A stretch of 64,000 nucleotides of DNA from a virus, in IMG/VR virus record IMGVR_UViG_3300043466_001817, positions 30,096 through 94,095 of that record. One strand, written 5' to 3'. Made by a program: the position numbers and the translations under genes. The notes beneath the pieces are model-generated. The model was given only the letters and a program-made list of their open reading frames with translations, made no database searches and was not told where the DNA came from. Positions 1 to 64,000 of this stretch are shown in pieces; positions within the stretch are counted from its first letter, which is position 1; every line of letters begins with the position of its first letter.

Positions 1-1126
1 GGATGAACAAGGAAATTTAAATCCACAAGCATCTTATGAAAACTTCCAACAACAAATAATCAAGGCATCAAAGAGCCTTTTCAAGAAAGAATCAACGGGT
101 GAGTCTTCCCCATTGTTAAATGCAATTTCAACTTCAATTTTGGGTGCATATCTAAGAGGAGATGGATTAAAGAAACCACAAGAGCAACCAACACACGTAT
201 TGACTGCAAACGGTGTATTTCCACTATCTCCAGATTATATTTCAGAAATTTCCAAAACAGCGATAATTAGTGTTAAAAAAAATGACAATCCAATAAACAG
301 TGAAAACTTGACATCTTACAATAAAAATGCTGGATCTATATTGGCAAAGTATAGAACTATAGTTGAAGCAAAAGAACAAAAAACTCCAAGTTTGAAAGAA
401 TTGGTAGTTGATAAAGATAAAATAAATCCATTACAAATGGTTGCATCTGATTTGGTCAATTCGTATAACTTCGATTTCAATGCAAGTTTGATTCCAGGAT
501 TTAGTCCAAAGGATCTAAATGCTGTTGAATACAACTATGTAAAAATTGATAACAAGCAAGTAAAGATTCCTGTAGTAAGAGCATCAAAAATAGCAAGCGA
601 TTTGGTCGCAGAAGATGCAATAATTTTAAATGATCTTATTATTGAAGCATTGACAAATAATTTTGTTCTTTCTTCACTTGTTCAAAATCGACTGATTGAT
701 TCTGTAGAGGCATCATTGTTACAAACACCAACTGTTCTTTTAGAACAAAATGGTTATGACCCAAATGATATATTGGCCACAATTTATCATAATAGTTTAG
801 AAAGGTTGAACGAAGATCCAACTCTTCTTGTTTACAGTTTATATTCTATTCAAGAAGAAGCTGCCCGTGATTATAAGAAAGAATATAGAAATTATCACGG
901 AAAACCAAAACAACGCAAAGAGCGTGCTGCCAGAACTCGTGCAAGAGAACTAATGAAGAAAAAAGGCAGAGTTCGTAAAGGTGACGGCAAGGATATAGAT
1001 CATAAAAAGCCTTTGAGATCCGGTGGTTCAAACGGTATAAATAATTTACGTGTCCGTGAAAAATCAGATAATAGATCTGACAATGGACACAAAAAAGGCG
1101 AGAAGCAGAACAAGGATTGGAAATGA
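1..1126 (+). CDS. Partial large protein (open from window start) with C-terminal HNH-like module
   Basis: Frame is open from position 2; C-terminal RDYKKEY...DGKDIDHKKPL..GGSN...NLRV...NR resembles small phage HNH domains. Confidence 0.65.
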   Translation, partial: DEQGNLNPQASYENFQQQIIKASKSLFKKESTGESSPLLNAISTSILGAYLRGDGLKKPQEQPTHVLTANGVFPLSPDYISEISKTAIISVKKNDNPINSENLTSYNKNAGSILAKYRTIVEAKEQKTPSLKELVVDKDKINPLQMVASDLVNSYNFDFNASLIPGFSPKDLNAVEYNYVKIDNKQVKIPVVRASKIASDLVAEDAIILNDLIIEALTNNFVLSSLVQNRLIDSVEASLLQTPTVLLEQNGYDPNDILATIYHNSLERLNEDPTLLVYSLYSIQEEAARDYKKEYRNYHGKPKQRKERAARTRARELMKKKGRVRKGDGKDIDHKKPLRSGGSNGINNLRVREKSDNRSDNGHKKGEKQNKDWK

Positions 1127-2268
1127 CCTCTAAAACAGTACAAGTTATTCTAGAAAAAGTGTATGAAAAGTCTGGTTTAGGTAAATGGTTCAATAAAGAA
1201 TCTGCTGGCGGTGGTCCGGGATGGGATCGTTATAATACCAAAGGCGAGAGAGTTGGCAAGTGTGGTGATGCTGATGAAGGTGATCCTTATTCTGCTTGCT
1301 TGAGCAGACAAAAAGCAGATAAATTGGGCAAAGATGGAATATCTTCTTTCGTTCGTCGCAAGAGAGCAGCACAAAAGAAGGCAGGAAGAGGTAAGAAGGG
1401 AACTTCTGAAAAAAAGGGAAAGAAACCAATCTTTGTAAAAACCGGGGCATCTGAAGTAAAGGAATCATTTGATACTTTTATTGCAGAAAGTGTATCTGGT
1501 GTATTTAAAATGGAATATTCACCAATTGAGGCAAAAGATCTTTTGCCGTGTGATTTAATCATAAATGAATCTGGTCAAGTTTTTGAAGTAGATTCTTTAG
1601 AATTGAATGAACAAAATTGGATTGTAACCATGTCTGATGAATATGGTCAACAACATCAAGAAACATTTTTACCAGAAACAACAATGGGATTCATTGACAA
1701 TCTGGAAGAATTGATGGAAGAAGAATGTGGTGAACAACTTGAACTATTTGAAGATGATAAGAAGAAAGTCAAGTTGAATAAGATCATGCGTGGAGATGTC
1801 AAGAAGTACAAGGTTTATGTAAAAAATGACAAAGGCAATGTAGTCAAAGTAAACTTTGGTGATCCAAACATGGAAATCAAGAGAGATGATCCTGCACGCA
1901 GAAAGAACTTCCGTGCTCGCCACAACTGCGATAATCCAGGACCAAGATGGAAGGCTCGTTATTGGGCTTGCAAGACATGGAGTTCACAAACAGTAACTTC
2001 AATGTTGAAGGAAGGCGTAGATCTCACAGAAGAAAAGAAAAACAAACCAAAGAGTTCTAAAAAGTGGAATTCTTGCATTGCCCAAGCCAAGGCAAAGTTT
2101 GATGTATATCCAAGTGCATATGCCAATGCATGGGCCGCCAAATGCTATAAAGGCAAGGGTGGAAAGTGGAAGAAAGTAAATGAAGGAGTGGTTCAAGATA
2201 TCCTTGAATCATTTGAAAATTTAGAGTATAACCCAAATCTTTGGGGTCACCTAGACAATTCTAAATAA
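1123..2268 (+). CDS. Mosaic conserved T4-like phage protein with basic modules, probable virion/internal protein
   Basis: Motifs GLGKWF..E..W, VKVNFGDPNM..KRDDPARRKNFRARHNC..ARYWAC and KFDVYPSAYANAW recur in aquatic T4-like phages. Confidence 0.6.
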   Translation: MTSKTVQVILEKVYEKSGLGKWFNKESAGGGPGWDRYNTKGERVGKCGDADEGDPYSACLSRQKADKLGKDGISSFVRRKRAAQKKAGRGKKGTSEKKGKKPIFVKTGASEVKESFDTFIAESVSGVFKMEYSPIEAKDLLPCDLIINESGQVFEVDSLELNEQNWIVTMSDEYGQQHQETFLPETTMGFIDNLEELMEEECGEQLELFEDDKKKVKLNKIMRGDVKKYKVYVKNDKGNVVKVNFGDPNMEIKRDDPARRKNFRARHNCDNPGPRWKARYWACKTWSSQTVTSMLKEGVDLTEEKKNKPKSSKKWNSCIAQAKAKFDVYPSAYANAWAAKCYKGKGGKWKKVNEGVVQDILESFENLEYNPNLWGHLDNSK

Positions 2269-2278
2269 AAGGGAAGCC

Positions 2279-2839
2279 ATGAAATTCAAACAACTATTAT
2301 CAAAAATTGAATCGCTACAAGAAAATGCACCAGAACAAACTTTTGGTGGCGGTCTCTACATTGGAGATCCGAATGCCCCAAAAAATCAAAGTCCACTCAC
2401 CAACAAAGGAACTTTTAATCTAAAACTTCCTTACTCAGTTGATGCAATCAATGCAATGTTGGCTGCAATGTCATCTAAAGATTACATTGATCCATCTGAA
2501 ATGTTGGGTGTAGTAAAGCAAAAATTAAATCACTTTGGTTTAGATTTCTGCACAAAAAGACAAAATGAATTGTTTAGCGGTGATGGTTTGACCCAATTCC
2601 CACTAGTTCAATATGGTAGCACACAATTGGGCGTCTATGGTCAAAATCCATATGATGATATCAATGTAAAGGGATTCAAGCAAGGTGATGGAATCACAGA
2701 AAAGTTAGGACACGGACTATCTTTGACTGTCAGCATCCAAAAGAATCCAAATGGCTTAAGAAGAATGAACATGATTATCGTACCATCAGAGAGCGATCCA
2801 GAGATCGCAGGTGAATCTGACTGTGGCTGTATGCACTGA
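2279..2839 (+). CDS. Hypothetical protein, late promoter upstream
   Basis: ORF; CTAAATA just upstream; MKFKQLL..IE N-terminus. Confidence 0.6.
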   Translation: MKFKQLLSKIESLQENAPEQTFGGGLYIGDPNAPKNQSPLTNKGTFNLKLPYSVDAINAMLAAMSSKDYIDPSEMLGVVKQKLNHFGLDFCTKRQNELFSGDGLTQFPLVQYGSTQLGVYGQNPYDDINVKGFKQGDGITEKLGHGLSLTVSIQKNPNGLRRMNMIIVPSESDPEIAGESDCGCMH

Positions 2840-2846
2840 TAAACTA

Positions 2847-3242
2847 ATGAAAGATAAACTAACCTTGACAGAAGATAATTTTTTAGATTTCTGTCAAGGT
2901 TGTTATTTTAATCCAGAATGCTCTGGAAAAAATGAATTTGTAGATGATTTGAAGAGAATAAAGTACATAAAGAGACTTTTGCAGAAGATTCATAAACATA
3001 AAACTTTGAAATCAATAAGAGAAAGATTGATTTTAAACCATCTCATAATTTTGAGAAATGTATTCGGTGAGGAAAATTCCTGCCGAATTTTATTTTTTAA
3101 ACTTGAGCCAAAATTGCATTCTTATTTGAAATCTTTTCTGGTTTATCTTGAATTCAGTGTCAAGAACGTTCCAGAAGTAAATTATTCATTATTGAATACA
3201 GATCCCAGAGTTGACAGAAAACTCTCTTTGGCTGAAAACTAA
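2847..3242 (+). CDS. Conserved T4-like hypothetical protein
   Basis: LTEDNF...NPEC...EFVDDLKRIKYIKRLL...ERLILNHLIIL.NVFG motif typical of cyanophage-like T4 phages. Confidence 0.7.
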   Translation: MKDKLTLTEDNFLDFCQGCYFNPECSGKNEFVDDLKRIKYIKRLLQKIHKHKTLKSIRERLILNHLIILRNVFGEENSCRILFFKLEPKLHSYLKSFLVYLEFSVKNVPEVNYSLLNTDPRVDRKLSLAEN

Positions 3243-3251
3243 ATATTTTTG

Positions 3252-5102
3252 ATGCTTTCCAGTAATCTAGTATCCTCGTTTTACTTCAATAACTTTGCAG
3301 CAGCAATTTCTGAGCCATTCACATCTTTAAATGCATATCGTGCAGGGGTCATAGACCAAGATGGGAACATTCTAAAGCCAGAAAGCAGCATAGATCCATT
3401 TGAATATTTGGTAATAAAATTAAAGAAGATCATTGCTGAACTTCCTTATGGTGTGACCAAATCAAAATTAAGTTCATACATTCCTGCTCTTCAATATTTT
3501 TCTGAAGAAGCAGCATCATTTGGTATTGATAAAGAACAAATGGACCTATTGATTGAGGGATTCATAACAGTAGAATCAAACGGAAATGCCAGTTATCTTG
3601 AATTGAAAGAAGACATGGCCTCGGGGAACTTAGGCGGGCCTGCTTCATCACCGACTCAAAATACTGGCTCTGTAACTGGTTTTGATCCACCTCTTGGCGG
3701 AATGTTCAGAAGAAAGCCACAACAATCTGTATTGGGATTTGAGAAGCAATCATGTGAGATGTATGATGTATGCCCAGAAGATTTTGATCTATACTCAAAT
3801 CCAAATATAAAATCTTGGGATGAAATTGAAGATAGTCCAACAAAGAGATTGATGCAAAGATCTCAAAGAAGAAATGGTGGATCAACAATCGTTATTCGTG
3901 ATATTGGATCCAATCGTTATCATAAATTAAATTTGGCTCCAAGAAACATTTCAAAGATGTTTGAGGATGTAGATTTGTCAATATTTAAAACTGTATTATC
4001 TGAAGAACAAGCAGCAACAGTTGCATTTCAAGATAATTCGTCTCAAAGAGAAACAAACGTGGCAGTTCAAACAAATAATCAGGAAAGAAGAGAATTAAAA
4101 AACCCTCAACATGTAAAAAAAATGGCTGAAGGCCATTTATTAAACATAATGGGAACTATTAAATCTCAATCAAAAAATGAAGCATTGAGAAGTCATGCTG
4201 CTTTACATGAAATTCGAACAAGAATGGCAATGACTTTAATTGGTATGCATGATTCTGCTTTAGATGATGAAGGTTCAAGACAAGGAATTGCACAAGATTA
4301 TTTTGAACAAATATCAGAGCCGTCATACGTTAGCAAAGCCATAAGTGCTCCCGGAAAAGATTTTATAGCATATTCCAGAAATGCTCGTAAAAATGAATCA
4401 GGAAAATATGAATTTGTAGCAGGTGAAACTAAACATAGACCATCTGGAAGAATATCAATTCCAACTAAACCAATTTTAAGTGCTTATGATACAGATATTG
4501 ACAGAGAAATAGCACAAACTACATTTGAACGCGGACATTCATTTTCTGAACGTGGATCTGGATCTTCTTCGATAAGACCTACTGGAAAAACTAAAGAATT
4601 GTGGAATGTAATTGCACAAGAACCAATTAAAAAATTAATGGGAGGTCTTGCAGAAACAGAAATAGGAAGAGGAACTATACCACACTCATTGAGTGTGTCT
4701 GGTGGATTTAATCCAGTATTAGTACATGGTTCTGGTGTATTAGATTTTGCCCATTATCTAGCAACTCATAAATCTAAACAAGGGAATGTTGGTATTAGAA
4801 CTATAAGACCTACTAGTTCACCATCAAGAGTTCAAACGGAATTTGGTGATGTTAAAATTCCTGAACAGATGGCTCACTTATTAGACTCGGTTCGCAAACA
4901 AAATCAAAGACAAATAATTGTAGACGACAAGCACATTAAACATCTAAGAAATAGAATGTTAGGTGATAATCCTACAGAAGAGCATAAATCCGATGTAGAT
5001 GCTATAATTGGAGACTGGACAAAAGAAATGTCATTAGGTGGTTTCTATAAACCAAACAGAGAAATTGCTCTAACAGGATCACAAATATCCGAAGTACTAT
5101 AA
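3252..5102 (+). CDS. Hypothetical protein with conserved T4-like N-terminal domain
   Basis: PFT...AYRAGVIDQDGNILK motif; CTAAATA directly upstream. Confidence 0.6.
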   Translation: MLSSNLVSSFYFNNFAAAISEPFTSLNAYRAGVIDQDGNILKPESSIDPFEYLVIKLKKIIAELPYGVTKSKLSSYIPALQYFSEEAASFGIDKEQMDLLIEGFITVESNGNASYLELKEDMASGNLGGPASSPTQNTGSVTGFDPPLGGMFRRKPQQSVLGFEKQSCEMYDVCPEDFDLYSNPNIKSWDEIEDSPTKRLMQRSQRRNGGSTIVIRDIGSNRYHKLNLAPRNISKMFEDVDLSIFKTVLSEEQAATVAFQDNSSQRETNVAVQTNNQERRELKNPQHVKKMAEGHLLNIMGTIKSQSKNEALRSHAALHEIRTRMAMTLIGMHDSALDDEGSRQGIAQDYFEQISEPSYVSKAISAPGKDFIAYSRNARKNESGKYEFVAGETKHRPSGRISIPTKPILSAYDTDIDREIAQTTFERGHSFSERGSGSSSIRPTGKTKELWNVIAQEPIKKLMGGLAETEIGRGTIPHSLSVSGGFNPVLVHGSGVLDFAHYLATHKSKQGNVGIRTIRPTSSPSRVQTEFGDVKIPEQMAHLLDSVRKQNQRQIIVDDKHIKHLRNRMLGDNPTEEHKSDVDAIIGDWTKEMSLGGFYKPNREIALTGSQISEVL

Positions 5103-5324
5103 TTACTCCTGAATAAACTGCTGACCTTCATTCATATTGTTTTTGCCTACTGCTTCTCTTGCTTCTCTGACAATTTTGTCGTTACAATCATTAAATCCAC
5201 TTTTGTATTCATAGAACATGGTATCTGACCAGTCTACTGGCTTTACATAAGGACGGTCTTTGCCAGCATATCTGTCATTCCAGCCCATATTGTAATGCTT
5301 GCCGGGGATATATCCTTCGTTCAT
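5103..5324 (-). CDS. Hypothetical protein
   Basis: ORF translationally coupled within minus-strand operon. Confidence 0.55.
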   Translation of the reverse strand: MNEGYIPGKHYNMGWNDRYAGKDRPYVKPVDWSDTMFYEYKSGFNDCNDKIVREAREAVGKNNMNEGQQFIQE

Positions 5325-5734
5325 TTTTCATCCTTTGGAAAATCTGTAATGAATGGATTCATGCTGTTGAGAATCTTGTCAAGAGTTTTGACATAAGCAT
5401 ACTGTTCAGTGATGTTAAGATAACCACGAATCTCTAGTAGTCTCTGATAATCATCAGGCATGATTACAGTTCTTGAGACCTTCATGTTTGGATTTTGACG
5501 AGGCCGTCTCTTATTGTTCATTGGCCTCTTGTTTTGAGAATCAATATTTCCAAACATCTTCATGATGTCATCATATGACATGTAGTTAGATGCGTTGTCT
5601 TTCTGCATCTTATTCCAGTCTTCCCACATGTTCTTAAACTTATCGTTGAATGGTCCCATATAGAAAAAGCCATCATCTGGACGCTCAGGACCAAAGTTTT
5701 CAAAATCATCGTTGTTTGAATTATTGTCTCTCAT
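5321..5734 (-). CDS. Hypothetical protein
   Basis: ATG at 5734 preceded by AAGGA. Confidence 0.55.
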   Translation of the reverse strand: MRDNNSNNDDFENFGPERPDDGFFYMGPFNDKFKNMWEDWNKMQKDNASNYMSYDDIMKMFGNIDSQNKRPMNNKRRPRQNPNMKVSRTVIMPDDYQRLLEIRGYLNITEQYAYVKTLDKILNSMNPFITDFPKDEK

Positions 5735-6041
5735 TGTTATCCTTTTGGTTGATGTCGAAGAACTGCTCGTACAGTACCTTGCCACGATTGTCTGTGACAG
5801 ATAGGTATCTGATATGGCGCTCCACTGCGTCAGTAATGCTCAGTGCGTCGTTTGGACCAAATGAGATGTGCTTGATCCAAGCAGGATTCCCACCGATGGA
5901 GATCCGAACTTCATGACCATCTGCATTGGTTCCGAAGAAATCAAATGAAAAATTATCACCAGTAAAGTAAGTGAAGAAGCAATCGACATCATCGTACTTC
6001 TTGCGGACCTGATCTAAGGTCAATGTATTTGACTTAACCAT
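5721..6041 (-). CDS. Hypothetical protein
   Basis: Overlapping operon gene. Confidence 0.55.
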   Translation of the reverse strand: MVKSNTLTLDQVRKKYDDVDCFFTYFTGDNFSFDFFGTNADGHEVRISIGGNPAWIKHISFGPNDALSITDAVERHIRYLSVTDNRGKVLYEQFFDINQKDNNERQ

Positions 6042-6207
6042 TTGGTAGTCTCTTTAGCTTGACTGATAGAGGAAGTTGGCCAATCTCGTCAAGCTTACGA
6101 AGAGTTCCAACCTTAGCGTTCATGAGTTCCCGTGCACGAACACGCTTCTTGCGCTCATGACGACGCTTGTTCTTACGACTTAGAATACGCTGTTTTGAAT
6201 TAGGCAT
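6034..6207 (-). CDS. Small basic protein
   Basis: K/R-rich ORF with AAGGAG upstream. Confidence 0.5.
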   Translation of the reverse strand: MPNSKQRILSRKNKRRHERKKRVRARELMNAKVGTLRKLDEIGQLPLSVKLKRLPNG

Positions 6208-6229
6208 AAAAATATACACTCCTTATTAT

Positions 6230-6640
6230 TTATTCGTCAATTAGGTTGAGTCTGGATTCAATATCATCAAGACGATCATTGATCTCAAGGATATTATCGT
6301 TTTGCTGGGCCTTGATCTGTTGTTCAAGACTTCTTATAATTTTGTTCTGAAGTTCCAGTGCATCTGCATAATACTTCAGATTAGACTCCATAGTCTTAAT
6401 TTTTTGCCACAAACCATTGATTTGCTCGGTGAGTTTATGGCTCATGCTTTCATCATAGGTATAATTGTAACTCTTATTCATGGTCTTATTTTTCCAATCA
6501 ATTTCAGACATATCAAGTTTTACTGGTTTAGTTTTATAAGCCGCTTTTTTAATTTCTTCTTTTATAACAGATTCTATTTCAATATCAATATCGGCTAGAA
6601 GATCTTCTTCAAGAATTGGATCAGTTTGATTTTTATCCAT
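6230..6640 (-). CDS. Coiled-coil hypothetical protein, leaderless sigma70 promoter
   Basis: TTGACA-N16-TATACT-N6-ATG. Confidence 0.6.
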   Translation of the reverse strand: MDKNQTDPILEEDLLADIDIEIESVIKEEIKKAAYKTKPVKLDMSEIDWKNKTMNKSYNYTYDESMSHKLTEQINGLWQKIKTMESNLKYYADALELQNKIIRSLEQQIKAQQNDNILEINDRLDDIESRLNLIDE

Positions 6641-6699
6641 GCACATAGTATACACTGTAATCAGCAGTTGTCAAATAACAACACCCCTTTCGGGGTGCG

Positions 6700-7018
6700 G
6701 GTCGATTCAGATGCGGGAGACCAAACCCCACTGCTTCAAGCAGCCATTGCCATAGGTGCGGCAATCAATTTTTGCAACGGTTTATTTACGACACTTGTTA
6801 CCCGTGTCGGGCATCTCCTTCTTCAATACTCTGCGCCAATCGAAGCCAGTTCAGCCCCTAGATCCCGAAGCCTAGGACTTCGGGGATTGCCCCCTGCAAG
6901 AGGACTTGACTCGCCATCTCTAATAGATTTGCAGAATCTATTTCGGTTAGGCTAATGGAGCCGAGGGGAATCGAACCCCTGTGTTGTTCGCATTTCTATC
7001 CGATATCAACAATACCAA
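6700..7018 (-). ncRNA. ssrA: Permuted (two-piece) tmRNA: acceptor piece about 7018-6956, intervening segment, coding piece 6858 to about 6700
   Basis: T-arm GGGGTTCGATTCCCC and CGGCTCC-A end lie upstream of the GGGGCTGAACTGGCTTCGA 5' end; the stem has a G3:U70 pair; tag frame GCC GCA CCT ATG GCA ATG GCT GCT TGA (6762-6736); terminal hairpin at 6681-6697. Confidence 0.8.
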
Positions 7019-7092
7019 TTAGGTAGAATGGATTTGAACCATCAACCTTCTCGACCCAAACGAGACGCGCTACCAAATTGCGCTACTACCTA
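7019..7092 (-). tRNA. tRNA-Pro(UGG)
   Basis: Cloverleaf; anticodon arm CTCG-TTTGGGT-CGAG; GGTTCAAATCC. Confidence 0.9.
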
Positions 7093-7107
7093 GTACAAAC
7101 TTATTTA

Positions 7108-7190
7108 GACAGTGATATGGGACTTGAACCCATTATCCAGCTTTGTCGGTCAATTTTAATAGACCGTTTTACGCTGGTACATCTCTTGTC
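7108..7190 (-). ncRNA. tRNA-like element or pseudo-tRNA lacking a D-arm
   Basis: T-arm ATGGG-TTCAAGT-CCCAT, paired ends GACA/TGTC, long central hairpin. Confidence 0.4.
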
Positions 7191-7830
7191 AAGACTGCTT
7201 GTTCCCACCAAGCGGATCACTGGTTTTTTCTATATCGTAATAATATTTGTCATCATCACCACTAAGAATCCATCTATCGCTTTTATCTTCGCATCTATAA
7301 ATTTTATCATCAACTTTGTAATCTGGATTTTCTGGAAATGGTTTAGTCGTGAAAGACATTTCTTTCCAAAAAATTCTATTGTTTGGTTGTAAGGTATAAT
7401 TTCCATTATCAAGTTCAATCATATGAAGGCATTTGTATTGACTTGGTTCATCGCTGTAAGGGTTGTCATACCAATCAAATGTCATCATATAATTTCCCCA
7501 ACAACTAGTTTTATCTTTAAAAATTACTTTTGCCCTTGCTCCATTTAAGTAATCATAAGAAATTACAGTTGACTTAATTGAAAAGCAATCCCATAGTTGA
7601 AGCAAATCCAATTGCTGAATTTCACATGGTTTGCTGCAAAGTTTATTAATTGGAACTCTACTTCTTATTGTTCCATTATCAAGCATCACATTAAATAACA
7701 TTGCTCTGCTTGGGCTTGATTGAGCTCCAAACACAGTTACCTTTTCATATTCACCTTTAAAATTTTTATCTTGATAAAGATGTTCTTTTCTTAATAAACA
7801 ATAAAAGTGTGGTATGTTAAGATTATACAT
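7189..7830 (-). CDS. Conserved phage hypothetical protein
   Basis: LNIPHFYCLLRKEHLY...QLWDCFS...QPNNRI.W; start moved to just past tRNA-Tyr. Confidence 0.65.
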   Translation of the reverse strand: MYNLNIPHFYCLLRKEHLYQDKNFKGEYEKVTVFGAQSSPSRAMLFNVMLDNGTIRSRVPINKLCSKPCEIQQLDLLQLWDCFSIKSTVISYDYLNGARAKVIFKDKTSCWGNYMMTFDWYDNPYSDEPSQYKCLHMIELDNGNYTLQPNNRIFWKEMSFTTKPFPENPDYKVDDKIYRCEDKSDRWILSGDDDKYYYDIEKTSDPLGGNKQS

Positions 7831-7833
7831 GAA

Positions 7834-7916
7834 TGCGAGCGGAGGGATTCGAACCTTCGTAGACAAAAGTCAGCAGATTTACAGTCTGCCCTCGTTGACC
7901 GCTTGAGTACACTCGC
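7834..7916 (-). tRNA. tRNA-Tyr(GUA)
   Basis: GCAGA-CTGTAAA-TCTGC anticodon arm, long variable arm. Confidence 0.92.
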
Positions 7917-7921
7917 TTAAA

Positions 7922-8044
7922 TCGGGCATTGAATCCTTTTTCCAGCCCTGATCAAGGTCTGGGAAGTATAATGCTAGCCCTGCGCGTTCTTCTACGGTAT
8001 CCCGCGCCCCACCGCTGATTGCTGCAGGGTATCAGTTATCCCGA
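7922..8044 (-). ncRNA. Candidate structured ncRNA with pseudoknot
   Basis: GC-rich non-coding block downstream of CTAAATA; closing stem TCGGG/CCCGA; loop CCCTGC complementary to GCAGGG. Confidence 0.4.
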
Positions 8045-8062
8045 GCAGCTTAATAGTTCTGA

Positions 8063-8197
8063 TTATTTAGTCTTCTTTTTTGAATTTTTCTTGGATTTCT
8101 TCTTACCAAAAATTGCTTCAAAATTTTTACCATATTGTTCCATATTTACAGGGCGGGGAGAACTTCCTTTGCCTGCACCATGTGATCCATAATCCAT
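8063..8197 (-). CDS. Small basic protein (GKGSSPRP motif)
   Basis: 44-aa ORF MDYGSHGAGKGSSPRPVNMEQYGKNFEAIFGKKK; below the ORF-track cutoff. Confidence 0.5.
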   Translation of the reverse strand: MDYGSHGAGKGSSPRPVNMEQYGKNFEAIFGKKKSKKNSKKKTK

Positions 8198-8243
8198 GCC
8201 ACCATTATGGCACGTAGAAATGCTTTGTCAACTAAATATTCAT

Positions 8244-9011
8244 ATGAAGAACAATAAAGGCTATTACAGTTGGATCCACTCTATGAAAAACGCTGCCTTG
8301 GAATCTCACTTCAAGGGTCGTGAAATGATCAATGAAGCTAAAAAAAGAACAGATGATAATTCTGATTCCGAAGATAGATATGATCCAAAAATTGCCGCTG
8401 AATTGGCCAAATTAAGACAAGAAAGAGCCGGGCAATTTACTTCAGAACTAGAAAGATCTAGACGTGCAGAAGAAGCCCAAAAAGCAGAAGCTATGCGTCC
8501 ATTATCTTTAGATGTAGAAGGGGCCGAAGAACTTCCAGATGTAGGCATACAGGCTCATAGAAGAGCCATGCGAAAAGATTTAGGAGTAGAAGATTTAAAT
8601 GGTGATGGAGTAAAAGATGCCAATGATGTTGTTGCTGATGGACAAGACGGCGTAATGGGCAATCAAAGAATTCCTGCTGGATTACCAAAAGCCCAGTGGG
8701 CAGCGGCCAGAGGCATTCAAGGCACCAAAGGATTGGGAGAAATTCCAGGAACCCATCAAGCATTGAGAGATCTCACATTGGCTTTGGATATGAGATCAAA
8801 GGGTGAACACGGAGAGCTTTCAAAGTATCACAAACAATTATTAAAGATTCACGATCAAGCCGCAAGAGATGCTTCAATTTCTAGAGAAAGAAATGTAAGA
8901 GCCGATGCTGCTGCAGAGCATGCAGATGAAATGCTAGGAGCAGGACATGGCCCGCTAGGTCTCAGATTTGAAAGTGTCAATCAAAAGATTTCAAGATTGT
9001 TGAATGGCTGA
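8244..9011 (+). CDS. Hypothetical late protein
   Basis: CTAAATA-N5-ATG; DLNGDGVKD EF-hand-like motif. Confidence 0.6.
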   Translation: MKNNKGYYSWIHSMKNAALESHFKGREMINEAKKRTDDNSDSEDRYDPKIAAELAKLRQERAGQFTSELERSRRAEEAQKAEAMRPLSLDVEGAEELPDVGIQAHRRAMRKDLGVEDLNGDGVKDANDVVADGQDGVMGNQRIPAGLPKAQWAAARGIQGTKGLGEIPGTHQALRDLTLALDMRSKGEHGELSKYHKQLLKIHDQAARDASISRERNVRADAAAEHADEMLGAGHGPLGLRFESVNQKISRLLNG

Positions 9012-9218
9012 TCAGAGATCTGGATAACCGATCTCTCTAGACCACTCCCATTCTTCCCATAACAATTTAGCAAATTCGTCGTCAGGGTCATGACGACGAA
9101 TTTCTATTTCTGCGATACCTTCAGCACAAATGTGAGCATCCATTTCCCACGAAAACCAACGCCACACATCCGGCTGCAGGATCTTGTTAGTGATCAGGCA
9201 GCGGACTTCTTTTGACAT
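9012..9218 (-). CDS. Hypothetical protein
   Basis: ORF. Confidence 0.5.
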   Translation of the reverse strand: MSKEVRCLITNKILQPDVWRWFSWEMDAHICAEGIAEIEIRRHDPDDEFAKLLWEEWEWSREIGYPDL

Positions 9219-9219
9219 G

Positions 9220-9468
9220 TTAATTCAATGTAAATGCAGTGCAACCAGCGGGTAGTGCTGCTGGTAGACCAAAAGGCTCTATTGGAAGGATATTTGGACC
9301 TTGTGGAAAGGTCAATGCTGTTTGGAATGTATTTCCGCTTCTATTTACAAAATAAAACGTAACTCCAGCAGCGGTGGCGCCAGTATTATTTACTAGAACG
9401 CCTTTGCACTTTAAAATTTTTGATCCATCTAAAGTTATTGGGTTTAATGAAAAGTATTTGTCGTACAT
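9220..9468 (-). CDS. Small late protein, possibly structural
   Basis: CTAAATA upstream. Confidence 0.55.
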   Translation of the reverse strand: MYDKYFSLNPITLDGSKILKCKGVLVNNTGATAAGVTFYFVNRSGNTFQTALTFPQGPNILPIEPFGLPAALPAGCTAFTLN

Positions 9469-9503
9469 GTTACAAATATTTAGTAATAGATAAATACTTT
9501 AAA

Positions 9504-9575
9504 TGCGGCTGGAGGGAATCGAACCCTCGTGACGGGTTTGGAAAACCCGCGTAATGGCCGTTATACGACAGCCGC
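9504..9575 (-). tRNA. tRNA-Gly(UCC)
   Basis: CGGGT-TTTCCAA-ACCCG; GGTTCGATTCC. Confidence 0.92.
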
Positions 9576-9587
9576 AGAAAGACAAAT

Positions 9588-9782
9588 ATGAAAAAGATCA
9601 ATGAAGGTAATCTTTATAATGTTGAAACAAGTGAACCTAAAAAAGACAGAAGTAGCGAACTAGACAGTGTTACTAAAGTAATGATGGATCAATTTTGGGA
9701 GGCTATGGGCAGACAGGGAGTAACCCCAAAAAAAGCCAAAATGATAGCCAAACAAACTTTTGCATCAGACATCAACACCTAG
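9588..9782 (+). CDS. Hypothetical protein
   Basis: ORF. Confidence 0.45.
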   Translation: MKKINEGNLYNVETSEPKKDRSSELDSVTKVMMDQFWEAMGRQGVTPKKAKMIAKQTFASDINT

Positions 9783-9971
9783 AGCAAATTTTATCTTATT
9801 CATCTTATTTGCATCGAAATGCTCATCAAATTGCTTGATGAGTTTTTCTTTCATCTGGCAAAATTTATTGTATTCTTTGGTAGAAGCCTGATCATCGGTT
9901 TCCATTCTACCAAGACGATACATAACATGCCCGTACTCATAAATCAGTTCTTCCAATTCACTGTTATTCAT
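9765..9971 (-). CDS. Hypothetical protein, leaderless sigma70 promoter
   Basis: TTGACT...TATAAT-N6-ATG. Confidence 0.55.
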   Translation of the reverse strand: MNNSELEELIYEYGHVMYRLGRMETDDQASTKEYNKFCQMKEKLIKQFDEHFDANKMNKIKFALGVDV

Positions 9972-10019
9972 GCTAGTATTATAACACAAGTAAAACAATA
10001 GTCAAATATAAATATCTAC

Positions 10020-10490
10020 ATGGTAAACAAAGACAAGAAATTTATTATCAATGAAGGCCGCGCAATCACCAATGGCAAATTTGCTTATGGTGGCTTCCCA
10101 CGTATATTAAAAGAATCCAATTCATATGGATCTACACACATTGAAATGTTTGATGACATCATGGCCGGCAATGATCAAAAAGCCAAAGATTTAATTAAAA
10201 AAATTGATGCTGCGAGAGGAACCGGCCCTACTTTAGATGATGTCACACACAGCCTAGAATTACATAAGCATCTTTTGAGCACTCTAGGAGAAAATCACCC
10301 ACACGTCCGTGGTCTAAGCAACGGATTAAAGGATATCTACGATACTGCTCTAGAGTTTGAAAAGAATCCATCAGGAATTTCACAAAAAGATCGTGAAGAT
10401 TATGCCAAATCAGTTGACATGATGAAAAATGATAAACATGCCAACACACTATCTTGGATGATGGACTATATGGATCCCAATTACATGTAA
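10020..10490 (+). CDS. Hypothetical late protein
   Basis: TATAAATA-N5-ATG. Confidence 0.6.
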   Translation: MVNKDKKFIINEGRAITNGKFAYGGFPRILKESNSYGSTHIEMFDDIMAGNDQKAKDLIKKIDAARGTGPTLDDVTHSLELHKHLLSTLGENHPHVRGLSNGLKDIYDTALEFEKNPSGISQKDREDYAKSVDMMKNDKHANTLSWMMDYMDPNYM

Positions 10491-10524
10491 AATTAAATAC
10501 CCCTGAGATCGTATCTCAAGGCCG

Positions 10525-10554
10525 ACAACCCCGAGCGCTCGGGGTTGTTTCTTT
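10525..10554 (+). terminator. Rho-independent terminator
   Basis: ACAACCCCGAG-CG-CTCGGGGTTGT followed by a T-rich run. Confidence 0.65.
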
Positions 10555-10566
10555 ATAAATATTTCT

Positions 10567-11424
10567 ATGCTTAAACATGTTGGTGATAAATGGTATGTTC
10601 TTGATTCAACTGGCAAAAAAGTTTTAGGCAAGCATGCCTCGAAAGCCAAAGCAGTTGCACAACTACAAGCAATTGAAATTTCAAAAGAAGAAAGAAATGA
10701 ATCAAGGATAATGTCTTTCGGAGATTATCTCAAAGAAGGGTTATCTACTTTGGAATATCACCAAGAACTCAATCCTGAACTCTGGGATGGAAATGAGTTA
10801 AAACAAGAAGTTAAAGACAAACTAATTGAGATTGGGAAAACTTGGGTTGAATGGGCAAATATTCCGATTGAAGCCGTTAAAGATTTAATTTTGGTAGGTG
10901 GAAATGCAAACTTTAATTACACACCAAAGTCGGATATTGATGTTCATATTCTCATTGATGTTGATGAGATTCCAAACTGCCCAGATTTTATTGATGATTA
11001 TCTAAAAGACAAGAAACAACTTTGGTCTCTAACACACGACATCAAAGTTCATGGTCATGATGTAGAAATTTATGCTCAAGACATGAACGATGGGTTTGTT
11101 CAAGATCAAGGAGTTTATAGTCTTACAAAAGATGAATGGTTAGTAGAACCAATTCATAAAGAAGTAAGCCTAGATGATCCTCATGTTAGCAAAAAGGTTC
11201 AAGATTACATTGGACAAATTGATGCATTAATTGCATCAAATGCAGAAGATAAATCATTTGAAAAGTTGAAAAATAAGTTTAAAAATATGAGACAATCAGA
11301 TATCAAAAAAGCCGGAGAATTTTCTCACGGCAATTTGATATTCAAAGAACTCAGAAATCTTGGTTATCTTGACCGAATGAATGACTATATCAAGTCAAAG
11401 CAAGATGAACGCTTGAGTTTATGA
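10567..11424 (+). CDS. Pol-beta-superfamily nucleotidyltransferase
   Basis: GGNANFNYTPKSDIDVH (DxD) motif, VEIYAQD; TATAAATA-N5-ATG. Confidence 0.75.
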   Translation: MLKHVGDKWYVLDSTGKKVLGKHASKAKAVAQLQAIEISKEERNESRIMSFGDYLKEGLSTLEYHQELNPELWDGNELKQEVKDKLIEIGKTWVEWANIPIEAVKDLILVGGNANFNYTPKSDIDVHILIDVDEIPNCPDFIDDYLKDKKQLWSLTHDIKVHGHDVEIYAQDMNDGFVQDQGVYSLTKDEWLVEPIHKEVSLDDPHVSKKVQDYIGQIDALIASNAEDKSFEKLKNKFKNMRQSDIKKAGEFSHGNLIFKELRNLGYLDRMNDYIKSKQDERLSL

Positions 11425-11605
11425 TTCTAGATATCCACTGTCTATGGCCATGCACCATAAACCATAAAGAATGATGCCGACCCCTACGGATGTAAAAGTC
11501 ATCAGGAATAAGCAGAAATGCCAATTTTTAATTACAAAATCTATAAATTCTTTTATCGATTCTAGCATAGGATAATTATATAGATTTCCTATGGTTTAGA
11601 AATGG

Positions 11606-11860
11606 TTAATTTCTCTCAACAAATTCAACCCAATCTTGCTTGACCAAATGGTTTCCCTGATAGCCATCTTTAATTTTTGACACATCCCACCAGATGGTAT
11701 CACCAACCTGGATATCCTCAGTTAGTTTATCTCCAATAGCAAGAACCTGTGCTGGGATAATTTTTGAAGTTGATTTTTCAGTATAAATGATGCCCGCTTC
11801 ACTGGTCTTTTGACCACCGATCAAAGCCTTAGCCAATATCCATTTTCCAATAGGTTTCAT
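11606..11860 (-). CDS. groES: GroES-like co-chaperonin
   Basis: MKPIGKWIL...TSEAGII...VLAIGD...IQVGDTI. Confidence 0.7.
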   Translation of the reverse strand: MKPIGKWILAKALIGGQKTSEAGIIYTEKSTSKIIPAQVLAIGDKLTEDIQVGDTIWWDVSKIKDGYQGNHLVKQDWVEFVERN

Positions 11861-12054
11861 GTTTTTCCTTTTATATCAAAAGTTTCATTTTTCCACATTT
11901 TTATTTGGTCTACTCGGAAATGTCTAATAGTGGAATCCGAAAGAACAACACACCAAACATCATTTTCAAAAGTTCCACCATCACGAATATAAATTGCGTA
12001 TCCATCTCCCAAAGGGGTTAACACTGGAATTGGATTTTTAAATTCGTGAAACAT
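11857..12054 (-). CDS. Conserved small phage protein
   Basis: PIPVLTPLGDGYA...NDVWCV. Confidence 0.55.
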   Translation of the reverse strand: MFHEFKNPIPVLTPLGDGYAIYIRDGGTFENDVWCVVLSDSTIRHFRVDQIKMWKNETFDIKGKT

Positions 12055-12064
12055 AATATTAAAA

Positions 12065-12137
12065 CTGGAGGTGAGAGATTTGAACTCCCGACATCAAGGA
12101 CCAAAGCCTTGCGTTCTACCAACTGAACTAACCTCCA
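12065..12137 (-). tRNA. tRNA-Gln(UUG)
   Basis: CAAGG-CTTTGGT-CCTTG; acceptor TGGAGGT/ACCTCCA. Confidence 0.9.
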
Positions 12138-12637
12138 CTATTTCTTCCTGCAAATGTATCTGTTTGTGAATGACAATTAGGACACAAAAATCTAAGATTA
12201 TCTATTCTATTATCGTTATGTATTCCATTTTTATGATCTAATTGTAATGTTATTGATTTTTTATTCCATATATCTTGCAACCCACATTCATCACATTTAT
12301 AATCTAAAAGTTTTTCTTTAACTAATCTTTTTTTCAATATTTGTCTATTGTTATAGCATGAATTTTTTACAAGTATTTTTTTTAGATCTAAAGGAGTTCT
12401 AGCTCCTTTGGGTCTATTTTTATTAGAACCTCTTCCTTCTGGAATATGAGAATAATCAATTTTATCCTCTAATAATCTAGTCTTAAGAGTTTTTACATTT
12501 CCGCCTTTGTTTAATAAATTAAATTTGGAAAGTATACAAGAAAAAGTATCACATGATAAAACAATTTTAATTAATTCTTTTTTACTTATTTTCCAAATTG
12601 GGGATCTTCTATTTCTCACACAAGTATTTAGTATCAC
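12128..12637 (-). CDS. HNH homing endonuclease
   Basis: CDECG...LQLDHKNG..NDNRIDNLRFLCPNCHSQT; more AT-rich than neighbours. Confidence 0.85.
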   Translation of the reverse strand: MILNTCVRNRRSPIWKISKKELIKIVLSCDTFSCILSKFNLLNKGGNVKTLKTRLLEDKIDYSHIPEGRGSNKNRPKGARTPLDLKKILVKNSCYNNRQILKKRLVKEKLLDYKCDECGLQDIWNKKSITLQLDHKNGIHNDNRIDNLRFLCPNCHSQTDTFAGRNSGG

Positions 12638-12651
12638 AAATATTTTAACAT

Positions 12652-13218
12652 TTATTGTGATACTGTAGAATGAATTTTAGCGCAGTAATTATTCATAATA
12701 ATTGAACTTGCACAACCAACATTGATGCTTCTCACAGAGCCATACTGCGGAATGTAAAGAATGTCATCACACATATTTATCACGTCTTTCGGAATGCCGA
12801 TTTGCTCCTGGCCAAACACAAAGACGTAATGGTTTGCAGGATCAAACTCGTAAGCATTTACATCTTTAGCATCATGTACATTGTCCACGCCAATTACTTT
12901 AATGGCCTTACCAACCCCATCCGGGCCAGCAAGCGATGCAACATAGTCGGCCAGTGAATCAATATCTCGTACATGCTTGAAATTAGTGTAGTGATGGGTT
13001 CCAACAGTCCCACGACGATCATATTTTTTATTACCGTAGACGACAACTTCCTTCGCAAGAAATGCGTTAGCGTTTCTAATGACGGTAGCAATATTGAAAT
13101 CGTTACCAATGTTGCAACATACCACAGAAAAATTATGACGTTTGCTGTCAAGATCTGCAATAATAGCATCGTGGTTCCAATAGTGGTAATAGTCGATAAG
13201 GTTGCGAGTCTCGGTCAT
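12652..13218 (-). CDS. SpoU/TrmH-family RNA 2'-O-methyltransferase
   Basis: FNIATVIRNANAF, VFGQEQIGI, IPQYGSVRSINVGCA SPOUT motifs. Confidence 0.85.
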   Translation of the reverse strand: MTETRNLIDYYHYWNHDAIIADLDSKRHNFSVVCCNIGNDFNIATVIRNANAFLAKEVVVYGNKKYDRRGTVGTHHYTNFKHVRDIDSLADYVASLAGPDGVGKAIKVIGVDNVHDAKDVNAYEFDPANHYVFVFGQEQIGIPKDVINMCDDILYIPQYGSVRSINVGCASSIIMNNYCAKIHSTVSQ

Positions 13219-13233
13219 TGGTTATAGTATACA

Positions 13234-14367
13234 TCAAGAACGGGAAGAGTCAACCATTGCAATGCGTTCTCCGATCCATTCCATGCAGTTCACGGCCATG
13301 CTGTTGCCAAGCGCCCTGTAGCGAGGACCATCGGGACATTCATCAGCAGACTTGTTCTTCCAAGGAATGCTAGTGTAGTTATCAGGGAAGCCCTGAAGCC
13401 TCTCACATTCAATTGGAGTCAATCTACGAACAGACATGGACTGGACAACCGCAGTGGTTGCACGGGTATCACCGGAATCAAAAATATTTTGCGTAGGTGC
13501 GACATCACCTTCAACCCAAGTCTCATCATCTGTGTTAGACTGGGCTCTCTTTGATTTGGTGAACGGTACGGGTATGTATGCACCATGCCCATCCAATTCA
13601 GTATGAGATCTCACACCGCGAGTGCCAAGAGTTCCAGAAACCTCCTGGGCCACCATAGCAAAGCCATCTGCCCTGCTGTAATCGTGGCAGGTAGTTTCAA
13701 GACACGGGGCTATTTCGTGGCTTGTGACGCAATTGCTTGAAGTGCTTTCTCCAGAACCAAAGGCAATCTCCTCGCCCTTCTTTCTGCGCGACGCAGAATC
13801 CCGGAGCACGCTTTGGCGCTCAAAAAGAACCTTGGCTGCACTGGTTGTGTCTCCAAGACATCCGACAACGAACACACGTCTCCGTCTTTGCGGGACGGCG
13901 TTCGGATGCCGTTGTGTTCTGACCCATTGAGAGTCAAGGACTCTGTAGGACCACCCATACCCCAGTTGCCCCAGCGCCCCGAGGAAGGAACCAAAATCCC
14001 TTCCTCCGTTGGATGACAGGACTCCGGGGACATTTTCCCAGACAATCCATCTAGGCCGTAGACGTTTAGCGATCTCAAGGTAGGTAAGCATGAGGCCACC
14101 TCTTGGGTCTTTAAGACCTCCTCTGAGTCCTGCAACTGAAAAAGATTGACAGGGGGTTCCCCCGACGAGTAGGTCGATGTCGCCTTCTTTGAGGTTCCAC
14201 GTTTCATATTTTGTCATGTCTCCTAGGTTTGGAACATTTGGGTAGTGATGTGCGAGAACAGCAGATGGAAATGGTTCAATGTCGCTAAATGCAACCGGCG
14301 TCCATCCAAGAGGATGCCACGCCACAGTTGCTGCTTCAATTCCACTGCAAACTGAAAGATATCTCAT
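13234..14367 (-). CDS. DNA (cytosine-5) methyltransferase
   Basis: SVCSGIEA, GTPCQSFS, WENVPG, QRRRRVF, RRLTPIECERLQGFP, LGNSM. Confidence 0.93.
   Translation of the reverse strand: MRYLSVCSGIEAATVAWHPLGWTPVAFSDIEPFPSAVLAHHYPNVPNLGDMTKYETWNLKEGDIDLLVGGTPCQSFSVAGLRGGLKDPRGGLMLTYLEIAKRLRPRWIVWENVPGVLSSNGGRDFGSFLGALGQLGYGWSYRVLDSQWVRTQRHPNAVPQRRRRVFVVGCLGDTTSAAKVLFERQSVLRDSASRRKKGEEIAFGSGESTSSNCVTSHEIAPCLETTCHDYSRADGFAMVAQEVSGTLGTRGVRSHTELDGHGAYIPVPFTKSKRAQSNTDDETWVEGDVAPTQNIFDSGDTRATTAVVQSMSVRRLTPIECERLQGFPDNYTSIPWKNKSADECPDGPRYRALGNSMAVNCMEWIGERIAMVDSSRS
13710..14207 (-). CDS. Nested alternative-frame ORF, like the M.EcoHK31I beta subunit
   Basis: Same strand, other frame, inside the MTase gene; CSLSDVLE...RFFLSAKACSGILRRAERR..LP..LE.AL. 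Confidence 0.55.
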   Translation of the reverse strand: MKRGTSKKATSTYSSGEPPVNLFQLQDSEEVLKTQEVASCLPTLRSLNVYGLDGLSGKMSPESCHPTEEGILVPSSGRWGNWGMGGPTESLTLNGSEHNGIRTPSRKDGDVCSLSDVLETQPVQPRFFLSAKACSGILRRAERRARRLPLVLEKALQAIASQATK

Positions 14368-14368
14368 T

Positions 14369-14809
14369 TTAGTCTTTTTGCCAGTTGTTCAGAATCCAAC
14401 TTGAAGAGTTCTTCTTATCTTCTCCACCGACACCGAACATGAATGAAAGATTAATATCATGATAATCCATCTCAGGAATGTTTTTTCCGTTCCTATCTCC
14501 GCCGTTGGCGAAGATAATGTGAGCATCGGGATACATCATTCTGACTTTATGAATAGCATCCTTTGCGCTGCCATCGTCATCATTGAATTCAATGACTTCA
14601 TCAACACCCTTGATGTGCTTGATGATCGTGGCTCTTTCATTGAACGGCAAGAAACTCTTGCCCTTCTTTCTTACGAGCCATGCGTCGGAATTGACACCAA
14701 CGATTAGATAGGTTCCATGACTACGAGCAGCAGCAATGTATGCAATGTGTCCGCTGTGAATGGGATCAAAGCCACCAGTAATCAAAACAATAGTCATGTT
14801 CTTGCTCAT
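14369..14809 (-). CDS. HxGH cytidylyltransferase-family protein
   Basis: TGGFDPIHSGH, VGVNSD, FANGGDR, GGEDKKNSSSWIL. Confidence 0.85.
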   Translation of the reverse strand: MSKNMTIVLITGGFDPIHSGHIAYIAAARSHGTYLIVGVNSDAWLVRKKGKSFLPFNERATIIKHIKGVDEVIEFNDDDGSAKDAIHKVRMMYPDAHIIFANGGDRNGKNIPEMDYHDINLSFMFGVGGEDKKNSSSWILNNWQKD

Positions 14810-14821
14810 GTAAATCTCCAA

Positions 14822-14895
14822 TGACCCCACCGAGAATCGAACTCGGAGTCTTCTCCTTGAAAGGGAGACGATTTAGCCACTTAATCTATGGGGCC
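14822..14895 (-). tRNA. tRNA-Glu(UUC)
   Basis: TCTCC-CTTTCAA-GGAGA. Confidence 0.92.
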
Positions 14896-14901
14896 TTTAT
14901 A

Positions 14902-15345
14902 TTATTTAATGCGCTTTCTTCCGTATGCAAACGCAGAAGCAATCACAATCAAAGCTGCGCCAGCAGGAGAAGGACAATCGTTTCCACGACCACACTGATT
15001 TGGATCTATTCCACCGAAAGGCATCGTGATGCTTTCAATGCGATCATGCTGCACAGGAATGGCAAAGTCCTGATTCACCATCTGAATGGTGCAAACAAGA
15101 TTGTTATGGTTGTAGATCTTGTATATCCAATAGCCATCAGCCTTGCCCATGAATAGATTGTTACCGACAATCGACGCAGGAACCGTAGGAGGATTGATTG
15201 CCTCCGTGGTAGGCGTAGGCATTGTGTATGCCGTATCAAAGGTCAGAGGATTGTCGAAGTGTTCACCGAGGTAAGTAGAACCCTGATAAACGGAACGGTC
15301 AATAACCTGACCGGGCATATAAAGAGTAGACACAGAAGTAAGCAT
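14902..15345 (-). CDS. Protein with PEP-CTERM-like C-terminal sorting tail
   Basis: Ends PSPAGAALIVIASAFAYGRKRIK; TTGACT-N16-TATAAT-N6-ATG. Confidence 0.55.
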   Translation of the reverse strand: MLTSVSTLYMPGQVIDRSVYQGSTYLGEHFDNPLTFDTAYTMPTPTTEAINPPTVPASIVGNNLFMGKADGYWIYKIYNHNNLVCTIQMVNQDFAIPVQHDRIESITMPFGGIDPNQCGRGNDCPSPAGAALIVIASAFAYGRKRIK

Positions 15346-15380
15346 GGTTGTATTATATCCTGTCCAATAACAAAGTCAAA

Positions 15381-15719
15381 TTATTCCATATCGGTTTTGC
15401 GGTGCAAATTATTATTATCGTTTGCTTCCTGAACCATATCATTCAGGCCAAGTTCTTCATCAAGCATTGCCAACCTGTCCATAGCCTGTTGACGCTTCAT
15501 CATTTCAATTCTAGCCGGTGTGCGGAACTTCTTCATGAAGTCACATTTGCAATGTTCAAACTCACGGTCGTCTGCGTGAATGAGAAGCCCGTCCCACTCA
15601 TCACACCAATGCCATCCGTTGGCAACTTCTTCTGCGGTCAGAATGACATTCTCATCGCCATCAAAAGGCTGCATGAGGTAGTTCCAACGCTCTTCAGACA
15701 TTCCGTGTTTATTAAACAT
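15381..15719 (-). CDS. Hypothetical protein
   Basis: ATG with GAGGAG upstream. Confidence 0.55.
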   Translation of the reverse strand: MFNKHGMSEERWNYLMQPFDGDENVILTAEEVANGWHWCDEWDGLLIHADDREFEHCKCDFMKKFRTPARIEMMKRQQAMDRLAMLDEELGLNDMVQEANDNNNLHRKTDME

Positions 15720-16092
15720 TATCGTTCTCCTCAATATCAAACTTTGGCGGTACTGCCTTGCCTTTGGAAACAACTACGCCGTTCAGCGTCTTGACGACTG
15801 GTGCGTTCTTGAAGCAGTCCCATCCACGCAACTCGGCCTCTTCCTTGGCAGTCGTTGCTCCATCCATCTCAACCCATTCGCACACTTCTAGTCTTGCCTC
15901 GTCGCGCTCGGCAGTAAGTTCAATAATCTTTTCAGAGCGCATATCACACATATGAATACGCTCGGTCAATTCATCACGAAGAAGTTCCATGTACTCATAC
16001 GCCTCACAGATATCCCGCAGAACATCAGGGGGAAGATCGGTGCGCTTGCTATGGCAGCGCAGGCGGTAGTCTATGGGTTCGTAGTCGGGCAT
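15712..16092 (-). CDS. Hypothetical coiled-coil protein
   Basis: LTAERDEAR..VC motif. Confidence 0.55.
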   Translation of the reverse strand: MPDYEPIDYRLRCHSKRTDLPPDVLRDICEAYEYMELLRDELTERIHMCDMRSEKIIELTAERDEARLEVCEWVEMDGATTAKEEAELRGWDCFKNAPVVKTLNGVVVSKGKAVPPKFDIEENDNV

Positions 16093-16276
16093 TACTTACC
16101 AACCGTAATGGTGATCTTTTGAGCAATTGTAATCGCAAAGAGCATCATAGTGATTGCACAGGTAACCATCGTAGCAACAAATGCCACATCTCCAAAAAGT
16201 CTGAGAATCTTGGTGTTGGTATCAGAATCGGTCTTGGTGTTATTCTTTTTCGTAGCCATGTTGTTTTCCTTTTGTA

Positions 16277-16468
16277 TTAGATTGCGTTAGCCAAATCACC
16301 GAGATCATCCGAGATCTGGTAGAGCCTGTCCGAGATCTGATTTGGATTAATGTCTCCACTCTGAACTTCAGAGGCCAAATCATCAACGAGTGCAATGATC
16401 TCGTCAATCGCGTCCGTAACAGAAATGCTCTTCACAACGATCTTCTTGTTCTTATTCTTGGTAGCCAT
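16277..16468 (-). CDS. Hypothetical protein
   Basis: MATKNKNKK start with GGAG. Confidence 0.5.
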   Translation of the reverse strand: MATKNKNKKIVVKSISVTDAIDEIIALVDDLASEVQSGDINPNQISDRLYQISDDLGDLANAI

Positions 16469-16469
16469 A

Positions 16470-16742
16470 TTAGTCTCCGAGGTATTCCTTTTGAGTGTAA
16501 CGAGTAATGCTCTTGATCTTACCGTACCGACGACGGGCACAAGCAACGATACGCTTGTATTCCTTCGCGGTGCAGTAGAAGTGTACATCAAAAGCGTTCT
16601 TTGTCAAGTGAGTTCCCGAACCATAGAACATCTCCGGGTAACGCTTTTCCAATCCGTTAGAAATCTGAAAATAGTTTCCACGGTTGTAATTGAAGTAGTA
16701 GTGGTACTTGGTTTCTTTCTTGGTCTTGGTCATCATATGCAT
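16470..16742 (-). CDS. Hypothetical protein
   Basis: TTGACT...TATACT promoter immediately upstream. Confidence 0.5.
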   Translation of the reverse strand: MHMMTKTKKETKYHYYFNYNRGNYFQISNGLEKRYPEMFYGSGTHLTKNAFDVHFYCTAKEYKRIVACARRRYGKIKSITRYTQKEYLGD

Positions 16743-16771
16743 AGTATATCTCCAGTTAGAGGTTAGTCAAG

Positions 16772-17020
16772 TCAATCGTTTGAAGGTTGAACAGTATTTT
16801 TCTTTGCTGCCTTGTAGACCTGCTGTTCACCGATCCACTCCGATGCTTTAACCATCCAATTTGCAAACTTAAATGCCATCACGGGACTGTGAATTTGAGC
16901 TTTGGAAGGAGTGTAGATGGTCAAGTTTTTGTGGTAAATTTTTACACATCGTTCGCCGTTACCATACTCATGACATTCGGCAATGAAGGTCTTATAGACA
17001 AACGGTGCGGGAGTATCCAT
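16772..17020 (-). CDS. Hypothetical protein
   Basis: Coupled ORF. Confidence 0.5.
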   Translation of the reverse strand: MDTPAPFVYKTFIAECHEYGNGERCVKIYHKNLTIYTPSKAQIHSPVMAFKFANWMVKASEWIGEQQVYKAAKKNTVQPSND

Positions 17021-17256
17021 TACAGTCGCTCCATGAAGTCCCGGTCGTCATCCTGATCGAAGAGAGGCATATCCATTTCATCCTCCGTCCAATCGGTATA
17101 ATCGACGCTAGTCTCACCCACTTGGTGCAGGCGGTAGTACTCCCACACATTATCAGAGGTGGGATTCCACTCCCACAGAAGGCCACGCATGACCTTGATC
17201 TTCTCGTTGAGGCGGACAATTTCGGCCTGGAGTTCGTTGATCTCGTTGCTGTTCAT
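17020..17256 (-). CDS. Small acidic protein, leaderless
   Basis: TTGACT-N16-TATACT-N6-ATG. Confidence 0.55.
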   Translation of the reverse strand: MNSNEINELQAEIVRLNEKIKVMRGLLWEWNPTSDNVWEYYRLHQVGETSVDYTDWTEDEMDMPLFDQDDDRDFMERL

Positions 17257-17313
17257 GCCCAGAGTATAGCACGGGGATTGGGAGAGTCAAGAGAACTCGC
17301 CATAAATAGTTTC

Positions 17314-17667
17314 ATGAGTGAAACACAACATGAAGTCGGAATCAGACCTTGGGGATCATACAAAGTTTTGGCAGAAGAACCCAAGACAAAAGTAAAAATT
17401 ATTACCGTAAAGCCAAAGGGCAAGTTGAGCCTGCAATATCACCACTACCGCCAAGAACATTGGTATGTGGTTCAGGGGAAAGGTAAACTCACCCTCGGCA
17501 ACTCTTTCTGGACTCTCAATCCCGGAGATCATGCGGACATCCCCCTCGGAATGCAACACAGGATTGAAAATATTGGTGAAGAAGATTTAATTTTTGTAGA
17601 AGTTCAAACCGGTCAAAGTTTTGATGAGAATGATATTGTAAGAGTTGAAGATGATTATGGTAGATAA
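17314..17667 (+). CDS. Mannose-6-phosphate isomerase type II cupin domain protein
   Basis: RPWGSY, LSLQYHHYRQEHWYVV, VEVQTG...ENDIVRVEDDYGR; TAAATA-N5-ATG. Confidence 0.88.
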   Translation: MSETQHEVGIRPWGSYKVLAEEPKTKVKIITVKPKGKLSLQYHHYRQEHWYVVQGKGKLTLGNSFWTLNPGDHADIPLGMQHRIENIGEEDLIFVEVQTGQSFDENDIVRVEDDYGR

Positions 17668-17675
17668 ATAATGGT

Positions 17676-19769
17676 ATGCTGAGATTCAAATCATACCTAG
17701 TCGAAGACTTTGACGTACAAATTTTAATTCTTGAAGGAAAAGCCCAACACCAAGTTGTTAAACAGTTTGGGCCAAAAATTTTAGAACTAATGCAAAGAGA
17801 TCAGGGGAGACTCGGTGAGGCTGGCGATCTTCCAGGAACTTTGCATTATGAAAAAATCAAAGATCAAGAAGGACATGGAACACCAGAACACATGTCCAAT
17901 TACATTTTAAAGCACATGGGGATTCCCGAAGCCCCAAGTTATTTGAATATCAGCAAACCAGAAGATGCAAATACTTGGAATCAGCATGTAAATTGGATGT
18001 TGACAAGATATGCTCAAGGCGGACAAGGAGTTGGTAAGGGTGGTATTCAAAGATTAGAAGATATTCAATATAGAGCATTACCAGCATTGGCCAAATTTCA
18101 CAAATTGACCAAAGAAGGAAAATTAAATGCATCTTCTTTGGCAAAGTGGAAGCATTTGACTGACATGGAAGATGCTTTGCAAAATGCAGATCCATTGAAT
18201 GCAGAAGGCGTAGATCCAGATGAATACACAGTTCATGGTGAAAATGAGCATTGGACGGTTGTAACTCCACATACGGCAGAAGCAGCATGTTCATTGGGCC
18301 ACGGAACAAACTGGTGTACTACATCGGGGGCTTTTGAGCAATATAATGAACAGGGCCCATTACACATTGCAATTCCAAAGAAACCATCACATAAAAATGA
18401 GAAATATCAATTACATATAGAATCAAATCAATTCATGGATGAAGGTGATGAGCCAGTTTCAAAAGAACAGTTCTTGAATACACATAAATCAAGACCATTC
18501 CCAACAAGTATTTCTGCACCTGCAAAAACTAAGTTTAATCTTTCTGCAGAACATTTCAATGAAGAAGAAATGGATCATATACTTAAAACAAACACTACAG
18601 CGGCACTTCGCATTGGTCTAGGCGAACATATTAGCAAACCACGTGTAATGGAATACTTAAAAACTTCAAGACCTCGTGATATTGATAATGTAGCAAGAGT
18701 ACTTAGTCAAACAAAACATATTCAAAAAGAAGATGTTGATTATATTTTCAATAATTTTAAAGGACATCACTCTGGTACAGGCGAATTTGGCCCACATGTC
18801 ATTAATGCATTTTTGGGTAAAAACTTTGTTGATATGCTTCCTGGTCACAAAGGAAAAACAAATTATGATGAGCATATTACACCAGAACATTTAAAAAATG
18901 CATATGAGTATTCAATATCTAAAGATGCAGATTTTGAAACTGCAAAGAAACTTAAAGAAAAAATAACAAGTCACCCAAATGTACCAGAAGATGTTCTTGA
19001 ACATGCTCGTTCAATTAGAAACCATTCAGCATATGCAAATCCAAGAACTACAGCAAAACAAATTGAACAATTTTTTGAAGAAGAAAAAGCAAATCCAAAT
19101 AAAGAAACTCATAATGCTAGAAATACAATGGTTTTACAAAATGCTGTAAGAAATCCAAATTTCCCACAGCATATGTTTGAATCAATAATTAATTACGACC
19201 AACTTCCAAAGAGACAATCGACTTATTCATTACGATTTGATAATCGTAATGAATACGATTTTCATGGAATAAATGTATTCGATGCAGAAATGAAACAATT
19301 AAGAAATTCTGTACTTCAAAATCCTTCATTGTCGGATAAACACATACACAAAGTTCTTGATACTCCATCATTGTTTAAAACTGAAAACGAGCATGCAGAT
19401 GCACTGAGATCAATAATTTTTAATCCTTCAGCGACACCAAAACATATAGTAAAAGCAATAGAAACCGCACCAGTGGATATAAACAGTTCTTCAGTTAAAA
19501 AGAACAAACACAGTTTTACTCATACTGTTCTTGACAAATACAATGCCCAAAGTAAAGGAGTCGTTCCTGAAGAAGTTTTTGATGCTCTTGTACGAAATGA
19601 AACTGGGATGTATGGAACTCTTGGTTCTTTAATAAAACACAGTCAATTTACTGATAAACATGCTGATGAATTGATGAAAAAATTTGAAGGAAATCAATTT
19701 GTTCAAGATGAAATTATCAAACAAATGAATTCAAAAAAACAGCAGCCAATAACCCCGAGCCAATACTGA
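17676..19769 (+). CDS. Large putative internal virion protein
   Basis: MLRFKSYLVE N-terminus; ACSLGHGTNWCT motif; helical HPN/NP repeats. Confidence 0.6.
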   Translation: MLRFKSYLVEDFDVQILILEGKAQHQVVKQFGPKILELMQRDQGRLGEAGDLPGTLHYEKIKDQEGHGTPEHMSNYILKHMGIPEAPSYLNISKPEDANTWNQHVNWMLTRYAQGGQGVGKGGIQRLEDIQYRALPALAKFHKLTKEGKLNASSLAKWKHLTDMEDALQNADPLNAEGVDPDEYTVHGENEHWTVVTPHTAEAACSLGHGTNWCTTSGAFEQYNEQGPLHIAIPKKPSHKNEKYQLHIESNQFMDEGDEPVSKEQFLNTHKSRPFPTSISAPAKTKFNLSAEHFNEEEMDHILKTNTTAALRIGLGEHISKPRVMEYLKTSRPRDIDNVARVLSQTKHIQKEDVDYIFNNFKGHHSGTGEFGPHVINAFLGKNFVDMLPGHKGKTNYDEHITPEHLKNAYEYSISKDADFETAKKLKEKITSHPNVPEDVLEHARSIRNHSAYANPRTTAKQIEQFFEEEKANPNKETHNARNTMVLQNAVRNPNFPQHMFESIINYDQLPKRQSTYSLRFDNRNEYDFHGINVFDAEMKQLRNSVLQNPSLSDKHIHKVLDTPSLFKTENEHADALRSIIFNPSATPKHIVKAIETAPVDINSSSVKKNKHSFTHTVLDKYNAQSKGVVPEEVFDALVRNETGMYGTLGSLIKHSQFTDKHADELMKKFEGNQFVQDEIIKQMNSKKQQPITPSQY

Positions 19770-19770
19770 T

Positions 19771-20283
19771 ATGAAAAATTTTAAACAATTTATCATCGAA
19801 GCCAACGAACTGGCAAGAATCGAACACAAAAAATCGCCAGCTCACCACTCACACCCAATGGGTCAATTTTTGCAATTCATGCGTGATGAACTTCCAAACA
19901 TTCAAGTGGATGATTCTGTAGCGCATGGAATGTACAAGAAAGAATTGGATTCTTATCTTGATACATTGATGGGAGAAGATCCAAAACATTTTGATAATCT
20001 TCACAAGGAACTCACCACCGACGAAGAAGATGGAAGCACCAGAAGAAGAGATTTGTTTGATGTTCTTCTCCATGTTACTGGAGAGGCAAAGGAAAGAGCA
20101 TATAAAAAACTTGTTCAAGTACACAACCCAAGAGCATGGGAGACTCATCTTGATGATTTAAACGATGTCAGAGAAAGAGTCAAGAACCACATTGACGAGA
20201 AGGCTTCGGCAATGATAAAGTCAAGAACAAAAGATAATCCAAAATTCAGTCATATCGAATCTACAACCGATATAGAAATTTGA
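19771..20283 (+). CDS. Putative internal head protein
   Basis: MKNFKQFIIE, like the T4 IP capsid-targeting sequence. Confidence 0.6.
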   Translation: MKNFKQFIIEANELARIEHKKSPAHHSHPMGQFLQFMRDELPNIQVDDSVAHGMYKKELDSYLDTLMGEDPKHFDNLHKELTTDEEDGSTRRRDLFDVLLHVTGEAKERAYKKLVQVHNPRAWETHLDDLNDVRERVKNHIDEKASAMIKSRTKDNPKFSHIESTTDIEI

Positions 20284-20290
20284 GGATAAC

Positions 20291-20929
20291 ATGAAAAGTT
20301 TTAAACAATTTCTAACTGAAGAAGCAGAAGAATCTTTTGATGGTGGAAAGCCATTCAAAAGCAGAATCATTCGCAGACCAACAGCACAATCAATAGACCC
20401 GGCTTTCAGAGCCCTTGATCTATCGACTGAATATGCAAATTTTCCATCTGACCAATCGGCTACCGAGAGATATGTCAATGTAGCCAAAGAAATTCATAAA
20501 CTTGGGTCAAGTGAAAATAAAAATGAAAGAGAATATTACAACTGGTGGATGGATGTTGTTGAAGATCCAGGATTAAGGAACAGGGACAAAATCAGAGAAT
20601 TAAGAAAAATTTCTGGATATTTGGTAGCAGCCAAGCGCGGAGAACTGTTCCCAGCAACAATCACACAGGACGCAACAGAGTTGAAACCAAGAAAATTAAA
20701 CTTACCCACAACCCTTTTCAAAGATCCAGAACAAAGAAAGAAGCCGGGTGGAAAATTAGTTCCTCTTTCTGGCGAAGCAGAGGAACTTCACACAGCATTG
20801 GGTAACATACCCCATTACAGAGAAGTTCTTGAAAGACCAGAGCAAACCACCATCATTCCATCAGCATCGGTCAAGAGCAAAATTTTGGATATTACCAGAC
20901 CATTCCATGTAACCCCAAGCCATTATTGA
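20291..20929 (+). CDS. Putative internal head protein
   Basis: MKSFKQFLTE. Confidence 0.6.
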   Translation: MKSFKQFLTEEAEESFDGGKPFKSRIIRRPTAQSIDPAFRALDLSTEYANFPSDQSATERYVNVAKEIHKLGSSENKNEREYYNWWMDVVEDPGLRNRDKIRELRKISGYLVAAKRGELFPATITQDATELKPRKLNLPTTLFKDPEQRKKPGGKLVPLSGEAEELHTALGNIPHYREVLERPEQTTIIPSASVKSKILDITRPFHVTPSHY

Positions 20930-20930
20930 T

Positions 20931-21410
20931 ATGAAAAATTTTAAACAATTTTTAGCAGAGAGAAATTTTAGCCCGACCGACAACGATGAAGTAAGCGATG
21001 TGGATTTCTATGGGGAACACACAAAATTATCCCCTGAAGATTACGGAAATTTTATCAAATCTTTGACTGATAAGTTTGCTACGATAGAAAAAGATTTCAA
21101 TGATTCTCCCCTTTCCCGTGAAGATTATGATTATCTACGTGATATGCAGGGGGGACACCAAAGAGAACTTGATTACCACATAACAAACCCACATATCACG
21201 GATGAACATTTACATCATGCCGTTCCTCATTTGTTGAATCACAATTTCAAGAGTACAGTAGAAAATTTAGATATTCCGTGGTCTGTAATGAAACCCCATG
21301 CAGAGATGGCGATGGTGGCTTTCCCCGACAAGAAGAATATTAGAGCATTCAATGCCAGAGAAGAAATTGAAAAGGGTAAGGCTCCCTCTGTAACCCAAAG
21401 CCATTATTGA
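20931..21410 (+). CDS. Putative internal head protein
   Basis: MKNFKQFLAE. Confidence 0.6.
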   Translation: MKNFKQFLAERNFSPTDNDEVSDVDFYGEHTKLSPEDYGNFIKSLTDKFATIEKDFNDSPLSREDYDYLRDMQGGHQRELDYHITNPHITDEHLHHAVPHLLNHNFKSTVENLDIPWSVMKPHAEMAMVAFPDKKNIRAFNAREEIEKGKAPSVTQSHY

Positions 21411-21411
21411 T

Positions 21412-21633
21412 ATGAAAAATTTTAAACAATTTATCACAGAAAATTATGATGTCTACCTAGACATGCCCCATACCAAAAAATTCAGGGCTCTTATCACAAT
21501 GGTAGACAAGGATGGGAAGGAACACAATTTTCCAATAGGATCAGATGATAATGTCAGAGAGGCAGCACATAAGACAATCAAAGGGCTATCTGACAAAGGA
21601 TTCACCCTTAAGGATGTAGAATACGAATTTTAA
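21412..21633 (+). CDS. Putative internal head protein
   Basis: MKNFKQFITE. Confidence 0.6.
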   Translation: MKNFKQFITENYDVYLDMPHTKKFRALITMVDKDGKEHNFPIGSDDNVREAAHKTIKGLSDKGFTLKDVEYEF

Positions 21634-21649
21634 ACGGATAAATAACTTT

Positions 21650-22093
21650 ATGAACTACCTAACAAATTATTACAAAAATTTATGCGAACAACTAGAAATG
21701 CAACTTGCCCTATTGGAAGCCAAAGTAAAGGATTCCAAGAAGAAGAGCAAGGGCAAGAAACTTGACCCAGTAGGCAAGGAAGATGGTGACATCGACAATG
21801 ATGGTGATGAGGATGAAACTGATGGATACCTAGCCAACCGTCGTAAGGCAATCGGTAAGGCAATGAAAAATAAAAAGAAAGTTGTCAAGGAAGAAACTTC
21901 AACAGGAGTAGAGGGAGACTACGAAGGGGAGATGTCAAAAGGGGAACTCCAATACACAATTCAAAATGCCCAAGAAATTTTAGATCAACTCAAGGATGAT
22001 GATGAACTAGAAGCATGGGTACAGAGCAAGATTACAAAGGCTTCTGACTATATTTCTACAGTAAAAGATTATATGGCTGGTAGGAATAAGTAA
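21650..22093 (+). CDS. Late protein with conserved T4-like modules
   Basis: LDPVGKEDGDIDNDGDEDETDGYLANRRKAI and LEAWVQSKITKASDY; MNYLTNYYKNL N-terminus. Confidence 0.65.
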   Translation: MNYLTNYYKNLCEQLEMQLALLEAKVKDSKKKSKGKKLDPVGKEDGDIDNDGDEDETDGYLANRRKAIGKAMKNKKKVVKEETSTGVEGDYEGEMSKGELQYTIQNAQEILDQLKDDDELEAWVQSKITKASDYISTVKDYMAGRNK

Positions 22094-22099
22094 GGGGGT

Positions 22100-22930
22100 A
22101 ATACGAGGGATAGAGTAAGGAAGATTGGGTAAAAAATATTGAAGAATTTTAAGAAAATTTGGAGTTAGACCCACACTCTCTAACACCCTTTAAACCTCTT
22201 ATAAGCCATCCAGAGCCCGTCCAGCGCACAAAAGGCCCCCGGAGTCATGTCCGAGGGCCTTGTCTCTAATAGCCTTATAGGCGGTCAAGCAATTACTATC
22301 AAGATTTTGACAAATTTTAGAGAATTTTTGACAATATTAGCACAACCCTGTCCAGAGTTCTCCATACCGTCCGCCATATGAGCAATGTAAGGGTTCTTAT
22401 CGACAATATCTTTAATTATTTTGACACTTGGGCTACATGCCGTCCGAGCACCGTCCAGATAACGTCCAGGGCCCGTACCGTCCGAGAATATATTAAAATT
22501 TTTGAGAATATTATAACCTACCTACCTAGGGGCCCTACACCCTGATAGTAGATAAAAAAATTTTAGATTCTTCCAGATCCCGTCCCGCTGGATCCCGTCC
22601 ACAAATTTTCAATAATTCTTGGAACGTCTGATATCTGAACAATTCCCAGACCCACCAGCGCACCGATAACCGTGGCGCTCACGAGTCCGATAACCCCCAC
22701 AGTTCTCCAGAGAACAGCCCAGACGAGTCCGATAACCCCCCATGCCCCATAACTAGATCTACGGTACACACTAGGGCGATAGGGGGTTATCGGTCGCATG
22801 AACAGTCCCCTAGTATACACCACAGGACCCATAAGTCAAGTAATGGCAAGGACTTACGATCCAGTGAAGACGTCCAGTTCTCTGGAGAAATGAATTAAAT
22901 TTAATACCGTCCAGCCCGTCCCGTCCGCGA
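22100..22930. repeat. Non-coding left border of the GC island with short-motif repeats
   Basis: Many CCGTCC/GTCCAG; ACGAGTCCGATAACCCCC twice; CCGATAACC three times plus one inverted; orphan CCTGATAGTAG at 22541. Confidence 0.7.
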
Positions 22931-22995
22931 CTACTATCAGGGAGCGCAAATATTATGCAAAAAATCAAAGTTCCTCTGAGGAACTTTGATAGTAG
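22931..22995. repeat. CTACTATCAGG-palindrome element, copy 1
   Basis: ATCAAAGTTCCTC-T-GAGGAACTTTGAT then AGTAG. Confidence 0.9.
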
Positions 22996-23071
22996 CCGGT
23001 ATGTATACAATAGAACAACCCCCGGGCCTGGCTCTCTCCTTCCAGTCCGGGGGCGTTCCTACGGGGATTAC

Positions 23072-25174
23072 TTACTTGCAGGGCAAGCTGTAGATGGCTT
23101 CCGTCCCCCGCTTGAGGGGCTGGCCCGCCACGATGTCCACATACCGGGAGAGGAACACGCGGCTACCGCTGCGCTTCGCCATCGTCTTGACGAAGGTGTT
23201 CTTGACCTTCGTGAAGGTTCCGCTGTCCACGATGGCATCCTCGTCCTTGACGATCTTCGGGGTCTTGACGAGGAAGTACGCATCGTACCCGTGGAAGATC
23301 TCGTCGTGGACAACGATGCAGCCGTCCTTGTACGCCTCCTTCGCAGCAGCGAACCGGGGAGAGGCGGCGAGGTTCTGATACGAACCCCTCTCCTTCGCGG
23401 CCACGCAGTACTGGTAGAAGAACGATTCGGTCAGGGCGTTGGGGCCAACCATCATCCCGACGAGGCGGGCGTTGAACTTCTCACGCAGGGAGTGCAGCAT
23501 GATGCCGACGATCTCGTTGCCCAAGCACGAAGTCATCTCGCGGGAAGGCATCCGGGTGATCGTTCCCGTGATGTTGTTCTGCACCGTCAGCACCCCGTCC
23601 TGACCGACGCTGTACATGGAGTAGATATCGTCGCCCTTCGCGCCACGGATGCCGATGCCGTTGGGCGAACCGTCCGTGATGTGCATGAGCGTGGGGATCT
23701 GAATGTTGTTGGCCTTGATCCACTCCGCGACGAACTGGGACGCGATGGCGACGGCCTCCACCGTGGGCGTACCGCCCAACCGGATCGCAGCGGGCCGCTT
23801 GTTCTGAACGATGGACTCGTAGAGGTAGGCCATGACCTTCTCGCGCTTGTCCGCACCGTCCCGCGACGAGGCAATGTTGATGAGGCGGGCCTCGTTGAGC
23901 GTGAGGGTGTTCATCTGCTGTCCGACGATCTTCGGCTCAAACATCCTGCTGAAGTCGCTGTAGTACTTCGTGGGGTTCTTCTTGCGCCACTCATCGAACT
24001 TGCCGCCGTGGAACGCGGCCTGATTCACTTCGGTGTAGCCGAACACCTCAAAGGGGATCTTCGCCTTCTCGCAGAACCAAACCAACTGGCAGACCTGAAG
24101 GAAGCAGTCCGACAGAGAGTGCTGCATCGACCCGCTGAAGTCCATGAGGAACACGATGCCGTGGTTCTTGCCGTCCTGCTTGACGATCTTGGAAAGGAAG
24201 ATATCGTCGTGGGTGCGGTACTGGTGGAGGCGGTCAAGGTTCAACTGGCCCGTCTGCTTGGGCCGCTCCTTGCGGATCGCGTCCGCTGCCTTGCGGCGCT
24301 CAAACTGCATGACGAGCTGCCGAACGAACGAATCGGAGTCCTTGACGAACTGGCGGTAGCCGGTCAGATCGACCTGCGGGTACGAGGTCTGCTTCTCAAA
24401 CTCGTCAAAGATGTAATCCGTGGGGACGATGGCAGCGTTGACATCCTCCAACATGGGGATGACAACCGTGGGCGAGTGAACCTTCGGGCCGGACTTCTTG
24501 CCGTGGCCCGCGATGTCAGTCTCCACGATCCCGTCCTGCATGGCTTCGGTGCCGATCGCGTCGGCCTGACCCTGCTGCTGCTCTGCCTTCTCGCGGGCAG
24601 CCTGCATCTGCGGCGACTGGTAGATGATCTTGGCGAGGGCGATGCACTCCTCGAAAGTCTCGCAACCATCGACCGCATCCACGATGGCCTGCTCGTTCTC
24701 GTCCATCGGAACGGTGACGAAACCGGGAACGCCCCACTTGAAGTGGATGTTCACCTTGTTGACGATGTTCGCGTCGGTCAAGTCCATCTTGGCGATGCCG
24801 AACATATCCAAGTCGTTGATCTCCTTGTAGCCCAAGAAGAAGTCGCGGCGGGTGCCGGGGAACTTGTCCTTCATCTTCTTCTCAATGCGGACATCCTCAA
24901 TGACATTGGCGATGCGCTGAAGCAACTCGATGTTGAACCCCTCCGCTTCGGCCTGATCGAACAGCACCTTCGACTGCTCGTAGGGAGTCCACAGGGCGTG
25001 GCTGATCTCATGGGCGACGAGCATGGTCTGCACCGTTTCGGAAACCTTCCAGACGGGCATGACGAGGTGGCGGTTCTCAACATCGAACGACGCGGTGGCG
25101 GCGTTGGCATCGAAGGAGAACGAAATGTTTTCGGAGGCGAGGGCGCGAGCGAAGATGGAGAGAGAAGTGTTCAT
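23072..25174 (-). CDS. CobT-like protein: HExxH peptidase-like N-domain plus vWA domain
   Basis: AHEISHALWT, NVIEDVRIE, MIDAS DFSGSM, GGTP, ITDG; leaderless TTGCAT...TACAAT-N6-ATG. Confidence 0.85.
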   Translation of the reverse strand: MNTSLSIFARALASENISFSFDANAATASFDVENRHLVMPVWKVSETVQTMLVAHEISHALWTPYEQSKVLFDQAEAEGFNIELLQRIANVIEDVRIEKKMKDKFPGTRRDFFLGYKEINDLDMFGIAKMDLTDANIVNKVNIHFKWGVPGFVTVPMDENEQAIVDAVDGCETFEECIALAKIIYQSPQMQAAREKAEQQQGQADAIGTEAMQDGIVETDIAGHGKKSGPKVHSPTVVIPMLEDVNAAIVPTDYIFDEFEKQTSYPQVDLTGYRQFVKDSDSFVRQLVMQFERRKAADAIRKERPKQTGQLNLDRLHQYRTHDDIFLSKIVKQDGKNHGIVFLMDFSGSMQHSLSDCFLQVCQLVWFCEKAKIPFEVFGYTEVNQAAFHGGKFDEWRKKNPTKYYSDFSRMFEPKIVGQQMNTLTLNEARLINIASSRDGADKREKVMAYLYESIVQNKRPAAIRLGGTPTVEAVAIASQFVAEWIKANNIQIPTLMHITDGSPNGIGIRGAKGDDIYSMYSVGQDGVLTVQNNITGTITRMPSREMTSCLGNEIVGIMLHSLREKFNARLVGMMVGPNALTESFFYQYCVAAKERGSYQNLAASPRFAAAKEAYKDGCIVVHDEIFHGYDAYFLVKTPKIVKDEDAIVDSGTFTKVKNTFVKTMAKRSGSRVFLSRYVDIVAGQPLKRGTEAIYSLPCK

Positions 25175-25270
25175 GCGCTCATTGTAGCAGGTCTGTAGGT
25201 GAATGCAACTACTAGGATCGGAAAATGGCAATTCTTTTTTGCGTCCGATAAGGGACCGGCCCCGTCCAGG

Positions 25271-25339
25271 CTACTATCAGGCCGTCAAGCAAATAACACA
25301 AAATTCTCAAAGATTCCTCAGAGGAATCTTTGATAGTAG
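25271..25339. repeat. CTACTATCAGG-palindrome element, copy 2
   Basis: TCAAAGATTCCTC-A-GAGGAATCTTTGA then TAGTAG. Confidence 0.9.
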
Positions 25340-25399
25340 CCCCTGCCTGGAAGATCCCCTGCCCCTTTCGGAGCAGGGGATCTTGTCCTCTGAACAGCA

Positions 25400-25621
25400 T
25401 CAGACCGTGGCCGGTGCGATCAGGGAGGTCAGGTCGTAGACCCCCTTGCTGACCGCGCTCTTGTGATCCTTCAGCACCCAAGTGGGGATGCCCTTCATGT
25501 TGATCGCCTGGGCGACGGCCAGCAGGTCGGCCTTGCTGAAGCTGTCGGTGGGGCGGTTGTGAACCTCCGCGTAGTGCTTGGCGGCGGCGACGAAACGGTT
25601 GCGCTTATTGAGGTACGGCAT
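25400..25621 (-). CDS. Small protein paralogous to the N-terminal domain of the adjacent CobS-like ORF
   Basis: SFSKADLL...IPTWVLKD....SKGVYDL versus SFTRDECL...LPAWLVTD....GRGLYSI; AGGAG RBS. Confidence 0.65.
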   Translation of the reverse strand: MPYLNKRNRFVAAAKHYAEVHNRPTDSFSKADLLAVAQAINMKGIPTWVLKDHKSAVSKGVYDLTSLIAPATV

Positions 25622-25639
25622 TGTCAGAATCTCCTTGTG

Positions 25640-26902
25640 TTAGGCGTTGAGAGCGTAGGAAGTGTCAGTCGGGGCAGCGACAGGCTGCGCCTTCTTGTCC
25701 GCACCCTCCGGCATCGGCAGGATGGTGGGGTCGATCTTGGTGTAGAGGTCGAAGAAAGCCTTCTGCGTGGCGGGGTCGAACCGCGTCAGCGTCAACTTGA
25801 TCGCCTTCTCCTTGTCCGCGAAGATGGCGAACGCCTTGCAGACCTCCTCCAAGCGGCGGGTCGTGATGATGTCATCCAAGCCGCCCTCCTTGAAGCCCAA
25901 GCGGATCGTTTCCGCCCACTTGGTGAGGTACTGGGCGAACTCCTTGTCCTCGCGCCCGTAAGCCTTCATCTTGCGGATGATGATGCGGGCCTCCACGGTG
26001 CGATCCGCGTAGTCCTGCTCAAACCAGTACGAGAAGCGGTCGAGGAAAGCCTCGTTCATCACTCGCGTCCCGACGAAGCGGTCGGACTCGCCCTTGCCCT
26101 TCGTGTTGGCGGTGGCGACGGCGTTGAAGCCGACAGACGGGCGGACATACTGCCCGATCTTCTTGAGGTAGATGCCCTTGCCCTCAAGGACGGGCTGGAG
26201 GCACATCATCCGCTCCGAACCCAAGTCGATCTCGTCCAACAGCAGGATGGCACCCTTCTGCATGGCCTGAACGACGGGGCCGTAGACGAACTTGGTTTCG
26301 CCGTTGACGAGGCGGAAGCCGCCCAACAGATCGTCCTCGTCGGTTTCGGAGGTGATGTTGACGCGGACGCACTCGCGGGCGTTGGCCGCGCAGATCTGCT
26401 CAATCATCGTGGTCTTGCCGTTGCCCGACAGACCCGTGATGTAGATGGGCGCGAACTGCTTGGAGGCGAGGATGGTGGCGATGGTGTCGTAGTGGCCCCA
26501 CGGAACGAAGGTGTCGTTCTTGGAGGGAACGAGCGAGACATCGGACATGGGGAGGACGAGGTTGAAGTTGTTGGTGTTGCTGTTCATGGGCGTAATCTTA
26601 TCACAAGTTTCGGTCGGAGTCAAGTCCACGGAAGGAAGATTCTCAACAATCTTTTGGGGAAATTCGAGGTTCAGGCGGGCACCGGCCACTTCGACTTCGG
26701 GGATGCTGTACAGGCCGCGACCCAGGCGACGAGCCTGATCAGTCACGAGCCAAGCGGGCAGGCACGAGTACGAGACCCGGTGCGTCTGCTTGCAGAGGTT
26801 GAGTGCGGTCAGGCACTCGTCACGGGTGAAAGAGGTGCGAAGCCCGAACGACAGGGCGAGGGATTCGAGGAAGTGCTGCTTACGAAGATCGATGCTGTTC
26901 AT
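25640..26902 (-). CDS. cobS: CobS/MoxR-family AAA+ ATPase (alternative in-frame start at 26587)
   Basis: Walker A GLSGNGKT, Walker B LLLDEID, ATANTKGKG, NEAFLDRF. Confidence 0.9.
   Translation of the reverse strand: MNSIDLRKQHFLESLALSFGLRTSFTRDECLTALNLCKQTHRVSYSCLPAWLVTDQARRLGRGLYSIPEVEVAGARLNLEFPQKIVENLPSVDLTPTETCDKITPMNSNTNNFNLVLPMSDVSLVPSKNDTFVPWGHYDTIATILASKQFAPIYITGLSGNGKTTMIEQICAANARECVRVNITSETDEDDLLGGFRLVNGETKFVYGPVVQAMQKGAILLLDEIDLGSERMMCLQPVLEGKGIYLKKIGQYVRPSVGFNAVATANTKGKGESDRFVGTRVMNEAFLDRFSYWFEQDYADRTVEARIIIRKMKAYGREDKEFAQYLTKWAETIRLGFKEGGLDDIITTRRLEEVCKAFAIFADKEKAIKLTLTRFDPATQKAFFDLYTKIDPTILPMPEGADKKAQPVAAPTDTSYALNA
26595..26623 (-). promoter_or_regulatory. Internal sigma70 promoter for a short leaderless CobS
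   Basis: TTGACT-N17-TAAGAT-N7-ATG(26587). Confidence 0.7.
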
Positions 26903-27015
26903 GAGAACATTGTAATCTATGAGGCGAAGATTGCAAGACCAATCTTCCATTATTCTCAAGATTGTCTCCAGGTCCGATAACCGGCCCCAGAGTCTGGTGC
27001 TGTCCGTTCTGTCCA

Positions 27016-27083
27016 CTACTATCAGGGAAATAATATAATATCTCGGAAAAAATCAAAGACCGCCTGGCGGTCTTTGATAGTAG
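27016..27083. repeat. CTACTATCAGG-palindrome element, copy 3
   Basis: ATCAAAGACCGCC-T-GGCGGTCTTTGAT then AGTAG. Confidence 0.9.
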
Positions 27084-27087
27084 TGGC

Positions 27088-27119
27088 AAATAAAAACCCC
27101 CAGCCTAGCAACTGGGGGT
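27088..27119 (-). terminator. Rho-independent terminator
   Basis: ACCCCCAG..CTGGGGGT followed by a T-rich run on the minus strand. Confidence 0.75.
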
Positions 27120-27158
27120 CGGAGGAACATCCTCCTTGAAGAAAGAAACGAACCTGAA

Positions 27159-27503
27159 TCAGCCCTTCAGGTACTCCGAAGCCGGGCCACTCTTGCAGCA
27201 GCCGGTACCATCGTTGTAGTAGGACTTCTTGCAGTCCTTGTTCTCGTTGTGGCACTTCTCCCACAGAACATCAACCTCGCGGTGCAGTTGCTCACGGGAG
27301 CCTTCCATCTCGCGCTTGAGTTCCGCAATCTTCTCGTTGCAGGAACGACCGCAGGCAAGCACCTCGTCAATTACATACCGCTCGCTGGCCTCCGTGTAGG
27401 TACGGATGCTGCGAATCTTGTTGTCGATGTAGTTCTTGACGATCAGGCCGCAAGCAAGCACACCGAAGGCGACGGCAAAGATCAAAGCGTAGTTCTCGTT
27501 CAT
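27159..27503 (-). CDS. Membrane-anchored coiled-coil protein
   Basis: N-terminal hydrophobic helix; TTGACA/TATAAT promoter and AGGAG. Confidence 0.65.
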   Translation of the reverse strand: MNENYALIFAVAFGVLACGLIVKNYIDNKIRSIRTYTEASERYVIDEVLACGRSCNEKIAELKREMEGSREQLHREVDVLWEKCHNENKDCKKSYYNDGTGCCKSGPASEYLKG

Positions 27504-27562
27504 CTGAATCTCCTTGTTGTTGGTGGTATTATACCACCTGGTTGTGGGTTGTCAAGTCTGAA

Positions 27563-27646
27563 TAGGACGGGTGAGATTCGAACTCACGGTGCATAAAGCG
27601 GGCAATTATAAGTCGCCTGCTGCTCTCCATCGCAGCACGCCGTCCT
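27563..27646 (-). tRNA. Atypical tRNA-Ile(UAU) with extended variable region
   Basis: GGCGA-CTTATAA-TTGCC; acceptor AGGACGG/CCGTCCT; T-arm GTGAG-TTCGAAT-CTCAC. Confidence 0.72.
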
Positions 27647-27793
27647 GTGTGAAGCCTTTTTACGGATGCTCCTTTGTCCGTGCATTCGCAGAATGCCTCT
27701 GTGCGGTTTTATGACTACCGCCAAAACTTATAATATAATCTGCATTGTGTTTCTCAATAGTGCATTGTAGCACCTCTTTGTTCTGTGTCAAGG

Positions 27794-27867
27794 CGTTTCC
27801 GGGGGGACTCGAACCCTCAACCTGCCGCTTAGAAGGCGGCTGCTCTATCCGGTTGAGCTACGGAAAC
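27794..27867 (-). tRNA. tRNA-Arg(UCU)
   Basis: GCCGC-CTTCTAA-GCGGC. Confidence 0.93.
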
Positions 27868-27960
27868 ATTCGGAAGGAGTACTCTACGGTCTAGGGAATC
27901 CCATTTTCCGACTTTTCGTCCTTCCTTATTGGATGAACTTGAAGAAGTCCATCTCGTTAG

Positions 27961-28045
27961 TGGGATTGGTGGGACTTGAACCCACAAGACTTTTGAGGTC
28001 GGCAGATTTTGAGTCTGCTGCGTATGCCGATTCCGCCACAATCCC
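27961..28045 (-). tRNA. tRNA-Leu(CAA)
   Basis: GCAGA-CTCAAAA-TCTGC, long variable arm; own TTGACA-N17-TATAAT promoter. Confidence 0.93.
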
Positions 28046-28060
28046 GATGCGCCCATTATA

Positions 28061-28336
28061 TCACACTATGGGCGGGTTGTCAACCCTATCTTCTAGGGAG
28101 AATTTTTCTTCAATTTCCTCGAAGAATTCCGAATTGGCTCGGACCACCTGCTCATGGAGCCGGTCAACGTTGAGGCATTGGGCTGCGTTGTCCACCTCAT
28201 CGAAGTACTGATTGATCAGTTCCTTCGGCGGGTTGCCGTTGCCATGGAGAATGTGTTCCATGATGCGGTCTGCGACAATGACCACGCGGTCATAAGCCTG
28301 GAGCGAGCTGATGTAGTGCTGTTCTGAAATCTTCAT
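28061..28336 (-). CDS. Hypothetical protein
   Basis: AGGAGG RBS after tRNA-Lys. Confidence 0.6.
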   Translation of the reverse strand: MKISEQHYISSLQAYDRVVIVADRIMEHILHGNGNPPKELINQYFDEVDNAAQCLNVDRLHEQVVRANSEFFEEIEEKFSLEDRVDNPPIV

Positions 28337-28350
28337 AGTGTCCTCCTGAA

Positions 28351-28423
28351 TGCCTCCGGTGGGGTTCGAACCCACGACCAATAGATTAAAAGTCTACTGC
28401 GCTACCAACTGCGCTACAGAGGC
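28351..28423 (-). tRNA. tRNA-Lys(UUU)
   Basis: TAGA-CTTTTAA-TCTA; own TTGACT-N17-TATAAT promoter. Confidence 0.93.
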
Positions 28424-28462
28424 GAGATGCCCATTATATCCGATGGGCGCGGTGAAGTCAAG

Positions 28463-28858
28463 TCAGTCCTTGTCGTTGTTTCCCAGTTCCTCTTCGATGT
28501 CGTTGATGTACTCCCGCCGGTCGTGGGGGAAGTGCTTGCGCTCCAACTCGCCCGCGAACTCGTCGTAGGTCATGGACATCATGTCGCCCAAGAGCATCAT
28601 GAACGCCGCGTCACCTGCCGTGACATCCTTCGGACGCTCGTTGCGCTCCTTCGCATCCGCGAGTTCCTGGGTCGCGTAGGCCATCGCAGCGGAGGCGACG
28701 AGGCGGAGCTTCTGATCCTTGAAGAAGGTCGGGTTCCGCATCACCAGTTCCACGAGGCTGTAGATCACCTCGTGGATGCTGGGCTTGAACTGCTCCATCA
28801 TGGGGTGCGGCTCGTTGTTGTCGAAGAAGTTGCTGAAGTTGTTCGTCGGGTCAGGCAT
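28463..28858 (-). CDS. Hypothetical early protein
   Basis: GC3-biased ORF. Confidence 0.65.
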   Translation of the reverse strand: MPDPTNNFSNFFDNNEPHPMMEQFKPSIHEVIYSLVELVMRNPTFFKDQKLRLVASAAMAYATQELADAKERNERPKDVTAGDAAFMMLLGDMMSMTYDEFAGELERKHFPHDRREYINDIEEELGNNDKD

Positions 28859-29081
28859 TGTTGGCTTCCTTGATCTGTGCGTGAAGGTTGAGGATGAACT
28901 CGTACTCGTCGTCGGTGGTCATGTCGGGGTCGGCCATCTTGGTCAGCATCACATACGCTGACCCCATTCGCATCACCTTCTCCGGGTCGGTGTCCCAGTC
29001 CGGGTTAGCGAAGATGAAGTCGGAGATGCTGTTCAGCAGGTCGCTGACATTGCAGGTGGTGGGCTTCTTGGGCTTGTTCAT
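28851..29081 (-). CDS. Hypothetical early protein, leaderless
   Basis: TTGACA-N17-TACAAT-N6-ATG. Confidence 0.65.
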   Translation of the reverse strand: MNKPKKPTTCNVSDLLNSISDFIFANPDWDTDPEKVMRMGSAYVMLTKMADPDMTTDDEYEFILNLHAQIKEANNA

Positions 29082-29099
29082 GGTGGTATTGTACCGAAG

Positions 29100-29429
29100 T
29101 CAGAGGGGGCTGTCAAGCAGGGAATAGTCGATATTCGAAACAGAAACCTCGAGGCCCCAATGCTCCAAAGTTTTCTTCATATCGTCCACGAAAGTCAACT
29201 GGAGCATCGGGTCGCAGTCGAAGTTGAGACAGGCGGTGATCATGCAGAACTCGTTCGCAATGTCGAACTGGAAGGTGGGGTTCTGTCCACGGGTCACGGC
29301 GTACCTATCGTCCGCAAAGTTCCATGCATGAAGGTAAGCGTTCGACATCTCCTTGAGGCGCATGGTAGCCCAAGACCGGCTCCGTGCCGTCTTGTGCATA
29401 ACGACGGTGATGTTGCTGTAGAGTGCCAT
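29100..29429 (-). CDS. Hypothetical early protein
   Basis: Coupled (TGATG) to upstream gene. Confidence 0.6.
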   Translation of the reverse strand: MALYSNITVVMHKTARSRSWATMRLKEMSNAYLHAWNFADDRYAVTRGQNPTFQFDIANEFCMITACLNFDCDPMLQLTFVDDMKKTLEHWGLEVSVSNIDYSLLDSPL

Positions 29430-29665
29430 CAGTCGAAGTCCTCGTCATCCACGAAGTCAGATGCGTCGAAGTCGCTCATCTCCGGGATGTCATCGTCGTG
29501 TTCGGTGTAGTCATCGTCCGCGTCGTAGAGGCCGATCATGCGGCGAGCCTCCGCTTCGCTGTAGCCTTCGGCCATCAACTCTTCGATGGCCTCCTCGTCG
29601 GTCATCTCCTCAATGGCGTGGTCGTACTGATCGTCGGTGTTGTCGAAGTCGTTGTCAATGTCCAT
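29429..29665 (-). CDS. Extremely acidic small protein, leaderless
   Basis: TTGCAT-N16-TATACT-N6-ATG; D/E-dominated. Confidence 0.7.
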   Translation of the reverse strand: MDIDNDFDNTDDQYDHAIEEMTDEEAIEELMAEGYSEAEARRMIGLYDADDDYTEHDDDIPEMSDFDASDFVDDEDFD

Positions 29666-29759
29666 GCGCGCAGTATAGCCTATACCGGCGGGGATGCAAG
29701 CGGTAGCATCCAAGAAAACGAAATATATTTTGCGTCCCATAACGTCCAGGTGGTCCGGG

Positions 29760-29822
29760 CTACTATCAGGCGGCGGCCGGTCCTATAAGAAATCAAAAAT
29801 GCCTGGGCATTTTTGATAGTAG
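29760..29822. repeat. CTACTATCAGG-palindrome element, copy 4
   Basis: ATCAAAAATGCC-TG-GGCATTTTTGAT then AGTAG. Confidence 0.9.
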
Positions 29823-29963
29823 TCAAATAAAATGCCCCACCTTGAAGAAGGTGGGGCGTGGGAGCTACCGTCCAAACTCCCGCGTTTCTCCGCACAGCGC
29901 TGTACGGATCTTTTTTATGCCGCTTGTGGCCACACAGGGCATCCGGTTTTGATGGTTTGGGCG

Positions 29964-30197
29964 TTAGTCCTTGAACTCGCATCCCGTCACGACATAGCGA
30001 AGTCCGCCAAGCGTGAAGGTCAGGGTGAACGCGCAGAAGTACATCACGCCAGCGCAGAAGAGTCCGACTGCGTTGAGCAGCCACGAAATGTCGTTGGGGG
30101 CGAGGAATGCGTAGGTAAAGATCATCGGGAGGAACCACGCCGCAATCAGGACGAGGGCACCGATGAAACGGTCGATGTAGGAGGTGGTGAGGTTCAT
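29964..30197 (-). CDS. Small two-helix membrane protein, leaderless
   Basis: TTGACA-N17-TACAAT-N6-ATG; two hydrophobic segments. Confidence 0.65.
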   Translation of the reverse strand: MNLTTSYIDRFIGALVLIAAWFLPMIFTYAFLAPNDISWLLNAVGLFCAGVMYFCAFTLTFTLGGLRYVVTGCEFKD

Positions 30198-30228
30198 GGG
30201 AGTATTGTACCTGGGTTGCAGGCGAATG

Positions 30229-30528
30229 TCAAGCCCAGTTCAGCATCTTCTCCGTCTTGGGCGAGAATCCCATGATCCCGGTGATCTTGTCCTCACCGAT
30301 CAGGATCCAGTCCTTCTTGGTGATGTCGAAGGCGCAGATGTAGCCTTCGGTGGTGTGACGGAGGCCCTTCGGCAGATTGCCGCCGAGGTGACGGATGAAG
30401 GTCGCGTCCGTAGTGACCTCACGGGCAGCGGGAGTGCCGTCCTTCTTCGTGAAAGTGACCATCACGGTGTCGTTGTTGGAGAGCGAAACGCGGAGGACGG
30501 TAGCGAGAGGCAGGTCGGTGGTGTTCAT
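30229..30528 (-). CDS. SH3/WYL-like beta-barrel protein (DUF2693-like), leaderless
   Basis: VTFTKKDGT.A.R..T...AFDITKKDW. Confidence 0.6.
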   Translation of the reverse strand: MNTTDLPLATVLRVSLSNNDTVMVTFTKKDGTPAAREVTTDATFIRHLGGNLPKGLRHTTEGYICAFDITKKDWILIGEDKITGIMGFSPKTEKMLNWA

Positions 30529-30638
30529 GTGAGTATTGTAGCCGGTTGGGGGTGAAAGTCAAGAGGGAAAGAAAGATTTTTTGGTGGTTTCGGGAGGGGG
30601 CGGTAACTCAACCCCCTCCCATCATGCACCACCATGAT

Positions 30639-31040
30639 TTACTGGATCAGGTCCTGCGCGGTGGGGACGCCCTGCTTCTCGAACTTCTCCGCTTCGGCCT
30701 GGAGGATCTCGAAGAACAACTTCGGGCACTTCATCTGCAAGGCGGTGATGTTCTCACCGTTGTCCCCCGCGAGGATCGCGTCCCCGACGAGCGGCTGCTT
30801 GCAGATGATGGAGGCGCGGGTGTTGAAGCGCGGGTTGTCGATGCACAGACCCTCCTCATCGATCCACATCATCGAATCCTCGATGTGGTTCAGCGGGACG
30901 CTGATCGGCTGCACGAGGCGGCACGACATGATCGGGTACATCGACTCCAACGGGTTGTCGGCGTTCAGTTCCACGACGCGGACGGGCTGGTTGATGTCGG
31001 CGGGGATCAGGATGGCGGGGATGGTGGTGATGTTCGACAC
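30639..31040 (-). CDS. DUF3846-like protein
   Basis: LIPAD...MWIDEEGL...FNTRAS...LVGDAILAG; GTG start with AGGAG. Confidence 0.65.
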   Translation of the reverse strand: MSNITTIPAILIPADINQPVRVVELNADNPLESMYPIMSCRLVQPISVPLNHIEDSMMWIDEEGLCIDNPRFNTRASIICKQPLVGDAILAGDNGENITALQMKCPKLFFEILQAEAEKFEKQGVPTAQDLIQ

Positions 31041-31187
31041 GGTGGTGACTCCTGCCCCTGTGGGGCAACTGGGTGATACGCGAATTGTAGCAGGTTGGCT
31101 GGCGATTGCAAGTAGGTAGGTCGCGATTCGAAAGATTTATTTCTTTCCTCGTACCGGCCACAGGGCTCGAGCCCGTCCAGGTGGGCG

Positions 31188-31245
31188 CTACTATCAGGCG
31201 GCGTCCAATAAAATCAGAGGGCCCTAGAGGGCCCTCTGATAGTAG
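31188..31245. repeat. CTACTATCAGG-palindrome element, copy 5
   Basis: ATCAGAGGGCCCT-AG-AGGGCCCTCTGAT then AGTAG. Confidence 0.9.
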
Positions 31246-31396
31246 CCCGAGGGGCTGGCTCAAACTTCTCGAGCCAGTTCCCTCTTTCCCTCCCTCCGCG
31301 CCATCCGAGGGTCGCGGCTCTTCTTGCCCCAAGTCTTGGGGCGGAGCCGGATGCCTTCACGGAAAGCGTCGTGGACGAACTTGCCTGGGCGGTGCT

Positions 31397-31642
31397 TCAT
31401 CGTGTCTCCTCTAGGTCGATCAGGGCGGAATCAATCTTGATCTGAAGGCGGCGAATCGTGTCGCGCTCCGCCTTCGCTTCAGCGTAGAACGCATCATGAG
31501 CTGCGGTTTCCCGGTAGGTGTTCATTTCACGCAGCACATCCACCATAGCGGTGAACATGAAACGGGAAATAATTTCCATTTCGCGCTTCGACAATTCCAC
31601 CTGCATGGCGGGCTTGCGAATTGGCTTGAGGGTGGTGATCAT
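31397..31642 (-). CDS. Hypothetical early protein, leaderless
   Basis: TTGACA-N17-TAAGAT-N6-ATG. Confidence 0.65.
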   Translation of the reverse strand: MITTLKPIRKPAMQVELSKREMEIISRFMFTAMVDVLREMNTYRETAAHDAFYAEAKAERDTIRRLQIKIDSALIDLEETR

Positions 31643-31691
31643 GGTGGTATCTTACCTTCCTGTCCTGTCCCTGTCAATAGGGTAGGGCGGA

Positions 31692-32312
31692 TTACTCCGC
31701 CTTTCCCCTGATGATGATCCACAGAAGCGCCTGCATGTCGGCGGCGGGCATGTTCCACGAATCGGCCATGAGCCGAACGGCAGCGGCGATGGCACGGTAC
31801 TCAACGGCGCTGGGCGCATCCTTCGGCTGGCCAGCGTACTTCGACTTCGGCCCGTAGGTGAGGCCGGCAGCGCGGCACATCCAAATGTCGATCACGACCG
31901 CATCGGGGTCGCCGCCGATGGCACGGGCGAACGCGTTCGTCTTCGGCCCGCGCAGGCCGTCGAAGCCTTCGCGCTGGCAACGGTCCGCAGCGTCCAGCGC
32001 CGAACGCAGGCCCGCAGGGCGCTGGCCCATAGCGTACTCGGCGGCCTTGCGCTTGTTGAGCGCCCAAGTAACGCGGGGCGAGAATGCCGACACGACGCTA
32101 GCGGACACTTCGAGCGTCCACGACGGCGCGATGGTGCAGAGCGATTCCGCGAACGCGTTCGCGTCGCAGTACCATGTGCCCGCCCGCTTGATGTCGGCGG
32201 GCGTGGCCGACGCCAGCAGGGTACGGAAGCGGCCTTCGGCCTCAACGCGGACGGCGGACATGCGGGCGAGGGTAGCGGCGGACGGCTGACGGGTGGTGGT
32301 GGTGGTGATCAT
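31692..32312 (-). CDS. DUF7178-like protein (HhH glycosylase-like fold), leaderless
   Basis: GTWY..AN, SAFSPR..W..N, GPKTNAF, VVIDIWM, MQALLW. Confidence 0.6.
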   Translation of the reverse strand: MITTTTTRQPSAATLARMSAVRVEAEGRFRTLLASATPADIKRAGTWYCDANAFAESLCTIAPSWTLEVSASVVSAFSPRVTWALNKRKAAEYAMGQRPAGLRSALDAADRCQREGFDGLRGPKTNAFARAIGGDPDAVVIDIWMCRAAGLTYGPKSKYAGQPKDAPSAVEYRAIAAAVRLMADSWNMPAADMQALLWIIIRGKAE

Positions 32313-32422
32313 GCGGTAATTGTAACCGAATGGCTACAGAATGCAATAGGGTAGCCCGCTGAAACGCAAAGAATAATTATTCATCGCGGTGCATAGTTAT
32401 GCAGGGCGTCCAGGTCGTCCGG

Positions 32423-32475
32423 CTACTATCAGGCCGTCCAATAAAATCAAGATCGCCGGGCGATCTTGATAGTAG
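32423..32475. repeat. CTACTATCAGG-palindrome element, copy 6
   Basis: ATCAAGATCGCC-G-GGCGATCTTGAT then AGTAG. Confidence 0.9.
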
Positions 32476-32547
32476 CCCACAAACAACCTAGCCCCGAGCT
32501 AATCGGGGCAGGGACGAATCCTCTTCGGTTGTAAGAGCACCACCTCT

Positions 32548-32814
32548 TTAGTCTGTGGCCGGTGCGAGTGCCGCCTCCTGTCCGACGCGGATTCCTGCGC
32601 GGAATGCGTGGATCAGTTCCAGCAGTTCCCGCTTGCTGCGGTAGCCGGGGAAGATGGCGATGCAGGCTCCGTGGGGGCCGACGAGTTGCTGTAGTTGCCA
32701 TCCGCCGTATGCGCCCTGGAGGTAGTACGCACCTGGCGTGGCAGCGGTCGCCCCGACGAGTTGGTTCAGGACGCGGGTGGCGGCTTCAAGGTCGCGGATC
32801 GTGGTGTGCTTCAT
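32548..32814 (-). CDS. Conserved phage early protein
   Basis: TIRDLE...LN...YYLQGAYGGWQL...GYRSKREL. Confidence 0.6.
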   Translation of the reverse strand: MKHTTIRDLEAATRVLNQLVGATAATPGAYYLQGAYGGWQLQQLVGPHGACIAIFPGYRSKRELLELIHAFRAGIRVGQEAALAPATD

Positions 32815-32903
32815 AGTGTGAACCTTACTGTATCGGGGGGCGGGAATCAAGGGGGCAGGAAAGATTTTTTACTTTCTTTCCTGCCCCCCACCGGGGGCTT
32901 GGG

Positions 32904-33308
32904 TTAGATGGTCACGGAGCGGAGGGGGCGCGTCGGGGCGCGGTCGGCCTGCTTCGAGGCCGTGTCGCGTCCGTCGATCCAGTTAGCCGCAGCGAGGAGG
33001 CCGTAGGCGACGGCCCGCATCTCGTTCGCGGTGCAGGAGCAGCCCGCCCGCTCATCGAAGGCACCGAAGAGGTTGAACGACGCCATCCGGTGGTTGGGCG
33101 ACGAGAGGACGCGGACGGCGTAGGGGCCGACCGGGATCATGAACGCCGCAGCCGACTCGTGGTCGAAGCGGATGCGGGTGTAGTTGCTGCGGTTGCTGAT
33201 CGTGCAGTCGCTGATGCGGTTCTCGCGCTCGTTGCTGCGGAGGTTGTCAACGGAGCGCGACGGGCTGAACACGATGTCGGTGGCGCAGGAGAAGGTGGTG
33301 GTGGTCAT
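32904..33308 (-). CDS. Hypothetical early protein
   Basis: AGGAG-N8-ATG. Confidence 0.6.
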   Translation of the reverse strand: MTTTTFSCATDIVFSPSRSVDNLRSNERENRISDCTISNRSNYTRIRFDHESAAAFMIPVGPYAVRVLSSPNHRMASFNLFGAFDERAGCSCTANEMRAVAYGLLAAANWIDGRDTASKQADRAPTRPLRSVTI

Positions 33309-33340
33309 GGTAGATGCTCCTAGTGAGAGGGGTGCGATTG

Positions 33341-33532
33341 TCAAGCGGTAACGCAAGATTCTGCGCGAAACTTTGCCTTGCTCCAGCGCGGGTCGGCATC
33401 GTACCCGTTGGTGAGGAGCAGGTAGCGGAACTCCTCAATGGCCTGGGCCTTGGAGTCAGCGCGAACCGTGGTGGAGTGAATGATGCCGCCGAGGGTGCAG
33501 GTGACGCGGAAGAGTTGGGTGGTGCTGTTCAT
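33341..33532 (-). CDS. Small early protein, leaderless
   Basis: TTGACT-N16-TACCAT-N6-ATG. Confidence 0.6.
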   Translation of the reverse strand: MNSTTQLFRVTCTLGGIIHSTTVRADSKAQAIEEFRYLLLTNGYDADPRWSKAKFRAESCVTA

Positions 33533-33678
33533 GCGTGTATGGTAGCGAATCTACAATGGAAGTCAATACCCTTTCTCAAATATTTCTCGAGCGCCCCCAG
33601 GCGACCGATAACCTACCGGCAGAAATATTTGAGAAAGGGTATTGACTTCGATAGCAAACTTGCTACCATTAGCGCATG
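33530..33678. promoter_or_regulatory. Mirror-symmetric divergent promoter pair with a 29-bp perfect inverted repeat
   Basis: 33559-33587 is the reverse complement of 33621-33649; -10 boxes and ATGs are equidistant from the axis. Confidence 0.9.
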
Positions 33679-33894
33679 GACACCACCCACACCGATTCGC
33701 CCGACAACTTCCCCTGCCAGTGCCACCTGTCGAAGTACGCCTACGAGGACGCGCTCTGCCCCGAGTGCGAGGAGCGGGAGCGGCAGCTCGAAGCCCAGGT
33801 GGAGGCCGAAGCGCTGCGCGCCGAGGCCATGGAGGAGAGGGACTGGGACGCCGATAACGATTGGCTCGCCTCAGCGGGCTGGGGCGAGATGTGA
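33676..33894 (+). CDS. Small acidic protein with CxC..CxxC, leaderless
   Basis: TTGACT-N16-TACCAT-N6-ATG. Confidence 0.65.
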   Translation: MDTTHTDSPDNFPCQCHLSKYAYEDALCPECEERERQLEAQVEAEALRAEAMEERDWDADNDWLASAGWGEM

Positions 33895-33965
33895 GCCCCA
33901 AATAAATCTTCAAACTTCCACCGGCCACCCTTGACATGGGGTGGTCGGTGTGCTAATATGCGCGC

Positions 33966-34133
33966 ATGATCACCACCGACGGTAACGATGAAACCCCCCG
34001 CAAGTACACCGATGGCGAGTACCGGCTGCGGCCCGAGTACCAGGAGGAGCAACACAGCGCCTGTTGGGAGGACCGCTACGGGCCCGACTACGATGACTGC
34101 GACGAGGGCCCTGACTGGGAGGGCGATGACTGA
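33966..34133 (+). CDS. 55-aa acidic protein, leaderless (not in ORF track)
   Basis: TTGACA-N17-TAATAT-N6-ATG; MITTDGNDETPRKY...DWEGDD. Confidence 0.65.
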   Translation: MITTDGNDETPRKYTDGEYRLRPEYQEEQHSACWEDRYGPDYDDCDEGPDWEGDD

Positions 34134-34206
34134 GCCCAGGAAATAAATCGTCAAATTTCCACCGCTACCCCTTGCAACCGAGGGGGCGGTGTGCTATCAT
34201 ACGCGT

Positions 34207-34353
34207 ATGGAAAGCACCACCAACATCGAAGAAACCCCCCGCACCCCGATGGTCATCAATCTGGCCAAGCGCAACGCGAATCCCGATGAGGAGCGGGAAT
34301 TCGCGGAGGGACCGGATGAGGACACCTACTGGGACTGGTACTGGGGCCAGTAA
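34207..34353 (+). CDS. 48-aa acidic, Trp-rich protein, leaderless (not in ORF track)
   Basis: TTGCAA-N17-TATCAT-N6-ATG; MESTTNIEE...DTYWDWYWGQ. Confidence 0.65.
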   Translation: MESTTNIEETPRTPMVINLAKRNANPDEEREFAEGPDEDTYWDWYWGQ

Positions 34354-34363
34354 CCCCCCAGGC

Positions 34364-34401
34364 ACTCAGAGGCCCCCGCAAGGGGGCCTCTGAGTTTATT
34401 T
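34364..34401 (+). terminator. Rho-independent terminator
   Basis: ACTCAGAGGCCCCC-GCAA-GGGGGCCTCTGAGT then TTATTT. Confidence 0.85.
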
Positions 34402-34792
34402 GATAATCTTTCCAACCGGCCCTTGACAGCATGGGTCGGTTGTGCTATAGGCAGGGGGGGGGTAGGGGTGCCCAAGGAGTCTGACGGAAGTTGCAGCAAA
34501 GGTTCGTTTGGTGCAAGGGGGGTGGGGTCTCAGCGCCGTGTCCAAACAGTATTTTGGGTCCCCTTTGGGATTTGGAACGTTCGAGGGGCCAGCACCCACC
34601 CCCTCTAATATTCTTTAAATTTTCTCAAATATTTTCAAATATATTCAAAGTTCCTCAAATATTCTCAAAGTCATCTGTCCACTCAATTTAAAAACGACCC
34701 CCTACCTCTAAAAACCATGTATGGTCAAAAAAATTTTTGGGCGCAAAAAGGCTCTAAAAGGTTCACTATAAATATTCTTTTAAGGAGATATC

Positions 34793-34963
34793 ATGTTAGG
34801 AAAAATTAAAAAGTTTGTTAAGTCCGTATCATCCACCACTTGGATGATCATCGCTGTTGGAGTTGTTGCATTCGTTATTCTAAGCCTTTCCAACTGCCAC
34901 GGAAAGCCTCATAAGAAGCATGGTGAGGCAAAGGCTCATGTAGAGGCTCCTGCTGCTCAGTGA
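34793..34963 (+). CDS. Small membrane or lipoprotein-like late protein
   Basis: TATAAATA, AGGAG; basic N-terminus, hydrophobic helix, LSNC; terminator at about 34990-35022. Confidence 0.55.
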   Translation: MLGKIKKFVKSVSSTTWMIIAVGVVAFVILSLSNCHGKPHKKHGEAKAHVEAPAAQ

Positions 34964-35044
34964 GCCTATAAGTCAATCTAGGACCAATAAAAAAGGGATC
35001 CAGAAATGGATCCCTTCTTTTTATCTAAAAATTTGTATTAAATT

Positions 35045-35587
35045 TTATTTTTTCTTCTTTGATTCTTCTTCTCTTTTGATTGAACCAAGAACTCTATCCC
35101 ATACGAGTTCTTGTGCGTGGGGATGAATTTCTCCACTTGGCGTACCAAGATCAATTACATCTTCATTTCCCCAGTGTGGATTGCCTTTCTCCGGGTAGAT
35201 TACGGGTGGCATGAATTCGGGACCAATTTTTTCAATTGCATCCTTTACACTTGTAAATGGATTTTTTGTAAAATATTTATCAGTAGTCAATTTCTTGAAC
35301 ATGTCTTCTTTGGATTTTTTTTTGTCGTAACTGTGAGATCCAAGATTACGATCAACGTGAGGAGCAACGTCTGAGTGATGTCTTGCAATCAAATCTGAAA
35401 TTTGATTATGTAGTTGCATTGCTTGTTGCCCTGCTGCAACTTCTGCTGAACTACCAGTTTTATCGGCATCTGGACCGTCAAAATTATCTGGTGTTAGATT
35501 TGCGTTTTCAACCAATCTTTGGAGATGATTGACTCTTTGTTGTAGTTGTTCGGATAGATTCTTGTAGTAATTTGTTAAGTAGTTCAT
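35045..35587 (-). CDS. Late protein with MNYLTNYYKNL N-terminus
   Basis: TAAATA-N5-ATG; N-terminus shared with the 21650 gene. Confidence 0.6.
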   Translation of the reverse strand: MNYLTNYYKNLSEQLQQRVNHLQRLVENANLTPDNFDGPDADKTGSSAEVAAGQQAMQLHNQISDLIARHHSDVAPHVDRNLGSHSYDKKKSKEDMFKKLTTDKYFTKNPFTSVKDAIEKIGPEFMPPVIYPEKGNPHWGNEDVIDLGTPSGEIHPHAQELVWDRVLGSIKREEESKKKK

Positions 35588-35595
35588 AAATTTAT

Positions 35596-35799
35596 TTATT
35601 CCTGTTCTAATGTCTGTGCGTGTTCCATTTCAGATTTAACAGAAGACTTTGCTTGTCTTGAAATTTGTTCAGTCTTCTTTGTGTCTTTTGACACCGTTAC
35701 AGCATCTCTTCTGGCTTTTTTTTCTAAAAACTCCGGGTCGGATGTTGTTGATCCCTCTGGGACCACTTGTTCGCGTAAATAATCTTTAAAAGATTTCAT
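35596..35799 (-). CDS. Putative internal head protein
   Basis: MKSFKDYLRE. Confidence 0.55.
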   Translation of the reverse strand: MKSFKDYLREQVVPEGSTTSDPEFLEKKARRDAVTVSKDTKKTEQISRQAKSSVKSEMEHAQTLEQE

Positions 35800-35817
35800 T
35801 TTTGTCTATTTCTTTTA

Positions 35818-37131
35818 TTATGATCTTTTGCCCAAAGTCAATATGTCATTTATTGTATTTTGTAGACCTTTACCTAAATTTTTTGGGGGAGGTTGAATTC
35901 CCATCCATTCAATTTGATCATTGCCATATTGATTTTGGACTTGGTTCATTACTTGTGGCATTGATCCGGGCATGATTGCAGTTCTTTGTGTTGGAACTTG
36001 TTGTGGTTGTTGTTGAACAACTGATAGGTTTTTATTGACATTTTCCATTCCACCAGATGGAACGATTGTTTGCTTTTGTGCCACTTGATTTTGTGGTCCT
36101 TGCTTTTGAGCTACTTGATTGTTCCAAGCATTGATCTCTTCTGGAGATTGACCTCTCATTCCAAAAGCACCCCAATTTTGTTGTTGTGGTTGTGCTGCTG
36201 GGGCGGGTGTTTGTTGTTGAGCAGGTGCCGGTTGTTGTGTCGGTACAACTCTTTCAGTTGGAGACTTCCAATATTCTCCTTCGACTGGTTCTGGTTGCTG
36301 TGGTTGTGTTTTTACACGAGCAGGCGCAGTGTTTTGTGATTTGTTTTGATATGCTGGCAAGTAACTTTGTACATAACCGCTCTGGTCCATTTGATAGACG
36401 CCACCGGGTTGCATTGCTTGTTGATTAAATTGCGCTGGACTTGGACGATTTGATACAGAAACATTTCCGGGCATGTATGTTGCTGGGTTGTTTGGGTCAC
36501 CCATTGGAATTGTTTCTTGACTCAATCTTGTACCAGATTGTTTTCCTGCAACTTTAAGATAGTCTTGAATATCACTTTCTGGTGTGACTCCAGTATTCTT
36601 TGCTGGGGCGGTAGGAGTAACATTTGAAGGAAGCCCTCTTCTGATATCATCAAGGGCCTTCATTATTCCACCAGAATATTGAGCGTACTTGTTTGGTTTT
36701 GTTCCTGTGCCTGCTTTGGTGAAATCAAATCCTTGAGTTGGTACGTTGGGAGTTACGCCTCTTCTGACATCATCAATGGCTTTCATGATTCCACCAGCCA
36801 TTTGTGCAAATTGATTTGGTTTTGTACCTGTGCCTGCTTGAGTAAAATTAAAACCTTGATTTGCTGAAGGAGCAGCGGACGCAGCAGGTGCCTGAGCAGT
36901 GTTCTGCGGCGACATATTAAACAAATTCATTATTGTATTTTGAAGATTTCCTTGTTGCTGTGCCGCAGGAGGATTTTGCAATTGATTCATTATGCTTGGC
37001 ATAGAACCGGGCATAATTGGTGTTCTGCCAGAAGATTTTTTCTTATCTTCGTTCAATTCATTTTTAATTTGATGCAATTTTGCGGCAGCATCATGGATAT
37101 TGTTTGAAAAAATTAAATGGTCATTAAACAT
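35818..37131 (-). CDS. Gln/Pro-rich low-complexity late protein with internal duplication
   Basis: QGF.FT.AGTGTKPN..AQ..GGIMKA.DD.RRG twice; TATAAATA-N5-ATG. Confidence 0.6.
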   Translation of the reverse strand: MFNDHLIFSNNIHDAAAKLHQIKNELNEDKKKSSGRTPIMPGSMPSIMNQLQNPPAAQQQGNLQNTIMNLFNMSPQNTAQAPAASAAPSANQGFNFTQAGTGTKPNQFAQMAGGIMKAIDDVRRGVTPNVPTQGFDFTKAGTGTKPNKYAQYSGGIMKALDDIRRGLPSNVTPTAPAKNTGVTPESDIQDYLKVAGKQSGTRLSQETIPMGDPNNPATYMPGNVSVSNRPSPAQFNQQAMQPGGVYQMDQSGYVQSYLPAYQNKSQNTAPARVKTQPQQPEPVEGEYWKSPTERVVPTQQPAPAQQQTPAPAAQPQQQNWGAFGMRGQSPEEINAWNNQVAQKQGPQNQVAQKQTIVPSGGMENVNKNLSVVQQQPQQVPTQRTAIMPGSMPQVMNQVQNQYGNDQIEWMGIQPPPKNLGKGLQNTINDILTLGKRS

Positions 37132-37139
37132 GCAAATAT

Positions 37140-38135
37140 TTATACATTTGCATGTTCTTTGCTCCCTGAAAAATTAATAAACTTTACATCAGTCTGTTCT
37201 TTGATGTAGTATTTGATGAAATCTTTCATGACCACAATATCCTCAAAATTTACCAATGCCCCCTCATATTTCAGCCGGAATGTTCCGACACTCTCAAGCA
37301 CATCACACTTGTTGATATAAAGTTCTGTGCAACCTGAAAGTTTAATGGCAGCGATAAGTTTATCCAAATTTAGCCAGTTCACCAGACGCTTGCGCCCAGT
37401 TGTCGAACCAAATTCCTGACCTTCCTCAATTATCTGGTTGAGGATCTTGTCTTCCCACAGCGACTCTGGAAAGAGTGGATCAACACCACTCTTGGTGTCA
37501 TAGATCTTGGCGACACCGATCAGTCGTTCGATCTTTTTTGGCGAGAAGCCGAGCGAGCAGGCACTATAAGGCATAGTTGAACTGCTGGTGACATATGGAT
37601 AATCTCCGTGATCAATGTCAAGCCAGACACTTTGAGCGCCTTCACAAAGGATGCGGCCTTTGAGTTCTCCGTCCCAAAGGAAATTTTGCGAAAAAACATC
37701 CTCGGCCCGTTTCCCTTTTCGAAGCATCTTATCAGCATAGCAAGGAGCGATGCCTTGACCAGTTGTTCCAAGTTTACCTTTTAGGTTGTTCAAATCATAT
37801 TCGATGTGATCATCTGTAATGATATGGGCCTTTGGAGAAACTTTTACAAGTCCGATGTCAAATCCGTTTTTGTTCAAGTAACTGAGTTCTTGATAAAATT
37901 TATCAACATGAAGAACACAACCGGGACCAATAATTGATGGCTTATCTTGAAAAATACCACACGGAATAATGTGTGTCTTGTATTTTACATTGTTGATCCA
38001 GACCGTATGACCTGCGTTGGGACCGCCATTCCAACGACAAACCATATCGTAGTCTTTAGCAATTGCGTTCGAGATCTTTCCCTTGCCCTCGTCACCCCAA
38101 GCAAGGCCGTAAATAATATCAACAGATTTAATCAT
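37140..38135 (-). CDS. purA: Adenylosuccinate synthetase (short form)
   Basis: WGDEGKGK, GGPNAGHT, GTTGQGIAP, EGAQ, YPYVTSS, GSTTGRKR. Confidence 0.92.
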   Translation of the reverse strand: MIKSVDIIYGLAWGDEGKGKISNAIAKDYDMVCRWNGGPNAGHTVWINNVKYKTHIIPCGIFQDKPSIIGPGCVLHVDKFYQELSYLNKNGFDIGLVKVSPKAHIITDDHIEYDLNNLKGKLGTTGQGIAPCYADKMLRKGKRAEDVFSQNFLWDGELKGRILCEGAQSVWLDIDHGDYPYVTSSSTMPYSACSLGFSPKKIERLIGVAKIYDTKSGVDPLFPESLWEDKILNQIIEEGQEFGSTTGRKRLVNWLNLDKLIAAIKLSGCTELYINKCDVLESVGTFRLKYEGALVNFEDIVVMKDFIKYYIKEQTDVKFINFSGSKEHANV

Positions 38136-38148
38136 AAAAAGTTCCAAA

Positions 38149-38221
38149 CTCTCCGAACTGGATTCGAACCAGTGACATGAAAGTTAACAGCTTTCCGCTC
38201 TACCTACTGAGCTATCGGAGA
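38149..38221 (-). tRNA. tRNA-Asn(GUU)
   Basis: GAAAG-CTGTTAA-CTTTC. Confidence 0.93.
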
Positions 38222-38237
38222 AGGTATAAATATTTAT

Positions 38238-38426
38238 ATGGAAAGATTAGAAGATACAATACGCAAAGTTCAACAAAAATACAAGAATCGTCCAAGTCCT
38301 TTGAGTGAACAGTATACACGATCAAATGCAAATGTCAATTTTGTTCCTCAACAATCTAATCCAAATAAAGATATTAGAAGCAATTTATTGGGAAATTTTA
38401 CACCACCAAACGACACCTTTAGATAA
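38238..38426 (+). CDS. Small late protein
   Basis: TATAAATA-N5-ATG. Confidence 0.55.
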   Translation: MERLEDTIRKVQQKYKNRPSPLSEQYTRSNANVNFVPQQSNPNKDIRSNLLGNFTPPNDTFR

Positions 38427-38446
38427 TCGAAAGAATAAATAATTTT

Positions 38447-39967
38447 ATGGACCAACTCACTCAACTGTATAAATCCCGTGTCGAAGATCTTCAAAAACAG
38501 ATTACCATACTTGAATCAAAGTTAAAAAATATTGATAATTTGAATGAAGATACAAAAGAAAATGTAGAATTTCTTCGATCAACCGGCGGTTATGTTATTA
38601 AATATGTAAATAATAAACCAGTAGCATTATATGATAAAAAACCAGAAGATGGTGGAAAAGAAATCCCGTCTAAACAGGCTGGAGATCAACTAGTACCAAA
38701 AGAAGGCCCTCAAGGTGAGGGTGGTAAAGGCGGAGATGGTGGTGGTGAAAATAGTTGGTTAAAACATCTTGATCCATTGATTTCTGGAATAAAAAGTACA
38801 TGGTCTGGATTGCCGGATTTGGTAAAATATCCCACTGTTGGTGCGTTAATTGGTACTACAGAAATTCCTGGACTTAGAATTCCTCCAACCAGACCTGGTT
38901 TAAAATCATTAGAGTATTTTACATCATTTAAACAACCACAAGGTCTTAGACAATTATTCTCACCAGAGGGATTGCCTACTGATACCTATGTTCCACAGAG
39001 CGGAGGACTGGAGGCAAAACCTATTATAAGCGCAAAATCTTTAAACCCCATTACACTTGCATCAAGAGCGGCGGCAAAATTTAGAATTGGTAGAATGGGC
39101 GAAGAAGGATTGGAAACATTAAGATCTCAAGCAGAAGAGGTAGCAAGACAACGAGATATAGAAGCTGCAGCAAGACAAGCAGATAGATCTAGAAGTATTT
39201 TTAGACAAGCATCAACTGCTGCTAGAACAGCAGAACAAATACCACCTGGATCCAATTTAAGAGAACCTGCACTTTCAGTTGGTGGTACTGTACAACAAAC
39301 TCCATTAACACCAGCCGGGGAAACCACAGTTTCGGACGCAGTAAGGGCTAGACACGGATCAGTAGATCCAGAAGTTGAAACATTGATAGGTTCAAGGACT
39401 TTATCTTCAACTGCAAAACCCTTAACACAACAAAGTAGTTCTAGTGTACCAAAAGGTGTTAGCGTTACATCTGGTGGTGCAATTGCGTTAGAACCTCAAG
39501 ATCCAATGCAAGAACTTTTATTAAGAGCTAAAGAAGGAATAGAAATGACTGGTAAAGATGTCAAAGCCGCTGGTGCTGCTTTGCGTAGAGGTGCAACAAC
39601 CCCATTACCAGGTTCTTCAAGTGCTCTAGCATCAGGTGCTGCAAAAATGGGTGCAGGTGTTGTTGGTGCATTGGCTGGAGAATATTTACTAAAACCTGAA
39701 TTAGAAAAAGCAGGTATATTTAATGCAACAGAAAAAGGTGTTAGAAAATCATTAGAAGGAAAACCTGGATGGATGGCATCCGCTGTTGATATAGGTGCCG
39801 AGGCAGCAAAGCAAGCAGCGCAACCATTTATGATGGGTTTACCTTTATCTGCTGCAACATCAGTTGGAACGCTATCTGGTGGTGCACAAGATCGCTTTGC
39901 AAAAGAATTGAGATCTAAAGGATATAGTGAAAAAGAAATAAGCCAAATGGCTTATCCATCTTTTTAA
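38447..39967 (+). CDS. Hypothetical late protein
   Basis: TAAATA-N5-ATG; MDQLTQLYK coiled-coil N-terminus. Confidence 0.6.
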   Translation: MDQLTQLYKSRVEDLQKQITILESKLKNIDNLNEDTKENVEFLRSTGGYVIKYVNNKPVALYDKKPEDGGKEIPSKQAGDQLVPKEGPQGEGGKGGDGGGENSWLKHLDPLISGIKSTWSGLPDLVKYPTVGALIGTTEIPGLRIPPTRPGLKSLEYFTSFKQPQGLRQLFSPEGLPTDTYVPQSGGLEAKPIISAKSLNPITLASRAAAKFRIGRMGEEGLETLRSQAEEVARQRDIEAAARQADRSRSIFRQASTAARTAEQIPPGSNLREPALSVGGTVQQTPLTPAGETTVSDAVRARHGSVDPEVETLIGSRTLSSTAKPLTQQSSSSVPKGVSVTSGGAIALEPQDPMQELLLRAKEGIEMTGKDVKAAGAALRRGATTPLPGSSSALASGAAKMGAGVVGALAGEYLLKPELEKAGIFNATEKGVRKSLEGKPGWMASAVDIGAEAAKQAAQPFMMGLPLSAATSVGTLSGGAQDRFAKELRSKGYSEKEISQMAYPSF

Positions 39968-40094
39968 TACAATCTATAGTAACCTTAAGTAAACTCTATA
40001 GTTATCTTCTATAGGGTTTATTTATTTACTTCTAAAGTTTCTTTAGAGTATATCATAAGAACCTTAAAGATCAAGAAGCAATATAAATATTATT

Positions 40095-40340
40095 GTGATA
40101 TTAAATCAAGGAATTTACGGCGTAGTTATCTGGGTGACAAATTCTGATATAAAAAAATCAGAAGATGAAATAAATCAAGTTGTGCAGAAGTTGTTGGAAT
40201 TAAAAAAACAACCGTTCACTGATGTTTATGTAAAGATGCCAAGTTTGCTGTTTCAAAAGTTTTTGGATAAATTGGCAGAAAACAACATAAAGTACAAAGA
40301 AGCAGAATTCAAACACCAACAGTTCTTAATTAAGTTCTAA
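40095..40340 (+). CDS. Hypothetical protein
   Basis: TATAAATA upstream. Confidence 0.5.
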   Translation: MILNQGIYGVVIWVTNSDIKKSEDEINQVVQKLLELKKQPFTDVYVKMPSLLFQKFLDKLAENNIKYKEAEFKHQQFLIKF

Positions 40341-41023
40341 TGCCTGAACTACCAAGACCACAAATACGAACCGCAAGAGATCCAGGTGTCAACACAATAG
40401 TTGAGCCTACGACTGACTTTTTTCCACAACCAACATATGCACAACTTCAAGAGTTGTTGATAAAGTCGGTAACCAAGGCAATGAAAGATGATCACATGAA
40501 TGATCAATCTTATCTTGGTCAAAAACAAAAATATGAAGGGTCTACGCACAAAATATTGAAGTATCAAAATTTAAAAGAAAAAGATCCTTTGTTTGCACAA
40601 CATATGTCAAAAATTTATGGATCCTATGAATTATTTTTAAAAGCAGTAGAAGATCAAGCAAAACAAAAAAATTTAATAGATCCAAGAAATGATAAAAAAC
40701 TTGATGTTACTATAATAACACAAAACATATATTACAAGTCTGACCACATTTCTGCACAAGAAATTATAATGGAAGCATTGAATGGAATTTGCACTGTTGA
40801 TTATTTGGATGTAGCGGGAAAAGCACAAAGATTAAATGGAACATTGCAAAAGAAACACATACTTGGAAGCCAAGTTGGAGAAAGATATCAATTTTTTGGT
40901 CCTTTGGCTGGAAAGTATGGTGAAAAAATTGTTTTGTGGAACATAAACAAACAAAAATGGTCTTCGTTTTATTTGAGCAATACTGTAAGATTTGTCAAAG
41001 ACGACACAATTGATCTAGAATAA
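40340..41023 (+). CDS. Hypothetical protein with C-terminal SH3/WYL-like domain
   Basis: GICTVDY....G..R..GTL...LWNINKQKWSSF. Confidence 0.55.
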   Translation: MPELPRPQIRTARDPGVNTIVEPTTDFFPQPTYAQLQELLIKSVTKAMKDDHMNDQSYLGQKQKYEGSTHKILKYQNLKEKDPLFAQHMSKIYGSYELFLKAVEDQAKQKNLIDPRNDKKLDVTIITQNIYYKSDHISAQEIIMEALNGICTVDYLDVAGKAQRLNGTLQKKHILGSQVGERYQFFGPLAGKYGEKIVLWNINKQKWSSFYLSNTVRFVKDDTIDLE

Positions 41024-41239
41024 ATAGTATTGATGGCAGAGGAATCAAAAAACCTCGACCACATGTATGCCGTACTCTTCCGTGAGTCAAAGATTATTCT
41101 TAGTAAGTACGAAGCTTATTTGCGTGAACAGATAACATCTAAAGAACTTGCACAATGCATGTTGAGTTTGAAAGATGCTATCAAAAGAATAGAAAATAAG
41201 AATTGACAATCATATAACAAGTGTCATAATAGGTGGCTT

Positions 41240-42277
41240 ATGTTTTTACATGAAGATATTAAATTGGATTATTCCGACGTATTGATTGTTCCACAATCAT
41301 CAAAAGTTTCTTCTCGTAAGGAAGTTGATCTTACGGTTGAAACTGTTTTTAATTGTGGAAGAACTTGGAAAGGAGTTCCAATCATGGCATCAAACATGTC
41401 AACGATTGGAACTCACGCTATGGCAAAGGCATTGTATCAACATAAGATGGTTACATGCCTCCGCAAAGGCGGGACATATTATGAAGTTCTTATTAGAGAA
41501 ATGCCAGAGATTGAACCTTATGTAACTCTTACTCTTGGTATGGATAAAGAGAGTATGTTGTATATTGATACGGCTGAAATCAAAGATCCAACTTTTGTTT
41601 GCTTGGATGTTGCAAATGGTTACATGGAAAAGTTTGCTGATTTTGTAAATAAGGTGAGGAACAAATGGAAAACATCAATTCTAATAGCGGGAAATGTGGT
41701 AACACCGGAGGGGATGGAACTGTTGGCCAAGGCTGGATCAGACCTCATAAAGGTTGGAATCGGGTCAGGGTCAATGTGCTTGACCCGGAGAGTGGCGGGA
41801 GTGGGTTATCCTCAACTGTCCGCAGTAGCGGAGTGTGCCCAAGCAGGAGCAGAACTTGGGGTTGGGGTCGTCGCTGATGGTGGAGTTGTACACCCCGGTG
41901 ATTTTGCTAAGTCTTTTGTGGCTGGGACTGCATTTGTCATGGCTGGAGGCGCATTTGCAGGCCATGACGAGTGTGGAGGTGAAATACGACACGCCAATCA
42001 TAACTCATCACTCACGATGCTTCATTATGGTATGTCCAGTAAAACCGCAAATGAAAGATACAATGGCGGCCTCAAGGATTACCGTGCTTCCGAGGGCCGC
42101 ACTGTGGAAGTACCTTATCGTGGATCTATACATCACACCGTTCAGGAAATTCTTGGTGGAATTCGTTCAGCGTGTTCGTATGTTGGTGCATTTAACTTGA
42201 CAGAATTGTATGCACATGGTAAACTGGTCAGAGTAAATAACCAACTCAACACTATTTTTGAACAGAACGAAATATGA
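41240..42277 (+). CDS. guaC: GMP reductase
   Basis: KLDYSDVL, ASNMSTIGT, CLDVANGY, KVGIGSGSMCLTR..GVGYPQLSAV, YRASEGR. Confidence 0.92.
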   Translation: MFLHEDIKLDYSDVLIVPQSSKVSSRKEVDLTVETVFNCGRTWKGVPIMASNMSTIGTHAMAKALYQHKMVTCLRKGGTYYEVLIREMPEIEPYVTLTLGMDKESMLYIDTAEIKDPTFVCLDVANGYMEKFADFVNKVRNKWKTSILIAGNVVTPEGMELLAKAGSDLIKVGIGSGSMCLTRRVAGVGYPQLSAVAECAQAGAELGVGVVADGGVVHPGDFAKSFVAGTAFVMAGGAFAGHDECGGEIRHANHNSSLTMLHYGMSSKTANERYNGGLKDYRASEGRTVEVPYRGSIHHTVQEILGGIRSACSYVGAFNLTELYAHGKLVRVNNQLNTIFEQNEI

Positions 42278-42831
42278 ACATTTTTGTTGTTGACGAAGAT
42301 CCTATCATTGCCGCCGAAATGCTTTGCGACAAGCACTGCATCAAGATGATTCTTGAGTCTTGCCAGTTGCTTTCTACTGCCCATCATGTGTGTGATGGTC
42401 AGCAAGTTCAAATTACTGGTAAGCGCACTTACACGACTTATGATTGCAAGAAGCCCAACTTGCTAAAGGCTACGATGATCAATCATCCGTGCACTATTTG
42501 GGCTCGTGCTTCTCGTGACAATTACTTGTGGCTTTGGAAGCACGCTTATGCTATGTGCAAAGAGTATACTCGTCGTTATGGCAAAGTTCACAAATTGGAA
42601 GCATTGTTGGTCGGTGATCTTTATAATCCTCCCAAGCACATCCCTAAGGGCAAATTGACTCCTTTTGCACAAGCCATGCCCGATGATTGTCGTGATGCAA
42701 ATGCTGTTATTGCATATCGTAAGTATTACATCACTGCTAAGGTTGATATTGCAAAGTGGAAAATGAACAACGCTCCGACTTGGTATACGGAGCGTTGTGT
42801 AGATATTATTAAAGAACCTATTCCGTTTTAA
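42274..42831 (+). CDS. Pyrimidine-dimer glycosylase-like protein
   Basis: MNIF.VDEDP..AA..LCDKH..KMILE..QLL...NHPC..W...PFAQAMP. Confidence 0.75.
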   Translation: MNIFVVDEDPIIAAEMLCDKHCIKMILESCQLLSTAHHVCDGQQVQITGKRTYTTYDCKKPNLLKATMINHPCTIWARASRDNYLWLWKHAYAMCKEYTRRYGKVHKLEALLVGDLYNPPKHIPKGKLTPFAQAMPDDCRDANAVIAYRKYYITAKVDIAKWKMNNAPTWYTERCVDIIKEPIPF

Positions 42832-43710
42832 TTATTTTGGTATTTTAATTTTTTGTCCAACTTGAATTTTATTTGGATCTTTAATATTATTTGTACCAAT
42901 AATAGTTTTTAATTTTTCTGGATCATTTCCCGCTATTTTTGTTAAAGTATCACCTTTTTGTATAGTATATTCTGTTTCTTGTTTATCATTATTGGTTGAT
43001 GTTGATTTAAAAGCATTTCCCAATTCATATGGTCTTTGCAATATTTCACCAACCGGTTTTATTTGCTCAACTGAAGCATATGGTTTTAATTTTACACCAG
43101 TAGAAGTGGTTTCTTGTTTTTTATTTGATGGAAATCCATGAGTCCAAAGATCTGCTTCTTCTTGTCTTCTTGTAACAAGTCCGGCAAGAACTTTTTTACC
43201 AGATTTATTATATAATTTCATAGTTTCTGGTACTTTATCCCATTCTTTATTTTTTAATACAGTTGTTATTTTTTCAAAATCTTTATCTCCATAAAAATTT
43301 TGACCAAGATTATAAGCAAAACTTAATAAAGATGCCTGTTGACCAGAATGCATATCATCCCATCCAGGAATTTTTTCCATTTGGGGAGTAATAACTTTAT
43401 CTATTGAAACGTTTATTAACTCCTCAGCTTTTTCTTTTGTTATTGGATCTCCAACTTTAATTGGTTTGCCTGTATCTGGATAAACAAATGTTGTACCATG
43501 ACCAACAACAATAACATCTTTTTTTTGTTTTTGTGTAGCATCTTTATCTATTTCTGCTACGGGTCTAAATCCTTCTTTTTTCTTCATAAGATCTACAATA
43601 TAACTTCTTGCTTCTGGTTTTGGTGGAGCGGCAAGAGCAGCTGATGCAATTCCAGATGTTGCAATTTGGGCTATATTATTTTCATTTAAAAATTGTTTAA
43701 AAGTTTTCAT
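42832..43710 (-). CDS. GH24 lysozyme with C-terminal LysM
   Basis: EGFR..., VGHG, ASLLSFAYNLG, GLVTRRQEEA; YTIQKGDTLTKIA...NKIQVGQKIKIP. Confidence 0.88.
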   Translation of the reverse strand: MKTFKQFLNENNIAQIATSGIASAALAAPPKPEARSYIVDLMKKKEGFRPVAEIDKDATQKQKKDVIVVGHGTTFVYPDTGKPIKVGDPITKEKAEELINVSIDKVITPQMEKIPGWDDMHSGQQASLLSFAYNLGQNFYGDKDFEKITTVLKNKEWDKVPETMKLYNKSGKKVLAGLVTRRQEEADLWTHGFPSNKKQETTSTGVKLKPYASVEQIKPVGEILQRPYELGNAFKSTSTNNDKQETEYTIQKGDTLTKIAGNDPEKLKTIIGTNNIKDPNKIQVGQKIKIPK

Positions 43711-43766
43711 TTGTTATTTGCCATCCATAAAACTAGTGTTATAATAAACCCATATAAAGGAAACAT

Positions 43767-44078
43767 ATGAACGTAAAAGTATTTAGATTAAACTCCGGCG
43801 AAGAAATTCTTGCACGATTTGAAGAGTCCGCAACACATTGGACCTTAAAAGATCCTGCAGTACTAATTCCAATGCAAAAAGGTGCAATTGGAATGATGCC
43901 TTGGATGATGTATACTAAGGCTTCAACCGGAATTCAAATTCCAAAAACTTTTGTGGCGTTTACTGTTGAGCCTCTTGAAGAACTGAAGGCTCAGTACGAT
44001 TCTAACCTCAATAACGGACTCGTCACTCCTTCCAAGACCGTTGAATCGGCGTCGAAGCTGAAGCTGACGATGGATTAA
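43767..44078 (+). CDS. Conserved T4-like Sm-like-domain protein
   Basis: MNVKVFRLNSGEEILA...MMPWM. Confidence 0.6.
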   Translation: MNVKVFRLNSGEEILARFEESATHWTLKDPAVLIPMQKGAIGMMPWMMYTKASTGIQIPKTFVAFTVEPLEELKAQYDSNLNNGLVTPSKTVESASKLKLTMD

Positions 44079-44079
44079 A

Positions 44080-44454
44080 TTGGACATAGATACGATTAAC
44101 AAGATTTACCTCCCCATTGCCAAGCCTCTTTCGATGGCTATGGAGAGGCAAAAAAAGCACATCTCGTTGGTTCTGTACAAGCGCAAGGTTATTGCGGTGG
44201 GTCAAAACATTTTTAAGACCCACCCCAGTACCTTGCGTTTGGGTTATAGAACGGCTGACATGCACTCTGAACTAGATGCATTCCGCAAAGTTCCTAAAAA
44301 TTTGCGTGGTGAAAAGTTGGTTCTAATTAATTTTAGATTCAACCGTTTTGGTCATTTTAGAAATTCTAAGCCTTGCCCTGTTTGTTCTAAGTGGTGTTCT
44401 GAGGTATTTCACAAAATTTATTATACCACTGATGAGGGTCTAGAAATGCTCTAA
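44080..44454 (+). CDS. Zn-dependent (d)CMP/cytidine deaminase-like protein
   Basis: HSE...SKPCPVC...IYYT. Confidence 0.7.
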   Translation: MDIDTINKIYLPIAKPLSMAMERQKKHISLVLYKRKVIAVGQNIFKTHPSTLRLGYRTADMHSELDAFRKVPKNLRGEKLVLINFRFNRFGHFRNSKPCPVCSKWCSEVFHKIYYTTDEGLEML

Positions 44455-44474
44455 ATATAGAGCGAGGTCTGTGA

Positions 44475-47400
44475 ATGCCAAAAAAAGGTTGTTGTTCTTG
44501 TAATGTAACTAGTTGCTGTGCTCAACATAATTACACCAATAATGTTGCCATGATTGGTGATTTATTAGTTGATGATGAATTTAAAATTAATGCTGAGGGT
44601 GAAATTGAACGAGATGATCAAGGTGACCCTATTTTAATAGAAAAATGTCAAGTATCACCAATACATAAAGATGATGAATTAATATTATTTCAAAGACCAT
44701 TTGTAAATGGTTTTTTTGGAGATAATTCTACAAGAGTATATAATAATGGTCAAAATGGAAATTGTAAATGTTTTTATGGTTATTCAACTTACAGACCACA
44801 AAGAACTAGAACTATAAGACAAAAATACAAATATATTGGTTGTCAATGGACTTGGTATCCACCAAAATTTTTATTTAATTATGATCAAAATATACCTCAG
44901 TGTGGCATAGCAGCACAAAAAAATCCAACAGACCCATTACCTTTTTATGCAAATTGTTTTGATTTTACTGTTGGATTAGGAAATGCCGGAAATGTTTCTG
45001 CTGGTTTTGCAGATGAAACAAATATGTGTCCATTGTGTACACAAATAAATCCAATGGTTACAAATTCAGACTTGAGAGACAATCAAGGAAATTATATTTT
45101 TAACATTTGGGGAGATGTTGAAAGCGGTAGGCCGCAAGTATCTTCTTTTTATGGAATAAAACCAATTGCTGGTGGAAATGGTTGGAGCACACAATTTATT
45201 TCAAGTTTATATCCTGGCCATGGAATAAATATAGGTTATTCATGCTGTACTTGTACAAATGAAAATCCAAATGTTACAGTAATAAGACCAGAAGCAGGAA
45301 CAAGTTGTTGGATGAAATCCTCTGTTCCAGTAGTTGATGGTGAGTGTTTAAATTTAAATGTTGTTAGAAGTAATGTAAACAATCAAAATAATCAGGAGCC
45401 ACCATTATATAAAGATGGCGGTATTTTTTATTCTACTTTTGAAAATAGAATTAATGGGAGATTAGCAAAAGCAGAAATTAATGAATCTTCAACATTTATA
45501 ATGGGGCAGGGAACAGATCCAGCATATTTTGTAGATAATAGATCTTTACCGGGTATTTCATACATACCATCATCTGGCGGATATTCACAAAATAATTGCA
45601 CATATTGTTCATTAAGCCCATATTTGAGAGACCTTGCACACAATCAATATACTTGGGCCTATGATTTATTTTGTGCAGGAAGAGTTGAAGGGGGTCCAGC
45701 AAAAACTTATAATTTTCCTTTAAGTTTTATAAAAACTGGAATGTGGAATTTGAATCCCTCTTCAGGAGAAGGTTTAAAACAAGAAAAAATAAATGGTGGC
45801 TCAACTGATGCTGATTCTGAAATGGAACAGTGGACTGAAGTTTTAGGAGAACATACTTTTTATAGCCAATTAGTTGGCATGGTTCAACTAGAACACTATT
45901 GGGAATATACTGGTGTAAATAAATCAGATTTAGATGCAGCAGTTAAAACAATCCCATATGGGATACAACCCGGTGGAGATGTGCAAAATAGATGGAACTA
46001 TTGGCTACAAAGAACAACTCCCAGAATGTTTGTTTTAAAATCTTCTGCAACTCCATTATTTATTTTTGATTTAGTTTATGCAGATAGATTAGGTATATTT
46101 AAAGCATTTGCCGATCCAGATCAGAGTGCAACTCAACCAGATGGCAATTCAGTCGATCCACCTACAATGACTATTGCTAAATTTTTAGCATATTTTAGTA
46201 CATTTTCAAATTCATACTCATTTATGGGAAATACTCCAATAGATGGAAGAGGTAGAGCACAATATCCGCCCGGATGTGATAAAGGTTATAAGCATGTAAG
46301 GATAGTTAAAGAAATTTTAGATGCTATGTCTGAAGCCGGTATAATTGGAACTAGAGATCACAGACAAGCCATATACAATGAAATAAAACAAATTATAGAG
46401 ACTGGAATTGAAAATGGAAGAAATGGAGCATATTATAAACCATGGGCACCAGGAAATTCGGTGTTTGTAACGCCATCTGATTTTGATAAATTATATGCAA
46501 AATATTACACACCTTATCAGAGAATGTGTACTCCAAAAGAAATGTTTCCAGAAGAAGGAGACACTGGGCTAGGATTATTTGGACCAATAAGAAAAATTAT
46601 ACCACCTTCATATTTGACTTTTCCAGATTTAAAGTGGAATGCAAGTGATTGGAAAAATAATCATGATGGTGAACAGCCACCAGCACAACCTCCATTTTTA
46701 TATATGGCAAATACAGTAGATCCAGATGATATTTTCAATGAAAAAAATATACCTATTGTAAATTGCAGAACTGGTGGGAATCTTGGAGATAAAGAAAGAA
46801 AAAGAAAAATACAAAATCTTCAATTTTCAAAATATTATGGTAATGGATATTACAATGTGGATTCTCCTGATTATGTAAATAGTCAATTATTTTTTAGAGC
46901 AATTCCCGGTAGGTGGTCATTTGTAAAATGGGCATCGATGACAACTATGAATGAATGGTGTAACCGCCAAACAAATCCATGTAGTGCATATGAAATATAC
47001 GGAGCCGGATCACCACCATCTACTGGAGAGCCCGGTTATCTTTGGCATTCTGAAGGTGTTCGTACAATTTTATACAATTATGGTGATGATTTATTTGGAA
47101 ACGGATATCCTGGAATGTGTAATGGAATAAATCCAAAATTGATAACACCAAGACCAATTCAAGGGTCCCCTCCCGGTACAAATTGTGGAGACAATACCAC
47201 AGATCAAATAAACACTTCTGTATACAGAACATCAAGTGCAAATTGTGGATTCCAGTCAATAGCATGGGATGCCAGTGGAGCACCGAGCACAGTTAGATGT
47301 ACTCCTGTTTGTACGCCACCAAATGATTCCTGCTGCAACAGAGAAGTATTTTATTGTGGTTGTGAGTGCTCTGCAATAAAAGATTGTGCAAATCAAAATA

Positions 47401-48398
47401 TTGCAGTAAATGGAAATAGCAATTGGAATTCAAATTTAACATGTGAACAATTATTTGGTAGATCTTGTTGTCAATGTATTGGGAGAGATCCAGAAGAAAA
47501 TCTAACAGTTCAGGAATATATTGATCTATTAACTGGTCCTGAAAGAAAATGCGAAACTTGCGGTGATGATTGTAATTTTGGTTGTCCAGATGAAACACAA
47601 CAACCATTTACATTTACCGATAATATTGAAACTGTCAAAGATGACGATGATTTGAACAAATTATTACCACCAGAATCTGTAGCAGATGACAGAGATTATA
47701 TTTTTAAAGGTCTTTTTGGTAGCGGTGACCCAAATATTCCTAGTATAGGAGATGGTGAAAGTGGTGGTGGACAAAATCCATGTGAAGTAACTGGCTGTGA
47801 TAATATTGAAACTGGTCCACAATTAGGCGTCGGAGCATGTGATCCAAATTGTGGATATAATGGAATTGCATATGACAAACTTGCATTTGTATTGCAACAA
47901 AATAATTATAACTGGAGTAAAAATCCAATTACTAGTGATGGAGATGATTGTCCTCTATGCACGTGCTCTGGATATAATACTTGCTATGTAAGGTTTGCTG
48001 GAAAAGTTCAAAATTATTTACCAAATGCACAAACTGGATTTTATGAACCACAAGAGAGTAATGACGGAAATCTATTTGATACTGGACCAATAAACATGGA
48101 AACACCCATTCATTTAGTTCCAACTAGTATTGATGGTGGTGCGGGTAAAGCGGCGGTAGCGTGGCTATCGTGCAGTGATTATAATACTTGTGGTGACCCA
48201 GCAAGCAAACCATGTGTATGCAATACTCAAATTAGTTTTAATGATTTATTATGTCCGGGTGCTGTTGCCAAAGCATATACCCTTGGTCCCGATTGCAATA
48301 TTGGAAATAGATGGTGTGGGTATTATCGTTCAGGTAGAGTCATACTCGGTGAAATTAAAATTAGTGATGTGCTAGATCAAAATTATGAATATGTTTAA
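44475..48398 (+). CDS. Very large Cys-rich late protein, probably virion surface
   Basis: 1307 aa; Cys clusters at both ends; CTAAATA upstream. Confidence 0.65.
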   Translation: MPKKGCCSCNVTSCCAQHNYTNNVAMIGDLLVDDEFKINAEGEIERDDQGDPILIEKCQVSPIHKDDELILFQRPFVNGFFGDNSTRVYNNGQNGNCKCFYGYSTYRPQRTRTIRQKYKYIGCQWTWYPPKFLFNYDQNIPQCGIAAQKNPTDPLPFYANCFDFTVGLGNAGNVSAGFADETNMCPLCTQINPMVTNSDLRDNQGNYIFNIWGDVESGRPQVSSFYGIKPIAGGNGWSTQFISSLYPGHGINIGYSCCTCTNENPNVTVIRPEAGTSCWMKSSVPVVDGECLNLNVVRSNVNNQNNQEPPLYKDGGIFYSTFENRINGRLAKAEINESSTFIMGQGTDPAYFVDNRSLPGISYIPSSGGYSQNNCTYCSLSPYLRDLAHNQYTWAYDLFCAGRVEGGPAKTYNFPLSFIKTGMWNLNPSSGEGLKQEKINGGSTDADSEMEQWTEVLGEHTFYSQLVGMVQLEHYWEYTGVNKSDLDAAVKTIPYGIQPGGDVQNRWNYWLQRTTPRMFVLKSSATPLFIFDLVYADRLGIFKAFADPDQSATQPDGNSVDPPTMTIAKFLAYFSTFSNSYSFMGNTPIDGRGRAQYPPGCDKGYKHVRIVKEILDAMSEAGIIGTRDHRQAIYNEIKQIIETGIENGRNGAYYKPWAPGNSVFVTPSDFDKLYAKYYTPYQRMCTPKEMFPEEGDTGLGLFGPIRKIIPPSYLTFPDLKWNASDWKNNHDGEQPPAQPPFLYMANTVDPDDIFNEKNIPIVNCRTGGNLGDKERKRKIQNLQFSKYYGNGYYNVDSPDYVNSQLFFRAIPGRWSFVKWASMTTMNEWCNRQTNPCSAYEIYGAGSPPSTGEPGYLWHSEGVRTILYNYGDDLFGNGYPGMCNGINPKLITPRPIQGSPPGTNCGDNTTDQINTSVYRTSSANCGFQSIAWDASGAPSTVRCTPVCTPPNDSCCNREVFYCGCECSAIKDCANQNIAVNGNSNWNSNLTCEQLFGRSCCQCIGRDPEENLTVQEYIDLLTGPERKCETCGDDCNFGCPDETQQPFTFTDNIETVKDDDDLNKLLPPESVADDRDYIFKGLFGSGDPNIPSIGDGESGGGQNPCEVTGCDNIETGPQLGVGACDPNCGYNGIAYDKLAFVLQQNNYNWSKNPITSDGDDCPLCTCSGYNTCYVRFAGKVQNYLPNAQTGFYEPQESNDGNLFDTGPINMETPIHLVPTSIDGGAGKAAVAWLSCSDYNTCGDPASKPCVCNTQISFNDLLCPGAVAKAYTLGPDCNIGNRWCGYYRSGRVILGEIKISDVLDQNYEYV

Positions 48399-48409
48399 AG
48401 GATTTATAA

Positions 48410-48883
48410 ATGACACATAATGGTAATAAAACAGTTGTTGTAAATGGAAATATGATGGAAGTAAATATTTCCGATCTTTTAGATTTAACGGATGCAAAAC
48501 AAATGAAGATATTTAATGAAGAAAGAAAAAAAAGATTTAAACCGTCTTTTTATTGTGGGTTTGGTATTAAAAGTTTTGGTTTGGGAAATGTTATAGACAA
48601 AATAACAACTTATACTGGAATTAAAAAAATTATTAAATTAATTTTTAAAGAATGTGGTTGTGAAAAACGAAGAATTTATTTTAATAAATGGAATATATAC
48701 GTACCATATTTTTTTATTAAATTAAATTTAAAATCTTCAATAAAAGATATTGAACCAGTGCCAATGACACAGATTAAATTGTCGGATCCTAGCGATGATG
48801 GTATTAAAAATATAAAAATACCAAGATCTGTGGTAAAAAAATCAAACTCGGGATGTGGTTGCAATAAAAAATTCAATAAATAA
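48410..48883 (+). CDS. Hypothetical protein with GLG...CGC motif
   Basis: GLGNVIDKIT..TGIK...CGCEKRR; ends GCGCNKK. Confidence 0.55.
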   Translation: MTHNGNKTVVVNGNMMEVNISDLLDLTDAKQMKIFNEERKKRFKPSFYCGFGIKSFGLGNVIDKITTYTGIKKIIKLIFKECGCEKRRIYFNKWNIYVPYFFIKLNLKSSIKDIEPVPMTQIKLSDPSDDGIKNIKIPRSVVKKSNSGCGCNKKFNK

Positions 48884-48887
48884 TTAT

Positions 48888-49097
48888 ATGGCTAAAGGTA
48901 AAATTAAAAACACCAAAAAAAAGCCTACTGAAAACAAGTACTATTACTTTGTTGCTCATGTAGATCCTAATGGTGATGTCATTCCCCTTTTATTGACAGA
49001 TATTGAGTTTGAAAAAGCCAAAGCAAGGGCAGAACGAAATCCTGAAGACGTCCCAGTGGATTTCATTGCTTTTACACAATGCCACAAGGATAAATAA
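48888..49097 (+). CDS. Small conserved T4-like protein
   Basis: LLLTD.E..KA..RA.RNPED motif. Confidence 0.55.
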   Translation: MAKGKIKNTKKKPTENKYYYFVAHVDPNGDVIPLLLTDIEFEKAKARAERNPEDVPVDFIAFTQCHKDK

Positions 49098-49103
49098 TTT
49101 ACC

Positions 49104-49466
49104 ATGACATGCGTACAAAAATTAATAAACTTTCAAAATGAGATTAGACTCCATCACTGGGGAACTAAATCTTATTCAGCACACAAAGCTCTAGGAAATT
49201 TATATGAAGGTCTTGATGATTTAATTGATACTTTTACTGAAACATATATTGGTGTTTATGGAAAAGAAAAAATTAAACAAATTTCAGATCTTCAACTAAA
49301 TGGTCCATACAGAACATCTGCCGAACAAGTAGTAAATTCTCTTGAAGATTATTTAATGAATGAAATTGAAAAAGAAATAGAAAAAGACCAAACATCATTG
49401 TTAAATATACGTGATGAGATGCTTGGTCTGGCCCAACAAACCAAGTATCTCCTGACGCTCACCTGA
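49104..49466 (+). CDS. Ferritin/Dps-like protein (DUF5856-like)
   Basis: HWGTKSYSAHKALG.LYE.L..LIDTF.E...LNIRDEM...TKYLLTL. Confidence 0.75.
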   Translation: MTCVQKLINFQNEIRLHHWGTKSYSAHKALGNLYEGLDDLIDTFTETYIGVYGKEKIKQISDLQLNGPYRTSAEQVVNSLEDYLMNEIEKEIEKDQTSLLNIRDEMLGLAQQTKYLLTLT

Positions 49467-49480
49467 GCACAGGAGTAAAA

Positions 49481-49852
49481 ATGAAGATTTCAGAGTTAGT
49501 TTACGAAATTCGGTCTCTAGCTCGCAAGGAAACAGATCCCTTAAAGAAGGATCTGTTTTTTCAATGTGCCAAAGCACTTGAAGTGTGTGGTAATCTCGCA
49601 AAGGTTGCAGATCTCGTTGTTGCAGAGCATTACACAACACTAAAGCCAGCAGTAAATGAGTTAGATGAAATCAAATGGCCTATTGATGAAGTTACAATCA
49701 AAGGACTTGAAGATCATCTAAATGAATTAGAACGCTGCAGCATGTTGGAAAAAAATGATCGTTGGCCATATGGAGCAGACATTTTTTCTAAGTTTACTGT
49801 TCCTGTAGCAATCGAACATCTACAAAAGGAATCAGAGCAGAATAAATCTTAG
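49481..49852 (+). CDS. Hypothetical protein
   Basis: AGGAG RBS. Confidence 0.55.
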   Translation: MKISELVYEIRSLARKETDPLKKDLFFQCAKALEVCGNLAKVADLVVAEHYTTLKPAVNELDEIKWPIDEVTIKGLEDHLNELERCSMLEKNDRWPYGADIFSKFTVPVAIEHLQKESEQNKS

Positions 49853-50414
49853 GTGGAATTGTTTTGTGACTTTTGACCTTCATAGTCGAAGGCATTAGTT
49901 TCATTATAATTCTGCTCTTGTAAGGACTCTTTTTGTACATCCAATATCTTCTTGTTTCTTCCATCAAGAAGTGGGTGTAGATGTAACAGTTGGCTTGCTT
50001 GGCATAATACTTGGTATCTATTGGAAGATTAAATTGCTTTATTAATTTCATAGCGCGTTTTTCACAATCGCGTTCCATAGCACGAACCAAGAAAAAAGCC
50101 CTCTTTACAGTTTGAGGGTTGTAGTCTTTTCCAAGCAACCAATTTTCTACTATTACGGAAGCTTTGTCCGATTTTCTATAAATTTGTATGTCGTTTATAT
50201 ATTGGAGGAAATGGCAATATTCATGAACTAGGGTGGATAAAAAGCCTTCCCCGTTGCCCGCCATTTTTATCAAAATTTCTCTATCGTCAAAGAATCCGGG
50301 GCACATTATGCCATTGCAGTTAACCTGCTTGCCTTTTCCAATTACCAATTTTCCACCGTATTGTTTTAAGTGATCTCTCACAAACTTTACGAACTGATTG
50401 ATTCCCTGTGCCAT
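49794..50414 (-). CDS. HExxH metallopeptidase-like protein
   Basis: TLVHEYCHFLQ...ERDCE. Confidence 0.65.
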   Translation of the reverse strand: MAQGINQFVKFVRDHLKQYGGKLVIGKGKQVNCNGIMCPGFFDDREILIKMAGNGEGFLSTLVHEYCHFLQYINDIQIYRKSDKASVIVENWLLGKDYNPQTVKRAFFLVRAMERDCEKRAMKLIKQFNLPIDTKYYAKQANCYIYTHFLMEETRRYWMYKKSPYKSRIIMKLMPSTMKVKSHKTIPPKIYSALIPFVDVRLLQEQ

Positions 50415-50507
50415 AGGACCTCCTCAGCCGTATTATTTAGGATAATACTTGACAGTCAAGAATTGGGTGCTATATTATAGCAACTTCTTATAAGAAAGGA
50501 AAGTGTT

Positions 50508-50744
50508 ATGGAAATTACTACTGTTGATCGTCCGACCAAGATTCAGAGAGTGTTTGATTACATGCGTTCTGGCCGTCCGCTAACGGCTGGAGAGGCACGG
50601 AAGCGTTTCCGCGTCAGCAACATGCGCGCCACGATGCATGACCTCAAGGAGGCGTTTGACCGCCTTGACAGCAACTACACCGTAGTTCGCATGACCCAGA
50701 ATGGTCGTAGCTACTACAAGGTTACTCGTAACCGCGCTCGTTAA
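50508..50744 (+). CDS. Small winged-helix DNA-binding protein
   Basis: LTAGEARKRFRVSNMRATMHDLK; TTGACA promoter; terminator at 50765-50794. Confidence 0.65.
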   Translation: MEITTVDRPTKIQRVFDYMRSGRPLTAGEARKRFRVSNMRATMHDLKEAFDRLDSNYTVVRMTQNGRSYYKVTRNRAR

Positions 50745-50792
50745 AATTTGTAGTTAAACATTCAAAAACCCTCCCATGTGGGAGGGTTTTTT

Positions 50793-52085
50793 TTATAGAT
50801 ACAATTCTACTGTAAGTTGGGCTGGACCAGAGAACACACAATATAAAGTTTTTGGAAGTGATGTTCCATACAATAGTAAAATATAACTTTGATCATACCC
50901 AGGAATTCCAGATTTATAATAACCTGATATTAATTTTTGTTGTAAATTGGAATCTGTGTATATATCTACACTCCATCCTTGAAGTGATATGTGGCTTAAA
51001 TCTAATTTAAGATTTCCAGTTATTGGTGTAAACGATAAAGATGAAATAACTGATGATGTTCCTGAATATGATCTATTAGTATAAATTGCATATTTTTGTG
51101 AAAATGTTACTTGATCTACAGTAATAGAACCAGGAGCAATTGAAAAATATACGCTATTTACATATGGAAGTGTTTTATTTCCATTTAAAGCATAAGAAGA
51201 ATATTCTATACCATTATCACAATCCTGACATGAACTCCAATACGAATAATATGTATTTCCTAAAGATTGAGCTCTTAAATACGATTGATATTCATTTTGA
51301 TTTTCATAGCAGTTTTCTTTTATTAAATTAAGATCATATACGACCAATGAACCAGTATTGTTTTGTGGTTTTTCAATTATTGAAACATTTGATTCACCGC
51401 GAATATAAAAATTTAATGTTGTTGAATTTGTTTTTAAATTTTGATTTGTTAGTGTTGAACCTGTAATATACAACAATTCAGTTTCGTCTTTTAATTTTAC
51501 AGAACCGTATGTTTTTATTCTTCCTGAATTTAAAGTAGATCCTACTATTTCAACATATTCCTCAAAATTAAATGCCGAACCAAGTACCCCAGAATCTTTA
51601 AATTTTGTATTTTTTTTGTTTGGCAGAGTATTGTAGATATAATTTGCGGCGGTTGCTCCACCAGTATAGCCAATATTTAATTGTGGAACACTTAAAAAGT
51701 TTTGTTTATCAAAGAATGTGTAATTTGATATTGCAGTAAATCCAGAAGATATTGTGCCTACTATTGTTTTATAATCATTAAAATTTGAAGAGTATGAAAA
51801 AGTTCCGCCGATATATGTTCTTATATTAGCTATTTCGTCATAATATTCTGTATTTGTAAAATAAACAGTACTTCCTACAGGAAGGTTTGAAAATATTCTT
51901 TTTAAAAATACTCTATCTGAATTATTGTATGTGTCAGAATAATCTATGTAACAAGTAGAACCGTCTATCGATATTGATGGAATTGTAACAAACCAGCATT
52001 TTTGAAAACATGGGTCCATTGTTGTTCCTTGAACAACAATCCCTGTATTTGTAATGCTGCGTACTTTATTAAGAATATATGACAT
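50793..52085 (-). CDS. Putative structural protein
   Basis: S/T/Y-rich beta-type composition; operon with next gene. Confidence 0.55.
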   Translation of the reverse strand: MSYILNKVRSITNTGIVVQGTTMDPCFQKCWFVTIPSISIDGSTCYIDYSDTYNNSDRVFLKRIFSNLPVGSTVYFTNTEYYDEIANIRTYIGGTFSYSSNFNDYKTIVGTISSGFTAISNYTFFDKQNFLSVPQLNIGYTGGATAANYIYNTLPNKKNTKFKDSGVLGSAFNFEEYVEIVGSTLNSGRIKTYGSVKLKDETELLYITGSTLTNQNLKTNSTTLNFYIRGESNVSIIEKPQNNTGSLVVYDLNLIKENCYENQNEYQSYLRAQSLGNTYYSYWSSCQDCDNGIEYSSYALNGNKTLPYVNSVYFSIAPGSITVDQVTFSQKYAIYTNRSYSGTSSVISSLSFTPITGNLKLDLSHISLQGWSVDIYTDSNLQQKLISGYYKSGIPGYDQSYILLLYGTSLPKTLYCVFSGPAQLTVELYL

Positions 52086-52088
52086 TTA

Positions 52089-53033
52089 TTACGATGCAAG
52101 GAAAGTTATAATTTGTGTTCCCGATCCTGCTTGTACCCAAATTTTATCTGTGTTTGATATATCCAAGAATATGTTATCACCGGGGTCCATTGCAAATCCA
52201 ACAGATCCGCCAGCAAAACCAGATGTATTACCTATATAGACGAAATCTGTATTTGTTGAAAGTGCTTTCAAATTTACACCTTTACTTGATGTAAATCCGG
52301 CAACGTCTAATTGCGAAGCAGAAGTTGTTGCACTTACACGATTATTTTTGAAAGAAGATGGACGAGTTATTGCAAAGCCACCAAGATCGCTTCTAAGACC
52401 TACAACCTGTCCATAAATGGCTGTCATACCGGAGAGAATTGCAACATCGTTTATGTTTGCAGTTCCACCTACGGTTACGTTTACTGCTGTTGCACCAGAA
52501 AGACCGACTACTGTTACTGTAGAAGGAATTGTTGCACTTATTGTTGCGCCGGTGATATTTACGTTCAACGCACCGTTTGTGTATGATAAAGAATTTCCGG
52601 CTTGATCGACTAGGTTTACATAAACATAAGTTAATCCAGATGGACCCCATACAGAAACAGAGTTTGTTGATTTGGAAAGTGGTACGCCACCAGTAACTTC
52701 TACTCTGTATCCGGTTGCAGTTGCAACATATATTGGAGAACTTGTAACGCCTGTTACAGTTACGGTTCCAGATACTGGAACTGGAGTTCCACCACCGATT
52801 CCTTGAACATTGATGGTTCCGGTAAATCCAGAAATTGTTGCTGTCATTCCAGCGGCTATTGTTACTGGTAATGGATTTGTAGAGTTGACCATTGTGGCAA
52901 CCGCATCAGTACCATATGCCAGTTTAATCAACTGGTAATGGCCTGTAATACCACCTGTGCCGACATAATCGGTGGCGATGCTTGCGGTTATACCAGATGT
53001 AGTGATTTGGATTGAGTCTGATGTTGCTCCCAT
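52089..53033 (-). CDS. Putative tail or fibre structural protein
   Basis: IATDY...HYQLIKLAYG...NPLPV; G/T-rich; CTAAATA upstream. Confidence 0.6.
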   Translation of the reverse strand: MGATSDSIQITTSGITASIATDYVGTGGITGHYQLIKLAYGTDAVATMVNSTNPLPVTIAAGMTATISGFTGTINVQGIGGGTPVPVSGTVTVTGVTSSPIYVATATGYRVEVTGGVPLSKSTNSVSVWGPSGLTYVYVNLVDQAGNSLSYTNGALNVNITGATISATIPSTVTVVGLSGATAVNVTVGGTANINDVAILSGMTAIYGQVVGLRSDLGGFAITRPSSFKNNRVSATTSASQLDVAGFTSSKGVNLKALSTNTDFVYIGNTSGFAGGSVGFAMDPGDNIFLDISNTDKIWVQAGSGTQIITFLAS

Positions 53034-53110
53034 AGGATCCTCTAAATAGTTCTAGAATATTTAGGTCTAAGTAATTATTGAACTTTATTATTTATGAGGT
53101 ATACTGTTAT

Positions 53111-53344
53111 ATGTACATTGATGATACAGCCAAAGAAAAATTTTCAAATAAGGTTTTAGAAAGAGTAAAATCTACTAAATTACCTTTTATGGATTGTGTT
53201 TTAGAACTTTCAGAAGAAATGGGATTAGATCCATCGGCTGCTGGAAAACTTCTTACAAAACCTTTAATTGAAAAAATTCAATATGAAGCCCAAGAATTGC
53301 ATTTGATTAAAAAATCCAAATCTCGTAAGCTTCCAATTGACTAA
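53111..53344 (+). CDS. gp33: Late promoter transcription co-activator
   Basis: MDCVL...KLLTKPLIEKIQYEAQELHL...KLP; upstream of gp32. Confidence 0.85.
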   Translation: MYIDDTAKEKFSNKVLERVKSTKLPFMDCVLELSEEMGLDPSAAGKLLTKPLIEKIQYEAQELHLIKKSKSRKLPID

Positions 53345-53411
53345 CTAAAACCGCGATATATACTATAGACAACTATTAGGCCGAGGTAGTTCCTCGGGGA
53401 AAGATAATACT

Positions 53412-54266
53412 ATGGGTTTTTCAGACTTTAAAAAGAAGAGTAAGAATTCAGTCGCATCCCTAACCGAGCGTCTTGACAAGATGAACTCCAAGGAGAGTTA
53501 CAAGGACGACCGTCTATGGAAGCCGGGAATTGACAAGGCAGGCAACGGATATGCCGTAATTCGCTTCCTACCGGAGATTGAGGGTGAGGATGCACCCTTT
53601 GTCGCAGTTTACAGCCACGCATTTAAAGGCAAGGGCGGCTGGCTATTCGAGAACTGCCCAACCACGCTAGGAGAGAAGTGCCCAATTTGCCAAGCCAATA
53701 CCGAACTGTGGAACAGTGGTATTGAGGATGACAAGAACATTGCTCGTAGCCGTAAGCGTAAATTGACTTACATCTCAAACATCCTTGTCCTTGAGGATCC
53801 TGCTAATCCAGAGAATAAAGGTAAAAACTTCCTCTATCAGTATGGTACCAAGATCTTTCAGAAGATCCAAGGCTTGGCCCATCCAGAATATCAAGATGAG
53901 GTTGCAGTTGATCCGTTTAACTTTTGGACTGGTGCAGACTTTAAAATCAAGATTCGCAATGTCGGCGGTTATGTAAACTATGACCGTTCGGAATTTGCAG
54001 CTCCAGCACCTCTATTTGCTGGAGATGACAAGAAGCTTGAGGAACTTTGGAAGAAGCAGTATTCTCTAAAGGAGTTTACTGACAAGAGTCAGTTCAAGAG
54101 TTACGAGGAACTACAGGCTCGTCTAAAGAAGGCAACTGGCGACGATATCCGTGCCCAGTTTACCGAGAAGACCATTGAGGATGATGTTACTGAGGACCCA
54201 GTGGCATCGGAGGAAATTGAGGAAAAGGATCCTCTAAAGTACTTCTCCGAAATGGAGAATGATTGA
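53412..54266 (+). CDS. gp32: Single-stranded DNA-binding protein
   Basis: DDRLWK..DKAGNGYAVIRFLP, ENCPTTLGEKCPIC, DPFNFWTGADFK; acidic tail. Confidence 0.95.
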   Translation: MGFSDFKKKSKNSVASLTERLDKMNSKESYKDDRLWKPGIDKAGNGYAVIRFLPEIEGEDAPFVAVYSHAFKGKGGWLFENCPTTLGEKCPICQANTELWNSGIEDDKNIARSRKRKLTYISNILVLEDPANPENKGKNFLYQYGTKIFQKIQGLAHPEYQDEVAVDPFNFWTGADFKIKIRNVGGYVNYDRSEFAAPAPLFAGDDKKLEELWKKQYSLKEFTDKSQFKSYEELQARLKKATGDDIRAQFTEKTIEDDVTEDPVASEEIEEKDPLKYFSEMEND

Positions 54267-54292
54267 GAAAAGCCCCGCAAGGGGCTTTTTTT
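54267..54292. terminator. Bidirectional terminator
   Basis: AAAAGCCCC-GCAA-GGGGCTTTT between convergent genes. Confidence 0.85.
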
Positions 54293-54890
54293 ATGCCCAT
54301 GTAGGTCTATCCATTGCCGATTCCGATCTATCATTAAACGCTAGATTGTTTGGTGATATTGTTGGCAATTCATCGTGAACATTTTTATGATCTGTATTTA
54401 AATTTGATGATTGTTGAATATATTGTGCAACATTTTCTAATGCAGGTACAATATCTTTAGTTATTGCTTTTTGAACTTGTTTGTTTACATCGGAATGACT
54501 AATCGGAGGCTGTTGATTTAATGTTGAACTTGTAAGTTGTTGTGATGCTAAAAAATTTGACAAAGACTTAAAAGTATCATTGTTGCTATCCAAACCAGTC
54601 ATCAAGGACGATTGATTCAACATATTAAATGCTGTAGATTGATCAAACTGCAATGTTTGCGATTCTAGTGCAATTGGAGGTTGATCTTGAGATCCCATAA
54701 CATTTTTTTCAAATTGGAATGGGTTAAATGAATCTGGTTTTGAAAAATCGGAAGCAAATGGATCTATTTTAATATTTTCCGACGGCATTGCCATATCACG
54801 ATACACAGTCGGTGTAGCAATTTTATCGCTAAATGCAGTTTTTTCTGCATCAACATTTATTTGAATTTTGTTATCTTCATTTATTGCCAT
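54291..54890 (-). CDS. Hypothetical protein in the baseplate-hub operon
   Basis: Coupled ORF. Confidence 0.55.
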   Translation of the reverse strand: MAINEDNKIQINVDAEKTAFSDKIATPTVYRDMAMPSENIKIDPFASDFSKPDSFNPFQFEKNVMGSQDQPPIALESQTLQFDQSTAFNMLNQSSLMTGLDSNNDTFKSLSNFLASQQLTSSTLNQQPPISHSDVNKQVQKAITKDIVPALENVAQYIQQSSNLNTDHKNVHDELPTISPNNLAFNDRSESAMDRPTWA

Positions 54891-55078
54891 TGGTTATTAA
54901 TTTCTTTTTCTCTTCTAAGTTGTTCTTGTTCTTCATTAAAATCAATTAACAATTTAACATACAATTCTCTTTCCCAAAACATCATATTATCAAGGTCGGC
55001 AATACTAAGATTTAATTGTTTAAACAAATTAAAATTTGTTTTGTAATAATCAATCAAGTCAAAGTATTTTACCGCCAA
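54881..55078 (-). CDS. gp51: Baseplate hub assembly catalyst
   Basis: YYKTNFNL...S..DLDNMMFWERELYV.LL. Confidence 0.8.
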   Translation of the reverse strand: MAVKYFDLIDYYKTNFNLFKQLNLSIADLDNMMFWERELYVKLLIDFNEEQEQLRREKEINNQWQ

Positions 55079-55731
55079 GTAAAAAAAGTTAGTGGGCCAC
55101 TTACCTCGCTTTCGTTTGATTCATTTTTAATTGTAACAAACAAGGTAGGATCTGAAGAAGCAAAACTGTTTATTTGTTTTATTACCGATAAGGGAAGATT
55201 ATCTATTAGTTTTTTAAATTCTTCTGGAACAAATTTATTAAATTCGTATATTTCATTTTCAACACATAATTTTTCTAAACATGCTTTTATATAATCTTCT
55301 TGATCAAAAGACTTCGAAGATACTATATCTTTTATAGTTGGAGTTTGTAATGTCAATATCATGCTATCATTTAATTTAATATTCAAAGTTTGAATACTGT
55401 TTTTAAATTGAATGTTATTTATGTTTATTTTTTGTGGTTTTCCATTTACAAGAAGGTTCAGTACTTCATCAACACTTTTGGATCTTATTTGTAAAAACAA
55501 ATACTCAACATCTGCTAGACACAATGATTCTATATTTTTGATATTAGAATTGTCTTTTACACAATCAATCATTGCGTTAAGAGCAAGTTTTTTATTGTCC
55601 TCTTGCAAAATAATTGATATGTTTTTGGCGTCTTTAACTCTGAAAGGATTAAACTTTACAATCTGTTTACTGTATGGCAATTCCACCTCATATGAAGGAA
55701 ATGCCATTTTTAATTTTTCAATCAACTCCAT
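55069..55731 (-). CDS. gp26: Baseplate hub subunit/chaperone
   Basis: PSYEVELP...KFNPFRVK...DVEYLFLQIRSKSVDE. Confidence 0.85.
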   Translation of the reverse strand: MELIEKLKMAFPSYEVELPYSKQIVKFNPFRVKDAKNISIILQEDNKKLALNAMIDCVKDNSNIKNIESLCLADVEYLFLQIRSKSVDEVLNLLVNGKPQKININNIQFKNSIQTLNIKLNDSMILTLQTPTIKDIVSSKSFDQEDYIKACLEKLCVENEIYEFNKFVPEEFKKLIDNLPLSVIKQINSFASSDPTLFVTIKNESNESEVSGPLTFFTWR

Positions 55732-55742
55732 AAATACTCCTA

Positions 55743-56327
55743 TTACTCGATTATATAATTTCTAAAATTAAATACTACTTGTGCAGTCAAAAATTTATCA
55801 ATAGTCGCTTCATTCAATTCTATTGGCAATGCTTCTATTGGATATACCTCACTAAAAATGTAATTTCCACCAGAGACCCGCTCTCCGTTCATATCCAATA
55901 AAGAAACTTGCATCTTACAGGGTCGTACAATATCATCATAATACGGTACTGTAAATGTATTAGTTTGAAAGGCGTTGGTGGAAGAGTTTCCATAAAGTGT
56001 ATCAAACCATCTGTTTATAAACCTTAATACCCATTGATTTCCGGTTATTGGGACGGTCATTACGATTCCACCAATATATCTTGTGGACTTGGGAACCATT
56101 CTTCCGTATCCGTATCCACTTAATGCATCATATACAACATCGGTTGCTCTGCCGCCAAAAGATACGGCATTAGAAAAGAATGTTTTCTCTACAACAGAGC
56201 CACCATTAAACAATGCTTGAATTGGTTCTGATAAATTTAAAAATTTAACTTTATACCTATTTGGTCTCTGCAAACCACCGTTTGATTGTATGTAATTTTT
56301 AATTACTTCTATTGAATTATCTGCCAT
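55743..56327 (-). CDS. Tail-tube-like protein (gp54-like initiator)
   Basis: GGLQRPNRY.V...YYDD...EVYPI...V.FNFR. Confidence 0.7.
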   Translation of the reverse strand: MADNSIEVIKNYIQSNGGLQRPNRYKVKFLNLSEPIQALFNGGSVVEKTFFSNAVSFGGRATDVVYDALSGYGYGRMVPKSTRYIGGIVMTVPITGNQWVLRFINRWFDTLYGNSSTNAFQTNTFTVPYYDDIVRPCKMQVSLLDMNGERVSGGNYIFSEVYPIEALPIELNEATIDKFLTAQVVFNFRNYIIE

Positions 56328-56739
56328 TTGTGAATAGTTCTCTTTCTGTCAATAGTTTGAACTCTATGTTGTTTTTTTCACAAAATCGTTTGGCCGCTTC
56401 CCATTTTGCATTGTTTATGGCCCATGTATACTTTTCATTCTTACTTGCATTTTCTTTTAACATGGTTTGTTTTTTTGGTTTTACTTCAATTAACCATGTT
56501 TTTTTATTTCCATTGGCCACAAATTCTATTAAAAAATCTGGATAGTAGTTTTTTATCTTATTGTCAATTGGACTTATATAAGGTATGGCAATTTCTTCAA
56601 ATGCCCATTTCAAAATAGATGGATGGTCATCACAAAATTTACATACGTTTCTTTCCCATAAAGAGCGACATGTTATTTTTGTATGATCGCCAACATATTT
56701 TTGAATATTTTTGGGATTATACTTTGTTTTGTATGCCAT
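56317..56739 (-). CDS. gp4: Head completion nuclease (TnsA-like)
   Basis: PKN..KYVGD...RSLWER...EEIAIPYISP.D...YYPDF...EVKP...NNAKW.AA. Confidence 0.9.
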   Translation of the reverse strand: MAYKTKYNPKNIQKYVGDHTKITCRSLWERNVCKFCDDHPSILKWAFEEIAIPYISPIDNKIKNYYPDFLIEFVANGNKKTWLIEVKPKKQTMLKENASKNEKYTWAINNAKWEAAKRFCEKNNIEFKLLTERELFTNGR

Positions 56740-56773
56740 TACAAAATATTTATGAAAAGCATAAATATTATAA

Positions 56774-57571
56774 ATGGCTTATTATCAGTACCCAACATCA
56801 CAAGATAGCAATGAAATACCACTATGGTTAAACTTTTTTGCTGCTGAATATTCTCTTATAAACACAGAGAGAACCCGTGAATCTATAATAAGCAGAAGTT
56901 TTAATCAACTTAGACTGCCTTTACCAAAAGAACCCGGCTATAGCCTTATCCATCAGTTTGGAGAAGGTCAGAACCCAGTTGGGCCTGTCATATCTATGGC
57001 AGGAATGAAAAATAGTGGTGGTATGTCAAATTTTGGTACGTTGTTCTCCAGAGTATTGGCCCCGGTGACCTACTTTGCAGAAAGAATGTATGCCACCAGT
57101 ACCTACAGAAGATTTTCTAACGTGACAGAACTTACTATGGTGTCTGAAGCCCGTAAGTCATATTATCTGGAATACATATTTGTTCCAAAAAATGAACAAG
57201 AATCTTATAATGTTTCGGATATAATTGGTTCATTCAGAAAGTCATCATATCCAACTGTAGCAAATGGATTACCAGAAAGAACATATCCTCAAAATTTGTG
57301 GGTGTTGACATGCACGGATGCTTCTGGAACTGATTCTGGGCTATCTGCAAACTGGCTTGGTGAACCCCTTCCATGTGTTTTGAGCGGTATGTCTGTCAAG
57401 CACGCAGACATTAATGATCCAGTAGTAAGATACTTGCCGAATCTAACCTCATCCGCAATAATGGTTGGATTGAACTTTACTGAGTTTGAAACGGGATCTT
57501 ACGTACCAGATGCAAATGCAACATGGTCAAAGTCCGAAGTATCTGCATTTTATTTTGGTAATAATGAATAA
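56774..57571 (+). CDS. gp48: Baseplate tail-tube cap
   Basis: Synteny; R.Y...Y.FVPKNEQES..V..II..F...PCVL..M.V...L.FTE.E. Confidence 0.65.
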   Translation: MAYYQYPTSQDSNEIPLWLNFFAAEYSLINTERTRESIISRSFNQLRLPLPKEPGYSLIHQFGEGQNPVGPVISMAGMKNSGGMSNFGTLFSRVLAPVTYFAERMYATSTYRRFSNVTELTMVSEARKSYYLEYIFVPKNEQESYNVSDIIGSFRKSSYPTVANGLPERTYPQNLWVLTCTDASGTDSGLSANWLGEPLPCVLSGMSVKHADINDPVVRYLPNLTSSAIMVGLNFTEFETGSYVPDANATWSKSEVSAFYFGNNE

Positions 57572-57588
57572 TATGGAATAAAGTAACT

Positions 57589-58404
57589 ATGAAATATTTT
57601 GAAAAATTACCAAAAATAAATTATGAAACAACCGCTGGAACTTTTACAGTTACCACTCCATATGCTTATTATAAATTTGATGTTGACTCTATTCTTAAAC
57701 AGGATTATGCAATAGACGCCAAAACAACTTTATTAGAAGCTGGAGCGATGTTGTATAAAGATGCAAACTCATTTTGGTTATTTTTACTTGCAAATAAAAA
57801 AATAAATCCCTTTGATTTAGTCCCTACAAACGTTCAGATATTCAATAAACAGAGTGAAGATAAGTATACTTTTAACGTATCCGGTTCTACTGCAAATCAA
57901 TATGTTGTTTTAGGTAAACAATCTGTATTGGTAAATTATGATCCAACCAAATCAGATGGAATAACCGCAACTTATGGTGAAACTGGTCCATGGGATGTTT
58001 ATGGAGATTTTGCTCTAGTTGAAAGCACAAATGCGTATAATAAAAAAATAACGGTTAAACCAGTTAAAGGCACAAAAGGAGATCTTATTATAGGAACTTC
58101 TACAATTAGCCCACTCGTAGGATTTGATTATTCTCCAGTAGTAGAAAATTATTCAACTTCTACAAAAAGTTTAACTGCAGGAACTGCAACAAAATATACT
58201 TCAAGTAAGGCTGGTTCAATAATTCCTTCCATATCTGAAACCACAATACAAGCTATTGCAGATGAAATAATTGAATCTGGATCAACAGGAATTGATTATA
58301 CTGTTTCAGATGTGTTAATTCAAACACCAAAAACTGTAAAAGCATTTTTACCTGGTCAAGTTTCTAAGATATTTAATAACTTAATCTATATTAAATATAG
58401 TTGA
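57589..58404 (+). CDS. gp53: Baseplate wedge subunit
   Basis: MKYFEKLPKINY...LY.DA..FWL.LLAN..INPF. Confidence 0.7.
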   Translation: MKYFEKLPKINYETTAGTFTVTTPYAYYKFDVDSILKQDYAIDAKTTLLEAGAMLYKDANSFWLFLLANKKINPFDLVPTNVQIFNKQSEDKYTFNVSGSTANQYVVLGKQSVLVNYDPTKSDGITATYGETGPWDVYGDFALVESTNAYNKKITVKPVKGTKGDLIIGTSTISPLVGFDYSPVVENYSTSTKSLTAGTATKYTSSKAGSIIPSISETTIQAIADEIIESGSTGIDYTVSDVLIQTPKTVKAFLPGQVSKIFNNLIYIKYS

Positions 58405-58405
58405 T

Positions 58406-60373
58406 ATGAACGATACACGCTCAAATGCATTTCATTCTTCATTAGTTCAAATTGTGCTTGAAGACAATGATGGCGGTGAAACGGGAAATAGACCTACATT
58501 TTCTTATGACATAATGGCCAGAAATCCAGAGTGTGAATTTCACAGATTGGAAATGGAAGAAAATGTATTTGAAATATATCCTGTTGGTGCTTTAATTTTA
58601 AGAGATAAAAAAGATATATTATCTTTTATTAAGACAAATCAAGTTACAAATGTAAAATTAGTATTTCAAAATGCAACTGATAAATCATATATTAATTTAT
58701 CAGTAACTAGTACAAGTTATGTCACAAATGCGGCATCTGATACTGAGCAGAACTTTGTTTCTATAAATGTTTCAAACTACTTTTATAAGTATTCACAAAA
58801 ATCTTCTCTAATAAAAGAGTTAAACGTAAAAAAACCACAAGTCCACAAAACTAGTGATTTTATATCCAAAATTTCTAGAGAAATTTTAGATGTTAAATTT
58901 TCAAATTCAAAACCAACACTGAGAACATGCGATCCTACTGATAATTTTATATTGTATAGACCATTAAATCCAAATGGTCATCATTTAGAATCTGCATCAG
59001 ATAATACATTTCAATATTTGATGTACTTATCTACTCTTGCTACAGGTAAAGATACAAAAAATCCAAGATTCATGTTTTGGACAGAATTTGGAAATACAAT
59101 TAATTTTAAATATTTTCCTGAAACACCATTACAAGATAGACAGGCAATATTAGACAAACTAGATTCCTTTAACTTTAAATATGCAGTTTACAGCGGAGAT
59201 GTTCCACAACAAAAATTTACTGTAGATAACTCCAATGTTACTTTTAAAAAGATTTATACTATAAGCACAGATCCTGCCGATCAATATGTTTCAAAAAACT
59301 ATTATTATATAAGATCTGTTCCTAAATTTTTAGATAATAATCCCAAACCAGGAAATGCTGCAAGTACAGAATACCTAACATTATTTGTTCAAGATGATGG
59401 TCTTAAAAATAATACAGAAATAATTGCTTCTAGTGGAGCCATAAATGGAATTACTGCGGGATCGGATGAATTGCGATACGAAAGCGAATGGGGATATCAT
59501 GCAAAATACATGTCTCCAAATCATGATAACGGAAGTTTGATATCGACCGAATATGGAGTAAGCCCAAAATATGCACTATTTAATTATATGGGTGCAACTG
59601 GTTTTATGAACTATGTCGATTCTGGCCACATGTGGAAAAATATATTTGATTTTACTCCTGTTAGCCCAAACTACCCACTTCCACCAACTGGAAATCCAAA
59701 CACATTTAATTTACAAAAAATAATCGATATCAGATATCAAGTATTAAGTGGAAATAATTTTTCTAATAAAAATTTAGAACTTATAAGAAAGATTGAAAAA
59801 CAAAATTTTATCTTGTATACTTTGTGTTGTATGGGAGAAGACACAGAGGACTCTTTCTTTGCAGAATTGATACAATATAGACCAGATCAAAATGCAAAGA
59901 CTGCAGAAAACGGAAAAGGTCTTAAATTTAGATATAGATGGAAAGGTTTAAAATATACAACAAAAAATACTACGGGCAATGATGGTGGCACATACTATAC
60001 AGATGTAGAAAATTGGGAATACGATCCAAATTTGCAATCAACTGAAGGTGTTGTTATTAATGGAAAAACATATCCAGACAGCACATGGGCAATAAATTTA
60101 AATGAAAGGACTGCAGGTCTGGGAACACCAGATTATTATCCTCCCGGATGGGTTAGTTCAAATTTACCATCAGGATTTAAATATAGACCTGTTGGGGCGT
60201 ATGATACCACATTTAATCCAGAAGAGGGAACAATATCTCACATAGTTAGAATGTACAGGGTCAGTGCAGACAAACTATTGGTTGATTCTGGAGTAGAAGT
60301 TCCATATGATTTAATTGGGGCAAAGATGTATTACTTTACAGTTGAAAATATCGTAGATGGAACATGCAGTTAA
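58406..60373 (+). CDS. Baseplate or hub structural protein
   Basis: Position after gp53; 655 aa. Confidence 0.55.
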   Translation: MNDTRSNAFHSSLVQIVLEDNDGGETGNRPTFSYDIMARNPECEFHRLEMEENVFEIYPVGALILRDKKDILSFIKTNQVTNVKLVFQNATDKSYINLSVTSTSYVTNAASDTEQNFVSINVSNYFYKYSQKSSLIKELNVKKPQVHKTSDFISKISREILDVKFSNSKPTLRTCDPTDNFILYRPLNPNGHHLESASDNTFQYLMYLSTLATGKDTKNPRFMFWTEFGNTINFKYFPETPLQDRQAILDKLDSFNFKYAVYSGDVPQQKFTVDNSNVTFKKIYTISTDPADQYVSKNYYYIRSVPKFLDNNPKPGNAASTEYLTLFVQDDGLKNNTEIIASSGAINGITAGSDELRYESEWGYHAKYMSPNHDNGSLISTEYGVSPKYALFNYMGATGFMNYVDSGHMWKNIFDFTPVSPNYPLPPTGNPNTFNLQKIIDIRYQVLSGNNFSNKNLELIRKIEKQNFILYTLCCMGEDTEDSFFAELIQYRPDQNAKTAENGKGLKFRYRWKGLKYTTKNTTGNDGGTYYTDVENWEYDPNLQSTEGVVINGKTYPDSTWAINLNERTAGLGTPDYYPPGWVSSNLPSGFKYRPVGAYDTTFNPEEGTISHIVRMYRVSADKLLVDSGVEVPYDLIGAKMYYFTVENIVDGTCS

Positions 60374-60388
60374 TTATAGGAAATTATC

Positions 60389-61219
60389 ATGAGTGACGCA
60401 GGACAAATAAAAATAATTGGAAGTAATAAAATGAAAGCACCAATTTATCCATTGGTGTCTGTTAGTGAATATACATGTGCAAACGCTCAAATAACCAAAG
60501 GATTTACAAACGCTCCAGATAGTTTAGAATATTGTTTTGAAAAATTTCCAAAGATAAAACAAGTTGCAGAAATAATAGGAATAACATCTTCTGCTAGCCT
60601 ATGGACCGGACCAGGTAAACAATATGATCCAAATAATTTAAATGATATTTACTTACCAGATCCGTCCGAGGAGATGACTTTAGTAAAACAAAACATGGGA
60701 GACGAATGGCTTGGATGCTACTGGCCAGCACCAGATGCTCCATTTAGCACAAACTGTCCAGACATAAATTCTAGATATGAAGCATATTTAAAACTAAGAT
60801 TAAATATAGCAACATTTTGGAACACACCCAAAGAAACTCCAGTAAAAAGAAGAGAGTTTTTGGATTCTTTAAAATATGCTAGAAAACTTGATCTTGTCAT
60901 ATCAGGTGATTTAAATCTAAAAATAGGGGATATTGTATATGTAAAAGCCGACAATATAAGTGGTTACCCATATTCAACGGGCCAGTCTGTTATGAACGAT
61001 TATTATTGGGTGATGGGCGTAAAGCACACATTCACAAACAGTGGAACACATGAAACCATGATTCGTGTATCGCAAATTTTGCATACATATTACTCAAATA
61101 GCCCGAGCGGGTCTAACACAACAGTAAGTTCTAGTGCTGGTGGATTCAACTTGCCCGGGATAGGATCATCCAATCCAACCAGTCCGTTTACACCACCTGA
61201 TAACGAGATATGGGGTTGA
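60389..61219 (+). CDS. Baseplate hub-like protein (gp27-like C-terminus)
   Basis: ISGDLNLKIGDIV...YWVMGVKHTF. Confidence 0.55.
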   Translation: MSDAGQIKIIGSNKMKAPIYPLVSVSEYTCANAQITKGFTNAPDSLEYCFEKFPKIKQVAEIIGITSSASLWTGPGKQYDPNNLNDIYLPDPSEEMTLVKQNMGDEWLGCYWPAPDAPFSTNCPDINSRYEAYLKLRLNIATFWNTPKETPVKRREFLDSLKYARKLDLVISGDLNLKIGDIVYVKADNISGYPYSTGQSVMNDYYWVMGVKHTFTNSGTHETMIRVSQILHTYYSNSPSGSNTTVSSSAGGFNLPGIGSSNPTSPFTPPDNEIWG

Positions 61220-61231
61220 TAAATATTTAAA

Positions 61232-61612
61232 ATGGCAACTAAAGATTTTTCAATATATTTTGAGCCATCAGTCACCACCAACAGTAAGGTAGACATATCA
61301 ACTGTTTCTGGATATAATTCCATAGTTCAACAGATACAACATGTTGCTAGAACGCAACAAAATGAATTGATTTCTGATATGAGTTTTGGATCAAAAATAT
61401 ATGACTACATATTTCAAGGAAATGTAGATAGAACTTTAATTAACATAACAATGGCGGCTGCTATACAATCAAGCATACCTAGATTGTCTAATGTTAAAGC
61501 CCAAATGTCTTATTATTCGACAGATTTGATAAAATTTGATGTTTATTTTTCAACATTTGATGGTGTCAATTTTCAGAAAAATTCTTATTGCAGCATAGAG
61601 GTCCCACTATAA
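61232..61612 (+). CDS. gp25: Baseplate wedge / sheath initiator
   Basis: SIVQQI..V..T...E...DMSFGSKI..YIF...PR. Confidence 0.75.
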   Translation: MATKDFSIYFEPSVTTNSKVDISTVSGYNSIVQQIQHVARTQQNELISDMSFGSKIYDYIFQGNVDRTLINITMAAAIQSSIPRLSNVKAQMSYYSTDLIKFDVYFSTFDGVNFQKNSYCSIEVPL

Positions 61613-62685
61613 TGGCTTATAATTTAAACGAACTTAAGGTTGCTTCTCTAGATTATTCTTATATTGTAAATTCTTTGGTTACTTTTTTAGAAAAGCAACC
61701 TGAACTAAAAGATATAGACTTTAGAAATAAAGCAAGCGCCGCCAATATGATTGTAAACATATTAGCTACTGCAACTGCTTATAATGGAATATATACACAA
61801 TTAGGTTTAAAAGAATCATTTGTGTCCACTGCATCTTTAATTGAATCTTTGGTTGGTATAGCCTCTAATAGTGGTATTTTGATTTCTCCTGTAAAATCTG
61901 CAAAATCTGTTGCAACTACAACTAAAAGCATTTCTGATTATACAAGTTTTGATGCTATAACACCGGATGGAAGTTCAATACATTTTTACAATCCAGATAC
62001 TATTGTAGGTGCTTCTGGTGGATCTAATGTCAATTTATACGCTGGTTCCGGTATAAATGTATATACAAATTGGGATTTTGAAACAGAATCAATGCTACTT
62101 CCATATACTGTAGATCCCGAGACAATAAGTCTCTATGAAATAACTGATCCTTTTAATCCAACAACAAGTCAAGTAAAATGGACAAGAGTAGAAAAATCAT
62201 TCTTATCAACAGTAGACAATCAGCAAATATTTACGGTTCAAAATTCACCGTTAGGATATTTGGTAACAACAAATTTTGCAAATGCTAAGTTACTGACAAC
62301 TAGTTCTTCTGTAATGGTAAAGGCTGTTGTTTCTGCAGGGGCAGTTGGAAACAGCGCAACAATATCTGATCCAAATTCATTGTTTTCATTTATAGGCACC
62401 CCATCTGGTGGATACAACACTTTGTCTGTGGAGGCAACACGAGCAAAAGTATTGTTTGGACTTAGCCAAGACCGTTGTGTTACTTTACGTGATTATACAA
62501 ATGCAATATTGTCGTCTTATATATCAGGAACAGACGATGAAAGTCTAATTCAAGTTAGAAATGGAGATGTTACAGGTACTGTTAACGTTTATGTTGAAGG
62601 ACTTTCTTCAGAAAATCAAACATTATTGTTGGAGTATCTATCTCAAAGGGCCCCGGCCGGAACTTCAGTGGTTTACGGACAATGA
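61612..62685 (+). CDS. gp6: Baseplate wedge subunit (short)
   Basis: SLDY..I..SL..FL..QPE.KD.DF...QDRCVT..DY. Confidence 0.75.
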   Translation: MAYNLNELKVASLDYSYIVNSLVTFLEKQPELKDIDFRNKASAANMIVNILATATAYNGIYTQLGLKESFVSTASLIESLVGIASNSGILISPVKSAKSVATTTKSISDYTSFDAITPDGSSIHFYNPDTIVGASGGSNVNLYAGSGINVYTNWDFETESMLLPYTVDPETISLYEITDPFNPTTSQVKWTRVEKSFLSTVDNQQIFTVQNSPLGYLVTTNFANAKLLTTSSSVMVKAVVSAGAVGNSATISDPNSLFSFIGTPSGGYNTLSVEATRAKVLFGLSQDRCVTLRDYTNAILSSYISGTDDESLIQVRNGDVTGTVNVYVEGLSSENQTLLLEYLSQRAPAGTSVVYGQ

Positions 62686-63305
62686 TACCATTCTTTTTTA
62701 CAAATCTTCCAGTAACTTTACAGTCTAAACTAGAAACATTCTTAAAAAGAGTGCTAGAAGCATATGGCTCTGAGTATTATAATGTTCAGGGACAATACTG
62801 GGCTGGCGATAAACTAACAGTAGAATCTTTATTTCCAGATTATATTTTAAAGGAATATGAAACCGATCCAACAAAAGTAAGAGTAATACCACTTATCAAA
62901 AATTATTTAAGATGGTTGTTTAGTATGGAATATGGTTACGGTGCTTATGTTAACTGGGAAAACATAAGAACTGGCTTATTGATGGATAGAAAACTGTTAG
63001 AGGGATTGGCAGAAGAATATTTTCCAGGTGAAGACTTTGCATCTTCGGATCTTCAAGATATTTTGCCAAATATAAGATCTTTTTCTTTATTTGCTGAACA
63101 AAATTATTTAAGAGTTAAAGGTACAACTACAGCAATAAGATATGTTTTAGTAGAACTATTAGATTTGCCATATAATACCACAACAGTGACAACATATTCT
63201 AACAATGTTATAAAGATTTATGGAACTGTTCCAGACAAATATAAGGCTTTTTTGAATAGAAACGTATATCCAGCAGGAACAACAATTATATACGAAAACG
63301 TTTGA
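62682..63305 (+). CDS. Baseplate wedge protein (gp7-like or tail P2_I-like)
   Basis: KGT..AI.Y...YPAG; follows gp6. Confidence 0.55.
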   Translation: MIPFFFTNLPVTLQSKLETFLKRVLEAYGSEYYNVQGQYWAGDKLTVESLFPDYILKEYETDPTKVRVIPLIKNYLRWLFSMEYGYGAYVNWENIRTGLLMDRKLLEGLAEEYFPGEDFASSDLQDILPNIRSFSLFAEQNYLRVKGTTTAIRYVLVELLDLPYNTTTVTTYSNNVIKIYGTVPDKYKAFLNRNVYPAGTTIIYENV

Positions 63306-63306
63306 T

Positions 63307-63756
63307 ATGATTAAAAAAATTGTGTCTTTGGCTATGTCAATAGCCTCTAGAGGATTTGATAATAATAAAATAGATATACCAACAAAACAACTAAGAGTTG
63401 TTTCCTGTTTTGGCAACAAAGACAACATTTCAGCCTGCCATCATTTGAAAAAAAGTAAAAATTCAGATTACCACTTTTGTAGTGGTTGTGGGTGTGGAGA
63501 TAAAAACAATACTTGGCTATTAAAAAAGGATGGGGAGTATTCAAAATTGGACTACCCAGTTTTAAATTGTCCTTTAAAAATGCCTGGATTTACAAACTAC
63601 GATCCAAATTATGTTGTAAAAGAAAATAAAGACAGAAGAGAAAAAATAGAAAATATGTCTTTTGAAGATTTAAAGTTAATTCAGATTACTGTTAATTCTG
63701 ACCCGATAAAGGAGCATGATATTAATATTTTAAAGAATATGCTTAAAAATTCATAA
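63307..63756 (+). CDS. Cys-rich Zn-binding hypothetical protein
   Basis: CSGCGCGD...CPLK. Confidence 0.55.
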   Translation: MIKKIVSLAMSIASRGFDNNKIDIPTKQLRVVSCFGNKDNISACHHLKKSKNSDYHFCSGCGCGDKNNTWLLKKDGEYSKLDYPVLNCPLKMPGFTNYDPNYVVKENKDRREKIENMSFEDLKLIQITVNSDPIKEHDINILKNMLKNS

Positions 63757-63767
63757 ATATTTTTATC

Positions 63768-64000
63768 ATGGCCATAAACTCACGACAAGATTTTATAGAT
63801 TATTGCTTCAGGGCTCTCGGAGCGCCAGTTGTTCAGATCAATGTAGATCCACAACAAGCCGAAGATCGTTTAGACGAAGCATTAGAATACATGTATGACA
63901 GGCACTTTGATTTTAATCAAAGAGCAGTATACATACACCAAATATCCGATACCGACATTGCTAGAAAGTATTTTGACACAACCTCATTTGGTCCTGCAAT
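63768..64000 (+). CDS. gp13: Neck protein, partial
   Basis: MAINSRQDFIDYCFRALGAPVVQINVD..Q.EDR.DEAL.Y...HFD. Confidence 0.9.
   Translation, partial: MAINSRQDFIDYCFRALGAPVVQINVDPQQAEDRLDEALEYMYDRHFDFNQRAVYIHQISDTDIARKYFDTTSFGPA

Follow-up and report, generated by a model that had tools for sequence, protein, structure and literature searches.

The window analyzed here (a stretch of 64,000 nucleotides) contains a GC-rich block, the island, in otherwise AT-rich DNA. This raises the question whether the island is native to the phage and, if so, what maintains its composition. The window is part of a metagenome-derived, 50%-complete fragment (94 kb) of a T4-like phage (a myovirus of the Straboviridae/Kyanoviridae type). 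The left 30 kb of this record carry T4-type replication and recombination genes: PF00136 (family B polymerase), PF00154 (UvsX) and PF03796 (gp41 helicase). The gp23-type major capsid protein (PF07068, E about 1e-135) was identified in five related records; its gene does not lie on the present fragment.

Composition and borders of the island

The island (positions 22,951–34,600, 11.6 kb) has a GC content of 58.2%, versus 37.3% in the remainder of the 94-kb record. Windows of 1 kb range from 0.50 to 0.63 GC within the island and average 0.373 (sd 0.047, maximum 0.505) outside it. The initial annotation described a switch from AT-rich to strongly GC-rich DNA with G or C at third codon positions, and the measurements bear this out (GC1/2/3 of 0.56/0.41/0.84 for island genes versus 0.46/0.39/0.26 for backbone genes). 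ORF-free, intergenic DNA has a GC content of 52% in the island and 38% in the backbone.

The right border is abrupt, with GC falling from 0.58 to 0.31 over approximately 200 bp at 34,600, and the left border is gradual, with a transition zone at about 22,100–23,000 (GC 0.42–0.52). Both had been called non-coding, but they contain elements that are conserved in relatives (a promoter, a terminator and repeated motifs). The left border zone (22,100–22,950, 42–52% GC) comprises ten plus-strand CCGTCC motifs, four copies of CCGATAACC, a conserved minus-strand promoter (22,812–22,839) and a small hydrophobic ORF of doubtful status (22,563–22,800, minus strand). On the plus strand of the right border we identified a conserved terminator with a 14-bp stem (34,364–34,395) and, at about 34,424, an orphan TTGACA promoter. 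This border zone, which extends to 34,700, also has a G-rich stretch devoid of ORFs and an AT-rich series of CTCAAATATT-like repeats. Beyond this border a late-type TATAAATA is present at 34,767; as initially proposed, this late-type start was not found anywhere in the island. Direct repeats are absent from the island borders, where the only repeat is an inverted one of 57 bp.

Genes, promoters and connectors

The expectation of about 20 small genes behind near-consensus sigma70 promoters agrees well with our count of approximately 19 small genes and 27 sigma70-like sites (5.8 ± 2.4 in shuffled sequences); in the backbone, counts of such sites are near chance. The gene layout itself required correction, with the genes lying mostly on the minus strand and the long plus-strand ORFs being shadows. 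The arrangement of a −10 hexamer, 6 nt and an ATG was counted 12 times (0.1 expected), and up to 20 times in relatives. No fewer than 13 island genes, among them cobS and the gene for the CobT-like "peptidase", start exactly 6 nt behind a sigma70-type −10 box. This fixed spacing predicts that the mRNAs are leaderless.

The minus-strand genes are split into cassettes by six box-hairpin-box elements, all with a promoter behind them. The first (22,931–22,995, minus strand), downstream of the peptidase gene, consists of CTACTATCA, a hairpin with a T-run and TGATAGTAG; the others are located on the same strand at 25,271–25,339, 27,016–27,083, 29,760–29,822, 31,188–31,245 and 32,423–32,475. At 33,521–33,687 lies a divergent promoter hub, in which 67-nt inverted arms (84% complementary) flank 33 nt of core sequence that includes CCGATAACC; both arms carry TTGACT-16-TACCAT-6 nt-ATG.

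Two of the minus-strand genes encode the CobT-like peptidase (23,072–25,174; phrog_459 at 2e-120; GC3 0.88) and the cobS-like AAA+ ATPase (AAA_5; 25,640–26,902; PF07728 at 8e-19, phrog_249 at 2e-94; GC3 0.86). Both have predicted leaderless starts at internal methionines, at 25,174 (behind TTGCAT-17-TACAAT-6 nt) and 26,902, respectively. Between them is a Shine-Dalgarno-led 73-aa gene (25,400–25,621, minus strand), present in 18 of the 19 relatives. The cobS gene (MoxR/dynein-type ATPase) adjoins the CobT-like gene as in Pelagibacter phage HTVC008M, in reversed order, and GC1, GC2 and the Lys/Arg ratio of both genes are shifted relative to the HTVC008M orthologues.

Further along the minus strand we find a 114-aa gene (27,159–27,503) that is shared with the closest relatives only and has a 12/12 consensus promoter (27,528–27,555); four small genes (28,463–29,740), including one for an acidic protein (29,429–29,665), among which leaderless transcripts are predicted for the units that begin at 29,081 and 29,665; and three small genes (29,964–31,040) for a 77-aa membrane-like protein, a 99-aa protein with weak WYL_2/Sm-like similarity and a 133-aa DUF3846 protein. 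These are followed by three genes (31,260–32,312) for a 46-aa basic peptide (73–93% identical in relatives), an 81-aa product and a DUF7178 protein (31,692–32,312), and by three small genes (32,548–33,532), the last of which (33,341–33,532, predicted leaderless) heads the minus-strand arm. The plus strand carries three monocistronic genes (33,676–34,353), predicted to be leaderless, each with a TG-extended sigma70-type promoter and encoding very acidic proteins of 48–72 aa. Most relatives lack the genes at 27,159–27,503, 29,100–29,429, 29,964–30,197 and 33,341–33,532.

The predicted model of the DUF7178 protein (pLDDT 91) has an HhH-GPD glycosylase-like fold. Its best structural match is Thermotoga Ogg (Z 12.4, rmsd 3.6 Å over 168 residues), and each of the 22 best-matching chains is a member of the HhH-GPD superfamily; these matches call for caution as the fold is helical. 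At the sequence level, a search of the PDB gave no match. Lys124 and Asp142, spaced 18 residues, are invariant and may correspond to the Lys and the catalytic Asp that follow the hairpin in this superfamily, the pair of endonuclease III.

Promoter type, gene style and geometry suggest that the island genes are expressed early, and promoter type and gene style that they may serve in host takeover. Five more predicted leaderless promoter units are present outside the island with a GC3 of only 0.30–0.72, and the island is thus not the entire early regulon. Together with the GC3 of core replication and capsid genes (0.40–0.47), these units indicate that the association of early expression with high GC is graded rather than absolute. 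Also outside the island, the product of the gene at 37,140–38,147 is a PurA homologue: PurA chains score down to 3e-59 and PurZ chains from 1e-15 to 1e-10, and an identity as PurZ (Z-genome) was therefore rejected.

Codon usage, tRNA genes and conservation

At fourfold degenerate third positions the island uses A in 4%, T in 13%, C in 53% and G in 30% of cases, versus 42% A and 37% T in the backbone. The contrast is pronounced for individual codons: lysine is encoded by AAA in 1% of cases in the island versus 66% in the backbone, with corresponding values of 2% and 36% for ATA, 2% and 62% for AGA, and 3% and 60% for CCA. The G-ending share in the island is 99% for Lys, 92% for Gln and 73% for Glu. 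A-ending codons are shunned approximately threefold more than T-ending ones at the island's fourfold sites, even though A exceeds T on the coding strand as a whole.

The T4-like content reported initially (four tRNAs, cobS and a cobT-like gene) was confirmed in full. The tRNA quartet (27,563–28,423, minus strand) comprises Ile-UAU (27,563–27,646), Arg-UCU (27,792–27,867), Leu-CAA (27,960–28,045) and Lys-UUU (28,351–28,423), with a small gene inside it (28,061–28,336, minus strand). The promoters abutting tRNA-Leu and tRNA-Lys match the consensus at 12/12 and 11/12 positions. Seven A-ending codons have a cognate phage tRNA; jointly they account for 3.2% of all codons in the island versus 23.2% in the backbone. 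It is thus precisely the A-ending codons decoded by phage tRNAs, dominant in the backbone, that the island shuns, and this fits the earlier proposal of an island tuned to a GC-rich host and of later genes that depend on phage tRNAs. Judging from the phage's tRNAs and from codon choice in the island, the host would have a GC-richer genome. Pelagimyophages infecting AT-rich hosts carry 0–2 tRNAs (PMC7029224).

In each of the 19 related IMG/VR contigs (cobS 55–99% identical), cobS is surrounded by a GC-rich block. The loci that reach past the block continue into AT-rich DNA, except L018, which is GC-rich throughout. Core gene order and the neighboring gene family are common to the relatives. The Lys-Leu-Arg-Ile tRNA quartet precedes cobS in 14 of the 15 relatives scanned (the L017 locus begins after the Lys position), and one relative of 137 kb has a single island. 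Some relatives have an island GC3 of 0.60–0.65 and a tRNA-Leu(UAA), others 0.77–0.87 and a tRNA-Leu(CAA). The nearest cultured kin of the island's cobS and peptidase, and of the relatives' gp23, are T4-like cyano- and pelagimyophages. Tyrosine and serine recombinases (PF00589, PF00239) are absent from the whole record, and scanning the island genes against Pfam and PHROG gave no integrase, recombinase or transposase match, in line with the initial reading. The proposal of a native module is well supported by the presence of the block in every relative, the lack of a recombinase and the affinity that island and capsid genes share.

Between relatives, fourfold sites are 47–64% identical, versus 36–42% expected from composition only, and GC3 is 0.77–0.87. 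As these sites are near saturation and yet GC3 remains high, the contrast has been maintained over the long term and is not a relic. We infer that selection on translation is the maintaining force.

Origin of the contrast and comparison with known systems

Several other origins of the island have to be weighed. Misassembly of two phages, one AT-rich and one GC-rich, into a chimeric contig could be suspected in a metagenome-derived record in which both borders fall in intergenic DNA and for which a related contig (G010) looks chimeric. However, two joins would be needed, border elements are conserved across the junctions, and loci from many different samples that span the block show AT-rich DNA on both sides. 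In addition, a contig that is 98.7% identical over a 976-nt alignment (cobS protein 99%) crosses the left border, and we regard a chimera as scarcely credible. The jump in composition is also a classical signature of horizontal transfer, and could mark a compositional relic or a module repeatedly re-imported from a GC-rich phage or host, its GC content being without function. The variable small-gene content of the relatives would agree with this, as would G010 (the contig of L018), in which the cobS module (96.5% identical to L016) is joined to a 63%-GC T7-like phage with an integrase. As this junction is missing from three T7-like contigs approximately 98% identical in DNA (DNA polymerase protein 99%), G010 is probably chimeric, although it may still leave room for a GC-rich source. 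A relic would have ameliorated, whereas locus, syntenic core and tRNA quartet are the same despite near-saturated synonymous sites. Among cultured phages, the closest homologues of cobS and the peptidase belong to T4-like phages with AT-rich DNA, in agreement with the capsid, and neither a recombinase nor direct repeats are present, making relic or import improbable. The initial annotation compared the island to the terminal repeat of SPO1 or the first-step-transfer DNA of T5, which are likewise clusters of small host-takeover genes behind strong, host-type promoters. The dense promoters and takeover-style genes of the island fit first-entering or terminally redundant DNA, and contig G003 of a relative breaks inside its own island. 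Those regions are defined by their location at a genome end or by being duplicated, but the island lies internally, as one copy, in both the 94-kb record and the 137-kb contig, which does not support the analogy. Headful packaging gives T4-type phages permuted ends and hence no fixed end that enters first; with capsid and replication genes of T4 type in the lineage, we consider terminal DNA highly improbable.

Selection or a bias that acts directly on DNA or RNA, and not through matching to tRNAs, is unlikely but stands above these three. It could consist of escape of the first-transcribed region, by means of a host-like GC content, from AT-targeting xenogeneic silencers (of the H-NS, MvaT, Lsr2 or MucR type) or from AU-targeting RNases, or of GC-biased gene conversion in a recombination-prone cassette region. 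AT-rich phages counter H-NS, as is established for T4 and T7. The cassettes, along with gene content that varies, point to frequent recombination, and the shifts in GC1, GC2 and Lys/Arg in conserved orthologues (cobS, peptidase), together with the GC-richer intergenic DNA, imply some nucleotide-level pressure besides codon choice. The contrast is, however, mainly one of third positions (a GC3 difference of 0.58 versus 0.14 for intergenic DNA), and a strand-symmetric bias predicts neither the inequality of A and T at fourfold sites nor the unequal avoidance in Lys, Gln and Glu.

We therefore favor, with some confidence, the view that the island is the native early hyperplastic region of an uncultured T4-like lineage, tuned to the tRNA pool of a GC-rich host. 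Unmodified host RNA polymerase would transcribe it from about 15–20 near-consensus sigma70-type promoters, in two arms diverging from the mirror-symmetric hub, with the six terminator/promoter connectors partitioning the minus-strand arm and the transcripts of most first genes beginning at the AUG. Its C- and G-ending codons would be legible to the host's tRNAs, which would probably suffice before phage tRNAs become available, whereas nearly a quarter of the A/T-ending backbone codons would be decoded by the U34-type tRNAs of the phage. With the four tRNA genes placed behind the island's strongest promoters, these tRNAs and early proteins such as the CobS/CobT-like pair, the acidic microproteins and the glycosylase-like protein could be made before the AT-rich program is translated efficiently. 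More tentatively, and with the balance somewhat against it, the two codon dialects may form a translational program, in which the island is readable by host tRNAs only and the backbone mainly by phage tRNAs, depletion or cleavage of host tRNAs shuts the early genes off, and island GC3 tracks the host. If so, the phage would bootstrap itself and silence its early genes at the level of translation.

The six connectors share with PeSL (promoter-early stem-loop) cassettes the repeated unit of a stem-loop terminator and an early sigma70-type promoter between genes. In the hyperplastic regions that T4-type phages carry, such units also separate small, variable genes driven by the host polymerase, and the gene content of relatives varies at the units (Arbiol 2010, PMC2839356; Comeau 2014, PMC4122927). 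The island departs from the PeSL passages compared here in the invariant 9-bp inverted box pair flanking the hairpin, in promoters positioned for leaderless mRNAs, and in a regional GC3 of 0.84 within a genome at 0.26. In the leading regions of conjugative plasmids, first-expressed genes are also nearer to host codon usage, presumably for speed (Shaw et al. preprint, 10.1101/2025.04.03.647016). These plasmids enter by physically ordered DNA transfer; a T4-like phage that packages headfuls is not expected to enter in a fixed order. In T4-like cyanomyoviruses, U34 tRNAs favoring the phage's own A-ending codons serve to translate AT-rich genomes and are proposed to permit growth in GC-rich hosts; the low GC described there is genome-wide, and neither a conserved block of opposite dialect nor tRNA genes within one are described (Limor-Waisberg 2011, PMC3152331). 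Finally, half of the phages studied by Mioduser (2017, PMC5683454) differ in codon usage between early and late genes, and synonymous codon differences between temporal classes are partly tied to the host tRNA pool and GC content. Those differences are statistical shifts, whereas the usage of the island is nearly the mirror image of the backbone (as for AAA), is confined to one contiguous block and has been held across saturated divergence.

Composition and gene content of the island

The window forms the right two-thirds of a single viral contig of 94,095 bp, with a CheckV completeness of approximately 50%. Its GC content is 30–45% across nearly the whole window and rises to 50–63% within approximately 22,950–34,600 (the island, as opposed to the AT-rich remainder of the record, the backbone). 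Overall, the island has a GC content of 58.2% versus 37.3% for the remainder, and 1-kb windows never exceed 0.505 outside the island and never fall below 0.50 inside. The switch in composition described in the initial annotation was therefore confirmed, with borders of different character: the right one is sharp (GC 0.58 to 0.31 across approximately 200 bp), the left one is a 0.9-kb transition zone (GC 0.42–0.52). Codon-phase analysis identified the GC excess as a third-position signal. GC3 values fall into three tiers, both in the whole record and in the related contigs G001 and G003: 0.84 for the island, 0.40–0.47 for core replication and capsid genes, and 0.16–0.35 for other backbone genes. 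Island intergenic DNA has 52% GC and ORF-free backbone DNA 38%, a non-coding difference of 0.14 that is small beside the GC3 difference of 0.58.

By the same analysis, the true genes occupy the minus strand between 33,532 and 23,072, apart from three small plus-strand genes (33,676–34,353). The long plus-strand ORFs of the island are shadows of real minus-strand genes, a warning for gene callers and binning tools, since the longest island ORFs lie on the wrong strand. The two large genes, both on the minus strand, encode a cobS-like AAA+ ATPase (PF07728, phrog_249; predicted true start 26,902) and a CobT-like "peptidase" (phrog_459; predicted true start 25,174). Their nearest cultured kin (approximately 49% and 28% identity, respectively) are found in the Pelagibacter phages HTVC008M and Mosig and in T4-like cyanophages; the pair is also adjacent in HTVC008M, but in reversed order and within the replication module. 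The island further holds four tRNA genes (Ile-UAU, Arg-UCU, Leu-CAA, and Lys-UUU) and approximately 19 small genes, mostly of unknown function, among which are a DUF3846 gene, a DUF7178 gene, a weak Sm-like match and four genes for very acidic proteins. The best conserved small gene encodes a very basic peptide of 46 aa (31,260–31,400, minus strand; 73–93% identity in 10 relatives). A search of the whole record found no tyrosine or serine recombinase. The gene content as initially annotated, including the lack of an integrase, stands.

The DUF7178 protein (31,692–32,312, minus strand) has no sequence-level match in the PDB. Its predicted model (pLDDT 91) adopts an HhH-GPD glycosylase-like fold, with Thermotoga Ogg as the best structural match (Z 12.4, rmsd 3.6 Å over 168 residues). 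All of the 22 best-matching chains are members of the HhH-GPD superfamily. The protein is kept in 11 relatives, with Lys124 and Asp142, 18 residues apart, invariant; these may resemble the catalytic pair of endonuclease III. On the basis of this model, the protein may be an early DNA glycosylase/lyase. Together with the acidic microproteins and the DUF3846 gene, this glycosylase-like candidate makes a role in host takeover plausible by gene style, and the approximately 20 genes with predicted early promoters offer a set in which takeover or anti-defence functions could be sought.

Conservation of the island among relatives

Genes for a family B polymerase, UvsX, a gp41-type helicase, ThyX and a class II ribonucleotide reductase lie in the leftmost 30 kb of the record, and gp23 was found in five related records (E approximately 1e-135). 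For one relative, the closest gp23 matches (54%) are those of T4-like Synechococcus phages, and the island genes show a like affinity. With the island and 25 kb of backbone as queries, a megablast search of cultured phages gave a tRNA match only. Searching IMG/VR with cobS yielded 19 loci (55–99% identity), all of which have a GC-rich block around cobS. Wherever a locus reaches past this block the DNA is AT-rich, with the exception of L018, a locus on contig G010 that is GC-rich throughout. The gene order of the island is common to the relatives, and the Lys-Leu-Arg-Ile tRNA genes lie directly upstream of cobS in 14 of the 15 relatives scanned; the fifteenth locus (L017) begins after the Lys position. 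A relative of 137 kb contains exactly one GC-rich block, and border elements are kept across the junctions in relatives.

The rest of the record contains no second copy of any island segment. At the borders, the only repeat is an inverted repeat of 57 bp (21,638–21,694 and 35,543–35,599, 89% identical), corresponding to the 5′ ends of two paralogous genes that bracket the island and both begin with MNYLTNYYKNL; through this repeat, the island could invert. A family of such genes flanks the island in most relatives.

An assembly chimera with two joins, or a recent insertion, is very unlikely given the T4-like genes of the record, the recurrence of the block with its synteny and tRNA order in relatives, the conserved border elements, the single copy and the lack of a flanking direct repeat. 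The claim that the island is native to this lineage, as opposed to derived from an unrelated element, is upheld by the same comparison. Contig G010 was considered as a pointer to a GC-rich donor. It joins a cobS/tRNA-Ile module (1–3,260), 96.5% identical to that of the T4-like relative L016, to a T7-like part (3,323–19,938; 16.6 kb, 63% GC) encoding an integrase, a single-subunit RNA polymerase, SSB, a primase-helicase, PolA and an exonuclease. This part has approximately 98% DNA identity (99% for the DNA polymerase protein) to three T7-like contigs from other samples, which diverge from it exactly at the junction and do not carry cobS. The donor was therefore rejected, and the junction is probably an assembly chimera, or possibly a rare recombinant. 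A DNA methyltransferase shared by T4-like and T7-like phages was likewise dismissed as a sign of recent exchange, as the amino-acid identity is only 53–62%.

Promoter cassettes and predicted leaderless genes

The near-consensus sigma70 promoters noted in the initial annotation proved to be well above chance. The island contains 27 sigma70-like sites, versus 5.8 ± 2.4 in shuffled sequences (two matching the consensus at 12 of 12 positions and four at 11 of 12), and their number is near chance in two backbone stretches of equal length. A hub at 33,521–33,687 consists of mirror-symmetric divergent promoters within a 67-nt inverted repeat (84% complementary, 33-nt core). The minus-strand arm is split into cassettes by six box elements, found only in the island and made up of CTACTATCA, a variable hairpin with a T-run, and TGATAGTAG; every one has a second terminator-like hairpin before it and a promoter after it.

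The island has 12 occurrences of the arrangement TTGNNN, 16–18 nt, TANNNT, 6 nt, ATG, compared to 0.1 in shuffled sequences, and related loci have up to 20 each. Including two slightly off-pattern cases, at least 13 island genes, among which cobS and the peptidase gene, are predicted to be leaderless, and many of these start with ATGA(A/T)CACCACC. The downstream genes of each cassette are preceded by ordinary Shine-Dalgarno sites. From this promoter geometry we infer early expression and leaderless starts.

Several elements accompany these cassettes. The motif CCGTCC(AG) is present on the plus strand in ten copies clustered in the left border (22,200–22,930), and one follows each TGATAGTAG box. 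Copies of CCGATAACC are located at 22,663–22,793 (four), in the core of the hub (33,605) and at 26,974. Both motifs may be factor-binding or termination signals. Near the right border, a TTGACA promoter at approximately 34,424 (34,421–34,600, plus strand) has no ORF behind it and is followed by a G-rich stretch of 150 nt; a structured RNA at this site was rejected (fold z = −1.0 versus shuffles, no Rfam match).

Outside the island, further predicted leaderless units of the TTGAC(T/A) type are located at 6,640, 9,971, 15,345, 16,736, and 17,256, all on the minus strand and with GC3 values of 0.30–0.72. The stretch 13,000–17,700 (43–49% GC), with a DNA methyltransferase gene and a tRNA-Glu gene, resembles a second, weaker early cluster. 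Considering these five units and the core replication and capsid genes at 0.40–0.47, the rule that early genes are GC-rich is a graded one.

Codon usage, host and relation to known phage regions

In codon usage, the island is nearly the mirror image of the backbone. The shares of synonymous codons (island versus backbone) are 1% versus 66% for AAA (Lys), 2% versus 36% for ATA (Ile), 2% versus 62% for AGA (Arg), 3% versus 60% for CCA (Pro), and 8% versus 81% for CAA (Gln). The ten tRNAs of the record decode CCA, GGA, CAA, GAA, ATA, AGA, AAA, TTG, TAY, and AAY; of these, seven are A-ending codons, which account for 23.2% of all codons in the backbone versus 3.2% in the island.

Fourfold sites in the island have 4% A, 13% T, 53% C, and 30% G. 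A-ending codons, which need U34 tRNAs, are thus avoided far more than T-ending codons, which are read by the G34 tRNAs of C-ending codons, and the G-ending share differs between Lys (99%), Gln (92%), and Glu (73%). Symmetric GC pressure would not predict such asymmetries, which suggest that selection acts on decoding. It is against this that a purely nucleotide-level explanation, such as escape from AT-targeting silencers or biased gene conversion, has to be weighed. In its favor, GC1, GC2 and the Lys/Arg ratio of the island cobS and peptidase genes are shifted relative to HTVC008M, and pressure beyond codon choice therefore does act on the island, but we consider such an explanation of the whole unlikely. 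At fourfold sites in conserved codons, this phage and relatives of 50–75% protein identity are 47–64% identical, versus 36–42% expected from composition alone, indicating that these sites are near saturation. GC3 of cobS and peptidase nevertheless stays at 0.77–0.87 in most relatives and at 0.60–0.65 in three; had the block been acquired passively, its composition would have moved toward that of the backbone over such divergence. The three with lower values are L006, L015 and L017. In the two of them covered by the tRNA scan, L015 (9,161–9,234) and L017 (625–709), tRNA-Leu(UAA) replaces tRNA-Leu(CAA). This hints that island GC3 and tRNA set co-vary, perhaps with the host.

In GC-rich hosts, T4-like cyanomyoviruses make use of U34 tRNAs (PMC3152331), and pelagimyophages of AT-rich hosts have 0–2 tRNAs (PMC7029224). 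By this precedent, the tRNA set and the island codons suggest a GC-rich host. As to a cyanobacterial host, no psbA or psbD was found in five records (completeness up to 76%), which speaks against a typical cyanomyovirus but does not disprove one. A permuted (two-piece) tmRNA (6,736–7,016, minus strand; RF04321, 64 bits) adjoins tRNA-Pro. The 26-nt 3′ end of its tRNA-like part, from the acceptor/T-arm, is found exactly in mostly GC-rich Alphaproteobacteria, and the rest of the tmRNA had no matches in that genome search; as the matches lie inside tRNA-Ala(CGC) genes and not in tmRNA genes, they are uninformative on the host. A PurA homologue (37,140–38,147, minus strand; 335 aa, approximately 70 internal residues missing) is PurA-like and not PurZ-like in sequence, and the idea of a Z-genome was rejected.

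Differences in codon usage between early and late genes, and phage tRNAs, are usually a matter of weak statistics and difficult to interpret. Here, two nearly opposite regimes are sharply separated in one genome, throughout a lineage, and tRNA genes lie inside the host-adapted block, a natural test case for whether codon usage and virus tRNAs act as timers of expression, and for how infection of a GC-rich cell by an AT-rich virus gets under way. The island also bears on the choice between transfer and chimerism when the composition of a viral contig changes abruptly. The full-text literature searched contained no description of a GC-rich island or of leaderless early genes in T4-like phages, which is no proof of novelty.

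The initial annotation had interpreted the island as a native, first-expressed module for host takeover, comparable to the terminal DNA of T5 and SPO1. A native early-type region with host-type promoters is retained. The terminal analogy finds no support: in the contigs the island lies internally and in a single copy, and the lineage is of the T4 type. The likeness to the terminal early regions of T5 and SPO1 holds functionally (small genes, strong host-type promoters) but, on this evidence, not structurally. The island is best read as a T4 early hyperplastic region that combines cassettes of the PeSL (promoter-early stem-loop) type with tRNA-compensated codon usage. In the available parts of their descriptions, the PeSLs of T4 hyperplastic regions (PMC2839356; PMC4122927) share their terminator/promoter cassette logic with the island, which adds to the scheme outlined there the bracketing boxes, a predicted leaderless geometry and a deviant composition.

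Follow-up and report, generated by a model that had tools for sequence, protein, structure and literature searches.

The window, which is the whole stretch of 64,000 nucleotides analysed here, comes from an uncultured, myovirus-like phage that is AT-rich apart from a 12-kb GC-rich early island. This island is the only place in which the intergenic element described below, termed E, is found, both in the 94-kb record that contains the window and in five other records. E consists of an inverted pair of boxes (CTACTATCA...TGATAGTAG), with a perfect 12-13-bp hairpin with a 1-2-nt centre abutting one box in each of the six copies in the window. The window contains 13 occurrences of CTACTATCA, where shuffled sequences predict 0.31, and 12 of these make up six inverted pairs exactly where a preliminary description of this DNA had placed six co-oriented copies. 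The remaining occurrence is a lone box; beyond it come a GC palindrome with imperfect arms, a stretch rich in AT and, at about 22440-22490, four copies of GGACG. All six copies share one orientation, which is without exception that of the genes.

Organization of the early units

Read along the coding (-) strand, every early unit has the same order: a gene end, an RNA-type terminator (T1), E, a promoter and an ATG. The gap between T1 and E is 6-20 nt, and the 5' box of E is fused to a perfect hairpin of 10-15 bp. A spacer and the 3' box come next, and between the 3' box and the sigma70-type promoter lie a phased GGAC array and then AT-rich sequence; the ATG that follows is mostly leaderless. 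E always has a T1 hairpin on one side and a sigma70-type promoter on the other, and the units between copies, 1.2-2.7 kb in length, are flanked by directly repeated modules with identical 9-11-bp ends. The separate terminator-like hairpin noted previously ahead of each copy was recovered at all six as T1. The promoters reported after copies 2-6 are also present, although their restriction to those copies does not hold, as copy 1 has one too.

32491-32509 (-): T1 before copy 6; ordinary terminator, GC stem, 5-nt loop, tail TAGGTTGTTTG
32423-32475 (-): E copy 6; 5' box 32467-32475, 3' box 32423-32431
32446-32470 (-): hairpin of copy 6; perfect, 12 bp, 1-nt centre, tail TTTATTGGACGG
32312-32422 (-): module after copy 6; GGAC repeats at 32420 and 32411, then AT-rich tract
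within 32312-32422 (-): promoter after copy 6; -35 TTGCAT (32346), -10 TACAAT (ends 32319)
32312 (-): DUF7178 gene start; leaderless ATG
31255-31277 (-): T1 before copy 5; CTGGCTC...GAGCCAG, no T tail (coordinates derived from the sequence)
31188-31245 (-): E copy 5; box at each end, hairpin 31213-31240 (13 bp), tail TTTATTGGACG
31084-31187 (-): module after copy 5; GGAC (31178), AT-rich tract, TTGCAA-16-TACAAT promoter (31111-31084)
29834-29857 (-): T1 before copy 4; tetraloop, tail ATTTTATTTG
29760-29822 (-): E copy 4; hairpin 29792-29817 (12 bp), tail TTCTTATAGGAC
29665-29759 (-): module after copy 4; GGAC-N5-GGACGTTATGGGACGCAAAA, AT-rich tract, TTGCAT...TATACT promoter, leaderless ATG at 29665
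27095-27120 (-): T1 before copy 3; G-U pairs present, tail TTTATTTGCC
27016-27083 (-): E copy 3; hairpin 27052-27078 (13 bp), T6 tail, AT-rich spacer
26902-27015 (-): module after copy 3; GGACA repeats, GTTATCGGAC, TTGCAA-16-TACAAT promoter (26936-26909)
26902 (-): CobS-like AAA_5 gene start; leaderless ATG
25349-25388 (-): T1 before copy 2; 17 pairs, GAAA-type loop, no T tail (coordinates derived)
25271-25339 (-): E copy 2, CobS/CobT junction; hairpin 25307-25333 (13 bp), delayed T-tract (GAATTTTGTG)
25174-25270 (-): module after copy 2; GGACG, CTTATCGGACGCAAAAAA, TTGCAT...TACAAT promoter
25174 (-): CobT-like gene start; leaderless ATG
23019-23053 (-): T1 before copy 1; conserved loop GGAAGGAGAGAGCC, tail TTGTTCTATTG
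22931-22995 (-): E copy 1, junction of CobT and a small membrane protein; hairpin 22964-22990 (13 bp), T6 tail
22799-22930 (-): module after copy 1; GGACG x3, AT-rich tract, TTGACT-16-TATACT promoter (22839-22812)
22799 (-): small hydrophobic protein gene start; ATG, 12-nt leader
22543-22551 (-): lone terminal 5' box (CTACTATCA on the - strand), downstream end of the island

The DUF3846 gene after copy 5 probably starts at a GTG near 31040, so its mRNA would not be leaderless. The GGAC motif is enriched 3' of the 3' box (2.05 per 50 nt, compared with 0.21 in shuffles) and in one orientation, GTCC occurring there at 0.05 per 50 nt; repeat spacing peaks at 5 and 9-10 nt. Promoters following E in the window mostly carry TTGCAA or TTGCAT as their -35; where an internal promoter of the island has the consensus TTGACA, both E and a GGAC array are missing. 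The T1 loop GGAAGGAGAGAGCC recurs 27 times in related loci.

Hairpin covariation, folding and T-tracts

The arms of E differ from copy to copy, with exact complementarity maintained. In a set of 14 distinct, gap-free copies, 100% of cells pair, and 8 of the 12 pairs change on both sides and none on one side only, a pattern matched in 0 of 500 shuffles; the earlier proposal that structure is conserved, and not arm sequence, is thereby upheld. The 57 unique copies contain 716 Watson-Crick pairs, no G-U pair and no bulge, with an apparent loop of 0-2 nt in 35, whereas the T1 hairpins alongside have 45 G-U among 560 pairs (8%), 20 bulges and tetraloops. At one orthologous junction, in five relatives, the stem is imperfect and contains a tandem GA/GA internal loop.

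As single-stranded DNA, the window copies give fold z-scores of -3.5 to -7.5, and the inner hairpin alone forms. In RNA folds at 37 C, a 9-bp helix formed by the two boxes closes the minimum-free-energy structure of 47 of the 57 copies, a pairing worth about 4.6 kcal/mol, and this helix is gone at 65 C in 42. Both of the alternative folds anticipated in the preliminary description thus exist. At least five Ts lie within 8 nt of the stem in 38 of the 57 copies; the other 19 have no T-tract, nor does any compact copy. A terminator scan scores all six window copies as terminator-like on the - strand. A T-rich tail is carried by T1 or E at 48 of 55 junctions and by E alone at 24. The complementary distribution of T-tails between T1 and E is a trend only (Fisher p = 0.15). 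The base of the E stem adjoining the T-tract is A/U-rich (AUCA/UGAU), which makes E suboptimal as a terminator.

Conservation among relatives and similarity to known elements

About 90 copies, in which the core 8-mers are kept, are distributed across 27 related viral contigs. In an unbiased sample of relatives, found through their CobT protein (48-63% amino acid identity), 15 of 16 loci have the core 8-mers at each of the two CobT junctions, and the boxes persist while spacers and stems diverge. Absence of the boxes from relatives, or a match to a known Rfam family, had been suggested beforehand as grounds for abandoning the proposal; the boxes are conserved, and Rfam returned no match. Gene order and E positions are syntenic among relatives with CobS/CobT identities of 50-79%, and stems at orthologous junctions show vertical descent with paired changes. 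The 8-mer is inverted in E, occurs singly at the island end, in relatives always 410-485 nt past the last E, and forms two to three direct repeats of GATAGTAG without any hairpin in one lineage (L092). At the innermost box positions (A/C and T/G), variation in one box is not matched by covariation in the other, and box variants are in part genome-specific. E was absent from the 185,579 prokaryote species genomes searched.

The closest known kind of element is the PeSL (promoter-early stem-loop) regulatory cassette of T4-type phages (Arbiol et al. 2010, PMC2839356; Comeau et al. 2014, PMC4122927), a likeness already suggested in the preliminary description. In each case a large myovirus carries, within the early region that host polymerase transcribes, a composite intergenic module running from a stem-loop terminator through an AT-rich tract and sigma70-type -35/-10 to the start codon of the next small gene, and in each the module is repeated in one orientation between many consecutive genes, giving transcriptionally isolated cassettes. 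Unlike PeSLs, E has a stem-loop bracketed by invariant inverted 8-9-mers, stems that are perfect palindromes free to vary in sequence, a separate ordinary terminator ahead of it and a phased GGAC array before the promoter; moreover, most mRNAs after E are leaderless and without a Shine-Dalgarno sequence, and its positions and gene order are conserved, not indel-associated. With REP/BIME elements and their RAYTs, and with IS200/IS605 ends, E shares a hairpin beside a short conserved GTAG/CTAC motif. However, its GTAG lies 3' of the hairpin on its strand, not 5', only 5-7 copies occur, in one phage region, prokaryote genomes lack it, and no Y1 transposase gene accompanies it in the five records. 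E is neither REP nor, as considered below, attC, nor CRISPR, in agreement with the first reading, and is a real, covarying element specific to this phage clade.

Proposed function and alternative explanations

The explanation that we tentatively prefer, with slightly under an even chance of being correct, is that E is a conserved boundary and control module whose boxes are putative double-stranded DNA sites and whose palindrome often acts as a back-up terminator; the anatomy, conservation, covariation, synteny and island restriction of E are observed, and protein binding, insulation and termination are inferred. E would be a boundary element of the early region transcribed by host RNA polymerase in this clade, filling the short gap that separates the T1 of one unit from the control sequences ahead of the following early promoter. 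The 8-mers (CTACTATC/GATAGTAG) may be recognition sites for one clade-conserved trans-acting factor, be it phage-encoded, virion-delivered or a host protein. No such factor was found among the island proteins, which have no DNA-binding Pfam match, the sole lead being a weak, sub-threshold match to WYL_2. With two inverted sites bracketing the palindrome, a bound or bridged, possibly extruded structure would begin 6-20 nt past T1 and form an insulator or roadblock that stops polymerases entering the next unit. Helically phased GGAC repeats and a UP-like, AT-rich tract stand ahead of the promoter downstream, whose output E may additionally control, either activating it or shutting it off early. 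Roughly two copies in three have a palindrome and T-tract that would form a further, back-up intrinsic terminator for sense-strand transcripts. Several features favour the boxes being read at the DNA level, as was originally suggested: inverted, lone and direct-repeat usage would yield different RNA sequences, the innermost box positions do not covary, the stems are perfectly Watson-Crick paired and E lies downstream of an RNA terminator. Between the 3' box and the -35 lie anything from 20 to 107 nt, an unusual spread for a classical operator or activator. This counts against the explanation, as do the failure to find a binding factor, the A/U-rich stem base, the copies without a T-tract, the imperfect stem in five relatives and the T-tail complementarity being a trend only.

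A plain tandem intrinsic terminator behind T1, requiring no dedicated factor and with boxes conserved through RNA-fold clamping or copy homogenisation, is unlikely, even though E lies downstream of genes in strict gene orientation, 38 of 57 copies have a sense-strand hairpin and T-tract, the scan flags all six window copies, E supplies the sole T-rich tail at 24 of 55 junctions, the boxes close the RNA fold and PeSL stem-loops terminate effectively in experiments (PMC2839356). Simple tandem terminators had been named in the preliminary description as grounds against its own proposal. Against a plain terminator, the 3' box is transcribed only once the T-tract has been passed and so cannot help termination, one third of copies and all compact ones lack the T-tract, and the stem, A/U-rich at its base and often complementary to its centre, contains no G-U or bulge, compared with 8% G-U in the adjacent real terminators. 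The uncoupled innermost box positions, the lone boxes and the hairpin-free L092 repeats also disfavour it, and homogenisation fails to explain box identity across genomes whose proteins have diverged by about 50%. That E acts in read-through transcripts, as an element for RNA processing or stability, is highly improbable. The box-closed, bulged hairpin would here be a target of RNase III or a phage endoribonuclease, or a protective 3' structure, separating early mRNAs or timing their decay. T7 offers a precedent in early mRNAs cut by RNase III at intergenic hairpins, and T4 another in RegB, which cleaves early transcripts at a fixed motif (see also the review PMC3014915); together with the 37 C fold, these speak for this reading. 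E is, however, rarely transcribed because it lies behind T1, its stems lack G-U and pair to the very centre, which is unexpected of an RNA-selected helix, and the closing helix is mostly abolished at 65 C; the lack of box covariation and the L092 lineage tell against a folded RNA target as well.

Recombination for cassette exchange, homologous as in PeSLs or site-specific as in integron attC, is very unlikely. It holds that shared boxes and a folded palindrome allow cassettes to be excised, inserted or shuffled, and draws on the PeSL precedent (PMC2839356, PMC4122927), the direct modules with identical ends around every unit, a few gains and losses of E (in L065 none between c5 and c4 and two compact copies flanking a 55-aa ORF; in L059 two side by side) and the differing genome organization of relatives beyond the terminal lone box. 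E and attC are alike in measuring 50-100 bp and closing each gene cassette on its 3' side, with all copies co-oriented, conserved outer inverted repeats, a centre conserved in structure but not sequence, and asymmetry between the two sides, including an asymmetric bulge. Nevertheless, E has neither the attC R-box consensus (RYYYAAC/GTTRRRY) nor extrahelical bases, each cassette has its own promoter, and E is missing from prokaryote genomes. The cassette shuffling proposed earlier is unsupported because E positions and gene order are retained between relatives whose CobT is only 50-63% identical, with vertically inherited stems, and a dedicated recombinase found no support, no tyrosine recombinase (Phage_integrase) or Y1 HUH (Y1_Tnp) gene being detected in the five records (44-75% complete); of that interpretation, which is supported in part, the DNA-level reading of the boxes is favoured and the PeSL likeness in architecture holds. 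A DNA-metabolism signal, whether a replication origin, a hotspot of recombination-dependent replication or a pause or nick site for DNA entry, is extremely doubtful. The perfect, cruciform-prone palindromes with AT-rich bases and the iteron-like phased GGAC repeats adjoining an AT-rich tract might load replication or recombination proteins or stall entry, and the multiple copies here recall T4, whose early and middle regions contain several origins. Yet six copies, not one or two, are tied to every terminator-promoter junction, the genes around E yielded no initiator, nickase or HUH protein, no sequence feature links E to genome ends, and a T4-type baseplate gene weighs weakly against T5-style entry; no evidence was found for the stepwise-entry or nick signal raised previously.

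Organisation of the early island

The GC content of the early island at 22-34 kb is 52-62%, compared with a window mean of about 35-40%, and its coding strand is the - strand, which carries genes for CobS-like (AAA_5), CobT-like, DUF7178 and DUF3846 proteins together with four tRNAs for A/U-ending codons. The CTACTATCA 9-mer occurs 13 times in the window against an expectation of 0.31, and 12 of these occurrences form the six inverted pairs that delimit the intergenic elements (E), at exactly the coordinates claimed in the preliminary description. The window corresponds to bases 30096-94095 of a 94-kb IMG/VR virus record, all paired boxes of which fall inside the 22931-32475 stretch.

Copies of E and the GGAC arrays of the island (window coordinates)
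22931-22995, - strand: E copy 1; GGAC array at 22840-22930, - strand
25271-25339, - strand: E copy 2; GGAC array at 25209-25270, - strand
27016-27083, - strand: E copy 3; GGAC array at 26937-27015, - strand
29760-29822, - strand: E copy 4; GGAC array at 29700-29759, - strand
31188-31245, - strand: E copy 5; GGAC array at 31112-31187, - strand
32423-32475, - strand: E copy 6; GGAC array at 32347-32422, - strand
22543-22551: lone box, the thirteenth CTACTATCA

The outer boxes of E read CTACTATC and GATAGTAG. On the coding strand, the end of a gene is followed by an ordinary terminator hairpin (T1) and, after 6-20 nt, by CTACT-ATCA(R), the hairpin of E, TGAT (usually then TTTTATTGGACG), a spacer and CC-TGATAGTAG; the ATCA after CTACT is already the start of the hairpin, a perfect stem of 12-13 bp with a 1-2-nt centre. 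GGAC repeats come next, often in the form GGAC-N5-GGACGTTAT(G/C)GGACGCAAAA, followed by an AT-rich tract, a -35 and a -10 hexamer 16-17 nt apart and, about 6 nt further on, the ATG. The end of the island is always closed by a lone 5' box with GGAC repeats, 410-485 nt past the last E. The last island gene (22563-22832, - strand) encodes a small hydrophobic protein, probably of the membrane. In all relatives it makes up the final cassette, with the last E on one side and the lone terminal box on the other. The CobS-like (AAA_5) and CobT-like gene pair is also expressed from the early island (23072-27016, - strand).

A promoter scan found 29 sites against 7.1 expected. In the six window copies and related copies, the hairpin of E is followed 20-107 nt downstream by a promoter, either a -35/-10 pair or one of the extended -10 type. 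The earlier claim that copies 2-6 precede a sigma70 promoter holds for those copies but not as a limit, since copy 1 also precedes one (6/6). Most downstream genes start 4-7 nt past the -10 and are leaderless, without a Shine-Dalgarno sequence; in Deinococcus-Thermus, leaderless starts of this kind, close behind the -10, are typical (PMC12340547). Two promoter classes can be distinguished in the island (26595-31677, - strand). Those of the internal class overlap coding sequence, have a -35 of consensus type (TTGACA) and lack both a GGAC array and an E, whereas the promoters next downstream of an E (post-E promoters) have a -35 that is mostly TTGCAA or TTGCAT in the window, preceded by GGAC and AT-rich regions, the latter an AAAA(T/A)-rich tract between the array and the -35. 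The GGAC repeats, often TTAYNGGAC, are strand-specific, ten-fold enriched and located upstream of the AT-rich tract at every post-E promoter: GGAC occurs 2.05 times per 50 nt past the 3' box against 0.21 in shuffles, and the opposite orientation, GTCC, 0.05 times. Their spacing peaks at 5 and 9-10 nt, corresponding to a half and a full helical turn, and the repeats are probably binding sites of a predicted second factor. At the upstream end of the island, a divergent promoter region (33530-33678) contains GGTTATCGG and shares a TTATCGG motif with the post-E arrays; no E was found in this region before the first promoter of the island.

Hairpin structure and conservation in relatives

The arms of the palindrome had been described as differing between copies yet remaining complementary, and this is borne out by 14 distinct gap-free copies, in which 100% of cells pair, with two-sided changes in 8 of 12 pairs and one-sided changes in none. 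The covariation score is 0.66 compared with 0.19 in shuffles, none of 500 of which reached the former value. Across 57 unique copies, 716 Watson-Crick pairs are formed with no G-U pair, bulge or mismatch, and in 35 of the copies the apparent loop is 0-2 nt, such that even the central bases, which are unable to pair in an RNA hairpin, are complementary. An exception is the CobS-CobT junction of five relatives, where a conserved stem contains a tandem GA/GA internal loop. The T1 hairpins, located a few bases upstream of E, are of the kind usual for RNA terminators: 45 of their 560 pairs are G-U, bulges or internal loops number 20, and most of the loops are tetraloops. The T1 hairpin behind the CobT-like gene (23019-23053, - strand) has a purine loop, GGAAGGAGAGAGCC, that is strictly kept in all relatives as its stem covaries (27 occurrences in related loci), and may represent a separate conserved RNA motif at the 3' end of CobT. 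The only fold of E as single-stranded DNA is the inner hairpin (z-scores between -3.5 and -7.5 across the window copies); as RNA, the boxes close the structure in 47/57 copies at 37 C and 15/57 at 65 C; both of the alternative folds proposed earlier are thus real possibilities.

An exact-box scan of IMG/VR returned 67 stretches, a sample biased by its selection on the boxes. Approximately 40 of these, on roughly 20 contigs, are genuine copies whose hairpin is flush with the 5' box, and the remainder are single chance matches without a hairpin. Because of this bias, relatives were also fetched via the CobT-like protein (16 loci at 48-63% amino acid identity, plus one at 99%), and 15 of the 16 carry CTACTATC...GATAGTAG at both the CobS-CobT junction and the junction of CobT with the next gene. 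Whole-record scans of five relatives confined the paired boxes to one island of 5-11 kb each, with isolated single boxes elsewhere, of which about 1.5 per record are estimated to arise by chance. The core 8-mers are unchanged across approximately 90 copies from 27 contigs.

Next to this core, the innermost position of each box is variable, being A or C in the 5' box and T or G in the 3' box, with the 5' variant covarying with the 3' arm of its own hairpin (TCC...GGA) and not with the 3' box. Variants are partly specific to a genome: among the related loci, every 3' box of L087, L090 and L096 is GGATAGTAG, every copy of L093 is the C/G variant, and every copy of L097 is compact (CTACTATCA-hairpin-TGATAGTTG, without spacer or T-tract). 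Additional palindromes lie within the spacer of L086 and L088, and one of these palindromes is flush with the 3' box. In the L092 lineage, E is replaced by direct repeats of GATAGTAG, two or three in number and separated by 12-28 bp; they lie between T1 and the following promoter, and neither a 5' box nor a hairpin is present.

Direct repeats replacing E (coordinates of locus L092)
2200-2270: direct GATAGTAG repeats
6320-6365: direct GATAGTAG repeats

The 8-mer therefore occurs in either orientation, paired or single, which is the behaviour of a double-stranded DNA recognition site, as in RNA a change of orientation would give a different sequence.

Within each contig, every copy of E is co-oriented with the genes, and clustering of sense-strand ORFs from 24 loci gave an identical gene order throughout (c-numbers denote protein clusters): E, DUF7178, E, c12/22/24-c13-c5, E, c4-c11/36-c8-c1-(tRNAs)-c23/38, E, CobS-c9, E, CobT, E, small membrane protein, lone terminal box. 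Orthologous junctions have related stems that differ through paired substitutions, as illustrated by the arms at the post-CobT junction (AAAGTTCCTC, AAATTTCCTC, AAAGATCCTC, GGGATCCTC and AAAATTCCTT), and few gains or losses of E separate the relatives. On these sequence comparisons, the pattern is that of punctuation marks inherited vertically, not of cassette exchange. In one related record (G002, 126,277 bp; loci L081/L082), the final 134 nt recur at 32-165 of the contig start, inside the early island, which suggests that this genome is circularly permuted or terminally redundant, with the assembly broken within an E.

Comparison with known systems and possible roles

Early regions decide whether the host is taken over by a phage, yet to our knowledge only a handful of model phages have had the cis-regulatory grammar of these regions described. 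The closest described kind is the promoter-early stem-loop (PeSL), a composite terminator-promoter cassette of T4-type phages (PMC2839356, PMC4122927). In common with PeSLs, all six window copies and related copies have a stem-loop (terminator) just upstream of an early promoter in a common intergenic space, and an AT-rich region precedes a sigma70-like -35/-10 promoter and then the start codon, the whole being repeated between early genes. Unlike PeSLs, the Shine-Dalgarno sequence before the start codon is absent, and the syntenic gene order and E positions of the 24 loci have no link to indels, hyperplastic regions or gene replacements. Not described for PeSLs are the unvarying inverted boxes, the perfect palindromes of variable sequence, the further, separate terminator upstream and the phased GGAC arrays.

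The preliminary description did not recognise E as attC or REP, and this is supported. The attC core sites (R''/R', RYYYAAC / GTTRRRY) are absent, CTACTATC / GATAGTAG standing in their place, and the perfect pairing of E differs from the imperfect attC stem with its extrahelical bases. REP/RAYT and IS200/IS605 elements occur as many dispersed copies, unlike the island-only copies of E. A host REP-like repeat was rejected, as a 23-base pattern gave eight matches in 185,579 prokaryote species genomes, about the estimated chance number and none with a hairpin. A MITE was rejected given the lack of target-site duplications, the unrelated interiors of the copies and their orthologous positions, and an integron-like or IS200-like mechanism given synteny and the lack of a recombinase in five incomplete records. 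Rfam covariance models (E <= 1) applied to 21000-35000 returned tRNAs and sub-threshold chance matches only, with no family for the element; CTACTATCA and TGATAGTAG were found in full-text literature only within primers and unrelated sequences. When the island was compared at the nucleotide level with 50,697 phage records, the sole match was a tRNA-Arg of Thermus phage phiLo, whose neighbourhood has no comparable architecture, and host inference via a protein atlas returned viral DUF7178 clusters only.

The main rival explanation is that E is a plain tandem terminator, which would make it an ordinary finding. A hairpin with five or more T among the 8 nt that follow its stem is present in 38/57 unique copies, including five of the six in the window, all six of which were flagged on the - strand by a terminator scan; T1 or E has a T-rich tail at 48/55 junctions, and E alone at 24, with a negative association between the two tails that is a trend only (p = 0.15). 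However, the stem base beside the T-tract is A/U-rich, the T-tract is missing from one third of copies (19) and it overlaps a recurring TTATNGGAC motif, and we consider this explanation unlikely. Less likely than a tandem terminator are three further readings. The recombination site for cassette shuffling suggested previously is improbable: gene order and E positions are shared by 24 loci, stems change in pairs at orthologous junctions, and neither a tyrosine recombinase (IntI, PF00589) nor a Y1 HUH transposase (PF01797) was found in five records, although for the former absence is unproven as these records are 44-75% complete. A role as an RNA processing element is, if anything, less probable again, and one as a replication or entry signal the least probable of all.

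We favour, with a confidence that falls a little short of even, a reading of E as part of a conserved boundary module of the early region, with three proposed parts. The 8-mers would be double-stranded DNA sites bound by one conserved factor; their invariance, as neighbouring proteins fall to 50% identity, predicts a specific reader protein, and searches of the island ORFs with Pfam and PHROGs found no DNA-binding domain or protein. Two inverted sites and a perfect palindrome directly past the T1 tail would insulate neighbouring early units and may also co-regulate the GGAC-array promoters, with the palindrome and T-tract providing the back-up terminator in most copies. A more far-reaching proposal, possible but doubtful, is that the box-palindrome is a new kind of phage cis-element that acts as DNA. 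A protein specific to the clade would bind the 8-mer together with an extruded or bridged perfect palindrome and would build, at each boundary between early units, a structural insulator or switch, with perfect palindromy kept by hairpin-templated correction. Such an element could, for example, act as a roadblock enforcing termination at weak T1 tails, or turn early promoters off (or on) in concert.

An uncultured clade presents a cleanly defined and strongly conserved grammar of terminator, box-palindrome-box, phased GGAC array and leaderless promoter. Its interest is moderate, lying mainly in the predicted reader and in the perfect DNA-type palindromes beside RNA-type terminators, a natural test of DNA-level versus RNA-level hairpin function. 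As a compact insulator/promoter part, the module could find use in organisms with leaderless mRNAs.

Other features of the phage genome

Possible T4-type traits of this phage are a gp6-like baseplate domain and the CobS-like gene, whose best cultured-phage matches are T4-like pelagiphages and cyanophages (approximately 49-59% identity); most large ORFs have no family match. An adenylosuccinate-synthetase-like gene matches Pfam Adenylsucc_synt and the PHROG family '2-aminooxy adenylosuccinate synthetase', presumably of PurZ type, and has an IMPDH/GMP-reductase-like gene in its vicinity.

Purine-related genes (window coordinates)
37140-38147, - strand: adenylosuccinate-synthetase-like gene
41240-42277, + strand: IMPDH/GMP-reductase-like gene

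A remodelling of purine pools by the phage, or its use of 2-aminoadenine (Z-genome), is possible. ARAGORN made eleven calls in the window, comprising a tmRNA-like gene at 6645-7047 (- strand) with the tag peptide VVNKPLQKLIAAPMAMAA and ten tRNAs. The four island tRNAs read AUA, AGA, UUG and AAA, which fits a supply of codons needed by the AT-rich rest of the genome.

Follow-up and report, generated by a model that had tools for sequence, protein, structure and literature searches.

Near the right end of a GC-rich island in a phage genome, two predicted promoters stand back to back in a mirrored arrangement, raising the question of what the symmetric DNA between them does and how its symmetry is kept. 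The locus, here called the hub, lies in the window, a stretch of 64,000 nt that forms the final 64 kb of a 94,095-nt virus record (G000) amounting to about 50% of a genome by CheckV. The record encodes the T4-type proteins family-B polymerase gp43, UvsX, gp41 helicase, gp61 primase and gp32, together with ribonucleotide reductase (RNR) and a baseplate wedge protein. The nearest cultured phages by polymerase are cyanomyoviruses, at just 42% identity. Judged by these genes, the phage is an uncultured T4-like myovirus. Its genome is ~35% GC except for a block at ~22950–34450 of 55–69% GC (the 11.5-kb island), which contains cobS, a cobT-like gene, four tRNAs and many small genes. Using a conserved 72-aa zinc-ribbon protein encoded beside the hub, we found 21 further IMG/VR contigs (38–55% protein identity). 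All 21 step from GC-rich to AT-rich DNA ~1 kb to the right of the zinc-ribbon gene, and the GC-rich island is therefore a lineage trait. A chimeric assembly was rejected, as the step is identical in all 21 contigs and these come from different samples. Half of the contigs terminate within the island, suggesting assembly breakage there.

The elements of the hub and its flanks are as follows.

33521–33687, unstranded: whole imperfect palindrome, with 67-nt arms that are 84% complementary and include the ATG-AxC-ACC-ACC gene starts
33539–33544, minus strand: left −10, TACCAT, 6 nt before the ATG and without a TG extension
33561–33566, minus strand: left −35, TTGACT, with a 16-nt spacer to the −10
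33559–33587, unstranded: left perfect arm, 29 nt, holding the −35, two nt of the spacer and, at about −40 to −55, a stretch rich in A/T
33588–33620, unstranded: asymmetric 33-nt core, without internal mirror symmetry
33603–33612, minus strand: upstream box GTTATCGGTC, which precedes the left −35 by 36 nt; its centre falls near −75 relative to the left start
33621–33649, unstranded: right perfect arm, exact reverse complement of the left arm
33642–33647, plus strand: right −35, TTGACT, found by consensus scan
33662–33669, plus strand: right extended −10, TGcTACCAT, with its TG at 33661–33662, 6 nt before the ATG
33341–33532, minus strand: leftward 63-aa gene, codon-position GC 0.52/0.52/0.78, its ATG reading as CAT at 33530–33532 on the plus strand
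33676–33894, plus strand: rightward 72-aa zinc-ribbon-like gene, with FPCQCH...CPEC and C-terminal DWDADNDWLASAGWGEM
34364–34395, plus strand: strong intrinsic terminator, with a 14-bp stem, 10 GC pairs and a T run, closing the 0.7-kb rightward unit

These positions bear out the geometry claimed in an earlier note on this DNA. The inverted 29-nt arms are exact, CCGATAACC lies inside the 33-nt core at 33605–33613, and TTGACT is present in both arms. The −10 boxes are equidistant (TACCAT at 33664–33669 on the plus strand, matching that on the minus strand), as are the start codons, the axis falling at 33604, 72 nt from each ATG (33676 on the plus strand, 33532 on the minus). A repeat finder returned the larger imperfect palindrome (33521–33587 and 33621–33687, with 33 nt between the arms), and the symmetry thus takes in the −10 boxes and the opening codons of both genes. 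This outer part arises because both flanking genes begin ATG-AxC-ACC-ACC, a start common to most island genes. By our own arithmetic, chance would place a perfect inverted repeat of 29 nt, with its copies within 100 nt, ~1e-11 times in 64 kb. The folding energy of the 167-nt element as single-stranded DNA is −53 kcal/mol, versus −16 in shuffles (z = −13.5), and no other divergent junction in the window has a comparable palindrome. Rfam gave only sub-threshold microRNA-hairpin look-alikes at the hub and no known RNA; folding of the non-coding stretch 34452–34605 was no better than that of shuffles. Cruciform extrusion requires prior melting of a palindrome centre, and a cruciform in double-stranded DNA was judged unlikely, as the 33-nt GC-rich centre would have to melt first.

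An independent consensus scan scored both hub promoters at 9/12 matches with a 16-nt spacer, and found 8 promoter-like sites in the hub region versus 1.6 in shuffles. Hexamers resembling −35 and −10 elements lie 16–18 nt apart on both strands, as in sigma70-type promoters, and these elements are conserved in ~18 relatives while the surrounding bases vary. On its sequence, the hub is thus a pair of divergent sigma70-type promoters, which most likely serve early genes. Primary-sigma polymerase normally initiates ~7 nt after the −10. Each hub ATG begins 7 nt past the last −10 base, a 6-nt gap with no room for a Shine-Dalgarno sequence, and the mRNAs are therefore probably leaderless. The same fixed 6-nt gap in 12 island promoters suggests that transcription starts on the A of each hub start codon. 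Going by sequence, the hub promoters would be early, leaderless and active.

The leaderless design is characteristic of the island as a whole. The pattern TTGnnn-N16–18-TAnnnT-N6-ATG occurs 12 times in its 11.5 kb versus 0.06 in shuffles, and outside the island 8 times versus 4.2 expected. Nearly every island gene has its own promoter copy of this type, and the hub is therefore not a master promoter. The proposal that it is the organising centre of early transcription does not hold, given at least 12 island genes with their own promoter of the same design and about seven other strand switches in the genome. It had also been proposed that genes diverge from the hub across the entire island. By codon-position GC, the credible genes on the left are indeed all on the minus strand and three genes on the right are on the plus strand, but the rightward set spans only ~0.7 kb and the genes at 35045–38222 run leftward again. 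The hub is instead the point where one-gene units change direction.

The right arm drives just three tiny genes (72, 55 and 48 aa). The first, the zinc-ribbon gene, is conserved in all relatives used, and the closest relatives of its product (P0002–P0005) are 56–83% identical. The leftward 63-aa gene has four homologue clusters (P0121–P0124; 62–64 aa, 59–98% identity) and no Pfam family; a search with its protein returned a second assembly of the phage (G001) alone. The zinc-ribbon protein has an invariant DWDADNDWLASAGWGEM tail at its C-terminus. Its last ~30 residues also end a 55-aa ORF (L040:2360–2527) beside purM in VGXR01000011.1, a 74% GC contig of a Planctomycetota MAG. The shared tail could point to the host, or the phage could be mimicking the end of a host protein. 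A 56-nt cassette, 77% identical between its two copies, is shared by the promoters of the 55-aa gene (33900–33965) and the 48-aa gene (34141–34206). Each cassette contains a stem that covaries between the two copies, with the −35 in its loop, and is preceded by AAATAAATCnTCAAAyTTCCACCG. A word very like this one, reversed, occurs in the hub core of L014, L024 and L030.

Across the island, G001 (IMGVR_UViG_3300044627_002952) matches G000 at ~94% identity, rising to 100% for 251 nt at the hub. The two have zero differences in a 1.15-kb block (33291–34440) that covers the left gene, the hub and the three right genes, whereas the DNA immediately to the left is 7–18% diverged. Because the hub lies inside this block, its perfect identity says little about selection. 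The block edges coincide with a promoter and with a terminator/promoter at 34364–34450, and the block looks like a recently exchanged module whose transfer was mediated by cassettes. Megablast of the hub region and tblastn of a neighbouring 1307-aa protein, both against GenBank phages, gave no match, and a metagenome scan with a 22-nt arm word gave just two matches, both unrelated chance hits.

A divergent pair directly upstream of the zinc-ribbon gene was found in ~18 relatives, that is, in every related contig with enough upstream sequence; some are near-duplicates, leaving about a dozen distinct hubs. In these, each ATG is six nt from a −10 (seven nt in L028), both sides have a −35 and the axis is exactly midway, while the left divergent gene is not the same throughout. 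The ATG-to-ATG gaps are quantised at 106/107, 113/114, 126 and 143/144 nt. In compact hubs (106/107 nt), symmetry is limited to the promoter hexamers and a central A/T palindrome, GAAAGAAAT-ATTTCTTTC, which is near-perfect and exactly on the axis in at least seven relatives. Hubs with the 106-nt gap have neither long arms nor an upstream box, and thus neither is needed for a divergent pair. The long form (143/144 nt) is present in the window, L011/L017 and L018/L022. Here each side has its own A/T stretch and −35, within near-perfect arms of 29–34 nt that flank an asymmetric 33–34-nt core. A pattern search (arm end, box, arm start) for additional long-armed hubs returned only the five already known. 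Of the symmetry described by the earlier note, then, the mirror geometry is kept in ~18 relatives, but long perfect arms occur in three lineages only.

Among the three long-armed lineages, arms differ at many positions yet are complementary within each. Arm columns pair in 5/5 of the 143/144-nt forms. Over the whole paired region of the five-sequence alignment, 82% of cells pair and 24 pairs have changed on both sides. None of 500 shuffles reached the observed values and no slid register came close. One or two fresh arm mismatches each in L011 and L018 are absent from their sister sequences. Arms that vary between lineages but stay complementary indicate concerted evolution, and we infer that arm identity is upheld by hairpin-templated correction or gene conversion, by selection, or by both. 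Template switching at quasipalindromes is an established mechanism, and correction of imperfect inverted repeats is a mutational hotspot (PMC7202029). The perfect arm spans ~−55 to −28 relative to the predicted start and thus comprises the UP-element position plus the −35; the duplicated unit is therefore an upstream polymerase-contact module. Each long arm ends in self-complementary AGAAAT(A)TTTCT.

The core contains a directional element. Read on the other strand, CCGATAACC is the lineage-wide upstream box GTTATSGGWC (generalised as GTTMTVGGWC). CCGATAACC occurs 6 times in the window versus 0.25 expected, with 6/6 in the island, and the upstream box 6 times versus 0.84 expected, again all within the island. 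Across the window and relatives, GTTMTVGGWC lies 23 or 33–36 nt upstream of the −35 of leaderless promoters. In the window it precedes the left hub promoter, the cobS promoter (26972–26981) and a site at 29734–29743, the latter two with the same spacing as at the hub; a copy with one mismatch lies upstream of the cobT-like gene. The two spacings are offset by roughly one turn of the helix, a feature of activator sites, and the box is a candidate site for a putative transcription factor.

Box copies also occur at island borders. Four copies of CCGATAACC, three in one direction and one in the other, lie within 130 nt at the non-coding left border (22663–22795), along with repeated CCGTCC words and without an evident promoter. 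The box may therefore have a non-transcriptional role as well, and the cluster could represent factor-binding iterons, a boundary element or an origin. The right border in relatives has a single conserved box, after which come GGGCTAGCCCC and a run rich in A/T that includes words resembling TTCTCAAATATTCT; in the window, the corresponding border (34600–34680) has the A/T words and lacks the box. The right-border boxes of relatives are at the following contig positions.

L014: 2979
L017: 7017
L018: 6759
L021: 1749
L022: 1941
L023: 6697
L024: 6398
L025: 6691
L030: 3893

Between lineages, the core box faces different promoters. The window has it on the minus strand at a distance of 36 nt from the left −35; L011, L017, L018 and L022 have it on the plus strand, at the same distance from the right −35. 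The layout of the core (8-nt, 10-nt and 15–16-nt parts) is the same in all five. The window core aligns to those of relatives only when reverse-complemented (P ~0.01–0.035 versus shuffles); in direct orientation the alignment is no better than random. A box on opposite strands at equal spacing implies that the core flipped between lineages, and a single flip of the loop between inverted arms appears to be the simplest account. The window core also resembles the region upstream of its own cobS promoter, and exchange of a cassette therefore fits as well as inversion does. There are only three independent long-armed lineages, one with the flip against two without, and the box arrangement could alternatively have been built independently from a box cassette. 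The suggestion that the core is invertible thus gains support from the directional box on the opposite strand in relatives, but lacks a recombinase in 94 kb (about half a genome) and meets three close pairs that each have a single orientation. The inversion looks like an evolutionary flip rather than a demonstrated switch.

Collectively, we consider the hub best explained, with good though not full confidence, as a divergent pair of host-sigma promoters in which the arms act as a polymerase-contact module, the core carries a one-sided box and the core was flipped in evolution. According to this explanation, host RNA polymerase with its primary sigma factor would read both back-to-back promoters in the GC-rich early region. 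Each promoter, arranged as TTGACT, 16 nt, TACCAT, 6 nt and ATG, would start transcription on the A and yield a leaderless mRNA. Each 29-nt arm would supply a UP-like A/T stretch (~−55 to −40) and the −35 hexamer for contact with RNA polymerase, and its two copies would be kept identical by concerted evolution. The 33-nt core would serve one side, positioning GTTATSGGWC near −75 of the leftward promoter as a putative factor site. The flip of the core between the arms would probably have been a hairpin or template-switch event and not the work of a recombinase; hairpin-mediated inversions of 4–50 bp are described as established (PMC12371153).

Two alternatives concern the arms and what they enclose. 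The arms might be kept so that the 33-nt box flips within the population, an invertase-free form of phase variation. Such a switch would agree with the box on opposite strands of different lineages at the same 36-nt spacing, with arms that stay perfect while their sequence drifts between lineages, and with the UvsX recombinase encoded by the phage. It is nonetheless improbable: no serine or tyrosine recombinase was found in 94 kb (~50% of the genome), where searches for Resolvase and Phage_integrase domains had no match; the close pairs G000/G001, L011/L017 and L018/L022 each show a single orientation; and compact hubs have nothing to flip. A 33-bp segment is also far too short for synapsis by known invertases. 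We regard as similarly unlikely the corollary that invertase-free flipping gives the phage population two early-expression states, boosting either the left or the right unit. A different proposal, that arm identity is functionless, a by-product of inverted duplication of the promoter module followed by quasi-palindrome homogenisation, is doubtful as a full account but deserves more weight. Template-switch correction of imperfect inverted repeats is a known hotspot (PMC7202029), the fresh mismatches in L011 and L018 fit drift followed by correction, and compact hubs function without long arms; the exact mirror geometry across the lineage and the conserved box are left unexplained. This reading is compatible with the divergent-promoter explanation and is not a full alternative to it.

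The palindrome could otherwise be an operator, contacted by a regulator in dimeric or tetrameric form, either at the two identical arms or, in compact hubs, at the central A/T palindrome, so as to switch both promoters off or on together. One site for both units would be economical, at least seven compact-hub relatives keep a near-perfect axial A/T palindrome, and the long arms have their self-complementary ends. An operator is unlikely all the same, because the covarying parts of the arm, from the A/T stretch to the −35 and into the spacer, differ between lineages, so that a sequence-specific protein would need to co-evolve. The A/T stretch moreover sits at the UP-element position, where the alpha subunit of RNA polymerase makes contact, making an extra factor superfluous, and the island proteins tested yielded no recognisable DNA-binding domain. 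Very unlikely is a T4-type replication origin at or overlapping the hub, primed by a promoter transcript and with the box or palindrome binding an initiator. T4 origins, oriF and oriG among them, depend on promoters, the symmetric centre of the hub is A/T-rich and flanked by strong promoters, and the four boxes at the left border of the island form an iteron-like cluster. Against this, GC skew, which the earlier note had suggested computing, keeps its sign across the hub (+0.09, +0.12 and +0.03 for 30–36 kb); the strand switch is local, with genes leftward again from 35 kb; the window core is GC-rich and not easily melted; and the box recurs elsewhere at promoter-locked distances. No initiator gene was recognised nearby and no DnaA box was seen by eye at the hub. 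The further idea of a genome end at this site was discarded, as both assemblies (G000 and G001) and ~18 relatives read straight through, and the contig ends of relatives are scattered over the whole island and not at the hub.

Among known systems, the promoters of the island come closest to the promoter-early stem-loop (PeSL) cassettes described in T4-type phages (Arbiol et al. 2010, PMC2839356; Comeau et al. 2014, PMC4122927). As in the PeSL descriptions, the island has repeated sigma70-type early promoters that are A/T-rich upstream of the −35 and overlap stem-loops (PMC2839356), and these precede small uncharacterised genes within a variable part of a T4-like genome (PMC2839356, PMC4122927). 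The promoters at 33966 and 34207 have such a stem, which covaries and has the −35 as its loop. PeSL cassettes are reported to mediate gene shuffling (PMC2839356, PMC4122927); the zero-difference block at 33291–34440 is likewise bounded by cassettes, and a left gene that varies among relatives fits such shuffling. The hub itself departs from this type. PeSL units as described have a stem-loop that terminates upstream transcription, a Shine-Dalgarno sequence with a leader and a start codon, and are tandem in the same direction, whereas the hub has an ATG 6 nt after the −10 without a Shine-Dalgarno sequence and consists of a back-to-back mirrored pair. Term searches of PMC2839356 and PMC4122927 found no back-to-back or palindromic promoter pair. 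In contrast to PeSL, the hub stem is the two promoters themselves, with no transcript expected across it, and a far-upstream box is added. With its 33-nt loop, no T run and nothing transcribed toward it, this stem is not a terminator.

Bacterial bidirectional promoters based on −10 symmetry resemble the hub in transcribing divergently from pseudo-symmetric DNA. Their starts are reported to be 7–25 bp apart, usually 18 (Warman et al. 2021, as cited in PMC10268837; PMC12825309), and because they share one −10 region they accommodate one polymerase at a time (PMC10268837). The predicted starts of the hub are 144 bp apart (107 in the compact form), and it consists instead of two separate, complete promoters.

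Invertons flip ~150 bp or more by means of a dedicated recombinase, with the promoter inside the segment. Inverted repeats flank a directional regulatory piece both in these (fimS, Hin/hix and the invertible promoters of Bacteroides) and in the hub. Unlike invertons, the hub has a 33-bp segment and promoters in its arms, and no dedicated serine or tyrosine recombinase was found in the 94-kb record, ~half a genome. Another parallel to the flip is offered by hairpin-associated minute inversions in non-coding plastid DNA, which involve loops of 4–50 bp (Kelchner and Wendel 1996, as cited in PMC12371153). There, as at the hub, inverted repeats enclose a short loop whose orientation varies among related genomes without a recombinase. 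The plastid inversions are treated as neutral, whereas the hub loop carries a conserved, positioned box upstream of a promoter, and its flip should therefore change regulation.

T4-like phages of uncultured hosts are abundant, and control of their early genes is known almost solely from coliphages. The lineage described here is organised differently in its early region, where each small gene has its own predicted leaderless promoter of host type, all within a GC-rich block of an AT-rich genome, with a conserved far-upstream box hinting at a factor, and a base-exact mirrored pair with arms evolving in concert. Alone, the hub is a regulatory detail and no new kind of system. What makes it interesting is the base-exact mirror layout kept throughout the lineage, together with arms that evolve in concert and a directional box that has flipped. 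These make it a natural test case of how strong divergent promoters share or duplicate upstream contacts, how a perfect inverted repeat is kept up and whether a small directional element can be re-aimed by flipping. It also provides ready-made parts in the form of a symmetric promoter pair and a box. Were invertase-free flipping of the box true, it would represent a new recombinase-free regulatory inversion in a virus, tied to an early factor that reads GTTATSGGWC.

Several other features of the record were observed. A permuted (two-piece) tmRNA that passes the Rfam gathering score lies beside a tRNA-Pro at window positions 6736–7016 on the minus strand. Outside the window, the first 200 nt of G000 lie within a long collagen-like Gly-X-Y repeat with GGNACTGGTGCC-type units; the record thus opens inside this repeat and is a fragment cut within a fibre-like gene. 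The island contains a DUF7178 gene (206 aa; window 31692–32312, minus strand) whose homologues in the phage collection are only from Mycobacterium, Rhodococcus and Gordonia phages and one phage of Tunturiibacter, an acidobacterium (31–36% identity), affinities unlike those of the cyanophage-like replication genes of the record. To the right of the island, at 37140–38147 on the minus strand, is a short (335 aa) homologue of adenylosuccinate synthetase. Its phage matches are mostly to Vibrio, Arthrobacter, Microbacterium, Gordonia and Streptomyces phages (31–39% identity), groups known to carry PurZ for 2-aminoadenine DNA. Bacterial purA scores similarly, making the protein a candidate PurZ or PurA.
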